This document shows, one piece after another, positions 1 to 64,000 of a stretch of DNA of 64,000 nt. The notes beneath the pieces were generated by a model. That model did no database searches. It had not been told where the DNA came from and worked only from the letters and a program-made list of their open reading frames with translations. The translations under genes and the position numbers were made by a program. The stretch is from Longimicrobiales bacterium (GTDB lineage: Bacteria; Gemmatimonadota; Gemmatimonadetes; Longimicrobiales; Gaopeijiaceae), in the NCBI GenBank assembly GCA_965203485.1, contig OZ241892.1, positions 3,232,001 through 3,296,000 on the forward strand. Direction: 5' to 3'. Each line of letters begins with the position of its first letter. The stretch's first letter is position 1.

Positions 1-429
1 GGCTGCGATGTCGCTCTGCACGTTGTCCGGCACCTCGACCAGATTGGCGGCGGGCGCGAGCGCGAACTCGGCGAAGCCTCCCTGCCTGTGCTCCCCTACG
101 ACGGAGTACGGCTTCGGCGGCGGACCCGGAAACCGCGCGAGCTGGTACCAGTCGTACGCGACCGAGGGGTCGGCGACCACGCGCTTGCCGACCCATCCCG
201 GGTCCGTGCCGGGTCCGGCCTCGTCCACTACGCCCGCGACGTCGGAGCCGCCGATGTGCGGCATCGGAATGTCCACCGGAATGCCCCGCCGCAACCAGAG
301 ATCGAGGTGGTTGAGCGACGATGCCTCGACGCGGATGCGGACTTCGCCCGGCCCGGCCCGCGGATCGTCCACGTCCTCGACGACCACGGCGCCTGGACCG
401 CCGTGCTGGTGGAATACGGCTGCTCGCAT
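1..429 (-). CDS. MDR-family alcohol dehydrogenase / quinone oxidoreductase (5' part; runs off window)
   Basis: Hand translation from ATG 429: MRAAVFHQHGGPGAVVVEDVDDPRAGPGEVRIRVEASSLNHLDLWLRRG...PHIGGSDVAGVV, a typical GroES-like MDR N-terminus; not in the ORF track because it is truncated. Confidence 0.85.
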   Translation of the reverse strand, partial: MRAAVFHQHGGPGAVVVEDVDDPRAGPGEVRIRVEASSLNHLDLWLRRGIPVDIPMPHIGGSDVAGVVDEAGPGTDPGWVGKRVVADPSVAYDWYQLARFPGPPPKPYSVVGEHRQGGFAEFALAPAANLVEVPDNVQSDIAA

Positions 430-617
430 GATTCCAAGTATAGGACGCGCGGGCGTTGGATGGGACGGCCCGGCTCTCCTTGGCCGAGAGGGTGCGGCCC
501 GGCGGTCTGGCCGGGCGCTCTGGACTCGGGGGACGCCCTGCGGGCAGATTTGGCGGCGGCGGCCGACGACGACGGCGCGGGGCCGGCCCCGGCGAACGCA
601 GGCGCGAGGAGCCCGAG

Positions 618-998
618 ATGGCCAAGACCAAGCCCGGCCAGAGCGATGAGGACGCGACCCTGGGAGGGTACATGTCCGTCCACAGCCGTCCCCCGGCGTT
701 CGAGGGATGCGACGGGCAGCCCTACACCGTGTCGATCGAGACGGAGCGGTCGGCGGACCTCCGGGCGCCCGTTGCGGGCTACTTGGTCTTTCCGAAGTGG
801 GCGTCGTCCGGGCTGGGAATCGTCGGGCACGTCGAGAGCCCCCTGCTGTGGCGTGGTCCCACGCAGGACGCCGTCACGGCCGAGGCCGGCGGGGCTACCC
901 TTCGCCAAGTCCAGCAATGGCTGAACGAGGCGATCGTGGCGGCTGTCGGCGGGGACGAGGTTGCGCAGCCGAAGGCCCCGGCGCCGGAGGAGGGATGA
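618..998 (+). CDS. hypothetical protein
   Basis: ATG after GAGGAG; globular-looking sequence; stop overlaps the queE start (ATGA). Confidence 0.7.
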   Translation: MAKTKPGQSDEDATLGGYMSVHSRPPAFEGCDGQPYTVSIETERSADLRAPVAGYLVFPKWASSGLGIVGHVESPLLWRGPTQDAVTAEAGGATLRQVQQWLNEAIVAAVGGDEVAQPKAPAPEEG

Positions 999-1690
999 CG
1001 GACGTCGGGCGAGCCGGAGACGCTGCGCCTCGGACCGTCAGGGTGACCGAGATCTTCCGCTCGATTCAGGGCGAGTCCACGTGGTCCGGCTTGCCGTGCA
1101 CGTTCGTTCGGCTGACCGGTTGCCCCTTGAGGTGCGTCTGGTGCGACACGGCCTACGCGTTTCGCGGGGGCGCCAAGATGGGGTTGGACGAGGTGGTCGA
1201 GGCCGTGCTGCGGTTCGGCGGCACGCTGGTCGAGATCACCGGCGGCGAGCCGTTGGCGCAGCCGGGCGCGGCCGTGCTGGCCGAACGGCTTCTCGACGCG
1301 GGCTGCACGGTGCTGGTGGAGACGTCGGGCGCGATGGACATCGGAGTCTTGGATGCGCGCGTGCACCGGATCATGGACCTGAAGTGCCCCGGCTCCGGCG
1401 AGGACGGGCGCAACCTGTGGACCAACGTGGATCTGCTCACCGAGCGCGACGAGGTGAAGTTCGTCGTGGCAGGAATGGACGACTTCGAGTGGGCCGAGCG
1501 CGTGATTCGTCGGCGCCGGCTGGACGCCAAGGTCGAAGCGGGCTCCCTGGGCGGGTTGCTGGTGTCGCCGGTCTGGGGCCTTCCGCGGCTGGAGGAGCTG
1601 GCAGAGCGCATCCTTGCCAGCGGCTTGCCGGTGCGGTTGCAGACCCAGTTGCACAAGCACATTTGGGGACCCGACCGGGCGGGCGTGTAG
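995..1690 (+). CDS. queE: 7-carboxy-7-deazaguanine synthase (radical SAM)
   Basis: EIFRSIQGE, FVRLTGCPLRCVWCDT (CxxxCxxC), ITGGEPL, QLHKHIW. Confidence 0.9.
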   Translation: MTDVGRAGDAAPRTVRVTEIFRSIQGESTWSGLPCTFVRLTGCPLRCVWCDTAYAFRGGAKMGLDEVVEAVLRFGGTLVEITGGEPLAQPGAAVLAERLLDAGCTVLVETSGAMDIGVLDARVHRIMDLKCPGSGEDGRNLWTNVDLLTERDEVKFVVAGMDDFEWAERVIRRRRLDAKVEAGSLGGLLVSPVWGLPRLEELAERILASGLPVRLQTQLHKHIWGPDRAGV

Positions 1691-1728
1691 CGCCGGGGCT
1701 GCACCGGCTCCCTGCGTCCGCTTCAGCC

Positions 1729-2374
1729 ATGTTGCTGTCCCGGCTTCCCCAGGCGCTGGCCGGCCCGCCCGGCGCGATCCCGCCTTCTCCTGCCCGCGAA
1801 CGTTCCCGCGCGAGCGCCGCCGCCGCTCTGGTCCTGCGTCCCCGGACCCGAAGCCGCCCGCGCGTCGCCGCCTCGGACGTGCTCTTGATTCGTAGGGCCG
1901 ATTCGGAACGCGACCCCTGGTCCGGCCAGATGGCGTTGCCCGGCGGACGGAGCGAGATCGCGGACTCCTCGCTCCTCGCCACCGCTGTGCGCGAGACGTT
2001 GGAGGAGACCGGGCTGGACTTGGCGCCCGTCCGTTGCCGCATTGGTCCGCTGCCCCCTTCCCGGCCCGCTTCTCCGCGCGTTCCTCCGGTGACGATCTGG
2101 CCCTTCGTCTTCCGCGCTCCTGCCGCCGCCCGCGCGCGGGTCGCCAGCCCGGAAGTGGCGTCAGTCCACTGGTTGCCCGTGCGGCGCCTCCTGGACCGGA
2201 CCAATCGCGGCATCCACCTGCATCAAGTCCGCGGAGAAGCGCGCTCCTTCCCGTGCATCCGCGTAGGCGGGCGGGTGATCTGGGGCCTCACGTACCGGAT
2301 TCTCGACCGTTTCTTGGCCCTCGCCTTTGCCGGGGCGGGGGTGGCGCCGGCGCCAGGAGGCCCCAACGCGACCG

Positions 2375-2403
<29 letters not shown>
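1729..2403 (+). CDS. Nudix hydrolase, CoA pyrophosphatase family
   Basis: WSGQMALPGG, Nudix box AVRETLEETG, and IWGLT motif. Confidence 0.85.
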
Positions 2404-3502
<1,099 letters not shown>

Positions 3503-3640
3503 CGGCCCGCCGTGCGCGCTTGGCCGAGACCGGGGGGCGAAGGGGATCACTGCGAAGCGTAAGGTCATCTGTGGCGTTCGTCTGTTGGTTGGATGCGTCT
3601 TGTGGACATGGTACGGCGATGCGGCTTCCCGGAGTCGGCG

Positions 3641-4804
3641 TCATTTGTCTTGGGCCGGCGGCTCCGAACGGGACACGCGAACGCCGCGCTTGGCGAGTTC
3701 CTCGATGAACAGGGCGGGAGGAAGGGCCTCGTCGGGGGTGCGAACGCCGGGACCGGGCACGTCGCCGCGGGCTTGCAGGAGGGCCGTGACGGCCAAGGCG
3801 AAGCCAGTGGTTCGCGCCATCGCGGTGAGGCCGGTCGCGTGGTCGTAGTGGTCCACCAGGTCGAAACGGACGCGCGCGCGGCGGCCGTCGCGGCGGCCCG
3901 CGGCCTCCACGCGCGCCACGACCACGTCGTCGCCGTGCGGGTTGGTCAAGCGCGGCGTCGCGCGCTCGACGAAGAACTTCCTGGGATTGACCTTGCCGCC
4001 GCGAAAGTCCACGTCGCCGTCTTCCAGGAGGCCCAAGTCGCGGATCGCGCGCATGATCGCGGCGTGGCCAGGGTAGCGCAGCGTCTTGTATTCCAGCCTG
4101 TCGATGCGGTTCTCGTACCGGTTCGGCATCGTCGATACTCCGCCCGCCGTGTGGAACGCCTCGAGGCGGCCGACGGACTCGGGGAACTCGATCTCCTCCA
4201 CCCCCGAGAGCGCCTCCACCTGGGTGCGCTTGCCGCCCGCCAGAACCACGGCGGGCGTCACGTAGTAGTCGAGCACGCCTTCCAGGGAATAGACGATCTG
4301 GTAGCGGAGCGGCGGCTTGGGGTCGCGCGGCAGGCCGCCCACCCACATGCATACCGAATCGGTCGCGTCCAACTCGTCGATGCCCGCTTGCGCGAGCACG
4401 TTCGCGATGCCGGGCGCGAGGCCCGTGTCCGGCACGAGCGACACGTTGCGCCGCCGCGCCCGGGCGTCGAGCGAACGCTGCTTCAGCACGATCTCGGTGT
4501 TGCCGCCCAAGTCCGTGAAGTGGACGTCGGCGTCCACCGCCAGGCGCGCCATGTCGTAGTTGAAGCGGTAGGGCAGCGCGCACAGCACGCCCGTCGCGCC
4601 GCTCATCGCGTCCCGGACCTCGTCTTCGGAGCGAGCGTCCAAGACGCGCGTCCGGAGCCGCTTCCCCAGGAACGGTCTCAGAACGGGATGCGCCTGCGCT
4701 GGGCGAGCGTCGGCCATGGCCACCTCCTCCACGCCCTCGTCGCGCAGCAAGTCGAAGGCCGCCGCCGACCCTTGGGTCCCGCCTCCCAGAACGAGAAACC
4801 TCAT
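3641..4804 (-). CDS. saccharopine dehydrogenase / lysine 6-dehydrogenase family oxidoreductase
   Basis: [12 protein letters not shown]ossmann motif, [30 protein letters not shown] overlaps the gyrA-like stop. Confidence 0.88.
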
Positions 4805-7467
4805 GGCCGCGGAGTCGGCGAGAACAAGTCGCGGTCTTCCCGGAAACGCCCAGCGCGGCTCGGCGGTCGCGGGGTTGCCGGCGGGCCCGCGTCCTCTTCT
4901 TTCGCCGCCCCGCCCTCGCGCGCCAAGTCCGCGCCGGGCGCCAGGCCGGCTTTGGCTCCCGTCGGCAGTCGCTTGTCCGCGGGCTCCGGGGGCTGTCCGT
5001 CCGCGCCGCCGCGGCCGCCCGCTCGGTCTCCGGTCTCCGCCAAGGCGCGCGACACCTCCACGATCCGGTCGCCCGGCTCCAGGGTCGTCAGCCGTCCGGC
5101 CAGGGCCAGCCTCCGCGTCACGGGCACCGAGCCCGCGACGAGCCAGTGCGTGCGCCCCGCGGCAGACACCACCATGACGCCGTCCTCGTCCAGGACCTCG
5201 AGCGCGCCGGCCAGGCGTCCTCCGTCCCGCTCCGGCAGGAGAAGCGCGCCCAGGCCGCCCCTCTTCTGCATCGGGAATTCGTCCATCGCGGTCCGCTTCC
5301 CCCTGCCGTCCTCGGTCACCGAAAGGATCGTCGTCTCGCGGACCAGCACGGCCATCCCCACCACGTAGTCTCCCGGCCGCAACCCGACCGCCTTGACGCC
5401 CTGCGCCCCGCGGCCCGCCACCGGCACCTGGGTCGCCGGGAAGCGTATCGCGCGGCCTCCATGGGTCGCGAACAGGAGCTCGGCTCCGCCGGACGCCAGT
5501 GCCACGTCGAGAATCTCGTCGCCGTCGCGCACTCCCGCGGCGAGGAGTCCCCCCGCCTTGGGACGCGCGTACTGGTCCAGCCGGGTGCGCTTCACCATGC
5601 CTTGCCGCGTCGCGAACACGACGTAGCAGTCCTCGGACAGGTCGTCGGCCGAGACCACGGCGGCGATGGGGTCGCGCGCGGGCGCGTCCAGGAGTCCGTA
5701 CGCCGAGCGTCCCCGCGAAGCCAGCGAAGCCTCGGGCACGTCTTCCAGCTTCAGGCGCCACACCTTGCCGCTCTTCGTGAAGAGAAGCAGCCATCCCTGC
5801 GTCCGGGCCACCACGGCGCGCTCGAGAAAGTCGCCCTCGTAGCGGCCCATGCGAGCCAGCGCCTTGCCCGCCGTCGTTCGGCGCTGGTGAATGTGCACCG
5901 GGATGCGCTTGAGGTAGCGGCGGCGCGAGACCGTCGCCACGACCGCTTCGTCCGCGGCGCCCGACTCCACGGGCGCGGCCGCGTCCTCGTCGCCCGCAAG
6001 GATATGGGTGCGGCGGGCGTCGCCGAACTGCTCCACGACGGCGTCCATCTCGGCGAGCATCGTGGCGAGCTGCAGCGACTCGTCCCCCAAGAGCTTCCGA
6101 AGTTCCCGTATCTCGGCCTCGAGGGCGGCCCTGCGCGCCCGCAGCTCGTCTCCTTCGAGGGCGGTGAGCTTGGCCAAGCGAAGATCGAGGATCGCGCCCG
6201 CCTGCACGTCGCTGAGGCCGAAGGCGTCCTGCAGCTTCTCGGCGGCTTCCGCGCGGTTCGCCGAGCCGCGGATCAGCGCGATGACTTGGTCGATGTCGTC
6301 CAGGGCGACGAGCAAGCCCTCGGTGACGTGGAGCGCCGCGAGGGCCTTCTCCAAGTCGAAGCGAGTCCGGGCGCGGATGACCTCGAGCCGGTGGTCGCGG
6401 AACCGCTCCAGCAATTCCTTCAGCGTGAACTCGCGGGGCTGCTTGCCGCCGTCCAGCGCGAGCAGGATCGCCCCGAACGTGGACTGAAGCGCCGTCTTCT
6501 TGAGGAGGAGCTGGACGATCCGCCCGGCGTCGGCGCCCCGCTTGAGCTCGATCACCAAGCGCACGCCCTCCCGGTCCGATTCGTCGCGCAACCCGGAGAC
6601 GTCCGGCAGGGCGCCCTTGCGCTTGAGTCCGGCGATCTGGTCCACGATGCGGGCCTTGGACGTGGCGTAGGGCAGTTCGGTCACGACGATCTGCCGCCGT
6701 CCCCCGCGCACAGCCTCCGTCACGATGCGGGCCCTCATCGTGATGCGGCCCCTCCCCGTCTCGTACATCTCGCGCAGGCCCTCCGCGCGCGCAACGAAGG
6801 CGCCCGTGGGGAAGTCCGGGCCCGGAAGGTCCTTCATCAAGTCGGCGACGTCGCAGTCCGGGCGCTCCACCAGGGTGCGCAGGGCGGCGGCCACCTCGCC
6901 CAGGTTGTGCGGCGGAACGTTGGTGCTCATGCCGACGGCTATGCCCGCGCTGCCGTTGACCAGCAGGTTGGGGATGCGGGCGGGCAGCACTGTGGGTTCC
7001 TGGAGACGGTCGTCGAAGTTGTCTTCCCACTGCACCGTCTCCTTCTCGATCTCGGCCAGCATCTCGCTCGCCACGGCGGACAGGCGCGCTTCCGTGTAGC
7101 GATAGGCCGCCGCCGCGTCGCCGTCGAGCGAGCCGAAGTTGCCCTGGCCGTCCACTAGCGGATAGCGCAGCGAGAAGTCCTGCACCATGCGGACCAAGGC
7201 GTCGTACACCGCCGCGTCGCCGTGCGGGTGGTACTTGCCCAGGACTTCGCCGACGACGGTGGCGCACTTCTTGTGGTCGCGGTCGGGCTGGAGCCCGAGC
7301 CCGTGCATTGCGAACAGGATGCGCCGGTGCACCGGCTTCAGGCCGTCGCGCACGTCCGGCAACGCGCGTTGAACGATCACGCTCATCGAGTAGTCGAGGA
7401 ACGAGTCGCGCATCTCGGTTTCGATGAGGCGCGAGACGATGCGTTCGCGTTGCTGGGCTAGCGTCAA
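4801..7467 (-). CDS. gyrA: type IIA topoisomerase subunit A (GyrA/ParC family; GyrA box degenerate)
   Basis: [29 protein letters not shown] catalytic Tyr, C-terminal pinwheel repeats; TTG start with GGAGAG RBS. Confidence 0.9.
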
Positions 7468-7576
7468 TTCGCTCTCCGTGGCCGGACGGGACGTGGCTGG
7501 CCGCTCCCTCCTGTCCCGCGTAGACGGCGCCGCCGGCCGCTACCCGGCCCGGTTTGGGGCTTTGCGACTTGGGCGC

Positions 7577-8500
7577 CTAGGCGCCGCGAGCGCGATTGCC
7601 GGGAGCATCGAGGGACGGAGCTGAGCGGCGGCCTAATATACGCCCCGGCGAAGGGCCCGCAGGGACCATCGCGCGCTCGAGGACCTTCACCGAGTCCCCC
7701 AGTTGGACGCGCCCGGGGCCGTCGTGGACCGCGTTGAGTCCGAAGTACGCCTTGTCCTCGATCTTGCGGTACCGGGCCAGCGTCCGCAACGGTTCCGACG
7801 CCGAATCGGCTTCGCCGGTGGCTTGGTCGATGGTGGTCACCTTGCAGCGCGCGCAGAGCTTGACGCCCGAGAACGTCACGCCGCCTGCGGAGAAGCGGCG
7901 CCACTGGTCCTCGTCGTGCGGCGGCGCCCCGCGGACGACGACGTTAGGCCGAAAGCGGTCGGCGGGCACGCGCCGGCCGGAGCGGCGGGCCAGCTCTTGG
8001 ACGGCGGCCTCGGTCACCACCAGAACCGGATATCCGTCGGCGAACGACACGCGGCGGCCTTCGGCGAAGGCGGGGTCGGCGAAGCGCATGTCGTCGTCGG
8101 CCATGAACGCGAGGCGGCGTTCGGTGCCCAGCCGTTCGGAGAGCCAGGCGTCGGCCTCGGCGCCGCACGACCGGGCCGCAACTTCGCTGTCCCAGACGCG
8201 CACCCGAAGGGGCGGCCCGCCCGCCGCGAAAGGGACTTGGAGGGGCGGGGCCCCGGGCGCGCTCAGGACCAGGCCGGCGCCGGGCTCCACGCGAGGGACC
8301 AGGCGGGCCAGCCCGGGCGTGTCGCGCTGCGAGCAGAACTGGCCCGCGGGGGTGGCGACGAGCCAGCGCCGGTCGTGGCACGGACCGAAGCGGTCGAAGT
8401 CGAGCGCATCGGCGTCCAGGCCGGCCGCGCCCTTCACCGGATAGATGCGCAGGCGGGCGACTCGAAGACGATCGGTCGCAGCGCCGGCCGGGCCGGTCAC
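7577..8500 (-). CDS. MOSC domain protein (YcbX/mARC-like)
   Basis: IYPVKG, DRRW, FADGYP, DRFRPNVVV, CARC; start approximate. Confidence 0.88.
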   Translation of the reverse strand: MTGPAGAATDRLRVARLRIYPVKGAAGLDADALDFDRFGPCHDRRWLVATPAGQFCSQRDTPGLARLVPRVEPGAGLVLSAPGAPPLQVPFAAGGPPLRVRVWDSEVAARSCGAEADAWLSERLGTERRLAFMADDDMRFADPAFAEGRRVSFADGYPVLVVTEAAVQELARRSGRRVPADRFRPNVVVRGAPPHDEDQWRRFSAGGVTFSGVKLCARCKVTTIDQATGEADSASEPLRTLARYRKIEDKAYFGLNAVHDGPGRVQLGDSVKVLERAMVPAGPSPGRILGRRSAPSLDAPGNRARGA

Positions 8501-8673
8501 GGGACGAAGCGGCCGCGTGGGCGGGCGTCGTCCGAACCGCCAACCGGCGCCTTGACACGAGGGCCGCTCACTTCCAGCGTACCAGACTCGGGAGACGGCG
8601 GCGCGCGCAACGGAGCGTTGCCGTCGCGCCAGGCCCGGCTCGGCAAATACCCCAGCGGCGGCGACCATCCGAC

Positions 8674-8973
8674 ATGTACAAAGCCGTGTTCCAAGTCACC
8701 GATGCGTACGACCACCCGCACGGAGGCCGAATTCTGCGATTGAAGCTGCGGTCGGGCGACGCGCCGAGCGTCAAGGCGCTCAAGAACAAGGTGGTGGTGG
8801 CGAGTTCTCCGGCGGGCGAGGAGGCGCGCCTGCGCGTGTCGAACTTCGCGGTCTTCGGGGGAAAGCCGTCCGACGCGCGCTTGGCGCGGACGGGACGCGC
8901 CGACGTGCTCGTGGAAGGCGACGGGGCGTCCCGGGTGGACGCGGGCTGGGAGGTCTCGGCGGGCAGGGGCTGA
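8674..8973 (+). CDS. small hypothetical beta-rich protein
   Basis: 99-aa ORF with host-like codon usage filling the gap between genes. Confidence 0.65.
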   Translation: MYKAVFQVTDAYDHPHGGRILRLKLRSGDAPSVKALKNKVVVASSPAGEEARLRVSNFAVFGGKPSDARLARTGRADVLVEGDGASRVDAGWEVSAGRG

Positions 8974-9013
8974 GCAGTCCGGCGGACGGTGGAGACGGCC
9001 CCGCGGCGCGCGA

Positions 9014-9814
9014 TCAGCGCTGGGCGGGCCCGCGGGCCGCGGTGTTGCCGCGCAGGCCGGGGGGTTCGCGCTCGAACGTGCGGCGAAACCACTCGGCGTA
9101 CTTTTCCGGCGCGTCGGGGTTGTCGGCCAGCCAAGCCCGGCGGGCCTCGACGAACGCGCCCGGCCGCGCCGTGAGGAGGAACGCGTCCAGGAAGCCTCGG
9201 CTCTTCGCGTAGGCGAGTTCGTCCAAGATGCCGTACGGGAAGGCTCCCAGGATGGCGCGGTGGTACAGCCAAGCGTCCGCCACGCGCGCCAGGACGGCCC
9301 GCTCGATCTCGAAGTCGCTTCCGCCTGCCGCGTCGGGAAGCCAGCGGTCCAGCCTGTCCTGCGCGGCCATCAGGTGCAGGTGCGCGTAGATGAGGTAGAT
9401 CGGGGCGGTGCCCGGCGCGCGTTGCGCTTCGATGTGCGCGGTGTCGGCTTCCTCGTTGATCGTCAGCGCGTCCCACGGGTACACGGGTCCTTCGCCGGCG
9501 TCCAGGTTGATCATGAAGGAAGGGTCGAGGCGGATGCTGTCCATCTGCTCGCGAAGCCAAGTGTCCACTTCCCTCATGTGCTCTTCGTCCGCCGTCAACC
9601 GTTCGCCCGAGTGGACCACCAGCCGCCGGGGCGTGGGCAGCTCGCTGGGACCGCCCGCGCCGCAAGCCTGCGACAGCGCCGCGACGGCCAGGGCGCCCGC
9701 GAGCGCCGCCTTCGCCTTCGCATTCCGGAGGCTGGGGGGGACGGAGGGGCGGGCAACGCGGTCGTCGTTCTCGGGGTCCTGCCGGAGGCGCTGGCTCGAG
9801 CGAGGCGTCGGCAT
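9014..9814 (-). CDS. hypothetical lipoprotein
   Basis: AGGAGG RBS; hydrophobic stretch ending LSQAC (lipobox-like). Confidence 0.7.
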   Translation of the reverse strand: MPTPRSSQRLRQDPENDDRVARPSVPPSLRNAKAKAALAGALAVAALSQACGAGGPSELPTPRRLVVHSGERLTADEEHMREVDTWLREQMDSIRLDPSFMINLDAGEGPVYPWDALTINEEADTAHIEAQRAPGTAPIYLIYAHLHLMAAQDRLDRWLPDAAGGSDFEIERAVLARVADAWLYHRAILGAFPYGILDELAYAKSRGFLDAFLLTARPGAFVEARRAWLADNPDAPEKYAEWFRRTFEREPPGLRGNTAARGPAQR

Positions 9815-9900
9815 GTTCCCCTCCTAGGGATGAGCCGCGGATTCTTGGACGGGCGACGGCCGGGCCAAGCGGCCCCCGTAGCAGTTCGCAACCCTCAAGT

Positions 9901-10119
9901 CTACGAGGATTCCTGCGACGCGGGCGCCGTTCCGGTCTCCCCTGCGTCGCGCCAGCGCAGCATTTCGAACGGACTCCGGCAGTCGTCGCACCAATAGGTC
10001 GCGAGCGAGGCGTGGCTGCCGAAGGCGGACGCCAGACTGGTGCGGCGCCCTCGGCAGTGCGGACAGACGGGACTCTTCGGGAGCCCAGCGGGCGGCCCTG
10101 CGAGCGGCTCGGCGCTCAT
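9901..10119 (-). CDS. PaaD C-terminal-like zinc-ribbon protein
   Basis: CPHC...FGS...YWCDDCRSPFE; ATGA overlap with paaC. Confidence 0.8.
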   Translation of the reverse strand: MSAEPLAGPPAGLPKSPVCPHCRGRRTSLASAFGSHASLATYWCDDCRSPFEMLRWRDAGETGTAPASQESS

Positions 10120-10940
10120 TCGACGAACAGGGACCGGTTGCGGTCGCCGCGCGCCCTCTCCACCGCTTCCTCGGCGGGGGAGCCCGGCCCGCGCCGCCGC
10201 TCCGAGTCCCAACCCGCCCGGTCGGGACACGCGTCCTCGAACCGGCGTCCGACCGCGGCCAGCGCAGGGCTCACGCGGTCGGCGTAGCGCTCGCGGACCC
10301 GCTCCTCGGGCCACACCTTGTCGTTCGCGGCCAGCGACTCGTAGAGATCGTCGCCGGGCAGCAGCCAGGCAAGCGTCGAAGGCAGCATGGCGTCCACGCC
10401 CGCGCGCAACCGGTCCGCCCCTTCGCCTCCCGCCGCGGCCAGGCGCTCGAACCACGCGGCCCCAAAGTGGCGATGATGCTCCTCCTCGGCGAGCATCTTG
10501 GGCACGCGCGACCGGGCCAGGGCGAAGCCGCCCGCGCCGAGGCTCTCCAGGGCCGTCTCCAGCGCCCCGTCCACGACGACCACGGCGGCCGTCAGCGCAG
10601 CCCAGTCCGCGAACTCGCCGTCGAGTGCCGGCAAGGAGTAGTAGCGGCCGGCGGGCCGCTCGTGCTCGACCGCGAACGGATCGAAGCCGAAGTCCCGCAA
10701 CATCGAGTAGAGGAGACGCGCGTGCCCCCATTCGTCTTGGGCCATGGACGACGCGGCGATTCCCGTCTCGATCGACGGACTGCCCAGCAGCCAGTCGCTG
10801 TAGCGGATGCCCAGCAGCCGCTTGGAGTCCGCGAGCGAGAGGATGTGGCGGGCGAGGGGGTCGGGGTCCCGCGCGGGCGCCGACGCGCCGTCGGCCGTCG
10901 TGCCGGAAGCGGGCGCCGGGCGGCCGCCGTCGCCGCTCAC
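10116..10940 (-). CDS. paaC: PaaC-like ferritin-fold epoxidase subunit
   Basis: LADSK, AQDEWGHAR, EEEHH; GTG start with GGAG RBS overlapping the paaB stop. Confidence 0.8.
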   Translation of the reverse strand: MSGDGGRPAPASGTTADGASAPARDPDPLARHILSLADSKRLLGIRYSDWLLGSPSIETGIAASSMAQDEWGHARLLYSMLRDFGFDPFAVEHERPAGRYYSLPALDGEFADWAALTAAVVVVDGALETALESLGAGGFALARSRVPKMLAEEEHHRHFGAAWFERLAAAGGEGADRLRAGVDAMLPSTLAWLLPGDDLYESLAANDKVWPEERVRERYADRVSPALAAVGRRFEDACPDRAGWDSERRRGPGSPAEEAVERARGDRNRSLFVE

Positions 10941-11275
10941 CTCCGTGCGCCCGTTTCGCGAGCCGGGTCGGCCGGGCCGCGGCCGCCCACGGGGGACTCG
11001 GCCGGCCCAGCCCCCGGACCCGCCCGGACGATGGCCCGGCGCGGCACGACGCACATCTCGAACCAGCTCTCTTCGTCGTACGTCTTCCAGGCGTAGACCC
11101 GGGCCAGCGCCTCCCCGGGCGCGTCGACGCATCCCACGTGCCGGAGCGCGTCGCCCCGCTTCTTGCGGGCGAACACCTCGTACGGCTCTTCTCCCAACGG
11201 GCCCGCCGCCGCACCCGCGCCCTCGGGTCCGCTCGCGCTCCGGCTCCCCGGCGCGCGCTCGTCGCCGTCGTTCAC
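10937..11275 (-). CDS. paaB: PaaB-like subunit
   Basis: YEVFARKKRGDALRHVGCVDAP...VVPRRAI. Confidence 0.8.
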   Translation of the reverse strand: MNDGDERAPGSRSASGPEGAGAAAGPLGEEPYEVFARKKRGDALRHVGCVDAPGEALARVYAWKTYDEESWFEMCVVPRRAIVRAGPGAGPAESPVGGRGPADPARETGARR

Positions 11276-11730
11276 GCTCCCACCCCGAACTTGGCCAGCT
11301 CGCGCCGGCCCCTCGGCGTCAGCGACGCCGTAGTCCACGGCGGATCCCAGACCTCGTTGATCTCCACCGACCGCACCCACGGCTCGCGCCCGATGCGGTC
11401 CATCACGTCCTCCTTGATGAAGTCCATGCAGGGACACGCCGTGGCCGTGAACGTCAGGTCGATCCGCGCCGTCCCCCCGTCGAGCTCGGCGTTCCTCACC
11501 AAGCCGAGGTCCACCAGCGAAATGGGCAACTCCGGGTCCAGCACCTCCCCGAGGGCGGCCATCAGGGCCCCCTTGGCGTCCTCCGGCGTCTCGTGGAGCG
11601 GCTCCGACCACCGGTCGCGCCCGCCGGACACGTGCGAAGCCAGAGTCGCCGGCGGCCCGTCCGCGACGGTCTCCCGCTTTGCGCCGGACGCTCCGGAATC
11701 CCCCGCCCGCACCGTCGTCAGGCGAGCCAC
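11272..11730 (-). CDS. paaD: DUF59 / PaaD-like metal-sulfur cluster assembly factor
   Basis: VLDPELPISLVDLGLV, TATACP, WDPPWT; start approximate. Confidence 0.82.
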   Translation of the reverse strand: MARLTTVRAGDSGASGAKRETVADGPPATLASHVSGGRDRWSEPLHETPEDAKGALMAALGEVLDPELPISLVDLGLVRNAELDGGTARIDLTFTATACPCMDFIKEDVMDRIGREPWVRSVEINEVWDPPWTTASLTPRGRRELAKFGVGA

Positions 11731-12677
11731 GCCGCCACGGACTTTCGCGAACGCCGCACCGAGTCGACGTAGACCTCGTTCATCGGACCCCGGCCCTTCC
11801 ATCGCTCGAACACTTGGTCCCACGCGATCTCGCCCTCGTCGAAGAGCCAATGCTTGTCGCCGGGGTCGTACTGGCAAGGGAAGGGATAGTCCAGCACGTA
11901 CTCGTCCCGCGCCTCGTCGTAGTGGGCCGGGACCGACAGCCCCAGCTCCTCGCAGAGCGGCACCGTCGACGACATCCAGACTTGGCGCAGCTGGTCGTTG
12001 GTGAGCCCCTTGAGACGGTAGTCCAGCTGTCCGCTGTGGCGCTTGAGGTCGTCCGGCAAGCCGAACCACTCGATCGTCATCGGGAACATCCAGTCCACGC
12101 AACGCTGCAGCAGCTCGGTGGCGGCTCCGCCGGCCCGGGCCAGGCGGCGCATCCAGACTTCGCCGTGGCGCAGGTGGAACGTCTCCTCCATGTCCACCTT
12201 CACCAGCGCGCGCTTGAGAGGACCGTAGGAGGTGTTGCGATGCACGTCGCTCAACAGCGTGATGCCCGCGCGATCGAAGAACCCGTTGGCGACGACCAGC
12301 TCGGCCCAGTTGTCGAGCGGCTGGTCGAAGCCGTACGGATGCTTGAACTCGTGAGGCTCGCGCCCGTAGACCAGCCGCTCCTTGGAGACGCCCATGTCCT
12401 CCAGCAGGCGGTAGGCGATGTTCGCGTGGGCCAGCTCGTCCTGAATGATGGCGTGCGCGCTCACCTGCGTGTTGGTGGACGGAGCGTGGCGCGCCGCGAA
12501 CCAGTACGCCGGCGCGCTCATCAGCTCGGTGTCGGCTTGCACCGTCAACTGCACGACGATGGCTCTGCGGTATCCCGGCGTCATCTCGCCGGGGGACTCG
12601 AGGACGTGTCCGCCGCGGATCTTGGCCTTCAGGGCCTCTTCGGCAACCAGCTCGGCTTGGGTGTATTGGCGAGGCAT
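11718..12677 (-). CDS. paaA: PaaA-like di-iron ring epoxidase catalytic subunit (divergent)
   Basis: Di-iron ligand pattern QADTE, QDELAH, FFDRAG, EETFH. Confidence 0.82.
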   Translation of the reverse strand: MPRQYTQAELVAEEALKAKIRGGHVLESPGEMTPGYRRAIVVQLTVQADTELMSAPAYWFAARHAPSTNTQVSAHAIIQDELAHANIAYRLLEDMGVSKERLVYGREPHEFKHPYGFDQPLDNWAELVVANGFFDRAGITLLSDVHRNTSYGPLKRALVKVDMEETFHLRHGEVWMRRLARAGGAATELLQRCVDWMFPMTIEWFGLPDDLKRHSGQLDYRLKGLTNDQLRQVWMSSTVPLCEELGLSVPAHYDEARDEYVLDYPFPCQYDPGDKHWLFDEGEIAWDQVFERWKGRGPMNEVYVDSVRRSRKSVAAWLA

Positions 12678-12771
12678 GACTTTGTTCCCCCTAGCTGGCC
12701 CGAGCGCCCTCCATGCCGCGCCGGGCCGACGCCGAAAGCGCCGCCCAGCCGGACCGGGACGCTCCGGCCGG

Positions 12772-13071
12772 TCAAATCCCCAGACTGGACCGCATCAGCG
12801 GGCTGATCCGCTCGGGCGTCCAGGGAGGATCAAAGGTAAGCTCGACCTCCGCTTCTTCGACGCCTTCGACGCCTTCGACCGCGGCCTTCGCTTCTTCCAC
12901 GATCTGCCCGGCGGCCGGACACATCGGCGTGGTCAGCGTGATCGTGGCTTTGGCGCGCGCGCCATCCACTTCGATGCCGTAGACGAGGCCCAGCACCACC
13001 AAGTTCAGATTGAGCTCCGGGTCCTTGACGGCCTTGAGAGCGTCGCGAACGGCTTTCTCGGTTACGGGCAT
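12772..13071 (-). CDS. DUF59 (SufT-like) metal-sulfur cluster assembly factor
   Basis: VKDPELNLNLVVLGLVY, TLTTPMCP, FDPPWTPE. Confidence 0.9.
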   Translation of the reverse strand: MPVTEKAVRDALKAVKDPELNLNLVVLGLVYGIEVDGARAKATITLTTPMCPAAGQIVEEAKAAVEGVEGVEEAEVELTFDPPWTPERISPLMRSSLGI

Positions 13072-13088
13072 GGGATTTGCGGCGGCCT

Positions 13089-14075
13089 CTACGGCTCCAA
13101 GCGTTCGAGAGTGTCGATCGGTTGAAGGTTGGGGCGAAAGTCCATGTGGTAGGTCTCCAAGTCGATTCGGTAGAAGCCAACGTCGTGACGACCGTAGCCG
13201 GTCAAGTGCTGCCGCGTGACGAACTCGCCGGAGCGCACGCCAATCCGGCGGCGAAGGTATCTGCCCAGCTCGCTGTTGTCCATGGTCGTGTGAATGGCCT
13301 TGCCGTATTGCTGGGCAACCACGAGAATCAAACTCTGCCCGTCGTCGGTGAGCGCGGTGAAGCGACTGCCTATCGGCGGGAAGAAGGATCGATCCCGCAC
13401 GGGTTTGGGAATAGGAATGTACGCCTGGTTTGGATCTCGGCCATTCCGTTGTCCCCAGTTGAGCCCGGCCTTCAAGTGAGTATTGCCCTTCCGGTCGCCT
13501 TTCGTGGCCAGGAGAGGCAAGGTTGCAGCATCTTCGTAGGCGCCATCCTCAGGGGGCTTCGTGTTCATCAGTTTGACCGACGTTTCCACTCCCGCGTCCG
13601 TGCATGGGATGGATTGGTCGATCAAAGACGCATGGTGTTCCAATGTCGCATCGGGGTCGGCGTCCGCGACGGTCTCCCGCTGAGACGCCCCAAAACCAAG
13701 CATCGTGTAGTTGGCGGATCCGACGAACGCTCGAATCGGCATCCCCCTCTTCTTCCAAATGAATACTTTGGAGTGACAAGGATTTCCTCTTGTCAGATAG
13801 AAACAACTCACCGTTTCGGGGAATCGGCGAACAACGTCGCAAATGCCTTGATGTTGTGCGGCTTCGATGCCTGCCTGGACCATTCCTACGACGACCGTGA
13901 TCTTGGGCAATGTCGCTATGCGTCCTTCCGCCACGCCTTTCTGGAGAGCTTCAAGATGCTGTTCCAGCATGCTTGCGCTCACGTATCCAGAGACAACCAA
14001 GAGCTCGTCGGCTTCCTCGTTCGCCGCCGGGCGCATCAAGACTTCCCGAAAGAGTCCACCTCTCACGATTTGCAT
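13089..14075 (-). CDS. PLD-family restriction endonuclease (NgoFVII/CglI R-like)
   Basis: VSGY, HSKVFIW, GSANYT; C-terminal GLNWGQR..RDPNQAYIP..F...TDDG; overlaps the MTase gene. Confidence 0.85.
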   Translation of the reverse strand: MQIVRGGLFREVLMRPAANEEADELLVVSGYVSASMLEQHLEALQKGVAEGRIATLPKITVVVGMVQAGIEAAQHQGICDVVRRFPETVSCFYLTRGNPCHSKVFIWKKRGMPIRAFVGSANYTMLGFGASQRETVADADPDATLEHHASLIDQSIPCTDAGVETSVKLMNTKPPEDGAYEDAATLPLLATKGDRKGNTHLKAGLNWGQRNGRDPNQAYIPIPKPVRDRSFFPPIGSRFTALTDDGQSLILVVAQQYGKAIHTTMDNSELGRYLRRRIGVRSGEFVTRQHLTGYGRHDVGFYRIDLETYHMDFRPNLQPIDTLERLEP

Positions 14076-15148
14076 GGTGACACCTTTGCTTCTGTCAGGG
14101 TTCGCAGGACTGCTTCGAAGATGACTCGTGCCCCTCTCGGCGGAACGGCCATGCCGATCTGTCTCCGGACCGATTCCCTGCCACCGCAAAACACGAAAGA
14201 ATCGGGAAAGGTTTGCAAACGAGCGCGCTCGCGATTGGTGAGAGCACGGTCTTCCGACCAGTGGTAGACATGCGTGCCGCCGCCGCCGGAGCCCGTAACC
14301 GTGTACGAAGGCTGTTCCGGATCGAGTCGGCGATAGATCTGGCTAATGGTGGCGCCGCTGCGCATTCGGAGCCGCAACCGGGGAGGAAGATCGGCGGTAA
14401 AGGCGTTCTGGCCCGGCTTGATGTGCTTGAGTCGTTCGACGACTCGAGGATGCTGGGCCGTTCTCTGATGATTCTCGGCGTCGGCGGCGATCGGCGGCCG
14501 CTCCAGCGCGTCTCTGCACGACATGCGACGAGAAGACGCCTCCGGGGGACGGAACGCCAGTCCGAGCGACTTGCGAAAGCCTACGACGACAATGCGGTGT
14601 CTCCGTTGGGGAACACCATGCTCTTCGAACCGATACGTGCGAGAACACACGTCGTAGCCCGCGGATTCCAAGTCGTCCAGGATGATCTGATAATCTCGCT
14701 TCGCACCACTGCTTGCCAACCCGCTGACGTTCTCGGCGACGAAGAACAGGGGTTTGAAATGACGCAATGCGCGAACACCCCACTGGTACAATCCCCCGAA
14801 ACGGCCCGCGATGCCATTGCGCTCGCCAACGAGACTGAAGTCGTTGCACGGGAAACCAAACGCCAATCCATCAATAGGCGAAAGTGTGGCGAAATCAAGA
14901 TTTTCGACAGGACAATGCACGACGCCGTGGCGCGGAAATTCCACGTTTTGCTTCAAGGTGTCGCAGGCGTCGCCGTCGATGTCGTTCGCCCACGCGTGCA
15001 CGAAGCCAAAGCCGCCGTGGCGAGCCCGGGCAGCGCCTAGGGCCATGCCCCCGGCGCCGGCGAAAAGCTCGCCGAGTCGGTATTTTCGCTTGAGGACGGC
15101 AGGCGACGAGCGAAGACCGTCAAGTGGGATCATGGCCTGAACGGACAT
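14063..15148 (-). CDS. DNA (cytosine-5) methyltransferase
   Basis: ELFAGAGG, GFPCNDFS, ENV, PQRRHR, RERARLQTFPD, QIGMAVPP. Confidence 0.93.
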   Translation of the reverse strand: MSVQAMIPLDGLRSSPAVLKRKYRLGELFAGAGGMALGAARARHGGFGFVHAWANDIDGDACDTLKQNVEFPRHGVVHCPVENLDFATLSPIDGLAFGFPCNDFSLVGERNGIAGRFGGLYQWGVRALRHFKPLFFVAENVSGLASSGAKRDYQIILDDLESAGYDVCSRTYRFEEHGVPQRRHRIVVVGFRKSLGLAFRPPEASSRRMSCRDALERPPIAADAENHQRTAQHPRVVERLKHIKPGQNAFTADLPPRLRLRMRSGATISQIYRRLDPEQPSYTVTGSGGGGTHVYHWSEDRALTNRERARLQTFPDSFVFCGGRESVRRQIGMAVPPRGARVIFEAVLRTLTEAKVSPCKS

Positions 15149-15549
15149 CGTGTATCCCCCGATTCGGGGTTGCTCCGGGAACGGGCGCCCTCCCACCCCA
15201 CGGATCGTAACGGCCAGGGCGCAAGAGAACAAGAGGGGCGCCGTGTGCGTGGGCTCCTGTCGCTGTCGTTGCGGAGGAGACGAGCGCGCGGGGTGGCATT
15301 TCGACACGCGCGTTTAGCTGCCGGCGCGGCGCGGTCCATCATCGCTCCGACGGAGGCGGGGCCGGGAGGTCGCCGGGAACGCCGTGGGGTCGATTCGGTC
15401 GGCCTTGGCGTTCCAGGACGCCGAAGCGTAACTTGCGCCGGCGGCCATCGTGGTCCTCACAGGAGTTGTCGCTTGACCGAGGAAGCGCAATGCCGCATCC
15501 GGGACGGGGCTCGCAGATCGTGACGGAAGGACGCGGCCACGCGCGAAGC

Positions 15550-16629
15550 ATGCGAATCGCCATCAACACCGGCGGCGGAGACGCGCCGGGCCTCAACGCC
15601 GTATTGCGCGCCGCGGTGCTGGCGGCCGAGCGGCGGGGCTGGGACGTGGTGGGCATCGAACGGGGGTACGACGGCCTCTTCGCCGAGGGCGGCGTCGTGG
15701 AGCTCAACAGCGCGACGGTGAGCGGGATCACGCATGTGGGCGGAACGATCCTGGGCACGTCCAACCGGGGCAGTCCCTTCGCCTTTCCGGTCAAGCGCGG
15801 CGACGGGAGCGTCGAGGTCGTGGACCGCTCCGACGAGGTGGTCGAGCGCATGGACCGGCTCGGCATCGACTGCCTGATCGCGGTGGGCGGCGACGGGTCG
15901 TTGCGGATCGCGCGCGAGCTGGCCGAGAAGGGCCTCAAGGTCGTCGGCGTGCCCAAGACGATCGACAACGACCTCAACGCGACGGCGGTCACGTTCGGCT
16001 TCCACACGGCCGTGCAGACCGCGACGGACGCCATCGACAAGCTCCACTCGACGGCGGAGTCGCACCAGCGCGTCATGGTCGTGGAGCTCATGGGGCGCCA
16101 TGCGGGCTGGATTGCGCTCTTCGCGGGCTTCGCGGCCACGGCCGACGCCGTCCTCATCCCCGAAATCCCCTACGACTTGGCCAAGGTGGCCGAGAAGATC
16201 GCCGCGCGCTGGGCCGCCGGGCGCGAGTTCGCCATTATAGTTGTGGCCGAGGGCGCGATTCCCGTCGGCGGCGAGGCGTCGTACTTGGACGACACCGGGC
16301 CGGGACGCCCGCGAAGGCTCGGAGGAGCGGGCAAGCGGGTGGCCGAGGGCCTCGAGGCCCTCACCGGCAAGGAGACGCGCAGCCTCGTGCTGGGGCATCT
16401 GCAGCGCGGCGGGCGTCCGATCGCGTACGACCGCATCCTGTCGCTCCGCTTCGGAACGGCGGCGGTCGAGTTCGCGGAGCGCGGCCTCTTCGGGCGGCTC
16501 GTGGCGCTCGATCCGCCGGACATGCGAGCCGTGCCGCTGGCGGAGGCGGTGGAGAGGCTCAAGTCGGTTCCGCTCGACGGCGACATGGTGCGGGCCGCGA
16601 GGGCGATGGGAATTTCGTTCGGAGACTGA
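15550..16629 (+). CDS. pfkA: 6-phosphofructokinase (group III; GGDG/PKTIDND, probably ATP-dependent)
   Basis: TGGGDAPGLN, GGTILGT, GGDGS, PKTIDND, MGR, LGHLQRGG. Confidence 0.93.
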   Translation: MRIAINTGGGDAPGLNAVLRAAVLAAERRGWDVVGIERGYDGLFAEGGVVELNSATVSGITHVGGTILGTSNRGSPFAFPVKRGDGSVEVVDRSDEVVERMDRLGIDCLIAVGGDGSLRIARELAEKGLKVVGVPKTIDNDLNATAVTFGFHTAVQTATDAIDKLHSTAESHQRVMVVELMGRHAGWIALFAGFAATADAVLIPEIPYDLAKVAEKIAARWAAGREFAIIVVAEGAIPVGGEASYLDDTGPGRPRRLGGAGKRVAEGLEALTGKETRSLVLGHLQRGGRPIAYDRILSLRFGTAAVEFAERGLFGRLVALDPPDMRAVPLAEAVERLKSVPLDGDMVRAARAMGISFGD

Positions 16630-16633
16630 CCGG

Positions 16634-17476
16634 ATGACGTTGCCGGAATCGAGAGAAAGACGCCGGGCGTGGCTCCTGGCGGCGCCGGCGCTGGCCTGCG
16701 CGCTCGGGTCGGCGGCCCAGGAAGAGGAAGCGGAGCTGCTTCCCCCGGACTCGGCGGCGGCGCAGCAGCAGCTGGCGACGATCGAAGGTGAGGTGCTGGA
16801 CGCCGAGACGGCGTTGCCCTTGGCTGGAGCGATCGTCGTCGTTCCGGGGATCGGCCGCTACACGTTCAGCGACGAGCTGGGCTACTTCCGCTTCGACAGC
16901 GTCGCGCCGGGCGAGTACTTCGTGCGCGCGATCCGGATCGGCTACGAGACGCTCGAGGCGAACGTCCCGCTCTTGCCCGGCGAGATGCTCGTGGTGCACA
17001 TGTCGCCGGGCGCCATTCCGCTGGACGGCATCACGGTGACGGTGATCGGGCCGGACGAACTCGCATGGCGGACGGCCGGCGCCCAGATTGGACTGATCGG
17101 CCCGATCGAGATGGAAGAGCTCGCCGAACGCTACCTCACGCTCGACCAGGTGCTCAACTCGCGGCGGCTCTCGGGCGCGCGCTATCTCGTTTCGCGTGGA
17201 CTGGGCCAATCGGGGTGCCTGCGCTCCTCCCGCGGCCTCGACCGCAGCCGGCCGGCCCGTCCCCCGGGGCGTGGCGCGGTGCCCGGCTCGTCCGACTGCG
17301 CGGCGGTGGTGGTGGACGGCGTGCTCCTCAACCCCGAGAGCGCAGGCTGGGTCTACGAACTCGACCCGAGCGACATCTTCGCCATTCGCTTCCTCCACGG
17401 CACCGACGCCGGAGTGCGCTACGGACACACGGGAGGTACGGGCGTGCTCGTCGTGGAGACACGGGCGGGGCGGTAG
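16634..17476 (+). CDS. secreted carboxypeptidase-regulatory-like domain plus TonB plug-like domain
   Basis: Signal peptide; GEVLDAET..PLAGA..SDELGYF..RIGY; C-terminal VVVDG...IRFLHG...YG..G..GVLVVET. Confidence 0.75.
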   Translation: MTLPESRERRRAWLLAAPALACALGSAAQEEEAELLPPDSAAAQQQLATIEGEVLDAETALPLAGAIVVVPGIGRYTFSDELGYFRFDSVAPGEYFVRAIRIGYETLEANVPLLPGEMLVVHMSPGAIPLDGITVTVIGPDELAWRTAGAQIGLIGPIEMEELAERYLTLDQVLNSRRLSGARYLVSRGLGQSGCLRSSRGLDRSRPARPPGRGAVPGSSDCAAVVVDGVLLNPESAGWVYELDPSDIFAIRFLHGTDAGVRYGHTGGTGVLVVETRAGR

Positions 17477-17700
17477 CCTTCGGCGTCCGGCGGCGCAACT
17501 TTTCGTCGCCGGTTCTCGTCTTGATGGACCGACGACGGGGGCGCGCAGCGGACGTTCCGGGGTCGGCCGACCGGCTTGAGCGAGAAGTCGCGGACGGCAA
17601 CGGCCGGCGGAGGGAAGGCTCGGTCGGCGCCCCAGAGAACCAAGGCGAGGCCGCGCGGAAGCGGCCGCCGGCGGGCGCGAGCCCAAGGGGAGGCGGGGAC

Positions 17701-18486
17701 ATGATGACGGCGAGAGGCGTGGGGCGGTGGACGGTGCGGGGGTTGGCGTCGGCGGCGCTGGCGGTTCCGGTGGGGATGTCGGCGCAAGGCCGGTGCGAGC
17801 ATCGCGACGTGCAGGAGATGCGCGGCCCGGCGGCGGGCGAACTGCGGGTGGACGCGGGCGCGGGCAGTCTTGCGATCACGGGGCGCGAGGGTCTGGACGA
17901 GGTCCGCGTGACGGCGACGTTGTGCGCTTCGAGCCGGGAACGCTTGGCCGAACTGTCGGTCGGGCTGGACGGCGATCGGCTCGAGACGGACTATCCGGGC
18001 GGAAGCTGGATGGGCCGGGGATACGCCAGGATCGACTTGGAAGTGCAGGTGCCGCTCGGGACGGACGTGGACGTGGAGGACAGCTCCGGCAGCGTCGCGG
18101 TCTCGGACGTGGGCGCCGTGCGCATCGAGGACGGGTCGGGATCGATGCAGGTGCGCCGCGCTCGCTCGGTGGTCGTGGACGACGGGTCGGGCAGCCTCAG
18201 GATCGAGGACGTGGACGGCGACGTGGAGGTGGGCGACGGCTCTGGCAGCATGGAGATCAGCGACGTCGCGGGCGACGTGAGGGTGTCGGACGGCTCGGGC
18301 AGCATCGCGATTCGGTCAGTCGGCGGCTCGGTTCGCGTGGACGGCATGGGTTCGGGCGGCCTTGCGGTGCAGGACGTGGCGGGCGACCTGGTGGTCAAGG
18401 GCGGTCGCCGGGAGCGCATCCGCCATTCGAACGTGCGGGGCGAACTGGACCTGCCGCCGGCCCGGCGCAAGGGGCGCAAGGAATGA
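17701..18486 (+). CDS. DUF4097 / adhesin-like beta-repeat secreted protein
   Basis: Signal peptide; repeated V..DGSGS..I..V.G units. Confidence 0.8.
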   Translation: MMTARGVGRWTVRGLASAALAVPVGMSAQGRCEHRDVQEMRGPAAGELRVDAGAGSLAITGREGLDEVRVTATLCASSRERLAELSVGLDGDRLETDYPGGSWMGRGYARIDLEVQVPLGTDVDVEDSSGSVAVSDVGAVRIEDGSGSMQVRRARSVVVDDGSGSLRIEDVDGDVEVGDGSGSMEISDVAGDVRVSDGSGSIAIRSVGGSVRVDGMGSGGLAVQDVAGDLVVKGGRRERIRHSNVRGELDLPPARRKGRKE

Positions 18487-18493
18487 CGGGCGG

Positions 18494-19465
18494 CTAACGG
18501 GTGCGCGGTCCTTCGCTCCAGTACCCCACGATCTTGTAGACCAGCTTGGCTACGAGGAAATCGGGGGCGGCCAAGCCTGGAACGGGGGCGTGCTCGACCA
18601 CGTCCACGCCCGCCACGGACCGCTCGCCGAAGACGCGGCGGAGAAAGGCGAGCGTCTGTCGCCATCCGGCCCCGCCAGGCTCCGGAGCGCCCGTCGAGGG
18701 GACCAGCGACGGGTCCAAGAAGTCCACGTCGAAGGTCACGTAGACCGGGTCTCCCAGCGCCGCCAAGGCCATGTCCATCCAGGCGCGGTCGTCCATCTCC
18801 TCGGCCGTCACGACCGTCACGTCGTCGCGGCGCTGGGCCGCCCGCCATTCCTCGCGGCTGATTCCGCGGGCGCCGACCGACACCAGGTCGACCTGCCCGG
18901 CGATCCGGGCCATTGCGCAGGCGTGCGAAAACCGGCTGCCGTTGAACCGCTCGTGCAGGTCGAGGTGCGCGTCGAGCTGGAGAACCGAGAGGCGGCCCTC
19001 GCGCCTGCCCGCGTGGGCAAGGATCGCGGGAGGCGACACCGAGTGCTCGCCGCCCAGCATGAGGACGCGCTTGCCGCCCGCGGCTTCCAGCAGGCGCGAG
19101 AAGGCGTCTCGGAGGCTGGCCGCCGCGCCCTCGGCGTTGCCGCGCTCGAGTTCCAGGGCCGGGAACGTGTAGACGCCGTCGGCGGACGGGTCGCGGCCCA
19201 GCTCGTGGTCGAAGAGCTCCAGGTAGCGGGACGCGTCCAGAATCGCCCGCGGGCCGCGCCGCGTCGCCGTTCCCCAGCTGGCGGTGGTCTCGTAGGGGAC
19301 GGGCAATATCCACGTGGCGGCTCGGTCGTGGCGAGCGGCGGCGCCGTCCAGTCCCAAGAAGACTCGCGGCAACTCCCAGGGCAGGTCGTCCAGCCCGGGC
19401 GGAAGCGGGTGGTTCGTGTCCGCCCCGGACCGGCCCGCGGCTTCAGGATCTCGGCGGGACGGCAT
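18494..19465 (-). CDS. speB: agmatinase (ureohydrolase)
   Basis: GGEHS, DAHLD, FSHAC, FDVDFLDP, TGAPEPGG. Confidence 0.9.
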   Translation of the reverse strand: MPSRRDPEAAGRSGADTNHPLPPGLDDLPWELPRVFLGLDGAAARHDRAATWILPVPYETTASWGTATRRGPRAILDASRYLELFDHELGRDPSADGVYTFPALELERGNAEGAAASLRDAFSRLLEAAGGKRVLMLGGEHSVSPPAILAHAGRREGRLSVLQLDAHLDLHERFNGSRFSHACAMARIAGQVDLVSVGARGISREEWRAAQRRDDVTVVTAEEMDDRAWMDMALAALGDPVYVTFDVDFLDPSLVPSTGAPEPGGAGWRQTLAFLRRVFGERSVAGVDVVEHAPVPGLAAPDFLVAKLVYKIVGYWSEGPRTR

Positions 19466-19477
19466 CGCCGCGAAGAA

Positions 19478-22396
19478 TCATCGGCTCCGCGGCCGGGGCC
19501 TCGCCTGCGAAGCGTGCCAGTCGGCCGCCCGCATCGACGCCAGGTTGGCGAACAGACGATAGGCGCCCGGCACGCCCGCCGGAAACTGCCGGAAGAAGGC
19601 CAATCCCGTGTACACGTAGAGGCCGTCGCCCACCGGGGCCACGAGCAGGCCGCCGCGTTGCGGCTCCTCGCCGGGATCGGCCAACTCGAGGACCGGCACG
19701 AAGCGCCGGTCCCAGTCGCTCAGAAAGTACAGGCCGCGCTCCTGCACCCAGCCCTCGAAGTCGGCCGCCCCGATGACGTTGGGGCCTCGGAACACCGGGG
19801 TCTCGGGCGCGAGCGCGGCCACGGGGGCCGTCTCGTCCACGACGCGGTCGTGCGGGCGGTTCATGCGCACCGGATAGGGCGCGAATCCGCCCTGCCCGTA
19901 CTCGTACTTGTTGTACTGGACGATCACGGTGCCGCCCGCCTGCGCAAAGCCGAGGACCGCGTCGTTCGCAGCGGCCAGCTCCGGGCGCGTCTCGTAGGCG
20001 CGGACGCCGAGCACGAGGACGTCGAGCCCCCCGAAGTCGCCGCTCCGCAACCGGCCGTCGTCCAGCAGCTCCACCGGCATCCCCGCTTGGCGGAGCGCAT
20101 CCGGCCCCGCGTCGCCCGATCCCATGATGTAGCCCACGCGCAGATCCGGGTTCGCGGCCAGAGGGAAGGCGGACACGCGCGAAGCGGCGCTTCCGTGCAG
20201 CGCCGCGCGCCGGATGTGGGGATGGGCCACGATGTCGTAGTCGCCTTCGAAGGCCGCGCCCGAGCCGTCTCGGGCCGACGCGCTGAAGATGTGCCGGCCG
20301 GCCGACGGCGCTCCCGAGGGCGCGACGTGAAAGACGAACGCGCCCGAGCCGCCCGGTTGCAGCGCAAACGGCCTCGACGCGGGCTCCACCCGCCAACCGT
20401 CTCCGGCATGGAGCCGCACCGAACCGGCTCGCGGCGACGCAGAGAGGTTGGCCACCGAGACCGTGAACGCGCGGGCGGCCCTGCTGGCCAGCGGCCACAC
20501 CATCGTTTGGGGAGCCAAGCCGACGTCCAGCGCAGGGGCCACGAGCACTCGCTCGCGGTACTCGCCCGACGCCTTGTCGACTCCTACGTAGCCGGCTTCA
20601 CGCACGACCTCGAGGAGATCCGTGCCGCTCGTCGAGAAGCCTTGGCCCGGGCTGGACGAGTCCGCCGCCGCACGCGCTCCCGCCGCAGACGACGACGCGT
20701 CCGAAGCGGCCGCCTGCGACGGCGCCAACCGCAACGCCGTCACCGCCCGCGCAGGCGCAGGGTCGAACGGCTTCGCCCACCGGTCGGCGTCCTCCGGCCA
20801 AGCGTACAAGTCGCCGGACCGCGGGCTTTCCAGGAAGTACGGCGCCGAGACCCGCGCCTGCGGCGGCACGGCCACTCGCCAGCTCCAGCGCGCGACGGCT
20901 CCCGGAAGCACGCGGCCGTCGGCGGGCGTCTCGGACGGATCGCTACGGAAGAAGAACGAGCCTCCGGGGTCCGTCGCGGCCTGGGCCGTCGCGGAAGCCG
21001 ACCATCCTTCCGGCAACTCCAAGCGCGGCGCCACGTCGTCCACCGCGAGCCGCCCCCCGTTCCAAACGATCACGTCCACCCCCACGGACTCCCCGGGAAC
21101 CACAACGTCCCGTGCCGCCCGCGCCTCCACCACCACGCCCGCCGCGGCGAGCGCCGTCTCGGACACGAGGGCCAACCGGTCGGCGATCATGCGGTGGGGC
21201 GGGCCGGGAGGCGCCTCGCGCGCCAGGCCGTCGAGAACGCGCGCCGCCTGGAGCAGTCCGGGAACAGCTCCGTCGCTCCGGTCCGCCGCCAGGGCGCCGC
21301 GAGCCGCGGCGACAGCCGTCCGGTACGCGTCCAGCCGCGCCCGCGCGTCCGAGGGCCAGGAAGGCGGCAACGGGTCGGGCAACTGGCCCGCCAGAGTCGT
21401 GTCGATGCCCGCGAACAGGCCGGTGTCGGCGCCCGCTTCGGCCCGCGAAGCCACGAGCGCCAACGGACTCTCCTGCGGCCCCATGATCTGCGGCGCACCC
21501 ATGTCCTGCGATCGGTGCCGGCTGCGGCTGGCCATCGCGAGCTGGAAGGGAGACATGCCCAGAAGCGGATCGAAGTCGCCCGTCGGCACCCGCAGCGTCG
21601 CGTCCCGAGGCGAAGAGCGCACCGACTGGTACAGCTTGAGCGGAGCCCACGGTTCCACGCCGCGTGCGGCCAGTCCCGGGAAGCGGACGGGATCGCCCGA
21701 CGCCTCGAAGGCTTCGCGCGCCGCCACTCCGGCCACCTGATGCTGGCCGTGCCGGTCCCGCGGCGTGCCCGAGAACACCGACACGATCACGTGGGGCCGA
21801 AACGCGCGAACCACGAAGACCACGTCGCGCACCACCTCGTCCAGCGGCCAGCGCCGCAACGTCTCGTCGAGCGTCTTGGAGTACCCGAAGTCGAAGGCCC
21901 GCGTGAAGTACTGCCTCCCGCCGTCGAGCTCCCGGGCGGCCACCAGCTCGCCGGTGCGCACGATCCCGAGCCCCTCTCCCAGCCTGGCGCCGATCAGATT
22001 CTGCCCGCCCTCGCCCCTGCTCAAGGACAGATACGCGGTCTCCGCTCCCATGCCCCGCGCCAATGCGGCCAAGAGTCCCGTGTCCTCGTCGTCCGGGTGG
22101 GCGGCGATCATCAGCACCCGCTTGACGCCGTCGAGCCGGCGGAAGCGAAGGGCGACCGAAGCGGCGCCGCGCTCGAACCGGGGCGCGTCTTGGACGGCCG
22201 GCGCGGGGGATTGGCGGAAGCCCGGGACGGCGGCCGAACGCGCGACGGAAGGACTCGCCTCCGGACTCGGCACACGCGGCGCGGCCAGCAGGTGGCGCGG
22301 CGCCGCGACGGGGGCGGCGAGCCCAAGGCCAAAGAGCGCCGCCGCGAACGCACGGCGGCCGGACGCGCACACGCCGAGGGCGATGGTCTGCTTCAT
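19478..22396 (-). CDS. secreted PIG-L family deacetylase with NEW3-like and C-terminal GATase-like domains
   Basis: AHPDDE, RGEGGQN, HGQHQ, SRHRSQDMG, GWVQERG, FFRQ..GVPGAYR; start uncertain. Confidence 0.88.
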   Translation of the reverse strand: MKQTIALGVCASGRRAFAAALFGLGLAAPVAAPRHLLAAPRVPSPEASPSVARSAAVPGFRQSPAPAVQDAPRFERGAASVALRFRRLDGVKRVLMIAAHPDDEDTGLLAALARGMGAETAYLSLSRGEGGQNLIGARLGEGLGIVRTGELVAARELDGGRQYFTRAFDFGYSKTLDETLRRWPLDEVVRDVVFVVRAFRPHVIVSVFSGTPRDRHGQHQVAGVAAREAFEASGDPVRFPGLAARGVEPWAPLKLYQSVRSSPRDATLRVPTGDFDPLLGMSPFQLAMASRSRHRSQDMGAPQIMGPQESPLALVASRAEAGADTGLFAGIDTTLAGQLPDPLPPSWPSDARARLDAYRTAVAAARGALAADRSDGAVPGLLQAARVLDGLAREAPPGPPHRMIADRLALVSETALAAAGVVVEARAARDVVVPGESVGVDVIVWNGGRLAVDDVAPRLELPEGWSASATAQAATDPGGSFFFRSDPSETPADGRVLPGAVARWSWRVAVPPQARVSAPYFLESPRSGDLYAWPEDADRWAKPFDPAPARAVTALRLAPSQAAASDASSSAAGARAAADSSSPGQGFSTSGTDLLEVVREAGYVGVDKASGEYRERVLVAPALDVGLAPQTMVWPLASRAARAFTVSVANLSASPRAGSVRLHAGDGWRVEPASRPFALQPGGSGAFVFHVAPSGAPSAGRHIFSASARDGSGAAFEGDYDIVAHPHIRRAALHGSAASRVSAFPLAANPDLRVGYIMGSGDAGPDALRQAGMPVELLDDGRLRSGDFGGLDVLVLGVRAYETRPELAAANDAVLGFAQAGGTVIVQYNKYEYGQGGFAPYPVRMNRPHDRVVDETAPVAALAPETPVFRGPNVIGAADFEGWVQERGLYFLSDWDRRFVPVLELADPGEEPQRGGLLVAPVGDGLYVYTGLAFFRQFPAGVPGAYRLFANLASMRAADWHASQARPRPRSR

Positions 22397-22665
22397 GCTC
22401 TTCAATGTACGAAGATGGCGGGTTGGGCGAAGCCGGCTACCTGGAGTCGGCTTGTCGCGTCGTCGTGGATCGAGACCTGATGACGCGCACGAAGGGAGAA
22501 TCAAGCTCTTCTCGATGGATGTACGCCTTCAGGCCTTGAAGCGCCGCCGTGAGTCGGCAGTCCCTCAGTCGCGACGATCCGCGACCGGATGCGGGAGGCC
22601 GCCGTTGACGAATGCCGTCGTGGCGAAGGGACGATGAGAGAGCCTCGGCGCATGCGGCGTCACGC

Positions 22666-24948
22666 TCACGCGCCGTAACTCAGCAGGTCGCCCCAGAAGG
22701 CGGTGACATCAGGTCGGCTTCGTTCCCGCGTGTCTTCTCCCGCCCGGATGATCTTGGGCGGATGGGACAAGCGAAGCAATGGTTCGTGGGGTCCGGCTCT
22801 CCGTACGGACTGCTTGGTCAACAGACCATGCTTCTCCAGCATGTGCCGGAGATTCGGCCATTGCGGCGATCGCGTTGTGGAGAACTTCGCCAAGTCGCTT
22901 TCAGAGACGTAGAACCGCCGCTCCATCTTGTGAAGAAAGCGCGCGAGCAGTTCAATGCGCTCCTTTTGGGCGGGAGTGTATCTTGGAGCCCTCAAGGCAA
23001 TATCGACGTCCGCGCCCAGCTTTGCCAAGATCGCGCGTACGCTTTCCGGCGCGAAGTAGTCGCCCTTCACGAAGTCCTCGTCGCCGGCTTCCACAACGAT
23101 GCCGTGCACCTGCGTCGTCAGGTCGTCCGAGGCGTGCTCGAATCGCGTCTTCGCCATCGCCACGGACGGAGACGACAGCGTGCATTCTTCGAATGTCGGC
23201 GATTGCATCTGTGCTTGCGTGAAGTCGACTTCCCTAAAATCGCAACGGTAGAAGCGCGGCCGTTCCAAGACGATGTGCCCCAAGTTCTCCTGCCGAAAAT
23301 CCAAGTTGCGCAGCGTCCCGGCCGGCCTCAGTCGCCCTCCCATTGCCAGCAAGCCGGCTACGATCCGACCGCCGTTCTCTCGTGCAACCGCGTGCATCAG
23401 CCCCGGACGCAGGACGTTGCACACCGATTCGATGATCATTGCGCGGGCAGAGTCGTTCGCGCCGGTGGTTCGCGTTGCCTGCCGAACCACCATGTCGTCG
23501 AGCACGGAGCGTTCCAAGAATCGCCGAAGATCGTCCGAACCGTCCTTAAGGCACCGGCGGAGCTTGTCCGCCAAGAAGTAGCCGTAGAGGACTTCATGCT
23601 CAAAGCATAGATCGCGTTTGGTCGCGCCGACCGTCCTCAAGAACGCGTAGCTGGATGCACGATTCTGGATTGCTGCGACAGTTTCTCGAGGCAGATCATA
23701 GTCCTCGGCTAGCAAAGCACCGAGTTCTTGAACCGTGTCGAAGTCCAAGCGGCGGGCCTCTTGCCACCACATTTCCATGGCCAATTCCGTCAGAAACAGT
23801 CGATGCTGTTCGCGGGTCAAGAGAGGCGTTCCTTCTTTGCTGGTCAGCTTGCCGTGCTCTCGGTTGATGAAGGCTTCCACGAGCTGCTCGATCACGGTGT
23901 CGTCCGATGAAATGCTCTCGCCTTCGATGAGCAGGTCTGTAATCCGTGACACGTAGAACGGCTTAGACAGCAGCTCGCGGTCGTCCAGTTCGTCCCGGAG
24001 TTTCTGAAAGTCGGCCAACACGTGCGCACTGTTTGCGGAGTCGTGTCGTCTCGCCGTCGAGGAAACAAATTCCTCGGCTTGGGCGTCGCCCCATGGTTTC
24101 AGATCAACGGTGTCCACGCCGTAGCCGAGACGCCCATCGTACCCGAACCGGCTGGCGTATTCGCGAAAGTTGTTGTAGTCGAAGAAGGAAGACCGCGCCG
24201 AGGCGACGACCACGCCCGATTGCTCGAGCTTCGCCACGAAGGTGGCTAGCGAAGAAAACGCTTCGTCGTATCCGCCGCTGCCGAGCAATTCGTCGAAGCC
24301 GTCTACGACCGGAACCAAGAGGCCGCGCCGAACGAGGGGCACGACGGCGCTGTACGGGAACTTGGCGCGCAGATCGTCGAGTTCCCGTGCCATGGCCTCG
24401 TCCAGGCGCGACAGAGAGCGACCTTGGACGTCGACATAGAAGAACAATGACTTGGCTGTGCCGTTCATGTACTTCTGGGCGCGCAGGAGAGTCATCCGCC
24501 TCAACGCCATCGTCTTTCCCGATCCAGCCTCTCCTCCAACCAACAGAATTCGGGTTTCCTGGAACGGAAGGTCTTCGGTGCTGCGCGCCTCGATGAGCTC
24601 GACCGCTGCGGTCGGCTCCGCTTCGTTGTCGTCGTCGTCGCGGGCGACGGCCAACGTGTCGACATATCCGGGTTCGTTCGGCGTGGTCTTGACCACGAAC
24701 TGCGCGAGCTGTTGGAGATCGGCCAAGTGCGGACTGGCAAGAAACGACTTGTAGTTCATCCGGCTGTCATTACAGACAACGTCCGGCAAGGCTCCGGCAG
24801 CCGACTGCAGCAACGTCACTTCACGTTCGTTTCCCCCTTTCTCCCAAACTAAGATGCCCCCTTCTGCGAGCACGTCCGATCCGGGATCCGAAAATGCCCG
24901 GACGTCTCTCTTGATCTCCGCGATGACGTTGATTGCGCTACCACTCAT
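22666..24948 (-). CDS. NACHT/STAND-type NTPase with pentapeptide-like repeats
   Basis: Walker A GEAGSGKT, Walker B LVPVVDGFDE, VVASAR, LLSKPFY, FEHEVLYGYFLA; repeats LRNLDFRQENL..FYRCDFREVDF..FEECTL. Confidence 0.82.
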   Translation of the reverse strand: MSGSAINVIAEIKRDVRAFSDPGSDVLAEGGILVWEKGGNEREVTLLQSAAGALPDVVCNDSRMNYKSFLASPHLADLQQLAQFVVKTTPNEPGYVDTLAVARDDDDNEAEPTAAVELIEARSTEDLPFQETRILLVGGEAGSGKTMALRRMTLLRAQKYMNGTAKSLFFYVDVQGRSLSRLDEAMARELDDLRAKFPYSAVVPLVRRGLLVPVVDGFDELLGSGGYDEAFSSLATFVAKLEQSGVVVASARSSFFDYNNFREYASRFGYDGRLGYGVDTVDLKPWGDAQAEEFVSSTARRHDSANSAHVLADFQKLRDELDDRELLSKPFYVSRITDLLIEGESISSDDTVIEQLVEAFINREHGKLTSKEGTPLLTREQHRLFLTELAMEMWWQEARRLDFDTVQELGALLAEDYDLPRETVAAIQNRASSYAFLRTVGATKRDLCFEHEVLYGYFLADKLRRCLKDGSDDLRRFLERSVLDDMVVRQATRTTGANDSARAMIIESVCNVLRPGLMHAVARENGGRIVAGLLAMGGRLRPAGTLRNLDFRQENLGHIVLERPRFYRCDFREVDFTQAQMQSPTFEECTLSSPSVAMAKTRFEHASDDLTTQVHGIVVEAGDEDFVKGDYFAPESVRAILAKLGADVDIALRAPRYTPAQKERIELLARFLHKMERRFYVSESDLAKFSTTRSPQWPNLRHMLEKHGLLTKQSVRRAGPHEPLLRLSHPPKIIRAGEDTRERSRPDVTAFWGDLLSYGA

Positions 24949-25642
24949 GGATTCGCACTCCCTCCCGTTCCAGCACTTCCCTGTAGAAGCTTCGCGTCTT
25001 GCGCTTTGTCAAGTGTATTAGCGCGACATCCGATGCTGCAAGCGCCAGCATCGCGGGAATCATGTCGTCGTCGTCGCTTGCAAGCACTACCGCATCTGCC
25101 AGTCTCTCGTAGCGGATGGCCATGGCGTCGGCGGTGAGCAACGTGTCGATCATCTTCTGGGCATATCTCGATGCGACGTCCGGGAGGCGCACCGGACAAG
25201 TGGGCTCGGGGCACCGCCCGGCGCACCAGGACTCGAACGACAAGAGGCTGCAACCATCGGTTCCCAAGGCGCAACGGGGAGCGCGCTCGACCTTCGTCTT
25301 GAGGCGCCCACTGCGCACGAGTCGCACGGACTCTCGAATGGGAACGTTGCGGTCCCATACGGGCGACTCGGCGAGTTCCAGCCGAAACATTTGGCGGCCG
25401 GCGCGCCGCGGCATTTGTTGGATCGCGTTGTTCAACATGCGACGAAGGTCGTGTTGCGTCGCGGGCACGTCGCCGTCCCATCCGCCGTAGAGGCGGGTGG
25501 TCACCTCTCCGGCCGAGGGGACTGTCGCTAGAACCTGCTCCGTCAGTTGCTCCAATCCCAACCGGACATCGCCGAACCGGGGGCGACGGCCGGTGGGCCA
25601 GAGATCGAGATTGAATAGATCGGCGAGGCAGTAGGCGTGCAT
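24938..25642 (-). CDS. NYN (PIN-like) domain nuclease with Cys-rich insertion
   Basis: N-terminal CLADLFN (DxxN), RLYGGW, QKMIDTLLTAD, VLASDDDDMIP; 11-bp overlap with the NTPase start. Confidence 0.8.
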   Translation of the reverse strand: MHAYCLADLFNLDLWPTGRRPRFGDVRLGLEQLTEQVLATVPSAGEVTTRLYGGWDGDVPATQHDLRRMLNNAIQQMPRRAGRQMFRLELAESPVWDRNVPIRESVRLVRSGRLKTKVERAPRCALGTDGCSLLSFESWCAGRCPEPTCPVRLPDVASRYAQKMIDTLLTADAMAIRYERLADAVVLASDDDDMIPAMLALAASDVALIHLTKRKTRSFYREVLEREGVRIHEW

Positions 25643-25757
25643 GTCGGTCGTGGCTCCAAGGTTCAACGCGGAACGATAGCGACTCCTTTGGGACGCCGGA
25701 ATGGCGGAATGCACTCGGCAACGACTTTCGGCCGCCGACGGGCCGGGCCGCATGACG

Positions 25758-26681
25758 TCACGCCCGCGGCCACGGCTTTCCCAGGCGGGCGGGCGCTTGG
25801 GAGCGGCCGAACCAGCCGGCGAGGGCGGCTAGGCACAGGACGTAGGGGAGGGCCAGGAAGAGCGGATAGGGGAGGTCCGCGTTGGTGGCCTGGAGGACGA
25901 ACTGGAGGGCCTCGGCTCCGCTGAAGAAGAGGGCTGCCGCGACGACGCCCTTGGGGTCCCAGCGTCCGAGCACGACGACCGCGATGGCGACGAAGCCTCG
26001 TCCGGCGGACATGTTCTCGGCGAACGTGCCGGTGTGGACGAGGCTTAGGTGGGCGCCCGCGAGGCCGGCCATGAGTCCGCCGAAGAGCGTCGCGGCCACG
26101 CGGGTTCGGATCACGGGAATGCCGGCGGCGTGGGCGGCGTCGGCGTCTTCGCCGGTTGCGCGCAGGGCGAGTCCCCGGCGGGTTCGGAAGAGGAACCACG
26201 CGAGCAGCGGGGCCAGGACGTAGACGGCGTAGAGCGTGGGCGGGCCGTCGAAGAGTACGGGTCCCAGGAGCGGCGCCTTGGACAGCAGGGGGATTTCCCA
26301 GGCCGGAACGGTTTGCAGCTCCAAAGCCAAGCCGGTTGCCCCGAAGCGGCTCTGGAAGACGGCGCCGGTGAAGCCGAGGCTCCCGACGGTGACCGCTGTG
26401 CCCACCACGATCTGGTTTGCGTTCAGGCAGACGGCGAAGAACGCGAAGACCAAGGCGGCCGCGCCTCCGGCGAGCGAGCCGCCGGCCAGTCCGGCGTAGG
26501 GACCGGCGGCCAAGCCCGCCAAGGCGCCGCCCAGCGCTCCGCAGATCATGGAGCCCTCGATGCCAATGTTGATGACGCCCGCCCGCTCGGACACGGTCTC
26601 GCCCAGGGCCGCCAGCGCCAGCGGGACGGCAAGGCCCGTGGCGGCCGACAGGAAGGCCGCGAGCATGCCCGAGTCAGCCAC
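25758..26681 (-). CDS. ABC transporter permease (nucleoside/sugar, NupC-like)
   Basis: ERAGVINIGIEG, LRATGE...GI, AGRGFVAIA, LPY. Confidence 0.92.
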   Translation of the reverse strand: MADSGMLAAFLSAATGLAVPLALAALGETVSERAGVINIGIEGSMICGALGGALAGLAAGPYAGLAGGSLAGGAAALVFAFFAVCLNANQIVVGTAVTVGSLGFTGAVFQSRFGATGLALELQTVPAWEIPLLSKAPLLGPVLFDGPPTLYAVYVLAPLLAWFLFRTRRGLALRATGEDADAAHAAGIPVIRTRVAATLFGGLMAGLAGAHLSLVHTGTFAENMSAGRGFVAIAVVVLGRWDPKGVVAAALFFSGAEALQFVLQATNADLPYPLFLALPYVLCLAALAGWFGRSQAPARLGKPWPRA

Positions 26682-27768
26682 GGCCGTTGCCTCCTCCCCG
26701 AAAGGCCCGGTCCACGGCCAGAAGGGCCAGGATCAGCAACGCCTCGGTCCCGCGCACCCATGCCTCGGGCACGCCGGCGTCTCTCTGCATTGCGCCGCCC
26801 CCCGCTCCGAGGGCGCCGAAGGCGATCGCCGAGACGACGACGGCGCCGGGATGCAACCGCGCCAGGAGGGCGACGGCGATCGCGGTGTAGCCCCATCCCG
26901 GAGAGAATCCTTCGTACATCCGCCGGGTGACGCCCGCGACCTGGATCCAGCCGGCCAAGCCCGCGATCGCGCCGGACGCGAGAAAGGACAGGCAGGCCAC
27001 GCGGGCGGGATCGAAGCGGCCGCTGGCCAGCGCCGCCTTCGGAGATGCTCCGGCGACGCGGACGCGAAAGCCGCTCGAAGTGCGGGTCGCGTAGAGCCAG
27101 AGTGCGCATGCCATCGCGATTCCGACCGCAAAGCCGACGTGCAGGCGCATGCCGGGCACGAGCGGCGGGAGCTGCGCCGCCGCGGGCACCTCGTCGGTCA
27201 TGTTGAACACCCCGCGCGATTCCTGCAGCGGGCCTTGGACGAGAAACTGCGCCAGGAACAGCGCCACGAAGTTCATGAGGAGCGTCGTGATCACTTCGCC
27301 CACGCCCATCCTCGCCTTCATCGCGACGGGCGCCAGCGCCCATGCCGCGCCGCCGGCCGTGGCCGCGGCCAGGGTGGCGAGCACGAGCGCCGGGCCGCCG
27401 GCGTCGCGCCAGAAGACCGCCACCGCCACGCCCGCCAGCGCGCCCGCGTAGAGTTGCCCCTCCGCCCCGATGTTCCACACGCCCGCGCGAAAGGCCACCG
27501 CCACGGCCAAGCCGGCCAGCAGCAGCGGCGTCGCCTGCACGAGGGTGAACGACACGAAGCGGCGCCACGACCCGAAGGCCCCCTGGACGAGCGCGGCGAA
27601 GGCGTCGGCCGGCGAGTGGCCGCCCATCGCCAGGAGGACGGCCGCCACGCCGAGCGCCGCCGCGAACGCAAGCGCCGAGCGGCCGGCGGAACCGAGCGAA
27701 CGCGCGGCTGCGCCGTTGCGGGGGCGCGGCGCCGCCGGCCGGCTAGCCGCGATCCGGTTTCCTTGCAC
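26674..27768 (-). CDS. ABC transporter permease (NupB-like)
   Basis: NIGAEGQ, EVITTLLMN, GYTAIAVALL. Confidence 0.92.
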   Translation of the reverse strand: MQGNRIAASRPAAPRPRNGAAARSLGSAGRSALAFAAALGVAAVLLAMGGHSPADAFAALVQGAFGSWRRFVSFTLVQATPLLLAGLAVAVAFRAGVWNIGAEGQLYAGALAGVAVAVFWRDAGGPALVLATLAAATAGGAAWALAPVAMKARMGVGEVITTLLMNFVALFLAQFLVQGPLQESRGVFNMTDEVPAAAQLPPLVPGMRLHVGFAVGIAMACALWLYATRTSSGFRVRVAGASPKAALASGRFDPARVACLSFLASGAIAGLAGWIQVAGVTRRMYEGFSPGWGYTAIAVALLARLHPGAVVVSAIAFGALGAGGGAMQRDAGVPEAWVRGTEALLILALLAVDRAFRGGGNGRG

Positions 27769-29431
27769 CGGAGTCGGAGGCGCCCAGCATGAGTTCGCCG
27801 ACGGCGTCGGCGGACCGGTCGCCTTCGGGGACGGGCAGGAGGCGTCCGCGGACCATGACGACGATCCTGTCCGACATTTCGAGTATCTCGTCCAGGTCCG
27901 ACGATATCAGCACCACCGCCGGAGGCCGCGGCCCCGAACGGACCATCGCGGCGATTCGTCGCCGCACGGCTTGGGTGGCGTTCACGTCTAGGCCGCGCGT
28001 GGGCGACTCGGCGATCAGCAGCGAAGTCGAGCGCCGCAGTTCTCGGGCCACGAGGAGCCGTTGCTGATTGCCGCCCGAGAGAGTCCGCGCGAGGGCGTCC
28101 GGCCCCGGCGCCGCCACGTCCATCTGGGCTAGCGCGTCCAGTGTTCTCCGCCGCACGGCCGTCCAGTCGATCCACGGCCCGCGCGTGCATTCAGGAGCGT
28201 CGTGAAGCGCCAGCGCCATGTTCTCCGCGAGCGAGAAGTCGCCCACCAAGCCTTCGGCGCTCCGGTCCAAGGGCGCCCAGCCTGGGTTGTCGGGAGCCTC
28301 GACCGTCCCGGACAGCGGCGCAAGCGCCCCGGCCAAGACGGACGCCAGCTCTCGTTGGCCGTTGCCTTCGACTCCGGCGACGCCCAGAACCTCGCCGCGC
28401 TTGGCGAGCAGGGTGGCGCCGCGAAGCGCCGGCGCGTGCGGATCGCCCGCGACCACGTCGGTCAGCGAAGCGACGAGGGCCGCCCGGTCGCCGCCGTCGT
28501 CCGCGCCCGCGCGGGGATCGCCGCCGGATTCGTCGGCCTGCGCCCGCCCGCTCGCGTCCGCCGAACGCTCGCCCGTCGATGCACGCACCGCGCCGCCGCT
28601 GCCCGCGACATCCCTTCGCGGCGTGTCAGATTCTAGGGGGAATCTGTCGGAGAATCTGTCGCGGCGGTTCCCCGGGCGAGCGCGGCGCCCGATCATGGCC
28701 GCGGCCAGTTCGTCGCCCGCGAAGTCGGCCGTTCTTCCCTCCAGCGCCCGCTGTCCCCGCCGAAGCACCGTCACCCGGTCGGCGGCCGCCATCACTTCGT
28801 CGAGCTTGTGCGCGATCAGGACGACGCCGGCGCCGGAGCGGGCCACTCTCCGCAATGCGGCGAAGAGTCCCTGCACTTCCGTCGGCGCCAAGACCGCGGT
28901 CGGCTCGTCCATGAGCAGCACGCGAGTGTCGGTCATCAGCGCCTTGAGGATCTCGATTCGCTGGCGATGTCCGACGCTGGTCCGCTCGACCGGCACGTCC
29001 AGATCGGCGGCGAGCCCGAGTTCGGCCGCCCGGGCCTCGATGCGCGCCCGGTACCCGGGGACCGGCCCGCCCCGCCTTGTCCACGCCTCGCGGTTGAACA
29101 ACGCCACGTTCTCGAAGCCGGTGAAGCGTCCGACCAGCGAGAAGTGCTGATGGACCATTGCCACTCCCCGCTCCCGCGCATCGGCGGCGTTGCGGAGGCG
29201 AACCGGGGTTCCCGCGATCTCCACCCGGCCCTCGTCGGGGGCCAGGAGACCTGCGAGGACGCGGGCGAGGGTCGTCTTGCCAGCTCCGTTCTCGCCCAGC
29301 ACGCCGTGAATCTCGCCCGGCGCCAGCTCGAAGCAGGCGCGGTCCAGCGCGACGACCGGCCCGAAGCGCCGCGTCACGCCGACCAAGCGCGCGGCAACCC
29401 GGGTCCGCGCCGCCGTGGCGCCGGCCTTCAG
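27743..29431 (-). CDS. ABC transporter ATP-binding protein with two NBDs (NupA-like) and an expanded linker
   Basis: GENGAGKT, LLMDEPT, GVEGNGQ, LSGGNQQ, PTRGLD; start uncertain (CTG overlapping the upstream stop). Confidence 0.9.
   Translation of the reverse strand: MKAGATAARTRVAARLVGVTRRFGPVVALDRACFELAPGEIHGVLGENGAGKTTLARVLAGLLAPDEGRVEIAGTPVRLRNAADARERGVAMVHQHFSLVGRFTGFENVALFNREAWTRRGGPVPGYRARIEARAAELGLAADLDVPVERTSVGHRQRIEILKALMTDTRVLLMDEPTAVLAPTEVQGLFAALRRVARSGAGVVLIAHKLDEVMAAADRVTVLRRGQRALEGRTADFAGDELAAAMIGRRARPGNRRDRFSDRFPLESDTPRRDVAGSGGAVRASTGERSADASGRAQADESGGDPRAGADDGGDRAALVASLTDVVAGDPHAPALRGATLLAKRGEVLGVAGVEGNGQRELASVLAGALAPLSGTVEAPDNPGWAPLDRSAEGLVGDFSLAENMALALHDAPECTRGPWIDWTAVRRRTLDALAQMDVAAPGPDALARTLSGGNQQRLLVARELRRSTSLLIAESPTRGLDVNATQAVRRRIAAMVRSGPRPPAVVLISSDLDEILEMSDRIVVMVRGRLLPVPEGDRSADAVGELMLGASDSGARKPDRG
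28625..28660. repeat. 36-bp tripartite motif copy, inside the ABC ATPase linker
   Basis: GTCAGATTC-TAGGGG-GAATCTGTC-GGA-GAATCTGTC. Confidence 0.75.
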
Positions 29432-30519
29432 AGACGAGGCTCCGCGCCGCCGGGCGGATCGTCCTCGAGATAGCGGATCCGGGGCACCTCCAGCACGCCC
29501 GATGCGACGTCCTTCCTCGCTTGGGCGATCCGGGCTTCGACCGCTGCCGGCACGACGCCCGCCGCCGCAGGATTCGGCACGAAGTCCACCGCGCCGCCGG
29601 CCAGTCCCGAGCGCAGCGCTTCGCCCAGCGTTCCGTCCCTCCAGGCCAGCGCCGTCTGCAGGAACACCGCCGGAATGTCGATCAACGCGCTGCCCGCGAT
29701 CACGTCCGGCGCCACGTCGTTCTGGTCGCGGTTCATCCCGAAGGCCCACGCCGTCCGTCCCTGCTCGCGGGCTTCGCGCACCGCTTGGAAGACACCGAAG
29801 CTCGCCGCGTCCACGTTGTGGATCAGCACGTCGGCGCCGCGGTGAAGCTGGGCGGCGGCCGCTTCCTTGGCGGCGGCCACGTCGTCCCAGTTGCCCGTGA
29901 ACGTCTCCAGGACCGTGGCGTCCGGGTTCACGGCGCGCACGCCCGCCTCGAACGCCAGAAAGGTCCCCTTGGCCGGCGGAATCTCGACCCCTCCGACCAT
30001 GCCCAGGACCCCTGAGGGGCTGATGCCGCCCGCCGCCATGCCCGCCAAGTAGGCCGCTTCCTCGAGACGAAAGATCAGCGGCACCACGTTGGCCGCCGCC
30101 CGCGACCCCGACGAGACCACGAACGTCGCGTCCGGGTATTGCGCCGCCGCCCGCTCTGCCGCGTCCTGGTACTCGAAGCCGTGCCCGAAGATCAAGCCGT
30201 AGCCCGACTCCGCGTACGACGCGAACGCCTCGTCGAAGTCCGCCGGCGTGCGCGTCTGCTGGTGCGACGTGCGCCAGCCCAACGAGTCGCCGATGCGCTG
30301 AAGCCCCTCGTACGCGCCCGCATGCCAGCCCGCGTCGCTCACGGGGCCGGACGTGAGCAGCGCGACCGAGGGGGCCGCATCCGCCGGAGGACCTCCTCCG
30401 CCGTCTCCGTCGCGGCCGGGCGCATCGGCGCATCCTGCGACCACGCCGACCATCGCGACCGCGGCCCATGCGTGCGCGTGCCTGCCAGGGCGGCCCGACA
30501 GAACCGGGGCCAGGCGCAC
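29428..30519 (-). CDS. BMP-family ABC substrate-binding lipoprotein
   Basis: Lipobox VAGC; DAGW..AYEG, IFGHGFEY, AYLAG; start uncertain. Confidence 0.88.
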   Translation of the reverse strand: MRLAPVLSGRPGRHAHAWAAVAMVGVVAGCADAPGRDGDGGGGPPADAAPSVALLTSGPVSDAGWHAGAYEGLQRIGDSLGWRTSHQQTRTPADFDEAFASYAESGYGLIFGHGFEYQDAAERAAAQYPDATFVVSSGSRAAANVVPLIFRLEEAAYLAGMAAGGISPSGVLGMVGGVEIPPAKGTFLAFEAGVRAVNPDATVLETFTGNWDDVAAAKEAAAAQLHRGADVLIHNVDAASFGVFQAVREAREQGRTAWAFGMNRDQNDVAPDVIAGSALIDIPAVFLQTALAWRDGTLGEALRSGLAGGAVDFVPNPAAAGVVPAAVEARIAQARKDVASGVLEVPRIRYLEDDPPGGAEPRL

Positions 30520-30786
30520 CGCGGCCCATGCGCGAGGGGCCCCGCACGTGCGTCCCCGGCCGTCCAGCGACCGCCGTCCAGCCAATGAGCCAGCTCTGCG
30601 TCCGTCCACGGTCTCGTCTCCGCAAGCACAATCGGGCGTCCCTCGATGGCGGCCCCATCTTCGGTGCGGCCACGCGCCAAGTCGATCAACTCGCATCGAC
30701 GGGCCGTTCGGAGTATAATGGTCGGCCAGCCGCTTGGCCCCGGCGGGCCCGTCCGCCGCAACCCGCACACCTCCAAGGAACGCGTC

Positions 30787-32196
30787 ATGAACGAGACTGC
30801 CCGAGGCAACTGGACTTCCAACGTCGGCTTCGTGCTGGCCGCCACCGGAAGCGCGATCGGTTTGGGCAACTTGTGGAAGTTCCCCTTCATCACCTGGGAG
30901 AACGAGGGCGGGGCCTTCGTCCTCGTGTACCTGATCTGCATCGCGGCCGTGGGCCTGCCCATCATGATGGCCGAGCTGCTGATCGGGCGGCGCAGCCAGA
31001 AGAGCGCGGTTGGGGCGCTGAAGGACGCCGCGGGGCCTCTGTGGGGGATCGTGGGCGGCTGGGGCGTGCTGGCGGCGTTCATCCTGCTGAGCTACTACAC
31101 GGTCATCGCGGGCTGGTCGCTGTACTACTTCGCGAAGTCGGTTGGCTGGTCGATGGGGGGGTTCCCGGCGGGCACCGCCATGGGAGACGTGTTTGGTGCG
31201 CAAGCGCTCAATGGCGGTCTCCAGCTCGTGCTTTCTCTGGGCTTCAGTTTGGGCACGATTGCGGTTGTCTATTTCGGCGTCCAGCGCGGCATCGAGCGGA
31301 TCGCCCGCATCTTTCTGCCGATCCTCTTCGGCATCCTCGTGCTCATGCTGTTCAGCGCGCTGGGGATGAGCGGCTCCGGCGAGGCGCTGTCCTTCATCTT
31401 CCGGCCGAACTTCGGCGAGCTGAGCCGCAGTTCGGTCCTCGAGGCCGTGGGCCATTCCTTCTTCACGCTGTCGCTGGGGATGGGCGCGATGATCACCTAC
31501 GGCTCGTACATCGCCCGCAATCAGTCCGTGGTGAAGGCGTCGGGGATGATCGTGCTGCTCGACACGCTGATCGCATTGGTGGCGACGGTGATCATGTTCT
31601 CGGTGATCTTCTCCGTGGTCGGAATGCGAGACGAAGTGTCGGACACGGGCACGGTGGGAATGCTGTTCGTGTCGCTCCCCGCACTGTTCTACACGGAGGT
31701 GCCGTTCGGCTCGCTTCTGGGGCCGCTCTTCTACGTCTTGGTGGCCCTGGCCGCGCTCACGTCCACAATGTCGCTGTTGGAGGTCGTCACCAGCTACCTG
31801 ATCGACGAGCGTGGGCTCAGTCGGCACAAGGCCACCGTGAGTTCCGGGGCCGCGATCTTCGTCTTTACCATTTTCGCCGTCTTGTCTCTGCCGGCCATAT
31901 TGGGGCAGGAAGGGACGCCGTTCCTGTCTACGTTGGAACTCTTCGACGGCAAGGTGGGATGGTTCTTGACCGCCGACCACTTTGTGTCCAACTGGATGTT
32001 GCCGACGGGCGGCTTGCTCATCGCCTTGGCCGCGGGCTGGTTCATGACCCGCAAGGCGACGGAGACCGAGCTGGTGGACGGAACCCAGCCGCGCTGGTTC
32101 CACTACGGCGCTTGGCGCTTCTTCATCCGCTTCGTGGCACCGGCGGCCGTGCTGGCCATCATCATTGCCGTGATCGCTGGCCGGGACTTCAGCTAG
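30787..32196 (+). CDS. sodium-dependent transporter, NSS/SNF family
   Basis: GSAIGLGNLWKFP, GGAF, FFTLSLGMG...TYGSY; multiple TM helices. Confidence 0.93.
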   Translation: MNETARGNWTSNVGFVLAATGSAIGLGNLWKFPFITWENEGGAFVLVYLICIAAVGLPIMMAELLIGRRSQKSAVGALKDAAGPLWGIVGGWGVLAAFILLSYYTVIAGWSLYYFAKSVGWSMGGFPAGTAMGDVFGAQALNGGLQLVLSLGFSLGTIAVVYFGVQRGIERIARIFLPILFGILVLMLFSALGMSGSGEALSFIFRPNFGELSRSSVLEAVGHSFFTLSLGMGAMITYGSYIARNQSVVKASGMIVLLDTLIALVATVIMFSVIFSVVGMRDEVSDTGTVGMLFVSLPALFYTEVPFGSLLGPLFYVLVALAALTSTMSLLEVVTSYLIDERGLSRHKATVSSGAAIFVFTIFAVLSLPAILGQEGTPFLSTLELFDGKVGWFLTADHFVSNWMLPTGGLLIALAAGWFMTRKATETELVDGTQPRWFHYGAWRFFIRFVAPAAVLAIIIAVIAGRDFS

Positions 32197-32211
32197 AGAC
32201 GACTGGCGACG

Positions 32212-34323
32212 ATGGGCGGCGAGGCGGAGAAGCGCGTTCCCGACGGCGCCGTCGCGCTTGTAGCCCTCCGCGTCGACAAGCGGCCGCCTGTGCTCCGGTT
32301 CCAGGGGCGGGTCCTGTACTTGGTAGACGACGCGGAGTTGTTGCGCCGCCAGCTTCACGACGATGTGGACCTGACGCTCGCCGAGGCGGCCGAGGCGGGG
32401 TTCCGCGACCAGATCAGCACCGACGAGATCACGCCCGCCTACATCTGCTTCTTCTACGACGAGACGCTGGGCGAGTTCCCGTACCTGGGCTTGCGGGCTG
32501 CGGCGGGGGCGGACGGCGAAGACAAGGCGCCCGTGGAGCGTGGGAGCGTCCGGGCGGGCGGGTTCGTCTGCTCCGTCGCCGGGAAGCGCAGGGGCAAGGG
32601 GTCGAGCCGCGAACAGAGTCCGTACGCCGAGCGGATGGCGGGAATCCAGGTGGTCGTGTCCGAAAGCATTGAACGCATCTACGAGGAGAACTGCCAGAAC
32701 CTGGGCGTCCTCACGACGACCGACCTGGGCGTGGCGGAGCGCATCCGCGCCGGGGAGTCGATCCCGCTGGCGGAGTTCACCGCCGGCAAGGACGACATCA
32801 CTCGGCAGATCGTCGAATACGGCGGCCTCTTCGAGTTCAACGCGGCGCGCTTGCAAGGGAAAGTGACGTTGCCCGCGCCGAAAGCGCTGGGAACCGGCGC
32901 GCGCAATGGTGCGAGGCGCGCACCGGGCCGTTCGCCCCGCGGCCGCCCGATGACGCTCGGCGAGAAGATCTTCGCGCGCAAATGGGTCGTGGACGCGGCG
33001 CGGGACTCGGTGGGCGTGGACTGGGTCGAGCCCGGGGAAGCCGGCTTCTTCCGCGCCGACCTGCGCTTCTCGCACGAGTACGTGACGCCGATGGCCGCGA
33101 TCTTCTTCGAAGAGAAGCTGGGGCCGGCCGCCCGCGTGCAGGATCCCGGCTCCGTCCTCTTCTTCCGCGACCACCTGACGTTCCTGCACAAGGCCATGAG
33201 CCAGGAACGGATCGAGGCGGGCCTGCTGGACGTGGCCAACCAGCTCGAGGCGAAGCAGCGCGAGTTCGCCGAGAAGCAGGGCGTGCGCCTCTACGGCGAG
33301 CAGATGGGCCATGCCATGGGCTCCGAGGCCATCTGCCACTCCAAGGTGCTCGAGGAGTACGCCGAGCCGGGCATGCTCGTGATCGGCACGGACTCCCACA
33401 CGCCGCATGCAGGCGCCGTGGGTGCGCTGGCCTTCGGCGTCGGCACGACCGCGATCTTCAACTCGTGGATCACCAAGGACGTGCGGGCGCGGATTCCGCC
33501 GTCGTTCAAGGTGGTCGTTTCGGGAACGCCGCCCCGCAACGTGACCGCCAAGGACTACATGCTCGAGATCCTGCGCCATCCGTACGTGCGCGACGGACAC
33601 GCCATCGGCCAGATCGTGGAGTACGCCGGCCCGGCCGTGGAGACCCTGTCGGTGGACGAGCGGGCGACGATGACCAACATGGCGGCCGAGGTCGGCGCCT
33701 TCACCGGGATCGTGGCCGCCGACGAACGCACGGTGGAGTTCCTGGTACAGGAGCGGGGAATGGACGAAGCGGCGGCCCGCGCGCTCGTGGACGGCATGCA
33801 GAGCGATCCGGACGCCGAGTACGTGACCGTCATCGAGATCGACGCCTCGAGGGTGCGCCCCATGGTCGCGCTTCCCGGCGATCCCGGCAACGGCGTGTAC
33901 ATAGACGAAATGGACGCGGCCGTGTCCATCGAGATCGCCTACGCCGGATCGTGCACGGCGGGCAAGAAGGAGGACATGGACATGTACGCGCGGGTCTTCC
34001 AAGAGGCTCGGGCGGACGGCAGAGGCGTGCATCCCGGCGTGAAGTGCTACATCCAGTGCGGGTCGGTGGACGTGCGCGAATACGCGCGGGCGCAGGGCTA
34101 TCTGGACCTGTTCCGCGACGTGGGCGCCGAGTTTGTCGAGCCGGGGTGCGGCGCGTGCATCGCCGCCGGCCCGGGCGTCACCGAGCGGCCCGACCAAGTG
34201 TCGGTGTCGTCGCAGAACCGCAACTTCCCCGGGCGTTCGGGGCCTGGGCAGCTCTACTTGGTGTCGCCCTATTCGGTGGCGGCGTCGGCAGTGGCCGGCA
34301 GGGTGGCGGGATGGGACGCGTAG
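32212..34323 (+). CDS. aconitase-family [4Fe-4S] hydro-lyase with N-terminal swivel (LeuD-like) fused to LeuC-like domain
   Basis: STDEITP, GKGSSREQ, then MTLGEKI, DH, GTDSHT, GSCT, PGCGAC, NRNFPGR. Confidence 0.88.
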   Translation: MGGEAEKRVPDGAVALVALRVDKRPPVLRFQGRVLYLVDDAELLRRQLHDDVDLTLAEAAEAGFRDQISTDEITPAYICFFYDETLGEFPYLGLRAAAGADGEDKAPVERGSVRAGGFVCSVAGKRRGKGSSREQSPYAERMAGIQVVVSESIERIYEENCQNLGVLTTTDLGVAERIRAGESIPLAEFTAGKDDITRQIVEYGGLFEFNAARLQGKVTLPAPKALGTGARNGARRAPGRSPRGRPMTLGEKIFARKWVVDAARDSVGVDWVEPGEAGFFRADLRFSHEYVTPMAAIFFEEKLGPAARVQDPGSVLFFRDHLTFLHKAMSQERIEAGLLDVANQLEAKQREFAEKQGVRLYGEQMGHAMGSEAICHSKVLEEYAEPGMLVIGTDSHTPHAGAVGALAFGVGTTAIFNSWITKDVRARIPPSFKVVVSGTPPRNVTAKDYMLEILRHPYVRDGHAIGQIVEYAGPAVETLSVDERATMTNMAAEVGAFTGIVAADERTVEFLVQERGMDEAAARALVDGMQSDPDAEYVTVIEIDASRVRPMVALPGDPGNGVYIDEMDAAVSIEIAYAGSCTAGKKEDMDMYARVFQEARADGRGVHPGVKCYIQCGSVDVREYARAQGYLDLFRDVGAEFVEPGCGACIAAGPGVTERPDQVSVSSQNRNFPGRSGPGQLYLVSPYSVAASAVAGRVAGWDA

Positions 34324-34373
34324 GGCCTGCGGCGGACGTTGCCGGGCGCCCTGCTCCACGCCTGCTTCCCGAA

Positions 34374-34994
34374 ATGATCGACCACTTGGTCTATGCCGTC
34401 CCGGAGTTGGCGTCCGGCGTGCGCGTGGTCGAGTCGCGCCTCGGCGTCTCGTTCTCGCCGGGGGGCCGCCATCCGGGTCTGGGCAGCCACAACGCGTTGT
34501 TGCGGATCGGCCCCCGCGCCTACTTGGAAGTCGTGGCGCCCGACCCTGCTCAGCCCAAGCCCGCGGGCGGCCACTGGTTCGCGACGCCGAACACGGACCT
34601 TCCCGCCCTCGTTGCCTGGTGCGCGCGCACCGACGACCTGCACAGCCTGGCCGCGGACCCCGGCGGCCGCTTGGTCGGCCCGGTCCGCCGAATGTCGCGA
34701 ATCAATCCCGGCGGCGACACGGTGAGCTGGACGCTGACCATGCCCCTGCATCCGCCGCCCCACCGCGGCGCCGTCCCGTTCTTCATCGACTGGGGGGCGA
34801 CGCGGCACCCGTGCGCGACGCTCCCCGACGTGGGCGTGCGGATCAAGAACTTGGTTGCGCGGTCGCCGCATGCCCGCATCGTGCAGGACGACCTGCGGGC
34901 GCTGTCCGTGGACCTCGATGTCGAGGACTCCGCCGAGCCGGGCCTCGCGGCGGCGCTGGAAACCGCAGACGGGGCGGAGGTGATGCTGGCGTAG
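34374..34994 (+). CDS. VOC family protein (glyoxalase_3)
   Basis: IDHLV, GGRHPGLGSHNAL, YLEV, PFFIDW. Confidence 0.88.
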   Translation: MIDHLVYAVPELASGVRVVESRLGVSFSPGGRHPGLGSHNALLRIGPRAYLEVVAPDPAQPKPAGGHWFATPNTDLPALVAWCARTDDLHSLAADPGGRLVGPVRRMSRINPGGDTVSWTLTMPLHPPPHRGAVPFFIDWGATRHPCATLPDVGVRIKNLVARSPHARIVQDDLRALSVDLDVEDSAEPGLAAALETADGAEVMLA

Positions 34995-35047
34995 AAGGCA
35001 TGGCGCCGCCTGGCCGGGCCTCGCCGATTCGTTCCCCCCGCCCGTCT

Positions 35048-36194
35048 CTACCTCTGCCGTTGGTGCACTAGTTCTTCGAGGCGGGAAAGCCATTTGCGGA
35101 ACCGAGGGCATTCCTCGCGAATTCGCGTCAAGCCCGCTCGTAGGGCCACCCTTGGGCCATCGATGCGCTTCCTGTATCTCGGCAAAATCTTTGCGATTTG
35201 CTTGCTTGGCGCGGTCTCGGGATCGTCGTTGATGTCTTCCGGCGTTTCTGCCAGAGTTCGCCCGTCGTGTAGCGCTCGAGCCAGCGGCGATGCTCGCTGT
35301 CGTCGCATTTCTTGATCTTCGTTTGCCGGTCTCGCAGTTCCAGAACGAAAATCTCGTCGAGACTGAACTCGTCGACAAGCAGCGGTGATTGGGTGGCTGC
35401 AATAATCTGTCGCTCGCTCGAGAGTGCCTTGATCATCTCCCCTACCATGCCGACTGCGGCAGGGTGCAATCCCAGTTCCGGTTCATCAAGCAACAAGACC
35501 TCGGGAAGCATCGCCGACGGCAGGCTCAACAATGTCACCAGCGCAAAGAAGCGCAACGATCCGTCGGATGTCAGGTGGGCGCCAATGCTCTTGCCAGGTT
35601 TGCACCGTCTGCCCGAAGATAGTTCTTGTCTTCAATGTCCCAGCTCTTCTTCATTCTCGAATCATGAGACGTATCGTGAAACTGATATACGGAGCAACGC
35701 CGAAGTCGAGCACGAAGCACTTTGGCTGTCGTGAAGTTGACGCCAAGAGCGTTGTCCTCGGTCACTTCGGTAATCATGGCTTCGGCGTGTCCCCTGGCGT
35801 TGATCTCCTGCCAGGGCGCCTCCGCCCCCCATTCTTCTCGGCTGAAGCGCACTGCTTCCTGCGTGAACATGAGCTCGTCGCCCGCTGCATAGGCCAGCGC
35901 AAACCTGTAGTCGCCCCTGCCGCTGTCGGTCCGCATTCCGATCTCGCCCTCCATCAACGGAGTCTGCTTGCTGCCACCGAAGAGCTGGTCGTCCGCACCT
36001 CCGTGTCTTCGGACGAATTCGGCGAGTCGGCGCGGGCCCACCATCCAGCTCGTCATTTCGAAGAACCGAATGACGTTGGACTTGCCGACGCTGTTGGGGC
36101 CGATGAAGACGGCCGACATCGGCAGATCGGCAATCTCGACGTCGGCGAGCGACCGGAAGCCCTTGACGCGAACGAAGTCGACCTTGTTGGGCAT
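35048..36194 (-). pseudogene. internally deleted AAA_21 ATPase plus DUF4276-like partner (remnant)
   Basis: VKGFRS, GPNSVGKSN; frame break to SDGSLRF..LLDEPELGLHP..ATQSP..GELWQK; then a jump into PEDIND.PETAPSK..CPRF.KWL. Confidence 0.8.
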
Positions 36195-36333
36195 GGCTGG
36201 AACGTTTGGGCGGGGGCTGTCCCCCCGGGTCGAGCCGTGCGGCGACCGCGACGGTTTGGGGTCGACCGGCGGGGTCGGACGGCGGCGCGAGGCGCAAGAT
36301 GCCTCGGAGCCGTGCGCGGCAACCGCGCGCCAA

Positions 36334-36406
36334 TGGTCGCTGCTGGACTCGAACCAGCGACCCCTACGATGTGAGCGTAGTGCTCTACCAGCTGAGCTAA
36401 GCGACC
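36334..36406 (-). tRNA. tRNA-Val(CAC)
   Basis: GGTCGCTTAGCTCAGCTGGTAGAGC..CTACG-CTCACAT-CGTAG..GGTTCGAGTCC..AGCGACCA; CCA not encoded. Confidence 0.95.
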
Positions 36407-36411
36407 TGTAG

Positions 36412-36484
36412 TACCCCCACGGGGAATCGAACCCCGGTCTCCTGGCTGAGAACCAGGTATCCTAGGCCACTAGACGATGGGGGC
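36412..36484 (-). tRNA. tRNA-Glu(CTC)
   Basis: GCCCCCATCGTCTAGTGGCCTAGGA..CCTGG-TTCTCAG-CCAGG..GGTTCGATTCC..TGGGGGTA; 5 nt upstream of tRNA-Val. Confidence 0.95.
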
Positions 36485-36524
36485 GGGCCCGCGGGATCGC
36501 CGAACCCCGAACGGGCAAAGCCTA

Positions 36525-36552
36525 AACCTAGGAAAAGGGCCGCGAGAGTCAA
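36525..36552 (-). promoter_or_regulatory. putative sigma70 promoter of the tRNA pair
   Basis: TTGACT-16nt-TAGGTT about 40 nt upstream of tRNA-Glu. Confidence 0.55.
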
Positions 36553-36736
36553 CAGGCGCCTCGTCGGTGGGGGCTCAAAGACCGCAGGCCCGCGCCCGCG
36601 GCGCCCCCGTTGCCCGGCGTCCACGCGATTCCGCCTGCCGTGCCGGGCGGCCTCCCTCGTGCGTCGCACGGCCCCGCCGTGGCAGCGGACGTCTTGCCCG
36701 GCCTCGCGGCCGCGGGGCATCTTGCTTGGCGGCGGC

Positions 36737-37315
36737 ATGAAGGCGCCTCGACGGAAACGCCGGCGAAGAACGGAATCGGTTACCCACTTGACGAAATGGC
36801 CCCAACGCCCGCGGCCCAGCGAGTGCGCGGCGTTCTACCACCCCTATCTGGACGCGGCGAAACGCGCGGGCGGGACGCTGGGCGAGGTGATGGAGAAGGA
36901 CGCGGCGGCTTGGCGGGACCTGCTGGGCGGCGTGCCGGCCGAGCGCGAGGGAAGGCGGTACGCGGCGGAGAAGTGGTCGTTGCGCGAGGTGTTGGGCCAC
37001 GTGACGGACGCGGAGCGAATGTTCGGTGCGCGCGCGCTGGCGTTCGCGCGGAGGGACGCCGGGCCGTATCCGTCGTTCGACGAGAACGAGTACGCGGCGC
37101 GCTCGGGGGCGGACGAGCGGCCGCTGGCGAACCTGGCGGGGGAGTTCCAGGCGGTGCGCCGCGCGACGATCCTGCTCTTCGAGGGCTTCGCGCCGCGCGT
37201 CTGGGATCGAACGGGCGTGGCGAGCGGTTGCGAGTTCACCGTGCGGGCCCTGGCCTGGATCGTGGCGGGGCACTCCGTCCACCACAGGCGGGTAGTGGCG
37301 GAACGCTACTTGTAG
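36737..37315 (+). CDS. DinB family protein
   Basis: YAAEKWSLREVLGHVTDAER, FDEN, AGHSVHH; start uncertain. Confidence 0.88.
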   Translation: MKAPRRKRRRRTESVTHLTKWPQRPRPSECAAFYHPYLDAAKRAGGTLGEVMEKDAAAWRDLLGGVPAEREGRRYAAEKWSLREVLGHVTDAERMFGARALAFARRDAGPYPSFDENEYAARSGADERPLANLAGEFQAVRRATILLFEGFAPRVWDRTGVASGCEFTVRALAWIVAGHSVHHRRVVAERYL

Positions 37316-37554
37316 GCGCGTTGGTTGCGCGGGTCGCGCCTTCCGGCGAGGAGGAGCCCAGGCGCCTGCATCCTCCCGTCCGAAGGCTGGCGCCCCGGTC
37401 GTCGCGCTGGGCGTTGCGAGCGGTGGGGCGGGTGTCCAATATGGCCTTGCGGGAACGCCGCGCCCGTGGGCGTTCCCTGAGGCGGCGGCCGGCCGGCTCG
37501 CGCAGCCCGATCGGCGCCGCGCCTGCACCTTCCTCGTCCAGCGGAGTGACCCCG

Positions 37555-38907
37555 ATGTCGCGCAACGGCTCGCCCTCTTCCCTTCCCTTCCCTCCCGGGC
37601 CGCGGCTCAAGCGCGAGGTGCGCGCCGGGCTCACCACGTTCGCGACGATGGGCTACATCGTGGTGCTGAACCCGGCGATCCTGGGCGACGCGGGAATGCC
37701 GGCCGGGGGCGTGCTGGTGGCGACCTGCCTTGCGGCGGCGACGGGCTCGATCCTGATGGGGCTGTTGGCGAACTATCCGTTCGCGCTGGCGCCGGGGATG
37801 GGACTGAACGCGTTCTTCGCTTACACGCTGGTGCTGGGCGAAGGGTTGTCGTGGCAGGCGGCGCTGGCGGCGGTGTTCGTTTCGGGCGTGGTCTTCGTGG
37901 TCCTGACGCTCACGCGGGTGCGCGAAGCGGTGATCGACGGGATTCCGCCGAACCTCAAGCACGCCGTGGGCGCGGGAATAGGGCTGTTCGTCGCGTTGAT
38001 CGGACTTCGCAACGCGGGACTGATCGCATACAACCCCGGCACGCGCGCGATGGGGCGGATCAACGAGGGCTACTTGGGCGACGGGGCGTTGGCCGAGTTC
38101 GCGTTTCCGGGCGTGGACGAGGCATCGATCGCACTGGCGCTGTTCGGGTTGCTGGCGACGGCGGGACTGGTGGCCCGCAAGGTGCCGGGCGCATTGCTGA
38201 TCGGGATTCTCTTGACGACGGCCGCGGGGATTCCTCTGGGCGTGGTGGCGCCGGAGAGCTGGTCGTTGGTCGAGATGCCGTCGGGGCTGGGCGAAACGCT
38301 CTGGCAGATGGACTTCGGCGAACTCTTCGCCTACGGATTGCTGACGGCGGTCTTCACGTTCACGTTCGTGGACTTGTTCGACACTGCTGGGACGCTGGTG
38401 GGCGTGGCGGGCAAGGCCGGAATGCTGGATGCGGACGGGCGGTTGCCACGGGCCAAGCGGGCGTTGCTGGCGGACTCCGTGGCCACGCTTGCCGGGTCGG
38501 CGCTGGGGACGAGCACGACGACGACCTACGTCGAGAGCGCGGCGGGCGTGGCGGAAGGCGGGCGCACGGGGTGGACCGCGATCACGGTGGGCGTGCTGTT
38601 CCTGGCGGCGCTGTTCTTCGGTCCGGTGGTGCGGCTGGTGCCGGGCGCGGCGACGGCGGCGGCGCTGGTGATGGTGGGCGTCTTCATGATGGGAGCGGTG
38701 GCGCGCATCGACTTCGAGGACCCGGTGGAGGCGATTCCGGCGTTCCTGGCGATCGCGTTCATGCCGCTGACGTTCAGCATCGCCGAGGGCATTTCGGTGG
38801 GGATCGTTTCATGCGTGGCGTTGCGGTTGCTGGCCGGGCGGGCCGGGCAGATCAGCCCGGTGCTGTGGGTGATGTTCGCGCTGTTCGTGCTGCGCTACTT
38901 CCTGTAG
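37555..38907 (+). CDS. NCS2/AzgA-family purine permease
   Basis: AGLTTF..M.YI, APGMGLNAFF, FDTAGT, ESAAGV..GGRTG. Confidence 0.92.
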   Translation: MSRNGSPSSLPFPPGPRLKREVRAGLTTFATMGYIVVLNPAILGDAGMPAGGVLVATCLAAATGSILMGLLANYPFALAPGMGLNAFFAYTLVLGEGLSWQAALAAVFVSGVVFVVLTLTRVREAVIDGIPPNLKHAVGAGIGLFVALIGLRNAGLIAYNPGTRAMGRINEGYLGDGALAEFAFPGVDEASIALALFGLLATAGLVARKVPGALLIGILLTTAAGIPLGVVAPESWSLVEMPSGLGETLWQMDFGELFAYGLLTAVFTFTFVDLFDTAGTLVGVAGKAGMLDADGRLPRAKRALLADSVATLAGSALGTSTTTTYVESAAGVAEGGRTGWTAITVGVLFLAALFFGPVVRLVPGAATAAALVMVGVFMMGAVARIDFEDPVEAIPAFLAIAFMPLTFSIAEGISVGIVSCVALRLLAGRAGQISPVLWVMFALFVLRYFL

Positions 38908-39043
38908 GACGGGCGCGCGAGGCGCGGCATGGCGGCAGGCGGCGCGCGGCCCCCCCCCGTGTCCTCGGGTGGGGAGACTGGAGTTCGCCCTGCGCCGAAT
39001 GCGGGGCCTATCGACCGCAAGCCGGCGTAGCCGTGGGCGAAGC

Positions 39044-40747
39044 ATGAAGCGGCTGTCGGAGTGTGCGGGTCGGCGCGCAACCGAGGTGGTGATCTTGGGC
39101 GGCGGCCCGGCGGGCGCGGCCGCCGCCGGGTTGCTGGGGGCCTGGGGCGTGGACGTGGCCTGGGTTTGCCGTCCCCGGCCGGTTGGCGGGCGCGACCGGT
39201 CCCTGGCGGAGTCGTTGCCGCCCAGTTGCAGGCGGGTCTTGGCGGCCACCGGATTCCTGCGCGCGGTCGAAGCCGCGGGGCTTCATGCCAACACGGGCAA
39301 CACGGCGCTCTGGCGCGGAGACCTGCGCAGCGACGACTTCGCGGAGGGGGCGGCGGGGTTTCATGTCCTGCGTTCGCGCTTCGACGGGGCGCTTCGGCGC
39401 GTGGCGGGGGCGGCGGGCGCGCGGATCGTGGCGGGCGCGGTCCGGCGGGTCGCGCGTGGGAAGGACGGCTGGCTGGCGGACGTGGACGTGGCGCCGGCCG
39501 GCGAGCGGAAGACGGTGCGGGCGCCTTGGACGCTGGACTGCACGGGGCGGGCGGGCGTAGTTGCGCGCGGGCGGCGCGTGGCCGAGGAGGCGCCGACGTT
39601 GGCTGTGGTCCGCCAGTACGAGAGCGAACGCGGATGGGACGGCGTGGACCCGGGGCATGCGCTGGTGGAGAGCTTCGACCGGGGCTGGGCTTGGTCGGTT
39701 CCCACGAGCGAACGGCGCCGTCACGTGGCCGTCATGCTCGACCCGGAGCTGGGCGGCCCGGCGGCCCGTGAGGAACTTGGAAGGCCGGCGGAGGCTTTGG
39801 ACGCCGCAATCGCCCGGACGACTCTGATGAAGGACGTCGTGGACGCAGCGCATCCGGACGGATCGGCGTGGGCGGTGGCCGCGTCGATGTACTCGTCTTC
39901 CAGCTTTGCGGCCGACCGGGCGCTGTTCGTGGGCGACGCGGGCTCTTTCGTCGATCCCATGTCGTCGTTCGGGGTGAAGAAGGCGCTTGCCTCGGGATGG
40001 CTGGCCGCGGTCGCCGTCCACACGGCGTTGCGGACCCCCGAGCTGGAGGACGTGGCGGTGGACTTCTTCTGCGCGCGCGAGCGGGAGATGTATGGGGCGC
40101 TTCGCCAGGCGCTGGCCGTGGAAGTGGCTGGACACCGAGAGCTGGGCGACGGGTTCTGGCAGCGGCGCGCGGCTTGGCTGGCGGACGGCGATGGAGCGGC
40201 GGCGGCGTCCGGCGGATTGGCCGTGGCGGGCGGGCGCGGGCACAGCCGAGGCGGCACGGAGGTGTTGCGCGGCGACCCGGCGGCCGGTGGGTCCGGAGAG
40301 AGTCGGCCTGCCCACGAGATGTTGAGCGACGCGACGGTGAAGTCGGCGTTTCGCGCTCTGCGCGAGGGGACGGGGCGCCTGGAACCCGGAACGTGGCAGG
40401 AGACGCGGCGACCCGTGGTGGACGGCAACCGGATACGGATGGCGAGGGCGTTGCTGGCGCCCCGGTTCCCGAACGGCGTGCGGTACCTGCGGGGCGTGCA
40501 CGTGCTGCAAGTCGTCCGCATGGCCGCGGGCGGCGCCGGTCCCGGCCTGCTCCACGACCGCTACTCGGCTTGGGCCGGCCGGACCAGCGCTCCTCCAACG
40601 GGAATCGCCGACTTCCTCGTCGTGCTCGCGGCGCTCGTCGCGGGCGGCGTGCTGCGGCTGTCGGAAAATCCGGCGAGCGCCGCTGGGCGAACCCCTGCCG
40701 CCGCGAATCCGGGAACCGCGCCGCCGGTCGCCAGTCGTGACAAATAA
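39044..40747 (+). CDS. qhpG: FAD-dependent halogenase-fold monooxygenase, probable QhpG (Trp hydroxylase for CTQ)
   Basis: GGGPAG, AESLPP, DCTGR, GWAW, VGDAGSFVDPMSSFGV; qhp operon 5.7 kb downstream on the same strand. Confidence 0.7.
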   Translation: MKRLSECAGRRATEVVILGGGPAGAAAAGLLGAWGVDVAWVCRPRPVGGRDRSLAESLPPSCRRVLAATGFLRAVEAAGLHANTGNTALWRGDLRSDDFAEGAAGFHVLRSRFDGALRRVAGAAGARIVAGAVRRVARGKDGWLADVDVAPAGERKTVRAPWTLDCTGRAGVVARGRRVAEEAPTLAVVRQYESERGWDGVDPGHALVESFDRGWAWSVPTSERRRHVAVMLDPELGGPAAREELGRPAEALDAAIARTTLMKDVVDAAHPDGSAWAVAASMYSSSSFAADRALFVGDAGSFVDPMSSFGVKKALASGWLAAVAVHTALRTPELEDVAVDFFCAREREMYGALRQALAVEVAGHRELGDGFWQRRAAWLADGDGAAAASGGLAVAGGRGHSRGGTEVLRGDPAAGGSGESRPAHEMLSDATVKSAFRALREGTGRLEPGTWQETRRPVVDGNRIRMARALLAPRFPNGVRYLRGVHVLQVVRMAAGGAGPGLLHDRYSAWAGRTSAPPTGIADFLVVLAALVAGGVLRLSENPASAAGRTPAAANPGTAPPVASRDK

Positions 40748-40859
40748 TACCCACAATCTGTCATGGAATCTGTCGCGGCGGCATCTTCGGGTCCCCCGTC
40801 GCGGCTCGGACAGTTCCGGCATCGACAAATTCACTCACGAATCTGTCGAAGAATCTGTC
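40739..40859. repeat. two further copies of the 36-bp tripartite motif, 85 bp apart
   Basis: GACAAATAA-TACCCA-CAATCTGTC-ATG-GAATCTGTC and GACAAATTC-ACTCAC-GAATCTGTC-GAA-GAATCTGTC. Confidence 0.75.
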
Positions 40860-40865
40860 GCGCCC

Positions 40866-41000
40866 CCGAGCCAGCAACGAGGCGAGCCCGTCCGCTGTCT
40901 CCGAACCGAACTTGCGACGAGCTAGGCGAACCAAGTGGCCTGCTCCTGTCGGCGGTCCTTCGTTCGCCCTTCCTCGAGGCCCCTTGCGGCGTTCTTCCAC
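40866..41000 (-). pseudogene. C-terminal remnant of an Rpn/PD-(D/E)XK-transposase-like protein
   Basis: GLEEGRTKDRRQEQA, frameshift, LVRLARRKFGSETADGLASLL. Confidence 0.5.
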
Positions 41001-41053
41001 GCGCTCCGCGCCCCAGAACGCATGCACGACCGGCTCCAGGTCGTTCGGTGGTT

Positions 41054-42208
41054 CTACCCAAGCCGCGTCGCCAGTTCGGCTGCCGGGACCGCATGAACGC
41101 CGTCGGCCATCCGATAGCTCGCCGTGCCGGCGTGGACGATGTCCAGCCGGTGAAGCTTCAGAGTGTCCTTCGAGGAGCGCATGGACTTCGTGAGGCGGGG
41201 AGCGTCGGAGCGCTTGACCTCGAAGCCGAGGCGACGGGCGCCGTCCAGCACGAGCAGATCGAGTTCGGCGCCGGAATGCGTGGACCAGTGGTAGCACTGC
41301 TCCGGACGCGCGGCCAGCAAGTGCACGATCTGCTGAACTACGAAGCCCTCCCAAGAGGCTCCGACCTTGGGGTGCGAGGCCACGTCGTCTCGCGTCGCGA
41401 GGCCCAGCAAGGCGTGGAGGATACCCGAGTCGGCGACGTAGACCTTGGGTGAACGCACCTGCCTCTTGCGGATGTTCTCGAACCAGGGTTGGAGCTGTCG
41501 CACCATGTACACCGAGGCGAGCAGGTCGAGATAGCGCCGCACGGTGGTGTGGGCGACGCCGAACGCGCGCCCGAACTCGGCTCCGTTCCAGACCTGCCCG
41601 TGCCAGTGGGCCAGCATCGTCCAGAATCGGCGCAGGGTGGTCGTGGACACCGCGCTTCCCAAGCTGGGGAGGTCTCGCGCCAGCAAAGTGTGGACGAAAT
41701 TGTCGCGCCAACGTAGGCTGGCCGCCTCTGAAGCCGCCAAGTACGACCGCGGGAAGCTTCCGCGCAACCACGTCCGCTCGATGTCGTCCACCTCGGTCAG
41801 GCCGAAGCCGTCCAGGTGGTGGAAGGCGGCCCGCCCGGCCAGGGACTCGGACGTGCGGCCAACGAGATCCGGCGAAGCGCTTCCGAGCAACAGAAATCGG
41901 GCCGGCGTCTGCGGGCGATCGGCCAAGACCCGGAGCAACTCGAACAGCTCCGGCAAGCGCTGAATCTCGTCCAGCACGACGAGCCCTCGGAGAGGCCGAA
42001 GTTCCAGGCTGGGCTCGGCGAGTCTGGCTTGATCGGGCGGGTCTTCCAAGTCGAACCATGTGACCGGACCGTCGCTGGACGCCGCCAGTTGTCGGGCCAG
42101 AGTCGTCTTGCCGACCTGTCGCGCGCCCAGCAGGACGACGACGGGAAACTCGGCCAGCAACAGCCGAAGACGATCCAGATGCCTTTCGCGGAGGATCTCC
42201 ATAATCAT
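41054..42208 (-). CDS. AAA_14 ATPase plus DUF4143 protein
   Basis: GARQVGKTT, LDEIQ, LGSAS, ESLAGR, SPKVYVADSG, ELDL...FEVK. Confidence 0.92.
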   Translation of the reverse strand: MIMEILRERHLDRLRLLLAEFPVVVLLGARQVGKTTLARQLAASSDGPVTWFDLEDPPDQARLAEPSLELRPLRGLVVLDEIQRLPELFELLRVLADRPQTPARFLLLGSASPDLVGRTSESLAGRAAFHHLDGFGLTEVDDIERTWLRGSFPRSYLAASEAASLRWRDNFVHTLLARDLPSLGSAVSTTTLRRFWTMLAHWHGQVWNGAEFGRAFGVAHTTVRRYLDLLASVYMVRQLQPWFENIRKRQVRSPKVYVADSGILHALLGLATRDDVASHPKVGASWEGFVVQQIVHLLAARPEQCYHWSTHSGAELDLLVLDGARRLGFEVKRSDAPRLTKSMRSSKDTLKLHRLDIVHAGTASYRMADGVHAVPAAELATRLG

Positions 42209-42243
42209 TGAAATATGAGCGATGAATGCACAGATTTCAATGA
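42205..42243. promoter_or_regulatory. 16-bp imperfect inverted repeat over the AAA-DUF4143 start
   Basis: TCATTGAAATATGAGC-7nt-GCACAGATTTCAATGA, 2 mismatches. Confidence 0.65.
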
Positions 42244-42434
42244 TGAAATCGGCGTCCTCGCCTCCAGCTGTTCCCCAACTGCGGCGATTCCGCTAGACGG
42301 AGATCGAATCCAAGTCGGGCGCCACGCCACGCCACGAAGGTCGCCTGCAAGCCGGGGACGGAGGTGGCCCGGGGGTAGAGCGCTGGTTCCGACAGGCCCG
42401 GCCTAGGCGCGCGGCGCGTCGGCGCAAGACTTGG

Positions 42435-43079
42435 TCAGCCGATGCCCTCCGCCTTCAGCAGGAGCTCCAGGTGCTGCTCGGCCTGCGCCAAGCCGCCCTC
42501 GCCCTCGCGCCACGACGCGCGTCCGTCCTCGTCGGCGTCCTTCCCGTTCACGACGGCCTCGAGCGTCGCCAAGATGCCCTCCGCCAGCCCGTGGGCCTGG
42601 GCCGCGTCCATCGCGGACTCGACTTCCTGGGCCTTCTCCAGCACGCTCTCGGCCCACATGGCCACGTTCCGGGCGGCGGTCGCGACGTGCTCCGCGTGCG
42701 TCTTGATCGCGTCTGCGGCGCCGTCGGCTTCAGCCGCCATTCCAATGTGGGCGGCCACGCCCTCGGCGGCGCGCACCAGGCCGTAGCCCTTGCCCGGGCC
42801 TCCGCCGTCCTCGGAGGGCTGCACGGCGTGCACGACGTGCCCGATGTGCCGCTTGATGGCGTCGAGGTCCTCCGCACCGGCCGCCAAGCGGGCGTGTTGC
42901 AGCGCGATCTCGGCTTCGGCGCGGGCAGTGGCGAGCAATCCGGCTTCGTCCGGCGTGCCGCGGAAGCTCTCCGAGACGTGCCTGACGTGGTTGTGGCCGG
43001 CCTGGGCCGACGCGGACGAGGGCGCTAGCGCGAGTGCGGCTGTTGCGGCCAGGGCGATGGGGGTCGTTCTGGGTCTCAT
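42435..43079 (-). CDS. secreted His-rich helical protein
   Basis: Signal peptide ending ASA-Q; 12 His in helical spacing; DADEDG motif. Confidence 0.75.
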   Translation of the reverse strand: MRPRTTPIALAATAALALAPSSASAQAGHNHVRHVSESFRGTPDEAGLLATARAEAEIALQHARLAAGAEDLDAIKRHIGHVVHAVQPSEDGGGPGKGYGLVRAAEGVAAHIGMAAEADGAADAIKTHAEHVATAARNVAMWAESVLEKAQEVESAMDAAQAHGLAEGILATLEAVVNGKDADEDGRASWREGEGGLAQAEQHLELLLKAEGIG

Positions 43080-43198
43080 GATCGTGCTCCAGATGGGGGT
43101 CTTGTCGGCGCGTCGATGGGCGCGCGGAACGCATGGAGGCAAGATACGACCTCCCCCTGTCGTCGGCCAGATCCGCGCCCGTCCAGCTGGCTTGCCAC

Positions 43199-43213
43199 TG
43201 GAATTGCCGTTGC
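43199..43213 (+). promoter_or_regulatory. possible sigma54 promoter
   Basis: TGGAAT-N5-TTGC (GG-N10-GC) about 100 nt upstream of the OMP start. Confidence 0.35.
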
Positions 43214-43313
43214 GAACGTTGGACGAGTCCCATGACCTGTCGGCGGGATGAGCGATCCCTGAATTCCGCCGATTCCTGCGCTGGGCACCGACTTGAGAGG
43301 AGACAATTGAACG

Positions 43314-43956
43314 ATGAGGACGAGAACGGCCGCATCCTGGGCCCTCGCGTCGGCGGCGTGGGCGGCAGCCGCTCCCGTCTTCGCGCAACCTCTTTCCCCG
43401 TGCCGTCCAACGCGAAACGCTGATGGGCGCGCGCGGCGGGGCGAGCGTCGCCAGCACTTCGGCGACCGACGAGAGCGGGGCCAAGAGCCGCACCGGTCTT
43501 GCGGTCGGCGTCTTCCTGGAGGCGCCGGTCTCCACGGCTCTTGCTGTCCAGGTGGAGGGGGCCTACGTCCAGAAAGGCGCCGCCTGGGACGCCGGAACCG
43601 TCGAGTTCAATTACGTGGACTTCGGTGTGCTCTTGAAGGCGGGCACGAGCGCGATGCCCTCGCTCTACGCGTTTGCCGGACCCACCTTGGGACTCAACGT
43701 GGCCTGTCGGGTCAGAGCCCGGAGCGCGGGCGCCGAGCTGTCGCTCGAGTGCGACGATCTGGACGACCGACTACGAGCTGAGAGGGCGACTTTCGGGGCG
43801 AAGGGTGGAGTCGGAGCCGCCATGCGGGTCGGCGAGTCCGTGAGGCTGTCGCTCGACGTGGCGTACGCGCTGGATCTGACCGACGCCGTCGAGGGAAGCG
43901 ACGCGAAGAACCGCGGATTCCTGATCCAGGCCGGAGCCGCGATTCCGCTAGGATGA
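43314..43956 (+). pseudogene. outer-membrane beta-barrel protein, frameshifted after the signal peptide
   Basis: GAGAGGAG RBS and signal peptide (AAAAPVFA-Q) in one frame; barrel (GARGG..QVEGAYVQKG..YAFAGP..KNRGF..IPLG) in the +1 frame. Confidence 0.7.
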
Positions 43957-44164
43957 CGTTGCTGGCTAGATGCTTGGCTAGAGTCCGCCCCATCGCCTGC
44001 GCCAGTCGGCGCACATCTAAGCTCAAGGCCGGGCTCGGCGCACTTGGCTTGGTCAGCGGGTCGTCTTGCCGACCTGTACTTCCCGCAAGACAATGACGGG
44101 GGAACTCGGAACCTTCAATCCTTGAAGGGGGCCTCGCAGTTTTCGGTTGTCAAACTACTTCCGT

Positions 44165-44902
44165 TCACCGTGGCCTTTCTCTCGTCGGTGTCATGATTAT
44201 GTCGTAGACGCTTCCCCACTCGATTCGGCCCTCTTTCACCACACATCCTGTTCTGCGAAAGTACTTTACCATCTTCTCCCGAGCGAGTTCGCGAGCATCA
44301 GCCAGTCCATTGGCCGCATGGTGCTCAATGACCTTCAGAACAGCCTTGCCGGCGTCAGCCCAGCCAGATATGTCCAACCAAAAGGCGTTGCCAACGATCT
44401 TGAGGTGGGAACCCACATCCCTTATGCCGCTCGGGCCATAGCAGATGCCTTCAACGCAACGTGCGGTCACGCCGCCTTGCCGGAGCCGTCTTGTTGCCGC
44501 TTGGAAATCCGAGACAAGCCGCTTATGTTGGCTGGCATTGCCCCATTTCGTGCCGGACTTGACCTGCACTATCGTCCGTTTTCCGGCCTCGTCGAATTCA
44601 AGGTCAATGCCCTCGCTACTGGATTTCGTTCCATTCTTCGCCGCCTTGCACACCGATACGGCAATGCCTTCCAAGATGTCGCCAAAACGAGTCTCTTCGC
44701 TGGACGACAGAAATGCATCGATCAAGCGATCGGCAAATTGCTCAGGACCATCCGGCGCGCGAGCTCGGAAGAGAAAAGGATTTTTCTCGATCAGGTCATG
44801 AGGTTGAACATTGGCAATTTTTTCCTGCATCCAATTGGCGAAGTCCTCAACCGCAGAATGAATCTCCGGTTCAGCGTTCGACCACCAATCAGGCGGCGAC
44901 AC
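44165..44902 (-). CDS. type II restriction endonuclease (PmeII-family-like, PD-(D/E)XK)
   Basis: KNPFLFRA, SSSEETRFG, GIDLEF, VQVKSG..WGN, G..FW..ISG; GTG overlapping the MTase end. Confidence 0.8.
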   Translation of the reverse strand: MSPPDWWSNAEPEIHSAVEDFANWMQEKIANVQPHDLIEKNPFLFRARAPDGPEQFADRLIDAFLSSSEETRFGDILEGIAVSVCKAAKNGTKSSSEGIDLEFDEAGKRTIVQVKSGTKWGNASQHKRLVSDFQAATRRLRQGGVTARCVEGICYGPSGIRDVGSHLKIVGNAFWLDISGWADAGKAVLKVIEHHAANGLADARELAREKMVKYFRRTGCVVKEGRIEWGSVYDIIMTPTRERPR

Positions 44903-45719
44903 TTCCCAGTCCAATCGCCTGGCGCATGGCCTCACAATATTCCACGTGCGTGTCGATGCCGATGGCGTTTCGTCCAAGCTCCAACGCAACCACCAACGCC
45001 GTGCCGCTTCCCGCAAACGGATCCAAGACCACATCGCCTTCGTCTGTGAACAACTTGATGAACCATTCGGGCAACGCCTTCGGAAACGCGGCAGGATGTC
45101 CTTTGAAGGCACACTCCGTAGCCATGTGCAGCACGTTGGTTGGATAGGCCATATCGCGTCCGATCCAGTTCTCTACACGCTTTCCGAAGCCGTTCTCGTG
45201 CTTGGATTCATCTCGCGTGCGGTCGGTCTTTGACAGATTCCGCAAGCGAGCGTTTTTCCAGTCGCCCATTGGAACCATTACCGCTTCTTGACGCATCTTG
45301 AATGTCCGACTGACGGTGAAGTGCAGCAAGCGTTCCCATGAATCACGGAAGCGGTTGGGCCACTTGCCGGGATAGCAGTTCTTCTTGTGCCAACAGTATT
45401 CGTCTACCAAGCGCCAGCCTTGTTGGCGGCGCATGGCAAGCACCAAGTCGTAGACGTAAGGGTGCTTCTCTCCCCCGACAGCTTTTTCCTTGATGTTTAG
45501 AACGAAAGAGCCGTCACTAGCCAAGGAGTCCTTGAAGGCCCTGGCACGGGGCAAGAACCAATCAACGTAGTCGTCGGCGCGGATGCCGCCGTAGTTGCCT
45601 GTGCGCTGGTCAGCATATGGCGGTGAAGTGACGATTAGGTTCACGGAGCGAGGCGCAATGCGCCCGTCCGTCAGAACGTCCAAACAGTCACCCTCAAAAA
45701 CGGTCGCGGTTGTCTTCAT
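44889..45719 (-). CDS. site-specific DNA methyltransferase, beta class (SPPY, probably N4-C)
   Basis: TSPPY precedes HPAAFP and VLDPFAGSGT. Confidence 0.92.
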   Translation of the reverse strand: MKTTATVFEGDCLDVLTDGRIAPRSVNLIVTSPPYADQRTGNYGGIRADDYVDWFLPRARAFKDSLASDGSFVLNIKEKAVGGEKHPYVYDLVLAMRRQQGWRLVDEYCWHKKNCYPGKWPNRFRDSWERLLHFTVSRTFKMRQEAVMVPMGDWKNARLRNLSKTDRTRDESKHENGFGKRVENWIGRDMAYPTNVLHMATECAFKGHPAAFPKALPEWFIKLFTDEGDVVLDPFAGSGTALVVALELGRNAIGIDTHVEYCEAMRQAIGLGSVAA

Positions 45720-46453
45720 GCCGGCATTTACCTTGGTGAATTCGTTGTTGTCGGAATTCGGGTTGTTGCAGGATTATGTGCTAGCTGCGAACAGCCGGTG
45801 CGAACGTCGGATGCTTGCAAGCTCTGATTCGAGCCGGTGTTCATGCGTTCGCGGCCGTCGAACAGACGGGGCTGGAAGATCGCCCGCGAGTCGGCCACAG
45901 GTCAAGACGGATTCGGACTCTCCGAGCCGTATGGGCAAACAGTTGGAGCATCAGCCACGACTATTCGGTAGATTGGGTCGGGAGCGATAGGAGACGCAAT
46001 GAAGATACGCAATCGGGAGTCGAGATCAAGAGCGCCCCACGTCCGCAGGACCCCTTCCTCGGCCTCAGGCCCTCTTGGATCGGGCGTTCACTCGCAAAGT
46101 GAGCGAGCACCCCGCGCGCCTCCTGTCTCGACCGGCTCGCGTCTCGGCGAGACAGAGGCCACGTCGTCGCGTTGAGGTGGGAGCCCAGCCCTCGTAGCCT
46201 GCGGCCCGTACGACTAGCCGGGTCAGCAAAGGTGATTTGCTCTGACGGTACGAGCCTCGAGCACGCCGTCGCCGGCGTATTGCCACCGACGCAACTCCGC
46301 GCCGATCCGACCGTGGGAGTCGGGCCGGTGGCGACTATCATTGGCGTCCGGCTTGCCATCTGGCCGCTCGCACGCCAGGTTGATGATTCCGGGCCGCGTC
46401 GCCGATGCACCCGGCGGACGCGAGGAGCGCGGAGCCAGGAAGGATCGCCCACC

Positions 46454-48220
46454 ATGAAGAGATGCGGTCGCGGAATAAGCCTGGCGCGACGGTCCGGCTG
46501 TCGGACGACCGTCGGACGGTGCTGGCTATCCCGAGTCCTCTCGGCCCTGGCCGCCGCCCTCTTCGCCTCCCTCTTCCCGCCGCACTCCGCCCGCGCCCAG
46601 GACGCCGCGCCCGCCGGCATTCCCGTGCGCGACCAGACGACCGTCGAAGCGTGCAGCCGTTGCCACGCGGTGGACGACGACGGCCTCATGTCGCGCGTCT
46701 CCTGGATGCGCAAGACGCCCGAGGGGTGGCAGCAGTCGATCCGGCGCATGGCGATGCTGAACGACGTGGAGCTGGAGCCGGAGACGGCTCGGCGGATCGT
46801 GCGCTACCTGTCGGACCACCACGGCTTGGCGCCGGACGAGCTCGCGCCGGGCCGCTTCGAGGTCGAGCGCAGGCTGGTGGACTACGCCTACGAGGCGGAC
46901 GAGGACGTCGCATACACGTGCAGCCGGTGCCATTCAATGGGCAGAACGGTCACGCAGCGGCGCACGAAGGAGGAGTGGGAGCTCCTGATGGCGATGCACC
47001 GCGGGTACTATCCGCTGTCGGACACGCAGGGGTTTCGGCGCATCGGGCCGCCCGCGCCGGACGCGACCGACGCGCGGCATCCGGTGGAGAAGGCGGTGGC
47101 CCACCTGTCCAAGGAATTCCCGCTCGAGACGGCGGCCTGGTCGGAGTGGTCGGCCACGATGCGCCCGCCGCGCTTGGCCGGGACGTGGGCGCTGCGGGGG
47201 CACGATCCCGGACGCGGTCCGGTCTACGGCACGGTCGAGATCGAGGCCGGGCCGGACGCCGGCGGCTTCGTGACGACGACGCGGTACGTGAACGCCCGCA
47301 CGCGCGAGGAGGTGCGGCGGACCGGGCGCGCGATCGTCTACACGGGGTACCAGTGGAGGGGCCGCTCCTTCGAGGGCGGAGACGAGTCGAAGGCGTACCG
47401 CGAAGTGATGATGGTGGGGCGCGGCTGGGACGAGATGGACGGGCGCTGGTTCGCCGGGGCCTACGACGAGTTCGGGCCGGACGTGACGCTGGTGCGGGCG
47501 GACGGGCCGGTGCTGCTGGGGATGCATCCGGGCGCGCTTCGGCCGGGCGCGGGCGCGGTCGTGCGCGTGCACGGGGTGAACTTGCCGGACGGTCTGTCGT
47601 CGGCCGATCTGGACTTCGGGCCCGGCGTCGAAGTCTCGGCGGTGCTAGGGAGCGGGCCGGAGCTGCTGGAGGCCCGTGTGGCGGTGGCCGAGGACGCTGC
47701 GCCCGGTCCCCGCGACGTGTTCGTGGGCGGGCGCGCCGTGCCCGGGCAGCTGGCCGTCTACCGGACGGTGGACAGGGTGGCGGTGACGCCGCGGGCAGGG
47801 ATGGCGCGGATCGGCGGCGCCGCGTTCCCCAAAGGGTACGCCCAGTTCGAGGCGGAGGGGTTCAGCGACGGACCCGACGGCAAGCCGTCCACGGACGACG
47901 ACTTGGCGCTGGGGTGGCTGGACGTGGACTGGTCGATGGAGGAGTACGCGGCGGTGTTCGACGACGACGACATCGCCTACGTGGGCGAACTGGGCGAAGA
48001 CGGCCTGTTCGAGCCCGCCGTGGACGGTCCCAATCCGAGCCGCGCCGGGATGCGCAACAACGTGGGCGACGTTTGGGTAGTGGCGACGTACCGGGGGCCG
48101 AACGGCGAGACCGTGCGCGGACGGGCCCACTTGGTGGTGACGGTGCCGCTCTACATGCGCTGGGAGCCCTGGCGCGTCGAAGAGGCGGCGGCGCCCGCCA
48201 TGCCGGAGAACGGCAGATGA
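46454..48220 (+). CDS. qhpA: quinohemoprotein amine dehydrogenase alpha subunit (di-heme c)
   Basis: Signal peptide; two CSRCH; RKTPEGW, QRRT..EW, YTGYQWRG, ARIGG, GPNP.R...NNVG, LVVTV. Confidence 0.93.
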   Translation: MKRCGRGISLARRSGCRTTVGRCWLSRVLSALAAALFASLFPPHSARAQDAAPAGIPVRDQTTVEACSRCHAVDDDGLMSRVSWMRKTPEGWQQSIRRMAMLNDVELEPETARRIVRYLSDHHGLAPDELAPGRFEVERRLVDYAYEADEDVAYTCSRCHSMGRTVTQRRTKEEWELLMAMHRGYYPLSDTQGFRRIGPPAPDATDARHPVEKAVAHLSKEFPLETAAWSEWSATMRPPRLAGTWALRGHDPGRGPVYGTVEIEAGPDAGGFVTTTRYVNARTREEVRRTGRAIVYTGYQWRGRSFEGGDESKAYREVMMVGRGWDEMDGRWFAGAYDEFGPDVTLVRADGPVLLGMHPGALRPGAGAVVRVHGVNLPDGLSSADLDFGPGVEVSAVLGSGPELLEARVAVAEDAAPGPRDVFVGGRAVPGQLAVYRTVDRVAVTPRAGMARIGGAAFPKGYAQFEAEGFSDGPDGKPSTDDDLALGWLDVDWSMEEYAAVFDDDDIAYVGELGEDGLFEPAVDGPNPSRAGMRNNVGDVWVVATYRGPNGETVRGRAHLVVTVPLYMRWEPWRVEEAAAPAMPENGR

Positions 48221-49776
48221 GCGGCGCGGCTCGGGCGGGCTTGGCGCGGCGCGATTCTTCGTCGGCCGTTGCGGGAGCGGCAGGCGGCAAGCGTTCGGCG
48301 CCCGCAGCTTCCCCGCCGGTCCTCGGATCCGGGTCGCCCAACCGAGACCGCGTCCTCCTGGCCCAGCGGGAGTTCCACCCGTTCGAGGCGGGGGGCGAGA
48401 CGTTCGTCTACCTCGTGCCGTCGGCGGGCGTGTTTCGCTTGGACGGCGCGTCGCGCGGCGTGCTGGAGGCGCTCGACGCGGGGCCGGTTGCCGAAGAGGA
48501 CCTGGTCGCTTCGCTGGGCGGCCGGTTCGGCCCCGAGCGAGTCCGCCGAAGCGTGCGCGAGCTGCGCGAGGTGCGCGCCGTCGGCTTGGCGTCCCAGCCC
48601 CCGGAGCCTGTTCCGCGGGTGCTTCCCCAGGCCGGGTTTCCGTTGACCACGATGGTCCTCAACGTCACCAACAAGTGCAACTTGGCGTGCACCTACTGCT
48701 ACGAGTACGGCGAGGACAAGATCGTGGACACCGATTGCAGTCCCGCGCCCAACTACATGAGCGAAGAGACGGCCCGCAAGAGCGTGGACTTCATGCTCGC
48801 CGAGTCGGGTCCGTTGCCGGTGGCGCATTTGACGTTCTTCGGCGGCGAGACGCTGCTCAACTTCAAGGTCCTCGAGAAGACGCTCGCCTACGCCCGCGAG
48901 AAGGGACGGGAGGCCGGGAAGCGGGTGGAGTGTTCGCTTACCACCAACGCGACCCTGCTGCGCGAGGAAGTGATCGACTGGCTGGTGGAGAACGACGTCG
49001 GCGTCACGGTCAGCATCGACGGACCCAAGGAGATGCAGGACAAGTTTCGCGTCTTCAAGAACGGCATGGGTTCCTATGCGCACGTGCTGCCCAAGATCGA
49101 GATGCTGCTCGAACGGCACCGCAGCCGTCCCGTCGGCGCCCGAGTGACGCTCACCCGCCACACGCTCGACGCCACGAGAATATTCCGCCATCTGCGCGAG
49201 GAGCTGGGCTTCTGGGAGGTGGGCTTCGCGCCGGTCACCACGGCGGACGGCCGCGACTACGCCATCGAAGACGACGGGTTCGCTAGGATGCTGGGGCAGT
49301 TCGAGGAACTGGCCGCCGGATTCCTGGAGTGCGCGGTGGAGGACCGCCATCACGGGTTCTCGAACGTCAAGGACACCTTGGAGGAGATACACAAGGGCGT
49401 GAGCAAGGCGTTCCCCTGCGGCGCCGGCCTGGGGCTGATGGGCGTGGCCACCGACGGCGAAGTGGCGCTCTGCCATCGCTTCGCGGGCTCCGGCGAGCAC
49501 GGCATCGGATCTGTGGACGAGGGCATCGACCGCGCCAGGCAGTTCGAGTTCCTGGAACGCCATCACGTGGCCCACAAGACGGACTGCAGCCGTTGCTGGG
49601 CCAGGCCGCTGTGCGCAGGGGGCTGCTATCACGAAGCGCATGTCCGCTACGGCGACACCGGCAAGGCCAACCTTCACTACTGCGACTGGATCCGCAGCTG
49701 GACCGACACTTGCCTGAGGGTGTACGGCGAGATCTCGGTCAAGAACCCGGACTACCTGAGGCGGTTCGATGCTTGA
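48217..49776 (+). CDS. qhpD: QHNDH maturation radical SAM/SPASM thioether-forming enzyme
   Basis: LNVTNKCNLACTYCY, FFGGE, PCGAG, CHRF, CSRCWARPLCAGGCYHE, YCDW. Confidence 0.93.
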   Translation: MSGAARAGLARRDSSSAVAGAAGGKRSAPAASPPVLGSGSPNRDRVLLAQREFHPFEAGGETFVYLVPSAGVFRLDGASRGVLEALDAGPVAEEDLVASLGGRFGPERVRRSVRELREVRAVGLASQPPEPVPRVLPQAGFPLTTMVLNVTNKCNLACTYCYEYGEDKIVDTDCSPAPNYMSEETARKSVDFMLAESGPLPVAHLTFFGGETLLNFKVLEKTLAYAREKGREAGKRVECSLTTNATLLREEVIDWLVENDVGVTVSIDGPKEMQDKFRVFKNGMGSYAHVLPKIEMLLERHRSRPVGARVTLTRHTLDATRIFRHLREELGFWEVGFAPVTTADGRDYAIEDDGFARMLGQFEELAAGFLECAVEDRHHGFSNVKDTLEEIHKGVSKAFPCGAGLGLMGVATDGEVALCHRFAGSGEHGIGSVDEGIDRARQFEFLERHHVAHKTDCSRCWARPLCAGGCYHEAHVRYGDTGKANLHYCDWIRSWTDTCLRVYGEISVKNPDYLRRFDA

Positions 49777-49818
49777 GCGCCGCGGCGACTGTGCGCGATG
49801 CAACTGCGAGGAGGACGA

Positions 49819-50256
49819 ATGAACCATCTGAAGGCCGTCAACCAGAAGGCCGAGCGCATCCGGCGCTGGATCGCGGACGAGGAGTCCGCGGCAACGCCGG
49901 GCACGGGCTCGTCCGTCGCGGCGGGCGAAACGAGCGTTGCGGGCCCGGGCGACGCCGGCGCCCAGGGATCGGCCGTCGGCGAGGCCATGGACGTCGAAGC
50001 GCTGCAGAACCCGATGTCCGGCGGGCCGCACATTCCCTTGGGCTGTTCGCTGGTGTTCTCGCCCGGCTGGGAAGTGGACGCGTCCGGAGGCACGGCCGGG
50101 CTGTGCCAGCCTGTGGAGCGCGACTTGTTCGACTGTCACTTGGCCTGCTTCTGGCCTGCTCACGTGCCCGACCAGCTCAACCACGCGCCGGACTGGACGG
50201 GCAAGTGCGCGTCCGCCCAGAAGGACTGGCGCAAGATAGACTTGGTGTTTCCGTGA
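49819..50256 (+). CDS. qhpC: QHNDH gamma subunit precursor (CTQ peptide)
   Basis: Leader MNHLKAVNQKA; core GCSLVFSPGWEVD..LCQPVERDL..C...CFWPAHVPD..DWRK. Confidence 0.93.
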   Translation: MNHLKAVNQKAERIRRWIADEESAATPGTGSSVAAGETSVAGPGDAGAQGSAVGEAMDVEALQNPMSGGPHIPLGCSLVFSPGWEVDASGGTAGLCQPVERDLFDCHLACFWPAHVPDQLNHAPDWTGKCASAQKDWRKIDLVFP

Positions 50257-51413
50257 CGGTGCCGAACCGCCCGTCGCGGGCGCGGCTCCTCGCGGGCGCG
50301 GCTCTGTGCTTGGCGGCGTTCGCGACTCCGGCCCGGGCCGCGCAACAGCTGGAGACGACGTCGGCTCGCGTCCCGGAGGCGTCCGTCCGCGGGGGCGGGG
50401 GCGGCGTCATCTACATGGCGGCCTACGATCACGCCATTCACGTCGTCGACGAACGCACGCTGGACGTGGTGCGCCGCATTCCGGTTGCGACCGGCATCCC
50501 GATCGACCTGACTCTGTCGGCGAACCACGAACGCATCTACGTGCGCGACGCCGAGTTCGAGGAGATCGAGATCGTGGACCGCGAAGCCGGCAAGTCCACC
50601 GGTAGCTTCACGCTCAGCCGGGGCCGCTCGAAGGTCCGAATCTGGGGATTCACGGTGCATCCGTCCGAGGACTTCGCCGTCCTCAACACGATCCGCTACA
50701 CGAAGCGCATCGACCGATGGGATGTCGGCGATCCCGTCCTCCTCAAGTACGACCTGCGCCGTGGCGAAGTGGCCGACACGATTCCCTGGCCCAAGGGCGA
50801 GGAGCGCCAGCGCGCGCGTCTCATGTTCTCGCCCGGGGGCGAATACTTGTACTTCTTCGGGACCGACGTGCTGGTGCTGGACGCCGCCGACTTCTCCGAA
50901 GCGGACCGCTGGGAGCTGTCGCGCCCGACGGAGGACGGACTGGGACGCTTCAGCTTCGGCTTTCCGGTGAGCCCGCACGACGATCCGGGGTTCCACACGG
51001 GCTTGTTCTCGGTCACCGATCCGGTGCAGAACCGGCGCATGATGGGAATCGCGCGCGTGAACTTGTCCGAGAAGGAATTCGACTTCTACACGCTGGGGCC
51101 GCGCGAGCCGGTGAGCTTTCGCTTGGCGCCGGGTGGGGACAAGGCGTACGGGCTGCTGCAGCAGATAGGCAACTACGAGTTCTGGACCTTCGATCTGAAG
51201 CGGCGGCGCGTGGAGAGCCGGTCGCGGTTCGCCGGGCGGCCGCGGATGGGGCTGGCGGTGAGCTCCAACGGCGAGCTCCTCTACGTGTACAACGCGGGCG
51301 CGACCATAGACGTGTACGACGCCGACGACTACGAGTTGCTGCGGACGGTCGCGTACGGCGCCGACATGACCGACTTCCTGATGATTCCCGAAGGAACCGG
51401 CCCGCGGAAGTAG
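50253..51413 (+). CDS. qhpB: QHNDH beta subunit (beta-propeller)
   Basis: Signal peptide, propeller repeats, GTGA overlap with qhpC. Confidence 0.82.
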   Translation: MTVPNRPSRARLLAGAALCLAAFATPARAAQQLETTSARVPEASVRGGGGGVIYMAAYDHAIHVVDERTLDVVRRIPVATGIPIDLTLSANHERIYVRDAEFEEIEIVDREAGKSTGSFTLSRGRSKVRIWGFTVHPSEDFAVLNTIRYTKRIDRWDVGDPVLLKYDLRRGEVADTIPWPKGEERQRARLMFSPGGEYLYFFGTDVLVLDAADFSEADRWELSRPTEDGLGRFSFGFPVSPHDDPGFHTGLFSVTDPVQNRRMMGIARVNLSEKEFDFYTLGPREPVSFRLAPGGDKAYGLLQQIGNYEFWTFDLKRRRVESRSRFAGRPRMGLAVSSNGELLYVYNAGATIDVYDADDYELLRTVAYGADMTDFLMIPEGTGPRK

Positions 51414-51528
51414 CGGATGCAGGCTCCCGCAGGCGAAGGGCGGCGAAGCCCGGATTGCCGGGCACGACCGCGTTGAGGCTCTTCGCCGCATGGCGCGCTC
51501 CGGCAGCCGGGAGGCTGGCGGAGACCGG

Positions 51529-53316
51529 GTGAGCTGGCGGTTGCTGGACAGGCACTTCCGCTGGGGCTTGGCGTACCTGCGCCCGTATGCCGGCCGAATC
51601 GCGGTCGTCCTGGCGCTCAACTTGGCGGCCACTGGCGTGGCGCTCTACGTGCCCTTCCTCACGCGGACGCTCGTGGACGACGCCTTCCTGGGCCGCGACG
51701 CCGCGGCGCTGGCGACGGTGGTGGGGCTCTTCGCGGGCGCCACGCTGGCGACCTACGCCTTGAACGTGGCCAGCGGACTGCTCTACACGCACGCCTCCGC
51801 GCACGTCCTCTTCGACATGCGGCTGGCGGTCTACCGGCACCTGCAGCGCCTGTCGCCCCGCTTCTTCGCGCGCACCCCCATGGGCGACATCGTCTCGCGG
51901 CTGAACAACGACGTGGGCGAAGTGCAGCGCATCCTTGCCGAGGCGGCGCTGGGTTGGGTCGGCAACTTGGTGTTCCTCGCGGGGGCGGCGGGGATGGTCG
52001 TGTGGCTGGACTGGCGCTTGGCGGTCGCGGCGGGACTGTTGCTCCCGGCGTCCGTGGCGGCGCTGATTCGGTACCGCCGCCGCCTGGAGGGACGCGTGCG
52101 GACGATGCGCGAGCGCAGCGCGGAGATCGGCGCGTTCCTGATCGAGACCTTGCAGGGGGCGCGGGTCGTGGCGCTGTTCAACGCGCAGGAGCGCGAGGCT
52201 GGGCGGTTCAAGCGGCGCAACGACGCATTCATCGCGGCGCTCATGGCGATGCAGCGGCTCCGCTACCTGGCCGGCGGCGTTCCTGGCCTGCTCCTGGCCG
52301 CGAGCACGGCGGTCGTGTTCCTGTACGGCGGCGGCCGCGTGATCGACGGGACGCTGACCCTGGGAACGTTCACTGCGTTCGTGGCTTATCAGATCCGCTT
52401 GGTGGGGCCGGTCCAGGGCCTGATGGGACTGTACGCGGGGATCGCCACGGCCGGCGTCTCGCTGCGGCGCGTGCACGAACTCCTGGACGAGCCCGCGGCG
52501 GTGTCGGACCCGGCGCGCCCGGTGCCCTTGGGCGCGGCGCGGGGCGAGGTCGCGTTCGAGGCGGTCTCGTGCGGGCACGGAAGGGGCGGCGCCGTGCTGG
52601 ACGGATTCGACTTGCGCGTCGCACCGGGCGAAGTGGTGGCGTTGGTGGGGCGGTCCGGCAGCGGCAAGTCCACGGTGGCGGATCTGCTGGCGCGGCACAT
52701 GGACCCCGACGCCGGCCGCGTGCTGCTGGACGGAATTGACCTGCGCTCCGCTCGCTTGGCCGACGTGCGGTCGCGGGTGGCGGTGGTGGAGCAGAGCGCG
52801 TTCGTCTTCAACGCCGCCCTGCTGGAGAACGTGCGCTACGGGCGGCCAGGGGCGAGCGAGGGAGAGGTGGTCGAAGCGGTGGAGCGAGCGGGACTGGGCG
52901 ACTTCGTGGACGCGTTGCCCGAGGGGTTGCGCACGCCGGTGGGCGAGGGTGGCCAGGCGATGTCGGCGGGCGAACGCCAGCGGGTCGCGGTGGCGCGGGC
53001 GTTGCTGGCCGACCCGGTAGTGCTCGTCCTGGACGAGGCGACCGGCGCGCTGGACCCGGCGACCGAGTCGCGGGTAGCGCGCGCGTACGCCGAGGTGATG
53101 CGCGGGCGGACCACGCTGGTGATCTCTCATCGTCGCGCTCTCGTGCGCACTGCCGCCCGCGTGTCCGTGCTCGAGGGCGGCCGGATCGTGGACGAAGGCT
53201 CCCCCGACGACCTGGAGCGGGACAGCGGCGCGTTCCAAGCGCTGTTCGCGGTTGCGCGCGCAACGCGCGAGCCCCGGCTGGACGGTTCCGGTCAGCGCGG
53301 CGCGTTTGGCAGATGA
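51529..53316 (+). CDS. qhpF: ABC exporter (TMD+NBD), QhpF-like
   Basis: TM domain, GRSGSGKS, MSAGERQR, LDEAT; operon context. Confidence 0.82.
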   Translation: MSWRLLDRHFRWGLAYLRPYAGRIAVVLALNLAATGVALYVPFLTRTLVDDAFLGRDAAALATVVGLFAGATLATYALNVASGLLYTHASAHVLFDMRLAVYRHLQRLSPRFFARTPMGDIVSRLNNDVGEVQRILAEAALGWVGNLVFLAGAAGMVVWLDWRLAVAAGLLLPASVAALIRYRRRLEGRVRTMRERSAEIGAFLIETLQGARVVALFNAQEREAGRFKRRNDAFIAALMAMQRLRYLAGGVPGLLLAASTAVVFLYGGGRVIDGTLTLGTFTAFVAYQIRLVGPVQGLMGLYAGIATAGVSLRRVHELLDEPAAVSDPARPVPLGAARGEVAFEAVSCGHGRGGAVLDGFDLRVAPGEVVALVGRSGSGKSTVADLLARHMDPDAGRVLLDGIDLRSARLADVRSRVAVVEQSAFVFNAALLENVRYGRPGASEGEVVEAVERAGLGDFVDALPEGLRTPVGEGGQAMSAGERQRVAVARALLADPVVLVLDEATGALDPATESRVARAYAEVMRGRTTLVISHRRALVRTAARVSVLEGGRIVDEGSPDDLERDSGAFQALFAVARATREPRLDGSGQRGAFGR

Positions 53317-53400
53317 CCGGCGCGAACTCGGTTGGCCTGGGTCGGGCCGGGGCGGCTCCGGCCCGGCGACCCGAACGCGGTTTTCCCGGAGGCTGACTCC

Positions 53401-54192
53401 GTGCGGCGTGGCGCTTGCGGCGAAGGCGGCCCGGCTCCGTTCGGCTGCGGCGATCGGCGGCGCCCTGTTCGTGCTTGCGTCGAATCGGCGGCGCTCCGGG
53501 ATCTGACGGGCCACGGCGTCCGCGTCGTCGTAGTCGACAGCGGGGTGGCCCCGGACAATCCGCATGTGGCGTCGGTGGCCGGGGGCGTAGCGGTCGACGG
53601 CTCGGGTCGCGTCTCGCCCGGCTATGTGGACGAGATCGGCCATGGCACGGCGGTCTTCGCCGCGATTCAGGAGAAGGCGCCGAACGCCTCCATCCACGCA
53701 GTCCGCGTCTTCGGCGCCTCCCTGGCGTCCACGATCGGGGCACTGGTCGCCGCCATCGACTGGGCGGCCACGCAGAAGCCGTCGTTGGTCAACCTCAGTC
53801 TGGGAACGGCCAACCAGAAGCACGCGGACGCGCTGGCCGGGGCCGTCGAACGCTTGGCACGAGCCGGCGGCGCCGTCGTCGCGGCCGCCGAAGCCGACGG
53901 CAGGCCCAGGTGGCCGGGGACGTTGCCCGGCGTCGTCGGCGTGGTCGCGGCCCAAGGGTGCCCTCGCGGCTGCGTGGAAGTCCGGGGTACCTCCGTCGCC
54001 CGCCTGCTCGCCGCCTCGCCCTACCCCCGTCCCGTAGAAGGCGTGCCCGTCGAGCGCAACCTCAGCGGCGCCAGTTTCGCCGTGGCCAATGCGACCGGCC
54101 TTGCTGCGCGGGCGCTCCAAGGACACGCGGGCCCCGTGGCGGCGGCCGACGTGCTGTTCAGGCTGGAGGCTGTTGCTTCATGGGTGCCTTGA
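53401..54192 (+). CDS. qhpE: subtilisin-like S8 leader peptidase, QhpE-like
   Basis: VVDSGV, GHGTAV, NLSLG, SGASFA catalytic triad; no signal peptide or propeptide; GGAGG RBS. Confidence 0.82.
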   Translation: MRRGACGEGGPAPFGCGDRRRPVRACVESAALRDLTGHGVRVVVVDSGVAPDNPHVASVAGGVAVDGSGRVSPGYVDEIGHGTAVFAAIQEKAPNASIHAVRVFGASLASTIGALVAAIDWAATQKPSLVNLSLGTANQKHADALAGAVERLARAGGAVVAAAEADGRPRWPGTLPGVVGVVAAQGCPRGCVEVRGTSVARLLAASPYPRPVEGVPVERNLSGASFAVANATGLAARALQGHAGPVAAADVLFRLEAVASWVP

Positions 54193-54288
54193 GGCCCCGC
54201 CGTTTCTGTTGGCTTCGGTTGCATCGTCGGCCCCACGCACGATCAGCCTGGGCAGAAGAGCCGTTTCTGCCATCCCTGCCAGCCGTGT

Positions 54289-54831
54289 TCATCGCGCCGC
54301 ATCGACTTGAGCGATAACTTCCCACAGGCGATCCTCAAACGCACCTATTGGTCGAAGAAGCGCCCCGCTCTTGGTGAGCTTATAGCTTGCGGCTCCACCC
54401 TTTTCCATAGAGACTAGATTGCCCGCCTTGCCTGTCGTCACATCGGCTTTTGTCCACGAATCAAAGACAACATCCGCAGGTCTGATGCCAATGCAGAGCA
54501 ACGCTTCGTATTCGCGTGCATAGCGAATGTGATTAAATTGGAAATTGTTCGATGTATCTTCGCTCGCAGTCTTCAATTCAAACGTTACAGTGTCGATCCG
54601 AATATCCCACGGCGACTGTCGTATGCGCTGTCCGTCGTCGCTACGCGGAACTTCGACGTCGAATCCAATGTGCTTGCACAACTGTTCAACAAAGCGTTGT
54701 CCAACATCACCCACTTTCGTATTTGGAAGAATGCGAATGCCGCCAAATCGGGCATGGCTCCATTTGTCCGCATCGCGAAAATCGGTCAAGACGTTGTGGA
54801 GTATTTGGCATGCTACATCGTCAGGCATCAT
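54289..54831 (-). CDS. putative restriction endonuclease (PD-(D/E)XK)
   Basis: GDVGQ..PWDIRI...FELKTA..FQFNHIR; overlaps the MTase stop. Confidence 0.7.
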   Translation of the reverse strand: MMPDDVACQILHNVLTDFRDADKWSHARFGGIRILPNTKVGDVGQRFVEQLCKHIGFDVEVPRSDDGQRIRQSPWDIRIDTVTFELKTASEDTSNNFQFNHIRYAREYEALLCIGIRPADVVFDSWTKADVTTGKAGNLVSMEKGGAASYKLTKSGALLRPIGAFEDRLWEVIAQVDAAR

Positions 54832-55774
54832 CTAGAAAGCCAACGTCTGTCAATGCGCGATGAATATGATACATTGAAATATGTCGTGCGCTATGAGCAG
54901 CTAAGTTGCTGTACTTGCGCCAGTCCGTGGAGTTGAGCGCATCTACTACGGCAGTCCAATCCTTCTTGATGACAAGACCGTATCCGCATACATATCTAAC
55001 TTGATCGAATCGTTTCACAAGTTGCGGTGGCTCGCCAAAAAATGTCCGCTGAAGGAAATAATCTGCTTCATGCAGACGCGCTTGTCCGCACAAGCGTTCC
55101 CGGCGCATATCTACCGTAAACAAATCAATCCAGTTATTACATGTTGGCTGACGGCGACAGTTGTTTACCCCTCGGTGCCAGACTTGCCACAAGGCATGCA
55201 CTCTCACAGTGCGGCCTTGAATGTCCATGAAGGCATCTGGCGCAAGGTGTTTAGTCTCGACCAGTCGAAGACCGCGAACTCGCAACTTTGGACTACCCTT
55301 GCCGTCCGACTGGAAGGACATCGGCAGGATGGTTCCCACATAATCCGCGAACCGAGCTGCGTGATTCATGAAGGCCAGCGCCAACCATCCACGGTACCCA
55401 AACGGAGGATTGCCAACGACGGCATAGCTGAAGCCGTCCTGCGGTGGACTCCAAGAAAGAAAATCCTCTGTGTGGTAATCCTCGCGGTAACGCACAACGT
55501 CAATGCCGATCCGTCTCCCTGTTGGCAATAGATCGTAGAATGCACCGGTGCCCGCAGCTGGTTCTATGAAGCGATAGGCTCCGGGTTCCGCGCCATCATG
55601 ACGCATCGCATCTAGTAACCACCTATAACACTCTTCAGCAATGGCGGGCCGCGTGAAGTACGAATCAAGGCCGACGTCATCGGGATCGACCCAGGACGGT
55701 ACGAGTGGATGATCGCGCCATTTGATGTTGCGGTCGGCGATCGCCGCGGCTTCGAAGACATGGGCCGCGCCCAT
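54821..55774 (-). CDS. DNA adenine methyltransferase, gamma class
   Basis: YFT, FIEPAAGTGAF, then VGNPPFG, ILP.SF; start uncertain. Confidence 0.85.
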   Translation of the reverse strand: MGAAHVFEAAAIADRNIKWRDHPLVPSWVDPDDVGLDSYFTRPAIAEECYRWLLDAMRHDGAEPGAYRFIEPAAGTGAFYDLLPTGRRIGIDVVRYREDYHTEDFLSWSPPQDGFSYAVVGNPPFGYRGWLALAFMNHAARFADYVGTILPMSFQSDGKGSPKLRVRGLRLVETKHLAPDAFMDIQGRTVRVHALWQVWHRGVNNCRRQPTCNNWIDLFTVDMRRERLCGQARLHEADYFLQRTFFGEPPQLVKRFDQVRYVCGYGLVIKKDWTAVVDALNSTDWRKYSNLAAHSARHISMYHIHRALTDVGFLDDA

Positions 55775-55992
55775 CGGGCGGGCACGTTCTGCAACGTGCG
55801 CTATGGAGATTTCGCTCGCCGATCCGCGACTCCATGTCGTTCGGCAAGGGTTGTCCACGAGGCCGTCCCGAGTTTGGCGAGCGCCGACGATCTTCCCATG
55901 GAAGTTAGTGGGGCACTCTCCGTCGGACAAGGACGCACCGTCAGATAGAAGCGCGTTGCCGGAACGCCGGGCGTCCGGCTCGCGACCGTGCG

Positions 55993-58900
55993 TCACCTGG
56001 TGAACGGCCCGAGCTGGTCGGCCAGCCCGGCGATGTTGAGCTTCCGTGCTCGATCTTCGGCCGTCTTCGCGAGGGCGGGTCGGGGGGAGCGTGCTCGGCG
56101 CGACAGACGCGCGAGTTCGAGGGCGATGCGTAGCCAAGCCAGATTGCGGACTTCGGCGAGTTCGCCAAGCCCGCGGTCGAGGAGAGCGATGGCCCCGCCG
56201 ACGCGGCCCGTGCGCGCCAGCAGGCGGGCGTGCAACAAGAGCAGGTCGGGGGGAGCGTGCTGGGCGGAGCCGGGAGGATGTTGGGCGGCCAAGTCGGTTG
56301 CGCGGCGCAACTTGCCTGACTGCAGCAGGACTTCGCCCTCCAGTCCGGCGAGCCGGCGTTCGCGGCGGCGGTCGGCGCCGGTTTCGCCGAGTTCGCGTGT
56401 GGACGCCACCGCTCGAGCGGCGGCTGCGAGGTCGCCGCGGGCCAGCGCGAGGCCGGCGTCGGCGAGCGCCGCCCGCGTTTGCAGCGGCGGACAATGCGCG
56501 GGCTCGGCCATGACGAGACGGGCCTCTTTCAGCGCCGATTCGCCCGCGAGATGGTCGCCGGCGCCCGCGTGCCACTCGGCCAGTTGCAGCGACAGCTCGG
56601 CGCGGGCGCGCAGGTCGCCGGCCTCGGAAGCGTCGGCCCGTGCTTGCTCGACGGTTGCGCGGCCTTCGGGCGTCTGCAGCAACCCGGTCGCGGCCAGCGC
56701 CGCGGCGTAGCGGACCCCGGCGAAGGCGCGCTCTCCTCGGAGCGAGTCCGACTTGGCGAGGGCCCAGGCGGCGCGCGCGGCTTGGAGAGCGGCTCCGGGC
56801 GGCCGGTACGCGCCTCCGGCGGCCAGCAAGGAGAGGCACCTGCACCTCGCGCGTTCGTCTGCGAGGCGCTCGGCCAGTTCGGCGGCGCGTCGCAACAAGT
56901 CTTCGACGGCCGAAGCGTCTTCGTGACCGAGCAGCGCTAGAAGGCGGGCGTCCAGTACGCGGACCAGCGAGAGTTCGGAGCCGTTGGCGAGCGCCGCTGA
57001 TTCGAGCCCGTCCAGCACGCCCAAGAGGGTGCGCGGAGATTCCAACCCGAGTTCGCGCCGCGCCGTCGCCACCAGCAACCGGATGTCGAGCGTCTGCGTG
57101 GAGAGAGCGGCGGCGCGTCCGCTTGCCTTGTCCACGGCGCCTGCGTTCGCCGCAGGGGTTCGCTGGTCCGGGCCCGGCATGTCCTCGCCGCCGCCCCGCG
57201 GCGTATCGCCGATGCCTGGCGCCCGGTGTTGCGCGGCCGTCGCCGGCTTGCCGGGGGCCGGCGCGGCCTCGCCCAGGTTCGGAGCGCCCGAACACGCGGC
57301 GCCCGCGGCCGTCGCCGGCCTGCCCGATGCGAGCGCATCGTCGCCCAGACGCAGCGCCTCTCCGACGCGCAAGGCCGCCCAGTGCTCGCGGGCGAGGCGC
57401 ACCGACAGCGTGCGCCGGTCCGCGCCGTCGCTGGCTTGGCGGGCTATCTCGAGCAGGGCGAGCCGGGCGGCAACCTTCGTCCGCGGGGTGGCTGCGGCCG
57501 CAAGCAAGCCGTACCTGCGGGCCCGGTTGCGGTCGCCCGCCAAGTGACAGTGGCGGGCGGCGTGGTCGAGCGCCGGAGGGCTGGGGCCGGACAACAGGAG
57601 GCTGGCCGCCACGCCGTGCGCGAACGCCCGTCGTACGGGCGTGGTCGCCTCGTAGACGGCTTGGCGGACGACCCCGTGACGAAACGAGATCCGGAACGGC
57701 GCCTTTCCGCTGTTCCAAGAAAGAATCCCTGCTCTCTCTAGACGTTCGACCGCGTCCACGCATTCCCCGGGCGTGCACGCCGACAGCCGGGCAACGGCGC
57801 CGAGGCCCGCCGGGGCACCGAAGACGGCAAGCCCCGCGGCGACCTTGCGACCCACCTCGCCCGCCGCCTCCATGCGTTCGCGAACGAACCGCCGCACGAG
57901 TTCGGGAGTACGCAACTGCAGCGCTGGTCGTCCGGCTTCACCGCCGCCGTCCTTTCCGTCGGCTTGGCCGCCGCGGCCTTCTTGCGCGAGCGCGGCGAGG
58001 AAACGCGGATTGCCGCCGCCGAGACGCACGACCAGATCCAGCATTGCGTCGCCCCGCGCCCGGTCGCCCGCGACGTGGCCGTCCTTGCCCGGGGCGGTCC
58101 GCCGGGCCGCGGCCGCGACTTCCCGAGCGGCGGCGTCGTCCAAACCACGAAGGCGGACATGGGTTGTCCGCGAATCCGCTTCCTGGGCGCGCACGAAGCG
58201 TGCCGTCGCCGAAGCGTGGTGCAGCGCTTCCCCCCGGTAGGCCAGCAGCAGGCTGAACGGAAGTTCGTCCGCTTCCTCGCAAACCGAATGCAGGACCGTC
58301 GCCGATTCCTCGTCCGCATGATGGAAGTCGTCGACGAACAAGACGAAGCCGCGAAGTCGAGCCAGCGCCTCGCACAAACGGCGGAACGCCTCCGCGGCCC
58401 CGGACGGACCTCCTGGCGGCGGCAAGAGACTCGTCCGCTCGTTCCGCCCGACGCGGCGACGAATCCACGCCTGATCGAGCGCCTTCGCCAGAGTGCTCAG
58501 ACGAACCCGCCGATCCACCGGTTCGGGCCGCGCCCGGATCACGTCCAGGCCGAGGAGCTCCGCTCCCCGAACCGCCACTTCGGCCAGCCGCGTCTTGCCG
58601 ATGCCGGACTCCCCGCTGATCGTCGCCACGCCGCCGCCGTACAGGATGCGGTTGATTCGACCCAGGACGTCGTCGCGCCCGCGAAACGGCAGTCGCCCCG
58701 CGTTTCCTCGCGGGAGATCCTCGGGTCCTTGCGATGCCCCGGCGTCGCCCGCCCTTGCGGCTTCGTCGGACCCGGCTCTTGCGCCGCCTCGGGCCGGCCT
58801 CGTCCCGCCCGGCGAGCGGCCCCACTCCGTCCCCGCCCGTCCCCGCACCGAGAGGAGCAGCCGTCTCGTCTCCGGCTCCGGCGACCAGTCCCGGCTCCGG

Positions 58901-59559
58901 TCGGCGAACGCGCGGTACACGGCCTCTGCCTCACGCACGCGCCCGCCCATCGCCTGGGCGCGCATGACCCGCCGGAGCATCAGCTCGTCCCGCGGGTCGA
59001 TCCGCAGCAACGCCTCGGCGGCCTCGCGCGCCGCCGCCCAGTCCTGCGCCGCCTCGGCGGCCTGCCAGGTGGCCATGCTCGCCGAACGAAGCCGCGCCCG
59101 GACCCCCACGCGGCGCTCCTCGATCCACTCCGCCAACGCGTTTCCTCTCCAGCGCGGGAACGCCGCCAGAAACCCGCGCTCCAGCAAGTCGCACGCCTTC
59201 CCGAACCGCCGGGCGGCGACCATCTCGTCGAACGCCGTCATGTCGCAGGCCACGACGTCGCGGCGCACTCGGACGAACTCGCCCTCGGCCTTGAGCACGC
59301 GGGCCTCGCACCGCTGGTTGGTCTGGTAGACGAGCTGGCTGGCCCGGTGCCTCACGGTCCTGCTGTTGGCGTCGCCCCAGAGAACGCGTTGCACGAGAGT
59401 CCGGGGAATGCGTGTCCTGCCGTCGCCGAACGCCAGCGCCAGCACGCTGGACTGAGCGGGCGAGGTCGCCACGCGCAACCCGTCCCTCCACAACGCGGGT
59501 CCACCGAAGAGTTCCAAGCCGAGTCCGGGGCCGCGCGTCGACGACGTGCTTCCCTGCAA
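55993..59559 (-). CDS. BTAD/SARP-type regulator with AAA_16 ATPase and helical C-terminus
   Basis: LELFGGP, LLRIDPRDE..MRA..G..EA..Y..PEPET, GESGIGKT, VDDFHHADEES, GGNP, FRHGVVR. Confidence 0.85.
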   Translation of the reverse strand: MQGSTSSTRGPGLGLELFGGPALWRDGLRVATSPAQSSVLALAFGDGRTRIPRTLVQRVLWGDANSRTVRHRASQLVYQTNQRCEARVLKAEGEFVRVRRDVVACDMTAFDEMVAARRFGKACDLLERGFLAAFPRWRGNALAEWIEERRVGVRARLRSASMATWQAAEAAQDWAAAREAAEALLRIDPRDELMLRRVMRAQAMGGRVREAEAVYRAFADRSRDWSPEPETRRLLLSVRGRAGTEWGRSPGGTRPARGGARAGSDEAARAGDAGASQGPEDLPRGNAGRLPFRGRDDVLGRINRILYGGGVATISGESGIGKTRLAEVAVRGAELLGLDVIRARPEPVDRRVRLSTLAKALDQAWIRRRVGRNERTSLLPPPGGPSGAAEAFRRLCEALARLRGFVLFVDDFHHADEESATVLHSVCEEADELPFSLLLAYRGEALHHASATARFVRAQEADSRTTHVRLRGLDDAAAREVAAAARRTAPGKDGHVAGDRARGDAMLDLVVRLGGGNPRFLAALAQEGRGGQADGKDGGGEAGRPALQLRTPELVRRFVRERMEAAGEVGRKVAAGLAVFGAPAGLGAVARLSACTPGECVDAVERLERAGILSWNSGKAPFRISFRHGVVRQAVYEATTPVRRAFAHGVAASLLLSGPSPPALDHAARHCHLAGDRNRARRYGLLAAAATPRTKVAARLALLEIARQASDGADRRTLSVRLAREHWAALRVGEALRLGDDALASGRPATAAGAACSGAPNLGEAAPAPGKPATAAQHRAPGIGDTPRGGGEDMPGPDQRTPAANAGAVDKASGRAAALSTQTLDIRLLVATARRELGLESPRTLLGVLDGLESAALANGSELSLVRVLDARLLALLGHEDASAVEDLLRRAAELAERLADERARCRCLSLLAAGGAYRPPGAALQAARAAWALAKSDSLRGERAFAGVRYAAALAATGLLQTPEGRATVEQARADASEAGDLRARAELSLQLAEWHAGAGDHLAGESALKEARLVMAEPAHCPPLQTRAALADAGLALARGDLAAAARAVASTRELGETGADRRRERRLAGLEGEVLLQSGKLRRATDLAAQHPPGSAQHAPPDLLLLHARLLARTGRVGGAIALLDRGLGELAEVRNLAWLRIALELARLSRRARSPRPALAKTAEDRARKLNIAGLADQLGPFTR

Positions 59560-59565
59560 CTGCGA

Positions 59566-60456
59566 TCAGATGGAAGCTGCCGAACGCTTTGCCGAGTCGC
59601 CGTCGAGGGACGGACCGGCCAGAGGAGGAGCGATGGACGGTCGCGACTCGGCCACGCCGGCCGGCAGGTTTCCGCAGGCGGCCTCGCGAGCCAGCCAGCT
59701 CTCGAAGACCCACTCCCAACCCACTCTCTTGCGGACCTCGAGCGGACGCAGGCCGCACAGCCGCTGCATCTGGTTGCTCAGCGAAAAGCCGTCGCGGTAG
59801 CCGAGCGAGCAGGCCACCTGGAACAGGGTCGCGCTGGAGTTCTGCAGCTGCATCGTGGCGCGAAGGACCCGCGACACGTGGAGCCAGTGCGAGGGCACGG
59901 GCAGAGAGTCCCTCAGAAACCGCCGCCCGATGGCGCGTCGCGACATGTAGAGACTCGTCGCGAGCGACGCGATCGTTTGGGCGCGGTCGCTGAGCTCGAC
60001 GATGCGGCGGATGATGCTCTTGGCCACGGGGTCCAGGCTGAAGCCGCGCCAGTCAAGGTATTCGGTCACGCTCGAGGGCAACGACGAGGGCGGACGGCGC
60101 ACGATGCCGGCGATTTCGGACGGGCGTGGAGGATCGTGAAACGGAAGAACGGCTTGCGGACGGCTCTGCTCGATGGCGCGCAGCACCGGCGTGATCGCCA
60201 AGCGGCTGTCGCCGTCCGGCAATATCATCACGAGCGCCACTCCGGCGCGCCGGTTCGCCACCAGCGACGCCGCGTCCACCCAGCGTTGGGTGCCCAGGTG
60301 CCAAGTCATCACCCACCCGCCCTCGTGCGGCTCCGGGGAGTCGACGTCGATGGGCACCAGATCACGGTACGGCGGTCCCAAGAGGGCGATGGAGTCGCGG
60401 CGGACGGGGGGCGAGGGCATGGGGCTCCTTGGGCTCGGGTCTCGGCGGAGCGACAA
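59566..60456 (-). CDS. AraC-family HTH regulator
   Basis: IASLATSLYMSRRAIGRRF, VACSLGYRDGFSLSNQMQRLCGLRP; start may be 60420. Confidence 0.85.
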   Translation of the reverse strand: MSLRRDPSPRSPMPSPPVRRDSIALLGPPYRDLVPIDVDSPEPHEGGWVMTWHLGTQRWVDAASLVANRRAGVALVMILPDGDSRLAITPVLRAIEQSRPQAVLPFHDPPRPSEIAGIVRRPPSSLPSSVTEYLDWRGFSLDPVAKSIIRRIVELSDRAQTIASLATSLYMSRRAIGRRFLRDSLPVPSHWLHVSRVLRATMQLQNSSATLFQVACSLGYRDGFSLSNQMQRLCGLRPLEVRKRVGWEWVFESWLAREAACGNLPAGVAESRPSIAPPLAGPSLDGDSAKRSAASI

Positions 60457-60664
60457 GGCTATTCCCGTCCGTCATCGTTTGGTCATCGCTCAAGGAGGGC
60501 GTCCGCCGAGACGGCGACGCCGGGCGGCGACAGTCCGGCGATGTCGCCCGAAGGGGCTTGAAAGCCGGTTCGCATTCCTCGAAATTCCAATATGCCGCCG
60601 CGTCCCACCGGCTCCATAGAGTCGGACTTCGGCGGCGCCTTCCCGTCTCGCCGGAGCGTCGCAC

Positions 60665-62281
60665 ATGTCCGCAACAGCCGTTGCCGAACGCGGCGCCAGC
60701 CTGGGCCGGGCCGTGCGTCGCTTGGGAGGAAGGGCGACGCTGGGCGACGTGGTGGCGGCGACGGGAATGCCGAGCGCCGAGGCGGAGTCCGGGCTCAAGA
60801 AGCTCCTGGAGACCTGCCGCGGCCATCTCGAGGTGTCCGATTCCGGCGAGCTGCTCTACAGCTTCGACCCGCGCATCGTGGCGCGCGACGCGGAGTCGTT
60901 CGGCGTTCGGTTCCGAAGGGCCGCCTGGTCGGCGTTCAAGACCGGGTTCAAGATATGGACCGCGGTGATGCTCGTCGTGTACTTCGTCGTCTTCGTGGTG
61001 CTCGTCATCGCCGCGATGACGGCCAGCCGGAGCTCCGACCGCGACGGCGGCTTCGGCGGGAGGCGCTCGGGCGGCTTCGGCCTGGGCGACCTGTTCTTGA
61101 TGCATTGGCTGCTCGGCGGCAGCGGGTGGCGCAGGGGCGGCCTGTACTACGGCGACGCGCACGCCCGGCGTCTCCCCAAGGAAGCGAGGCCGCCGTTCTA
61201 CAAGAAGGTGTTCGCCTTCATCTTCGGTCCCGAGGATCCGCGTCCCACGCGGCGCCAGAAGGACCGCAGCGTGCTGCGTCTGATCCGGGCTCGGCGCGGG
61301 GTGCTGACGACGGCGGAGCTGGTCGAGCACGCGGGGCTCGCATTGCCCGAGGCCGAAGAAGAGATGGGCCGCTTGACGGGCGCGTACGGCGGCGACCCGC
61401 TGGTGTCGCCGAAGGGCGAGGTCGTCTACACGTTCCCCGACCTCATGAAGAGCGCGCACGGCCGGGTGCGGGACCGGGAGCCGGCCCCGGCCTGGCTTCG
61501 TCTGGAGAAGCCGAAGAAGCTGACGGGCAACAGCGGCGGCTCGAATCTGGTGATCGGGGGGATGAACGGCTTCAACCTGGCCGCTGGATTCGCGATCGGG
61601 CTGTCTCCGGCGCTGGGGATCGCGCAGGTGGACGCGCTGGCTCTCGATCCCGCTTTCGTGCTGGGGCTCGGCGTCGTGCCCGTCGTCTTCAGCAGCATGT
61701 TCTTCGCGATTCCGGCCTGTCGCGCGCTGGGGCTTCGGAGCGAGAACGCCGCCCGGCTGCGGCGCAACGTCCGGCGCGTGCTGCTGGGACTGGTGTGCGC
61801 CGAAAGCGTGGAGGAGGTGAGGTGGATCTCAGTCCGGCAGGCGACCGGCCGCGTCTTGCGGCAGATGGAAGGCGCCGGGGTCGGCGCCAAGCTCGTGGCC
61901 GCCGAGCTGGAGACGCTCGCGTCCGAGTTCGGGGCCGACGTTGAGGCGGACGACGACGGCTACCGCTACCGCTTTCCGTTGTTGCGCGCCGCCTTCGTGG
62001 AGGCGGAGCTGGTGCGGCGCGGGATCAAGCTGGAGGACTGGAAGCCGGGGCAGATCGTCTACTCGACTTCGGACTCCGGCGAGGAGGAGGCCCAAAGGGA
62101 CGCCGCCGCGTTCGACCGGGAAGTGGCCGGGGCAGGGCTGGACTTGTCTCGCTACCTGCCTTCGCCGGACCGCATCGGGTACCGAGAGGACTTCGAGATC
62201 GTACTGGACGAGGCGGCCGAGGCGCCGGTCAGGAACCGGGGGCGCCGGAAGCCGAACCGCTACCGCTCAATGCGCGGATGA
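60665..62281 (+). CDS. membrane protein resembling the cyanobacterial/plastid At5g03900-like family
   Basis: TLGDV..GHLEVSDSGELLYSF; second repeat G.P.VSPKGEVVYTFP; third repeat YRYRFP; TM helices. Confidence 0.7.
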   Translation: MSATAVAERGASLGRAVRRLGGRATLGDVVAATGMPSAEAESGLKKLLETCRGHLEVSDSGELLYSFDPRIVARDAESFGVRFRRAAWSAFKTGFKIWTAVMLVVYFVVFVVLVIAAMTASRSSDRDGGFGGRRSGGFGLGDLFLMHWLLGGSGWRRGGLYYGDAHARRLPKEARPPFYKKVFAFIFGPEDPRPTRRQKDRSVLRLIRARRGVLTTAELVEHAGLALPEAEEEMGRLTGAYGGDPLVSPKGEVVYTFPDLMKSAHGRVRDREPAPAWLRLEKPKKLTGNSGGSNLVIGGMNGFNLAAGFAIGLSPALGIAQVDALALDPAFVLGLGVVPVVFSSMFFAIPACRALGLRSENAARLRRNVRRVLLGLVCAESVEEVRWISVRQATGRVLRQMEGAGVGAKLVAAELETLASEFGADVEADDDGYRYRFPLLRAAFVEAELVRRGIKLEDWKPGQIVYSTSDSGEEEAQRDAAAFDREVAGAGLDLSRYLPSPDRIGYREDFEIVLDEAAEAPVRNRGRRKPNRYRSMRG

Positions 62282-62909
62282 CGTCGCGCCAGAACTCGAC
62301 GGGCTGAGCCCCCATCAGCGGCCGTCCGTTGACCAGAAAGAACGGCGTGCCCGTCACCCCCGCCCTCGCCGCTATGGCCTGGGCGCTCCGCAACCGCTCC
62401 CGCGGCCGGGACTCGGCCACGCACGCGCGGAACTCGGCCTCGTCGGCCCCCGCCTCGCGCGCCATCGCGTCGAAGGCCGCCGAAGCGTCGGGGCTGCGCG
62501 CCCAATCGCGCTGGCGCAGGTAGAGCGCGCGGCTGACCTCCTCGAACAGGCCCTGCTCGCCCGCGCACTCGGCGGCGTAGGCGGCGGGCAGGCCGTTGGC
62601 GAACATGCCGCTGGCGTACGGCACGTACTTCCATTGCACGGCTCCCGAGTCGATGAACTCCCTGAGGAGCGGGAACGTCTCGGTGTGGAATTGCCGGCAG
62701 TAGCCGCATGCGTAGTCGCTGAACTCCACGACCTTGACCGGCGCGTCGGCCGCCCCGAAGTCGAAGCCGATCTCGTTCAGCGAGAGTTCCTGGAGCGCCT
62801 TCGCGGCGCCTGCGCCGGGGCTTCCGCAAGCCGCGGCAGAGATCAGGAGGCAGGCCGCGATTGCGACCGGCAGGCGGCCGCGGCGCGGCGACGGCGGACT
62901 GCTTTGCAT
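62229..62909 (-). CDS. DsbA-family thioredoxin lipoprotein
   Basis: Lipobox AAAC; EFSDYACGYC; GVTGTPFFLVNG. Confidence 0.9.
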   Translation of the reverse strand: MQSSPPSPRRGRLPVAIAACLLISAAACGSPGAGAAKALQELSLNEIGFDFGAADAPVKVVEFSDYACGYCRQFHTETFPLLREFIDSGAVQWKYVPYASGMFANGLPAAYAAECAGEQGLFEEVSRALYLRQRDWARSPDASAAFDAMAREAGADEAEFRACVAESRPRERLRSAQAIAARAGVTGTPFFLVNGRPLMGAQPVEFWRDVIRALSGSGSASGAPGS

Positions 62910-63098
62910 GGTCCTCTTCGTTTCTTGGGCCGTTTGCCGCAGGGCGACGCCGCGCAACGCCTCCACGGCGCCCCGCCAGCAACGCTTCCGTTTAGTATAG
63001 AGTATACCGGGCCGGGCGGCGCGGCGGGCTTGGAAGTCCGGCGCTTGCCGTCGGCACGAGGCCGTTCTCTCACTCGGGCAACAAGCGGAGAGCCTTGC

Positions 63099-63368
63099 GT
63101 GCGCAGCAGATCGAAGCTCCTGGCCAGCCTGGAAGCCGTCTATCGCGAGGCGTTCGGCGAGGCCGAGAAGGCCGGCGACCAAGGCCGCATGGAAGATCTC
63201 GACTTCAAGTTCCGGCGCGACCAAGTGATGCTCGAGGTCATGCTCGACGTCCGGGACGGCCTTGTCGGCCTGTCGGGCGACTCCGGCGGCGGCGGCGCGA
63301 GCGACGACGCGGGCCTGCTCGACAAGGTGCGGGCCGCCCGGAAGCTCACGAAGCTGCTGCCGAGGTGA
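63099..63368 (+). CDS. small helical hypothetical protein
   Basis: GTG after GGAGAG; amphipathic 89 aa. Confidence 0.65.
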   Translation: MRSRSKLLASLEAVYREAFGEAEKAGDQGRMEDLDFKFRRDQVMLEVMLDVRDGLVGLSGDSGGGGASDDAGLLDKVRAARKLTKLLPR

Positions 63369-63375
63369 GTCCGCC

Positions 63376-64000
63376 TTGAAGCTCTACACGCGAGGCGGCG
63401 ACCGCGGCGAGACGGGGCTGTTCCTCGGTGTGCGGGTGCCCAAGCACGATTCTCGGGTGGAGGCGTACGGGACCGTGGACGAACTGAACGCGGCGCTCGG
63501 TTGGGCGCGCAGCCAAGTGACCAGCGGCGACACGCTGGAGCGGCTGCGGCTCGTTTCGGAGGACTTGTTCGCGGTCGGATCGAGCCTGTCGGTGCCGCCG
63601 GGCGAGGCGGAGCGGGCGAAGCGGCTCTTGCCAGCGTTGCCCAGCGAGCGAATCGGCGCCATGGAGGCATGGATCGACCAGGCCGTGGAGGAGACCGATC
63701 CGCTTCGCAGCTTCGTGCTGCCGGGCGGAGGGCCTGGGGCGAGCGCGTTGCATGTGGCCCGCACGGTGTGCCGGAGAGCCGAGCGGCGGGTCGTCGCCCT
63801 GGCGGCCGTCTCGGCCGTGGACGACGACGTGGTTCGCTACCTGAACCGCCTCGCCGACTACCTGTTCGCCGCCGCGCGCCTCGAGAACAAGCGGACCGGC
63901 GAGACCGACGTCGAGTGGCGTCCCAAGCGCCCCGCGTCCGGCGACGCTCCTTCCGCGCCCGAACCGATCCGCGCCGCCGTCCGCCCCAGCGCGGGACCCC
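63376..64000 (+). CDS. PduO-type cob(I)alamin adenosyltransferase (runs off window)
   Basis: Hand translation: KLYTRGGDRGET, AYGTVDELN, FVLPGG, RTVCRRAER, YLNRL.DYLF. Confidence 0.92.
   Translation, partial: MKLYTRGGDRGETGLFLGVRVPKHDSRVEAYGTVDELNAALGWARSQVTSGDTLERLRLVSEDLFAVGSSLSVPPGEAERAKRLLPALPSERIGAMEAWIDQAVEETDPLRSFVLPGGGPGASALHVARTVCRRAERRVVALAAVSAVDDDVVRYLNRLADYLFAAARLENKRTGETDVEWRPKRPASGDAPSAPEPIRAAVRPSAGP

Follow-up and report, generated by a model that had tools for sequence, protein, structure and literature searches.

A horizontally moving gene pair encoding a NYN nuclease and a NACHT protein as a candidate bacterial defence cassette

What do two overlapping genes do that lie, visibly more AT-rich than their surroundings, between an ABC permease and a PIG-L gene of a Longimicrobiales genome, and could they form an anti-phage system, as an earlier note proposed from the sequence alone? 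In the window (the whole stretch of 64,000 nt that was analysed, contig OZ241892.1), the cassette occupies positions 22666..25642 with both genes on the minus strand. Gene 1 (24938..25642, 234 aa) encodes a NYN (PIN-fold) nuclease, a predicted RNase, and gene 2 (22666..24948, 760 aa) a NACHT (STAND) NTPase, both assigned via Pfam and AF2 models; the 11-bp overlap described earlier was confirmed from the sequence (24938-24948). The borders are host genes on the minus strand, the permease upstream (25758..26666; Pfam BPD_transp_2) and the PIG-L family gene downstream (19478..22399; Pfam PIG-L). The compositional difference was also borne out, with a GC content of 63.3% for gene 1 and 59.9% for gene 2 versus 72.1% for the permease and 73.5% for the PIG-L gene, and a GC3 of 0.76 and 0.74 versus a genome median of 0.88. 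That the cassette was inserted between these genes is supported by genomes G002 and G005, in which the permease directly adjoins the PIG-L gene, and the cassette is missing at the same site in a same-genus genome. The empty site, the low GC3, and a patchy distribution (6 of 401 genomes of the phylum; approximately 1-2% of sampled genomes) indicate that the cassette moves horizontally. No terminal repeats, no transposase, and no plasmid match for the NYN or NACHT protein were found, and promoter and terminator counts were at chance level. Viral contigs contained no NYN relative and one distant NACHT (L206), which has a different N-terminus and no NYN.

Gene 1 matched Pfam NYN with an E value of 7e-5, slightly below the curated cut-off. 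The acidic residues on which its assignment had been based (DxxN, QKMID, SDDDD) are all present as D8xxN11, Q162KMID166, and S189DDDD193 and are conserved, with D8, D166, D191, D193, Y52, and K163 invariant in an alignment of 76 NYN rows. Foldseek returned no match for the NYN model at E<=0.001, and the fold was settled by VIA-align, in which the AF2 model (pLDDT 92) aligned with the NYN domain of MARF1 (5yaa; Z 12.8, rmsd 2.9, 140 aligned) and with VPA0982 (2qip; Z 11.7), both outranking the other rows. After the NYN folds, the next structural matches were 5' flap nucleases. Atlas neighbours of the protein (30-36%) carry PF01936. Gene 1 encodes a NYN fold with an intact predicted active site, and its substrate, judging from the NYN family, would be RNA. 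The protein was previously called Cys-rich; the cysteines are present, but the richness is due to one removable four-cysteine insert (approximately residues 110-159, with C124, C131, C144, and C149; 25166..25315, minus strand), which the partner alignment marks as optional in the family. Of 101 aligned partners, 51-53 have a cysteine at each respective position, and nearly all others lack the segment. The insert may bind zinc, and its type switches once along the NACHT tree. No extended NYN form turned up among the 7999 candidates searched, which is weak evidence.

Gene 2 encodes a true NACHT protein with intact NLR-type switch motifs. It matched Pfam NACHT above the cut-off (E 5.5e-9), and its core (approximately residues 131-470; 23539..24558, minus strand) contains the Walker A motif GEAGSGKT (139-146, including K145), the Walker B motif DGFDE (216-220), which fits the D[GAS]hDE NACHT signature of the Kibby preprint, and the winged-helix motif F449-E-H451. 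Walker A, Walker B, F449, and H451 are invariant across 109 NACHT sequences, and the NACHT-like Walker A/B and FxH motifs of the earlier note thus stand. The best structural match of residues 68-538 of the AF2 model (pLDDT 89) was NLRC4 (6b5b_B; Z 19.9, rmsd 3.9, 362 aligned), with an NBD-HD1-WHD-HD2 fold including the WHD histidine. Both features tested for membership in the STAND NTPases' NACHT clade, the signature and the fold with its WHD His, are present.

No fused enzymatic effector was detected in gene 2. Its N-terminal domain (approximately residues 1-65; 24754..24948, minus strand), a candidate adaptor, is predicted to be folded, with one helix and a five-strand sheet in the AF2 secondary structure, and has conserved residues D15, F19, D21, and W35. 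As first described, it holds no recognisable effector, and no Pfam family is common to more than 1 of 81 members; sequence searches against solved structures gave nothing below E 0.14, and its profile gave no convincing match to NYN proteins. Neither this domain nor the C-terminal one had a structural match in the top rows of the structural searches. NA-iREase2 (PF22723), hinted at by Atlas neighbours, was rejected after none of 5 genomes carrying the pair proved to contain it. The N-terminal domain may be a divergent form of a known fold.

The pentapeptide-like repeats noticed earlier were recovered by Pfam (matches at 547-606, each below the cut-off), as repeated short strands in the AF2 model, and by alignment of model residues 516-651 with SV2A chain 8jlg_A (Z 9.5), the aligned part of which we take to be a pentapeptide helix. 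This predicted beta-helix (residue 538 to approximately 630; 23059..23337, minus strand) suggests a C-terminal repeat region of the sensor type, with a putative role in sensing. DNA mimics of the MfpA/Qnr type are long acidic beta-helix rods forming most of the protein. The proposal that the repeats act as a DNA-mimicking bait is not supported, as the block is short and non-acidic: the matches cover only 45 of 183 MfpA and 54 of 218 QnrA model positions, residues 538-606 have a net charge of +1, and the homologue median is -2.9 per 100 aa, whereas the N-terminal domain is more acidic. Nucleic acid would more plausibly be contacted by the basic C-terminal domain (approximately residues 656-760; 22669..22983, minus strand), which had been overlooked, than by the pentapeptide block. 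The net charge of this C-terminal domain is +8, it is the sole region with a positive median charge among homologues, and its helix-helix-helix-hairpin pattern in the AF2 model points to a winged-helix-like fold. Pfam gave weak hints of DUF7599 (10 of 81 members), PadR (1 of 81), and Cdc6_C (1 of 81).

The two genes constitute one conserved, co-inherited cassette. Of 126 NACHT loci eligible for the count, 94 have NYN as the direct upstream neighbour, paired copies occur in 12 phyla, and the genes lie no more than 30 nt apart at 88 of the 100 loci measured, overlapping at 45. Conversely, NACHT is directly downstream of all NYN matches of at least 57 bits (n = 17, including three seed genomes) in three 401-genome samples (7/7, of which one is a broken remnant, 5/5, and 5/5). 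The pairing read from a single locus in the earlier note is thus kept among homologues. NYN and NACHT distances correlate at 0.66 over 76 pairs, which was reached by 0 of 999 permutations, and in a NACHT tree built with FastTree, pairing holds at 81 of the 84 rows of two NYN-bearing clades. Both genes are under purifying selection, judging from dN/dS values of 0.06-0.34 over 13 NYN pairs and 0.08-0.50 over 10 NACHT pairs. Prediction of a complex between NACHT residues 1-470 and NYN gave a score of 0.11 (mark 0.32), which counts neither for nor against contact. Two weak NYN matches, G146 (52 bits) and G260 (41 bits), have no NACHT in their 3.5-kb loci and were set apart as another subfamily. 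One-frame NYN-NACHT fusions at L071 and L064 were not counted as support because the former, compared with two relatives, carries a 5-nt deletion close to where NYN ends and in the latter the NACHT itself is frameshifted.

A further NACHT clade of 22 members, also overlooked earlier, retains both the catalytic motifs and the N-terminal domain and has no NYN nearby. The NYN profile had no matches in 8 of 8 genomes of this clade, nor in two other genomes that lost NYN, while positive controls were detected; because the genomes of the clade have no NYN match, the NACHT protein does not need the NYN RNase. Several of these NACHTs adjoin other candidate effectors (Schlafen-HATPase_c_4, ThiF).

Enrichment in defence islands, which the earlier note wished to see checked in homologues of the pair, applies to part of the family. 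In the window's clade, 15 of 22 loci have a PADLOC match at E<=1e-40 in their vicinity, versus 1 of 20 control stretches, a comparison in which controls are not host-matched and related loci are non-independent. Neighbouring genes include BREX, type I, IIG, III, and IV restriction/modification (RM), DUF499-type, and DISARM genes. The short-NYN clade shows no such enrichment, with a strict PADLOC match at only 1 of 10 loci and housekeeping neighbours at the other nine, and the window copy is itself flanked by housekeeping genes with the closest RM pair approximately 7 kb away.

Neither gene matched a system component in PADLOC-DB 2.0 (dated 2023) or NCBIfam 20.0, and the PADLOC Avs models did not match gene 2. 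Only weak domain-level matches were seen (mad8, E 7e-4; HalA, Qnr, and MfpA repeats far below cut-off). No paper describing a NACHT protein with a separate NYN was found in the literature searched, in agreement with the earlier view that this is not a named system.

Several systems share parts of this arrangement. According to the available text of Kibby et al. (bioRxiv 10.1101/2022.07.19.500537), bNACHT proteins resemble gene 2 in their D[GAS]hDE NACHT module, WHD His (a mutant of which is reported to be auto-active in bNACHT25), pentapeptide repeats among the sensor types, and horizontal spread. Effector fusion prevails among them, and the genes tested were only rarely part of operons, whereas the RNase of the present pair is encoded separately in close linkage and an additional winged-helix-like C-terminal domain is present; PIN and NYN have no mention in the main text of that preprint. 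Avs/AVAST proteins also use a STAND switch in a defence context and some need additional genes, but KpAvs2 has an Mrr nuclease of its own, and most of the sensors surveyed are TPR-like and at least 400 aa long, as far as the available texts go (PMC11564622, PMC13581612); NYN, PIN, and pentapeptide have no mention in the main text of PMC13581612. HEC-03 combines an NTPase gene with a separate PIN-fold RNase, but its ATPase is ABC-type, not STAND, and HEC-09 has a MARF1-like NYN fold but is a single gene with no defence in published tests (Payne et al., bioRxiv 10.1101/2024.01.29.577857). The HEC-09 model is matched by only 1 of 76 partner NYNs (E 3e-4). The PIN RNases DS-3 and DS-5 and the NACHT protein DS-8 have been shown to defend, and DS-5 is likewise a two-gene system, with a PIN that is non-toxic alone; none of them joins PIN/NYN with NACHT, and DS-8 has a fused metallophosphatase (DefensePredictor, PMC13092281). 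NLR/Bell amyloid pairs and Bab/Agp encode receptor and effector separately in adjacent genes, but coupling is by a common amyloid motif and the effector is membrane-targeting (bioRxiv 10.1101/2024.11.07.622273). The closest printed link found is in vWA-MoxR ternary conflict systems, where PIN and NACHT can occur in one polypeptide, but fused inside a vWA component of a three-part system (Kaur et al. 2020, PMC7159879). No vWA, MoxR, or VMAP partner was recurrent at the cassette loci.

The cassette probably has a defence role, whatever its mechanism. HEC-03 with its ATPase and separate PIN, DS-5, and the NLR/effector gene pairs were counted as precedents for a defence module, and the short-NYN clade, the housekeeping surroundings of the window copy, and the failure of HEC-09 were counted against such a module. 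The favoured reading, by analogy, is abortive infection with the NYN RNase activated by the NACHT switch, which is about as likely as not. As NLRs and Avs proteins work in this way, NACHT would rest closed and ADP-bound until an invader signal is read at its C-terminal end, by the beta-helix and the basic winged-helix-like tail; nucleotide exchange would then lead to assembly of a NACHT ring. The ring, probably using its small N-terminal domain, would recruit and switch on the separate NYN, and cleavage of RNA by NYN would halt the infected cell. Also counted against the module were the 22-member clade without NYN and the observation that NYN is the first to be lost or broken in several lineages.

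The main rival to activation is a guard or toxin-antitoxin arrangement, in which NYN would be constitutively active and kept in check by the resting NACHT until a trigger or NACHT loss sets it free, in defence or as an addiction module. We consider this possible but rather unlikely. Most type II toxin-antitoxin pairs do not have the toxin gene first, in contrast to the gene order here, and the invariance of Walker A, Walker B, and the WHD His matches that of activating switches. Restraint is consistent with the tight translational coupling of the genes and with the absence of NYN without NACHT among the 17 strong matches, although an effector useless alone would likewise never occur alone. NYN is lost or broken while NACHT is open at L027, L036, L068, L219, and one X6 contig (NYN codons 158-218 deleted), as the restraining model predicts, and no clear case of an intact NYN beside a broken NACHT was seen; however, most loci were found via NACHT, which favours intact NACHT copies, and at L211-L220 NACHT is visible only over its first ~490 residues. 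The pattern of gene loss would fit a restraining role and activation equally well, and it is compatible with a VapBC-like type II toxin-antitoxin pair.

It is doubtful that NACHT suffices for defence by itself, using its N-terminal or basic C-terminal domain as the effector, with NYN as an add-on or back-up nuclease. The NYN-less clade keeps all domains, bNACHT01 defends alone and its clade departs from the effector-fusion pattern (available text of Kibby et al.), and in the KpAvs2-Avap1-Avap2 operon one accessory gene is dispensable against some phages (PMC11564622). However, the pairing at 81 of 84 rows is far above the roughly 5% association reported for Avs2 accessory genes (PMC11564622), and several NYN-less members have Schlafen-HATPase_c_4 or ThiF neighbours as other candidate effectors. 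A role unrelated to phage, as a selfish cassette or as a regulator of stress or RNA turnover inserting into variable genome regions, is improbable: housekeeping neighbours and the published interspersion of non-defence STAND clades with defence ones agree with it, but not the repeated independent placement near RM, BREX, and DISARM genes, the presence in so few sampled genomes, or the lack of transposase, terminal repeats, and plasmid copies.

Most characterised bacterial NLR-like sensors have the effector in the same chain. If activation of NYN by NACHT is correct, the pair would be a two-gene model for NLR effector recruitment in trans, as in animal inflammasomes, and would place a NYN nuclease in a working defence system after the solo NYN HEC-09 failed. 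A bolder version, which we regard as unlikely, is a bacterial NLR that is inflammasome-like with an unfused effector, senses nucleic acid of the invader by its basic winged-helix tail instead of sensing a protein by repeats, and uses the N-terminal domain as a new RNase-recruiting adaptor, a modular one since the NYN-less clade would have swapped partners (Schlafen-ATPase/ThiF). The family contains its own natural controls, in clades that have or lack the Cys insert and in one that lacks the RNase, and the pair is directly testable because a short-NYN copy exists in the cultured strain Methylorubrum rhodinum DSM 2163 (L063).

The cassette lies on the minus strand of the window, where the predicted RNase gene NYN (25642-24938, 234 aa) overlaps the STAND NTPase gene NACHT (24948-22666, 760 aa) by 11 bp. 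GC content is 63% in NYN and 60% in NACHT but 72-74% in the permease and PIG-L genes on either side, and GC3 values are 0.76 (NYN) and 0.74 (NACHT) vs. a genome median of 0.88. The overlapping, lower-GC pair described in the earlier note is thereby borne out, and all the motifs named there are present in both proteins. Matches to the permease and PIG-L lie 100 bp apart in a genome of the same genus (G002) and ~400 bp apart in one of the same family (G005), both without the cassette. These flanks are separated by 30 kb in G001 and 1.4 kb in G007, two further genomes. No terminal repeats were found at the insertion.

The Pfam NYN score of gene 1 is slightly below the cut-off, and its AF2 model (pLDDT 92) best matches MARF1 NYN (Z 12.8) and VPA0982 (Z 11.7). 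Residues D8, Y52, K163, D166, D191, and D193 are invariant in a 76-row alignment, and the substrate is presumably RNA. The cysteines (C124, C131, C144, and C149) reside in one ~50-residue insert, which would bind zinc. This four-Cys insert occurs in about half of 101 aligned partner NYNs and is missing from nearly all others; of 148 representatives in the library, 129 could be scored for the motif, and each of these has at least three Cys at the insert site. L203:1414-2256 (-) and L204:1405-2166 (-) encode NYNs of a more remote subfamily, whose Cys-rich insert is of another kind and whose 3.5-kb loci lack NACHT.

Walker A, the D[GAS]hDE Walker B, and the WHD F-x-H of NACHT are invariant across 109 sequences; D[GAS]hDE is described as the NACHT Walker B signature in the Kibby preprint (10.1101/2022.07.19.500537). 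The model resembles NLRC4 over residues 68-538 (Z 19.9). Residues 1-65, modeled as one helix and a five-strand sheet, had no match in family and sequence searches. A pentapeptide beta-helix spans 538 to ~630, followed by a basic domain (656-760) which may be a winged helix, judging from its secondary structure and weak Pfam hints. The proposal that the pentapeptide repeats mimic DNA is unsupported, because the repeat block is not acidic and matches only about one-quarter of the MfpA and QnrA models.

Of 158 collected NACHT loci, 32 were removed as lacking the N-terminus, scoring <200 bits, or having <700 nt upstream. The remaining 126 include 94 with NYN immediately upstream of NACHT, and the genes are ≤30 nt apart at 88 of 100 measured loci when start codons are picked heuristically. 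Paired copies span 12 named phyla, although one of the short contigs L056 and L057 may be misbinned, as they are nearly identical yet labeled differently. Three phylum samples (401 genomes each, own seed included) were also searched from the NYN side at a threshold of 57 bits. NACHT was directly downstream of all hits, i.e., 7/7 in the window's phylum (one, in G380, a broken remnant) and 5/5 and 5/5 in the others, and in the first sample NYN accompanies 6/6 NACHT hits. Purifying selection acts on NYN and NACHT alike, and distances between NYNs track those between NACHTs (correlation 0.66; reached in 0 of 999 permutations). The expectation that homologues stay paired thus holds at most loci and for every NYN-side hit of ≥57 bits, but not for one NACHT clade.

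A FastTree phylogeny of 106 rows resolves three clades: Cys-insert (43 rows, two without NYN), which contains the window's NACHT; short-NYN (41 rows, one with a NYN fragment only); and solo (22 rows, mostly Actinomycetota), which retains the NACHT N-terminal domain and motifs. A NYN profile search detected its positive controls and nothing in eight solo-clade genomes or two genomes that lost NYN. Of the 32 loci without NYN, 22 belong to the solo clade and five similar ones lie outside the tree; the rest are three cases of NYN loss and two distant proteins. Some solo NACHT genes neighbor Schlafen-HATPase_c_4 or ThiF genes, and others nothing recurrent. In Solirubrobacterales-type loci, Schlafen AlbA_2-HATPase_c_4 is directly adjacent on the opposite strand (L034, L038, L046, L048, L059, L098, and L101) or the same strand (L042 and L106), and ThiF takes its place at L049, L051, L105, and L110.

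Other arrangements were observed as well. L065 carries two module copies facing each other, 7343-10307 (+) and 12863-15918 (-), one a short-NYN pair and one a distant Cys-insert pair. In a single case, L071:6657-10259 (+), the loss of 5 nt that L044 and L052 retain places NYN in frame with NACHT as one chain. L139, L140, and L206 (the last on a viral contig) encode related NACHT proteins that have a long N-terminal extension and no accompanying NYN.

PADLOC profiles were scanned against 265 of 505 selected neighbor genes, called by a simple purpose-written caller, from 43 of 78 genome loci, with 131 genes from 20 stretches of six related genomes as control. Matches occurred at 29/43 loci vs. 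6/20 controls at E ≤ 1e-15, and at 19/43 vs. 1/20 at E ≤ 1e-40 (Fisher p 0.0015, inflated by kin). The match at L023, to judge by its motif, is probably a sigma factor. The strict matches fall at 15/22 Cys-insert, 1/10 short-clade, and 3/11 NYN-less loci, those of the Cys-insert clade in about eight distinct contexts, namely BREX, type I/IIG/III/IV RM, DUF499-type, DISARM, and NsnA. Enrichment near defense genes is therefore seen in the Cys-insert clade but not in the short clade. Around the window's copy the genes are housekeeping ones, with an RM pair ~7 kb off.

Small defense-like islets are dispersed across the window, all on the minus strand: an NgoFVII-type restriction endonuclease with an adjoining C5 cytosine methyltransferase, the islet being of lower GC (13089-15232); a HEC-01A-like ABC ATPase (35131-36194), probably broken, since it is split over two consecutive ORFs, one matching the N-terminal and the other the C-terminal half of a single model; an AAA_14-DUF4143 protein (41057-42208); an N6/N4 methyltransferase (44892-45719); and a type II methyltransferase gene, after which comes an unassigned 180-aa gene (54292-55774). 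A quinohemoprotein amine dehydrogenase cluster at 46670-50253 (+) comprises the alpha and gamma subunits together with a radical SAM enzyme.

The cassette, its intact active sites, and its defense context are direct observations. The best reading, which we hold with about as much belief as doubt, is an NLR-type switch in which the C-terminal part of NACHT would sense an invader, and the oligomerized NACHT would then contact and switch on the separately encoded NYN, leading to abortive infection. The main rival, which we consider rather unlikely, is that NACHT restrains NYN. At L027, L036, L068, and L219, NYN was the first of the two to be lost or broken, and a contig of a related organism (run X6) has NYN codons 158-218 deleted and the 5' part replaced, although such losses are few and their sampling favors intact NACHT. 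That NACHT is self-sufficient seems quite improbable, and a non-defense role very improbable.

As the earlier note had it, the pairing appears unnamed: neither gene matched any system among PADLOC and NCBIfam profiles, NCBI names members only as NACHT-domain or NYN-domain proteins, and full-text literature searches, covering mainly article texts, returned no NYN-NACHT gene pair. The NACHT family may therefore already be listed as a clade in the supplement of a published survey. Precedents for the logic of the pair are found in the reports on HEC-03 (10.1101/2024.01.29.577857), DS-5 (PMC13092281), NLR/Bell pairs (10.1101/2024.11.07.622273), and the PIN-NACHT fusions of vWA systems (PMC7159879). 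NYN-NACHT is a real, conserved two-gene module of known parts, apparently undescribed so far, and is best read as resembling a bacterial NLR defense system whose effector is unfused.
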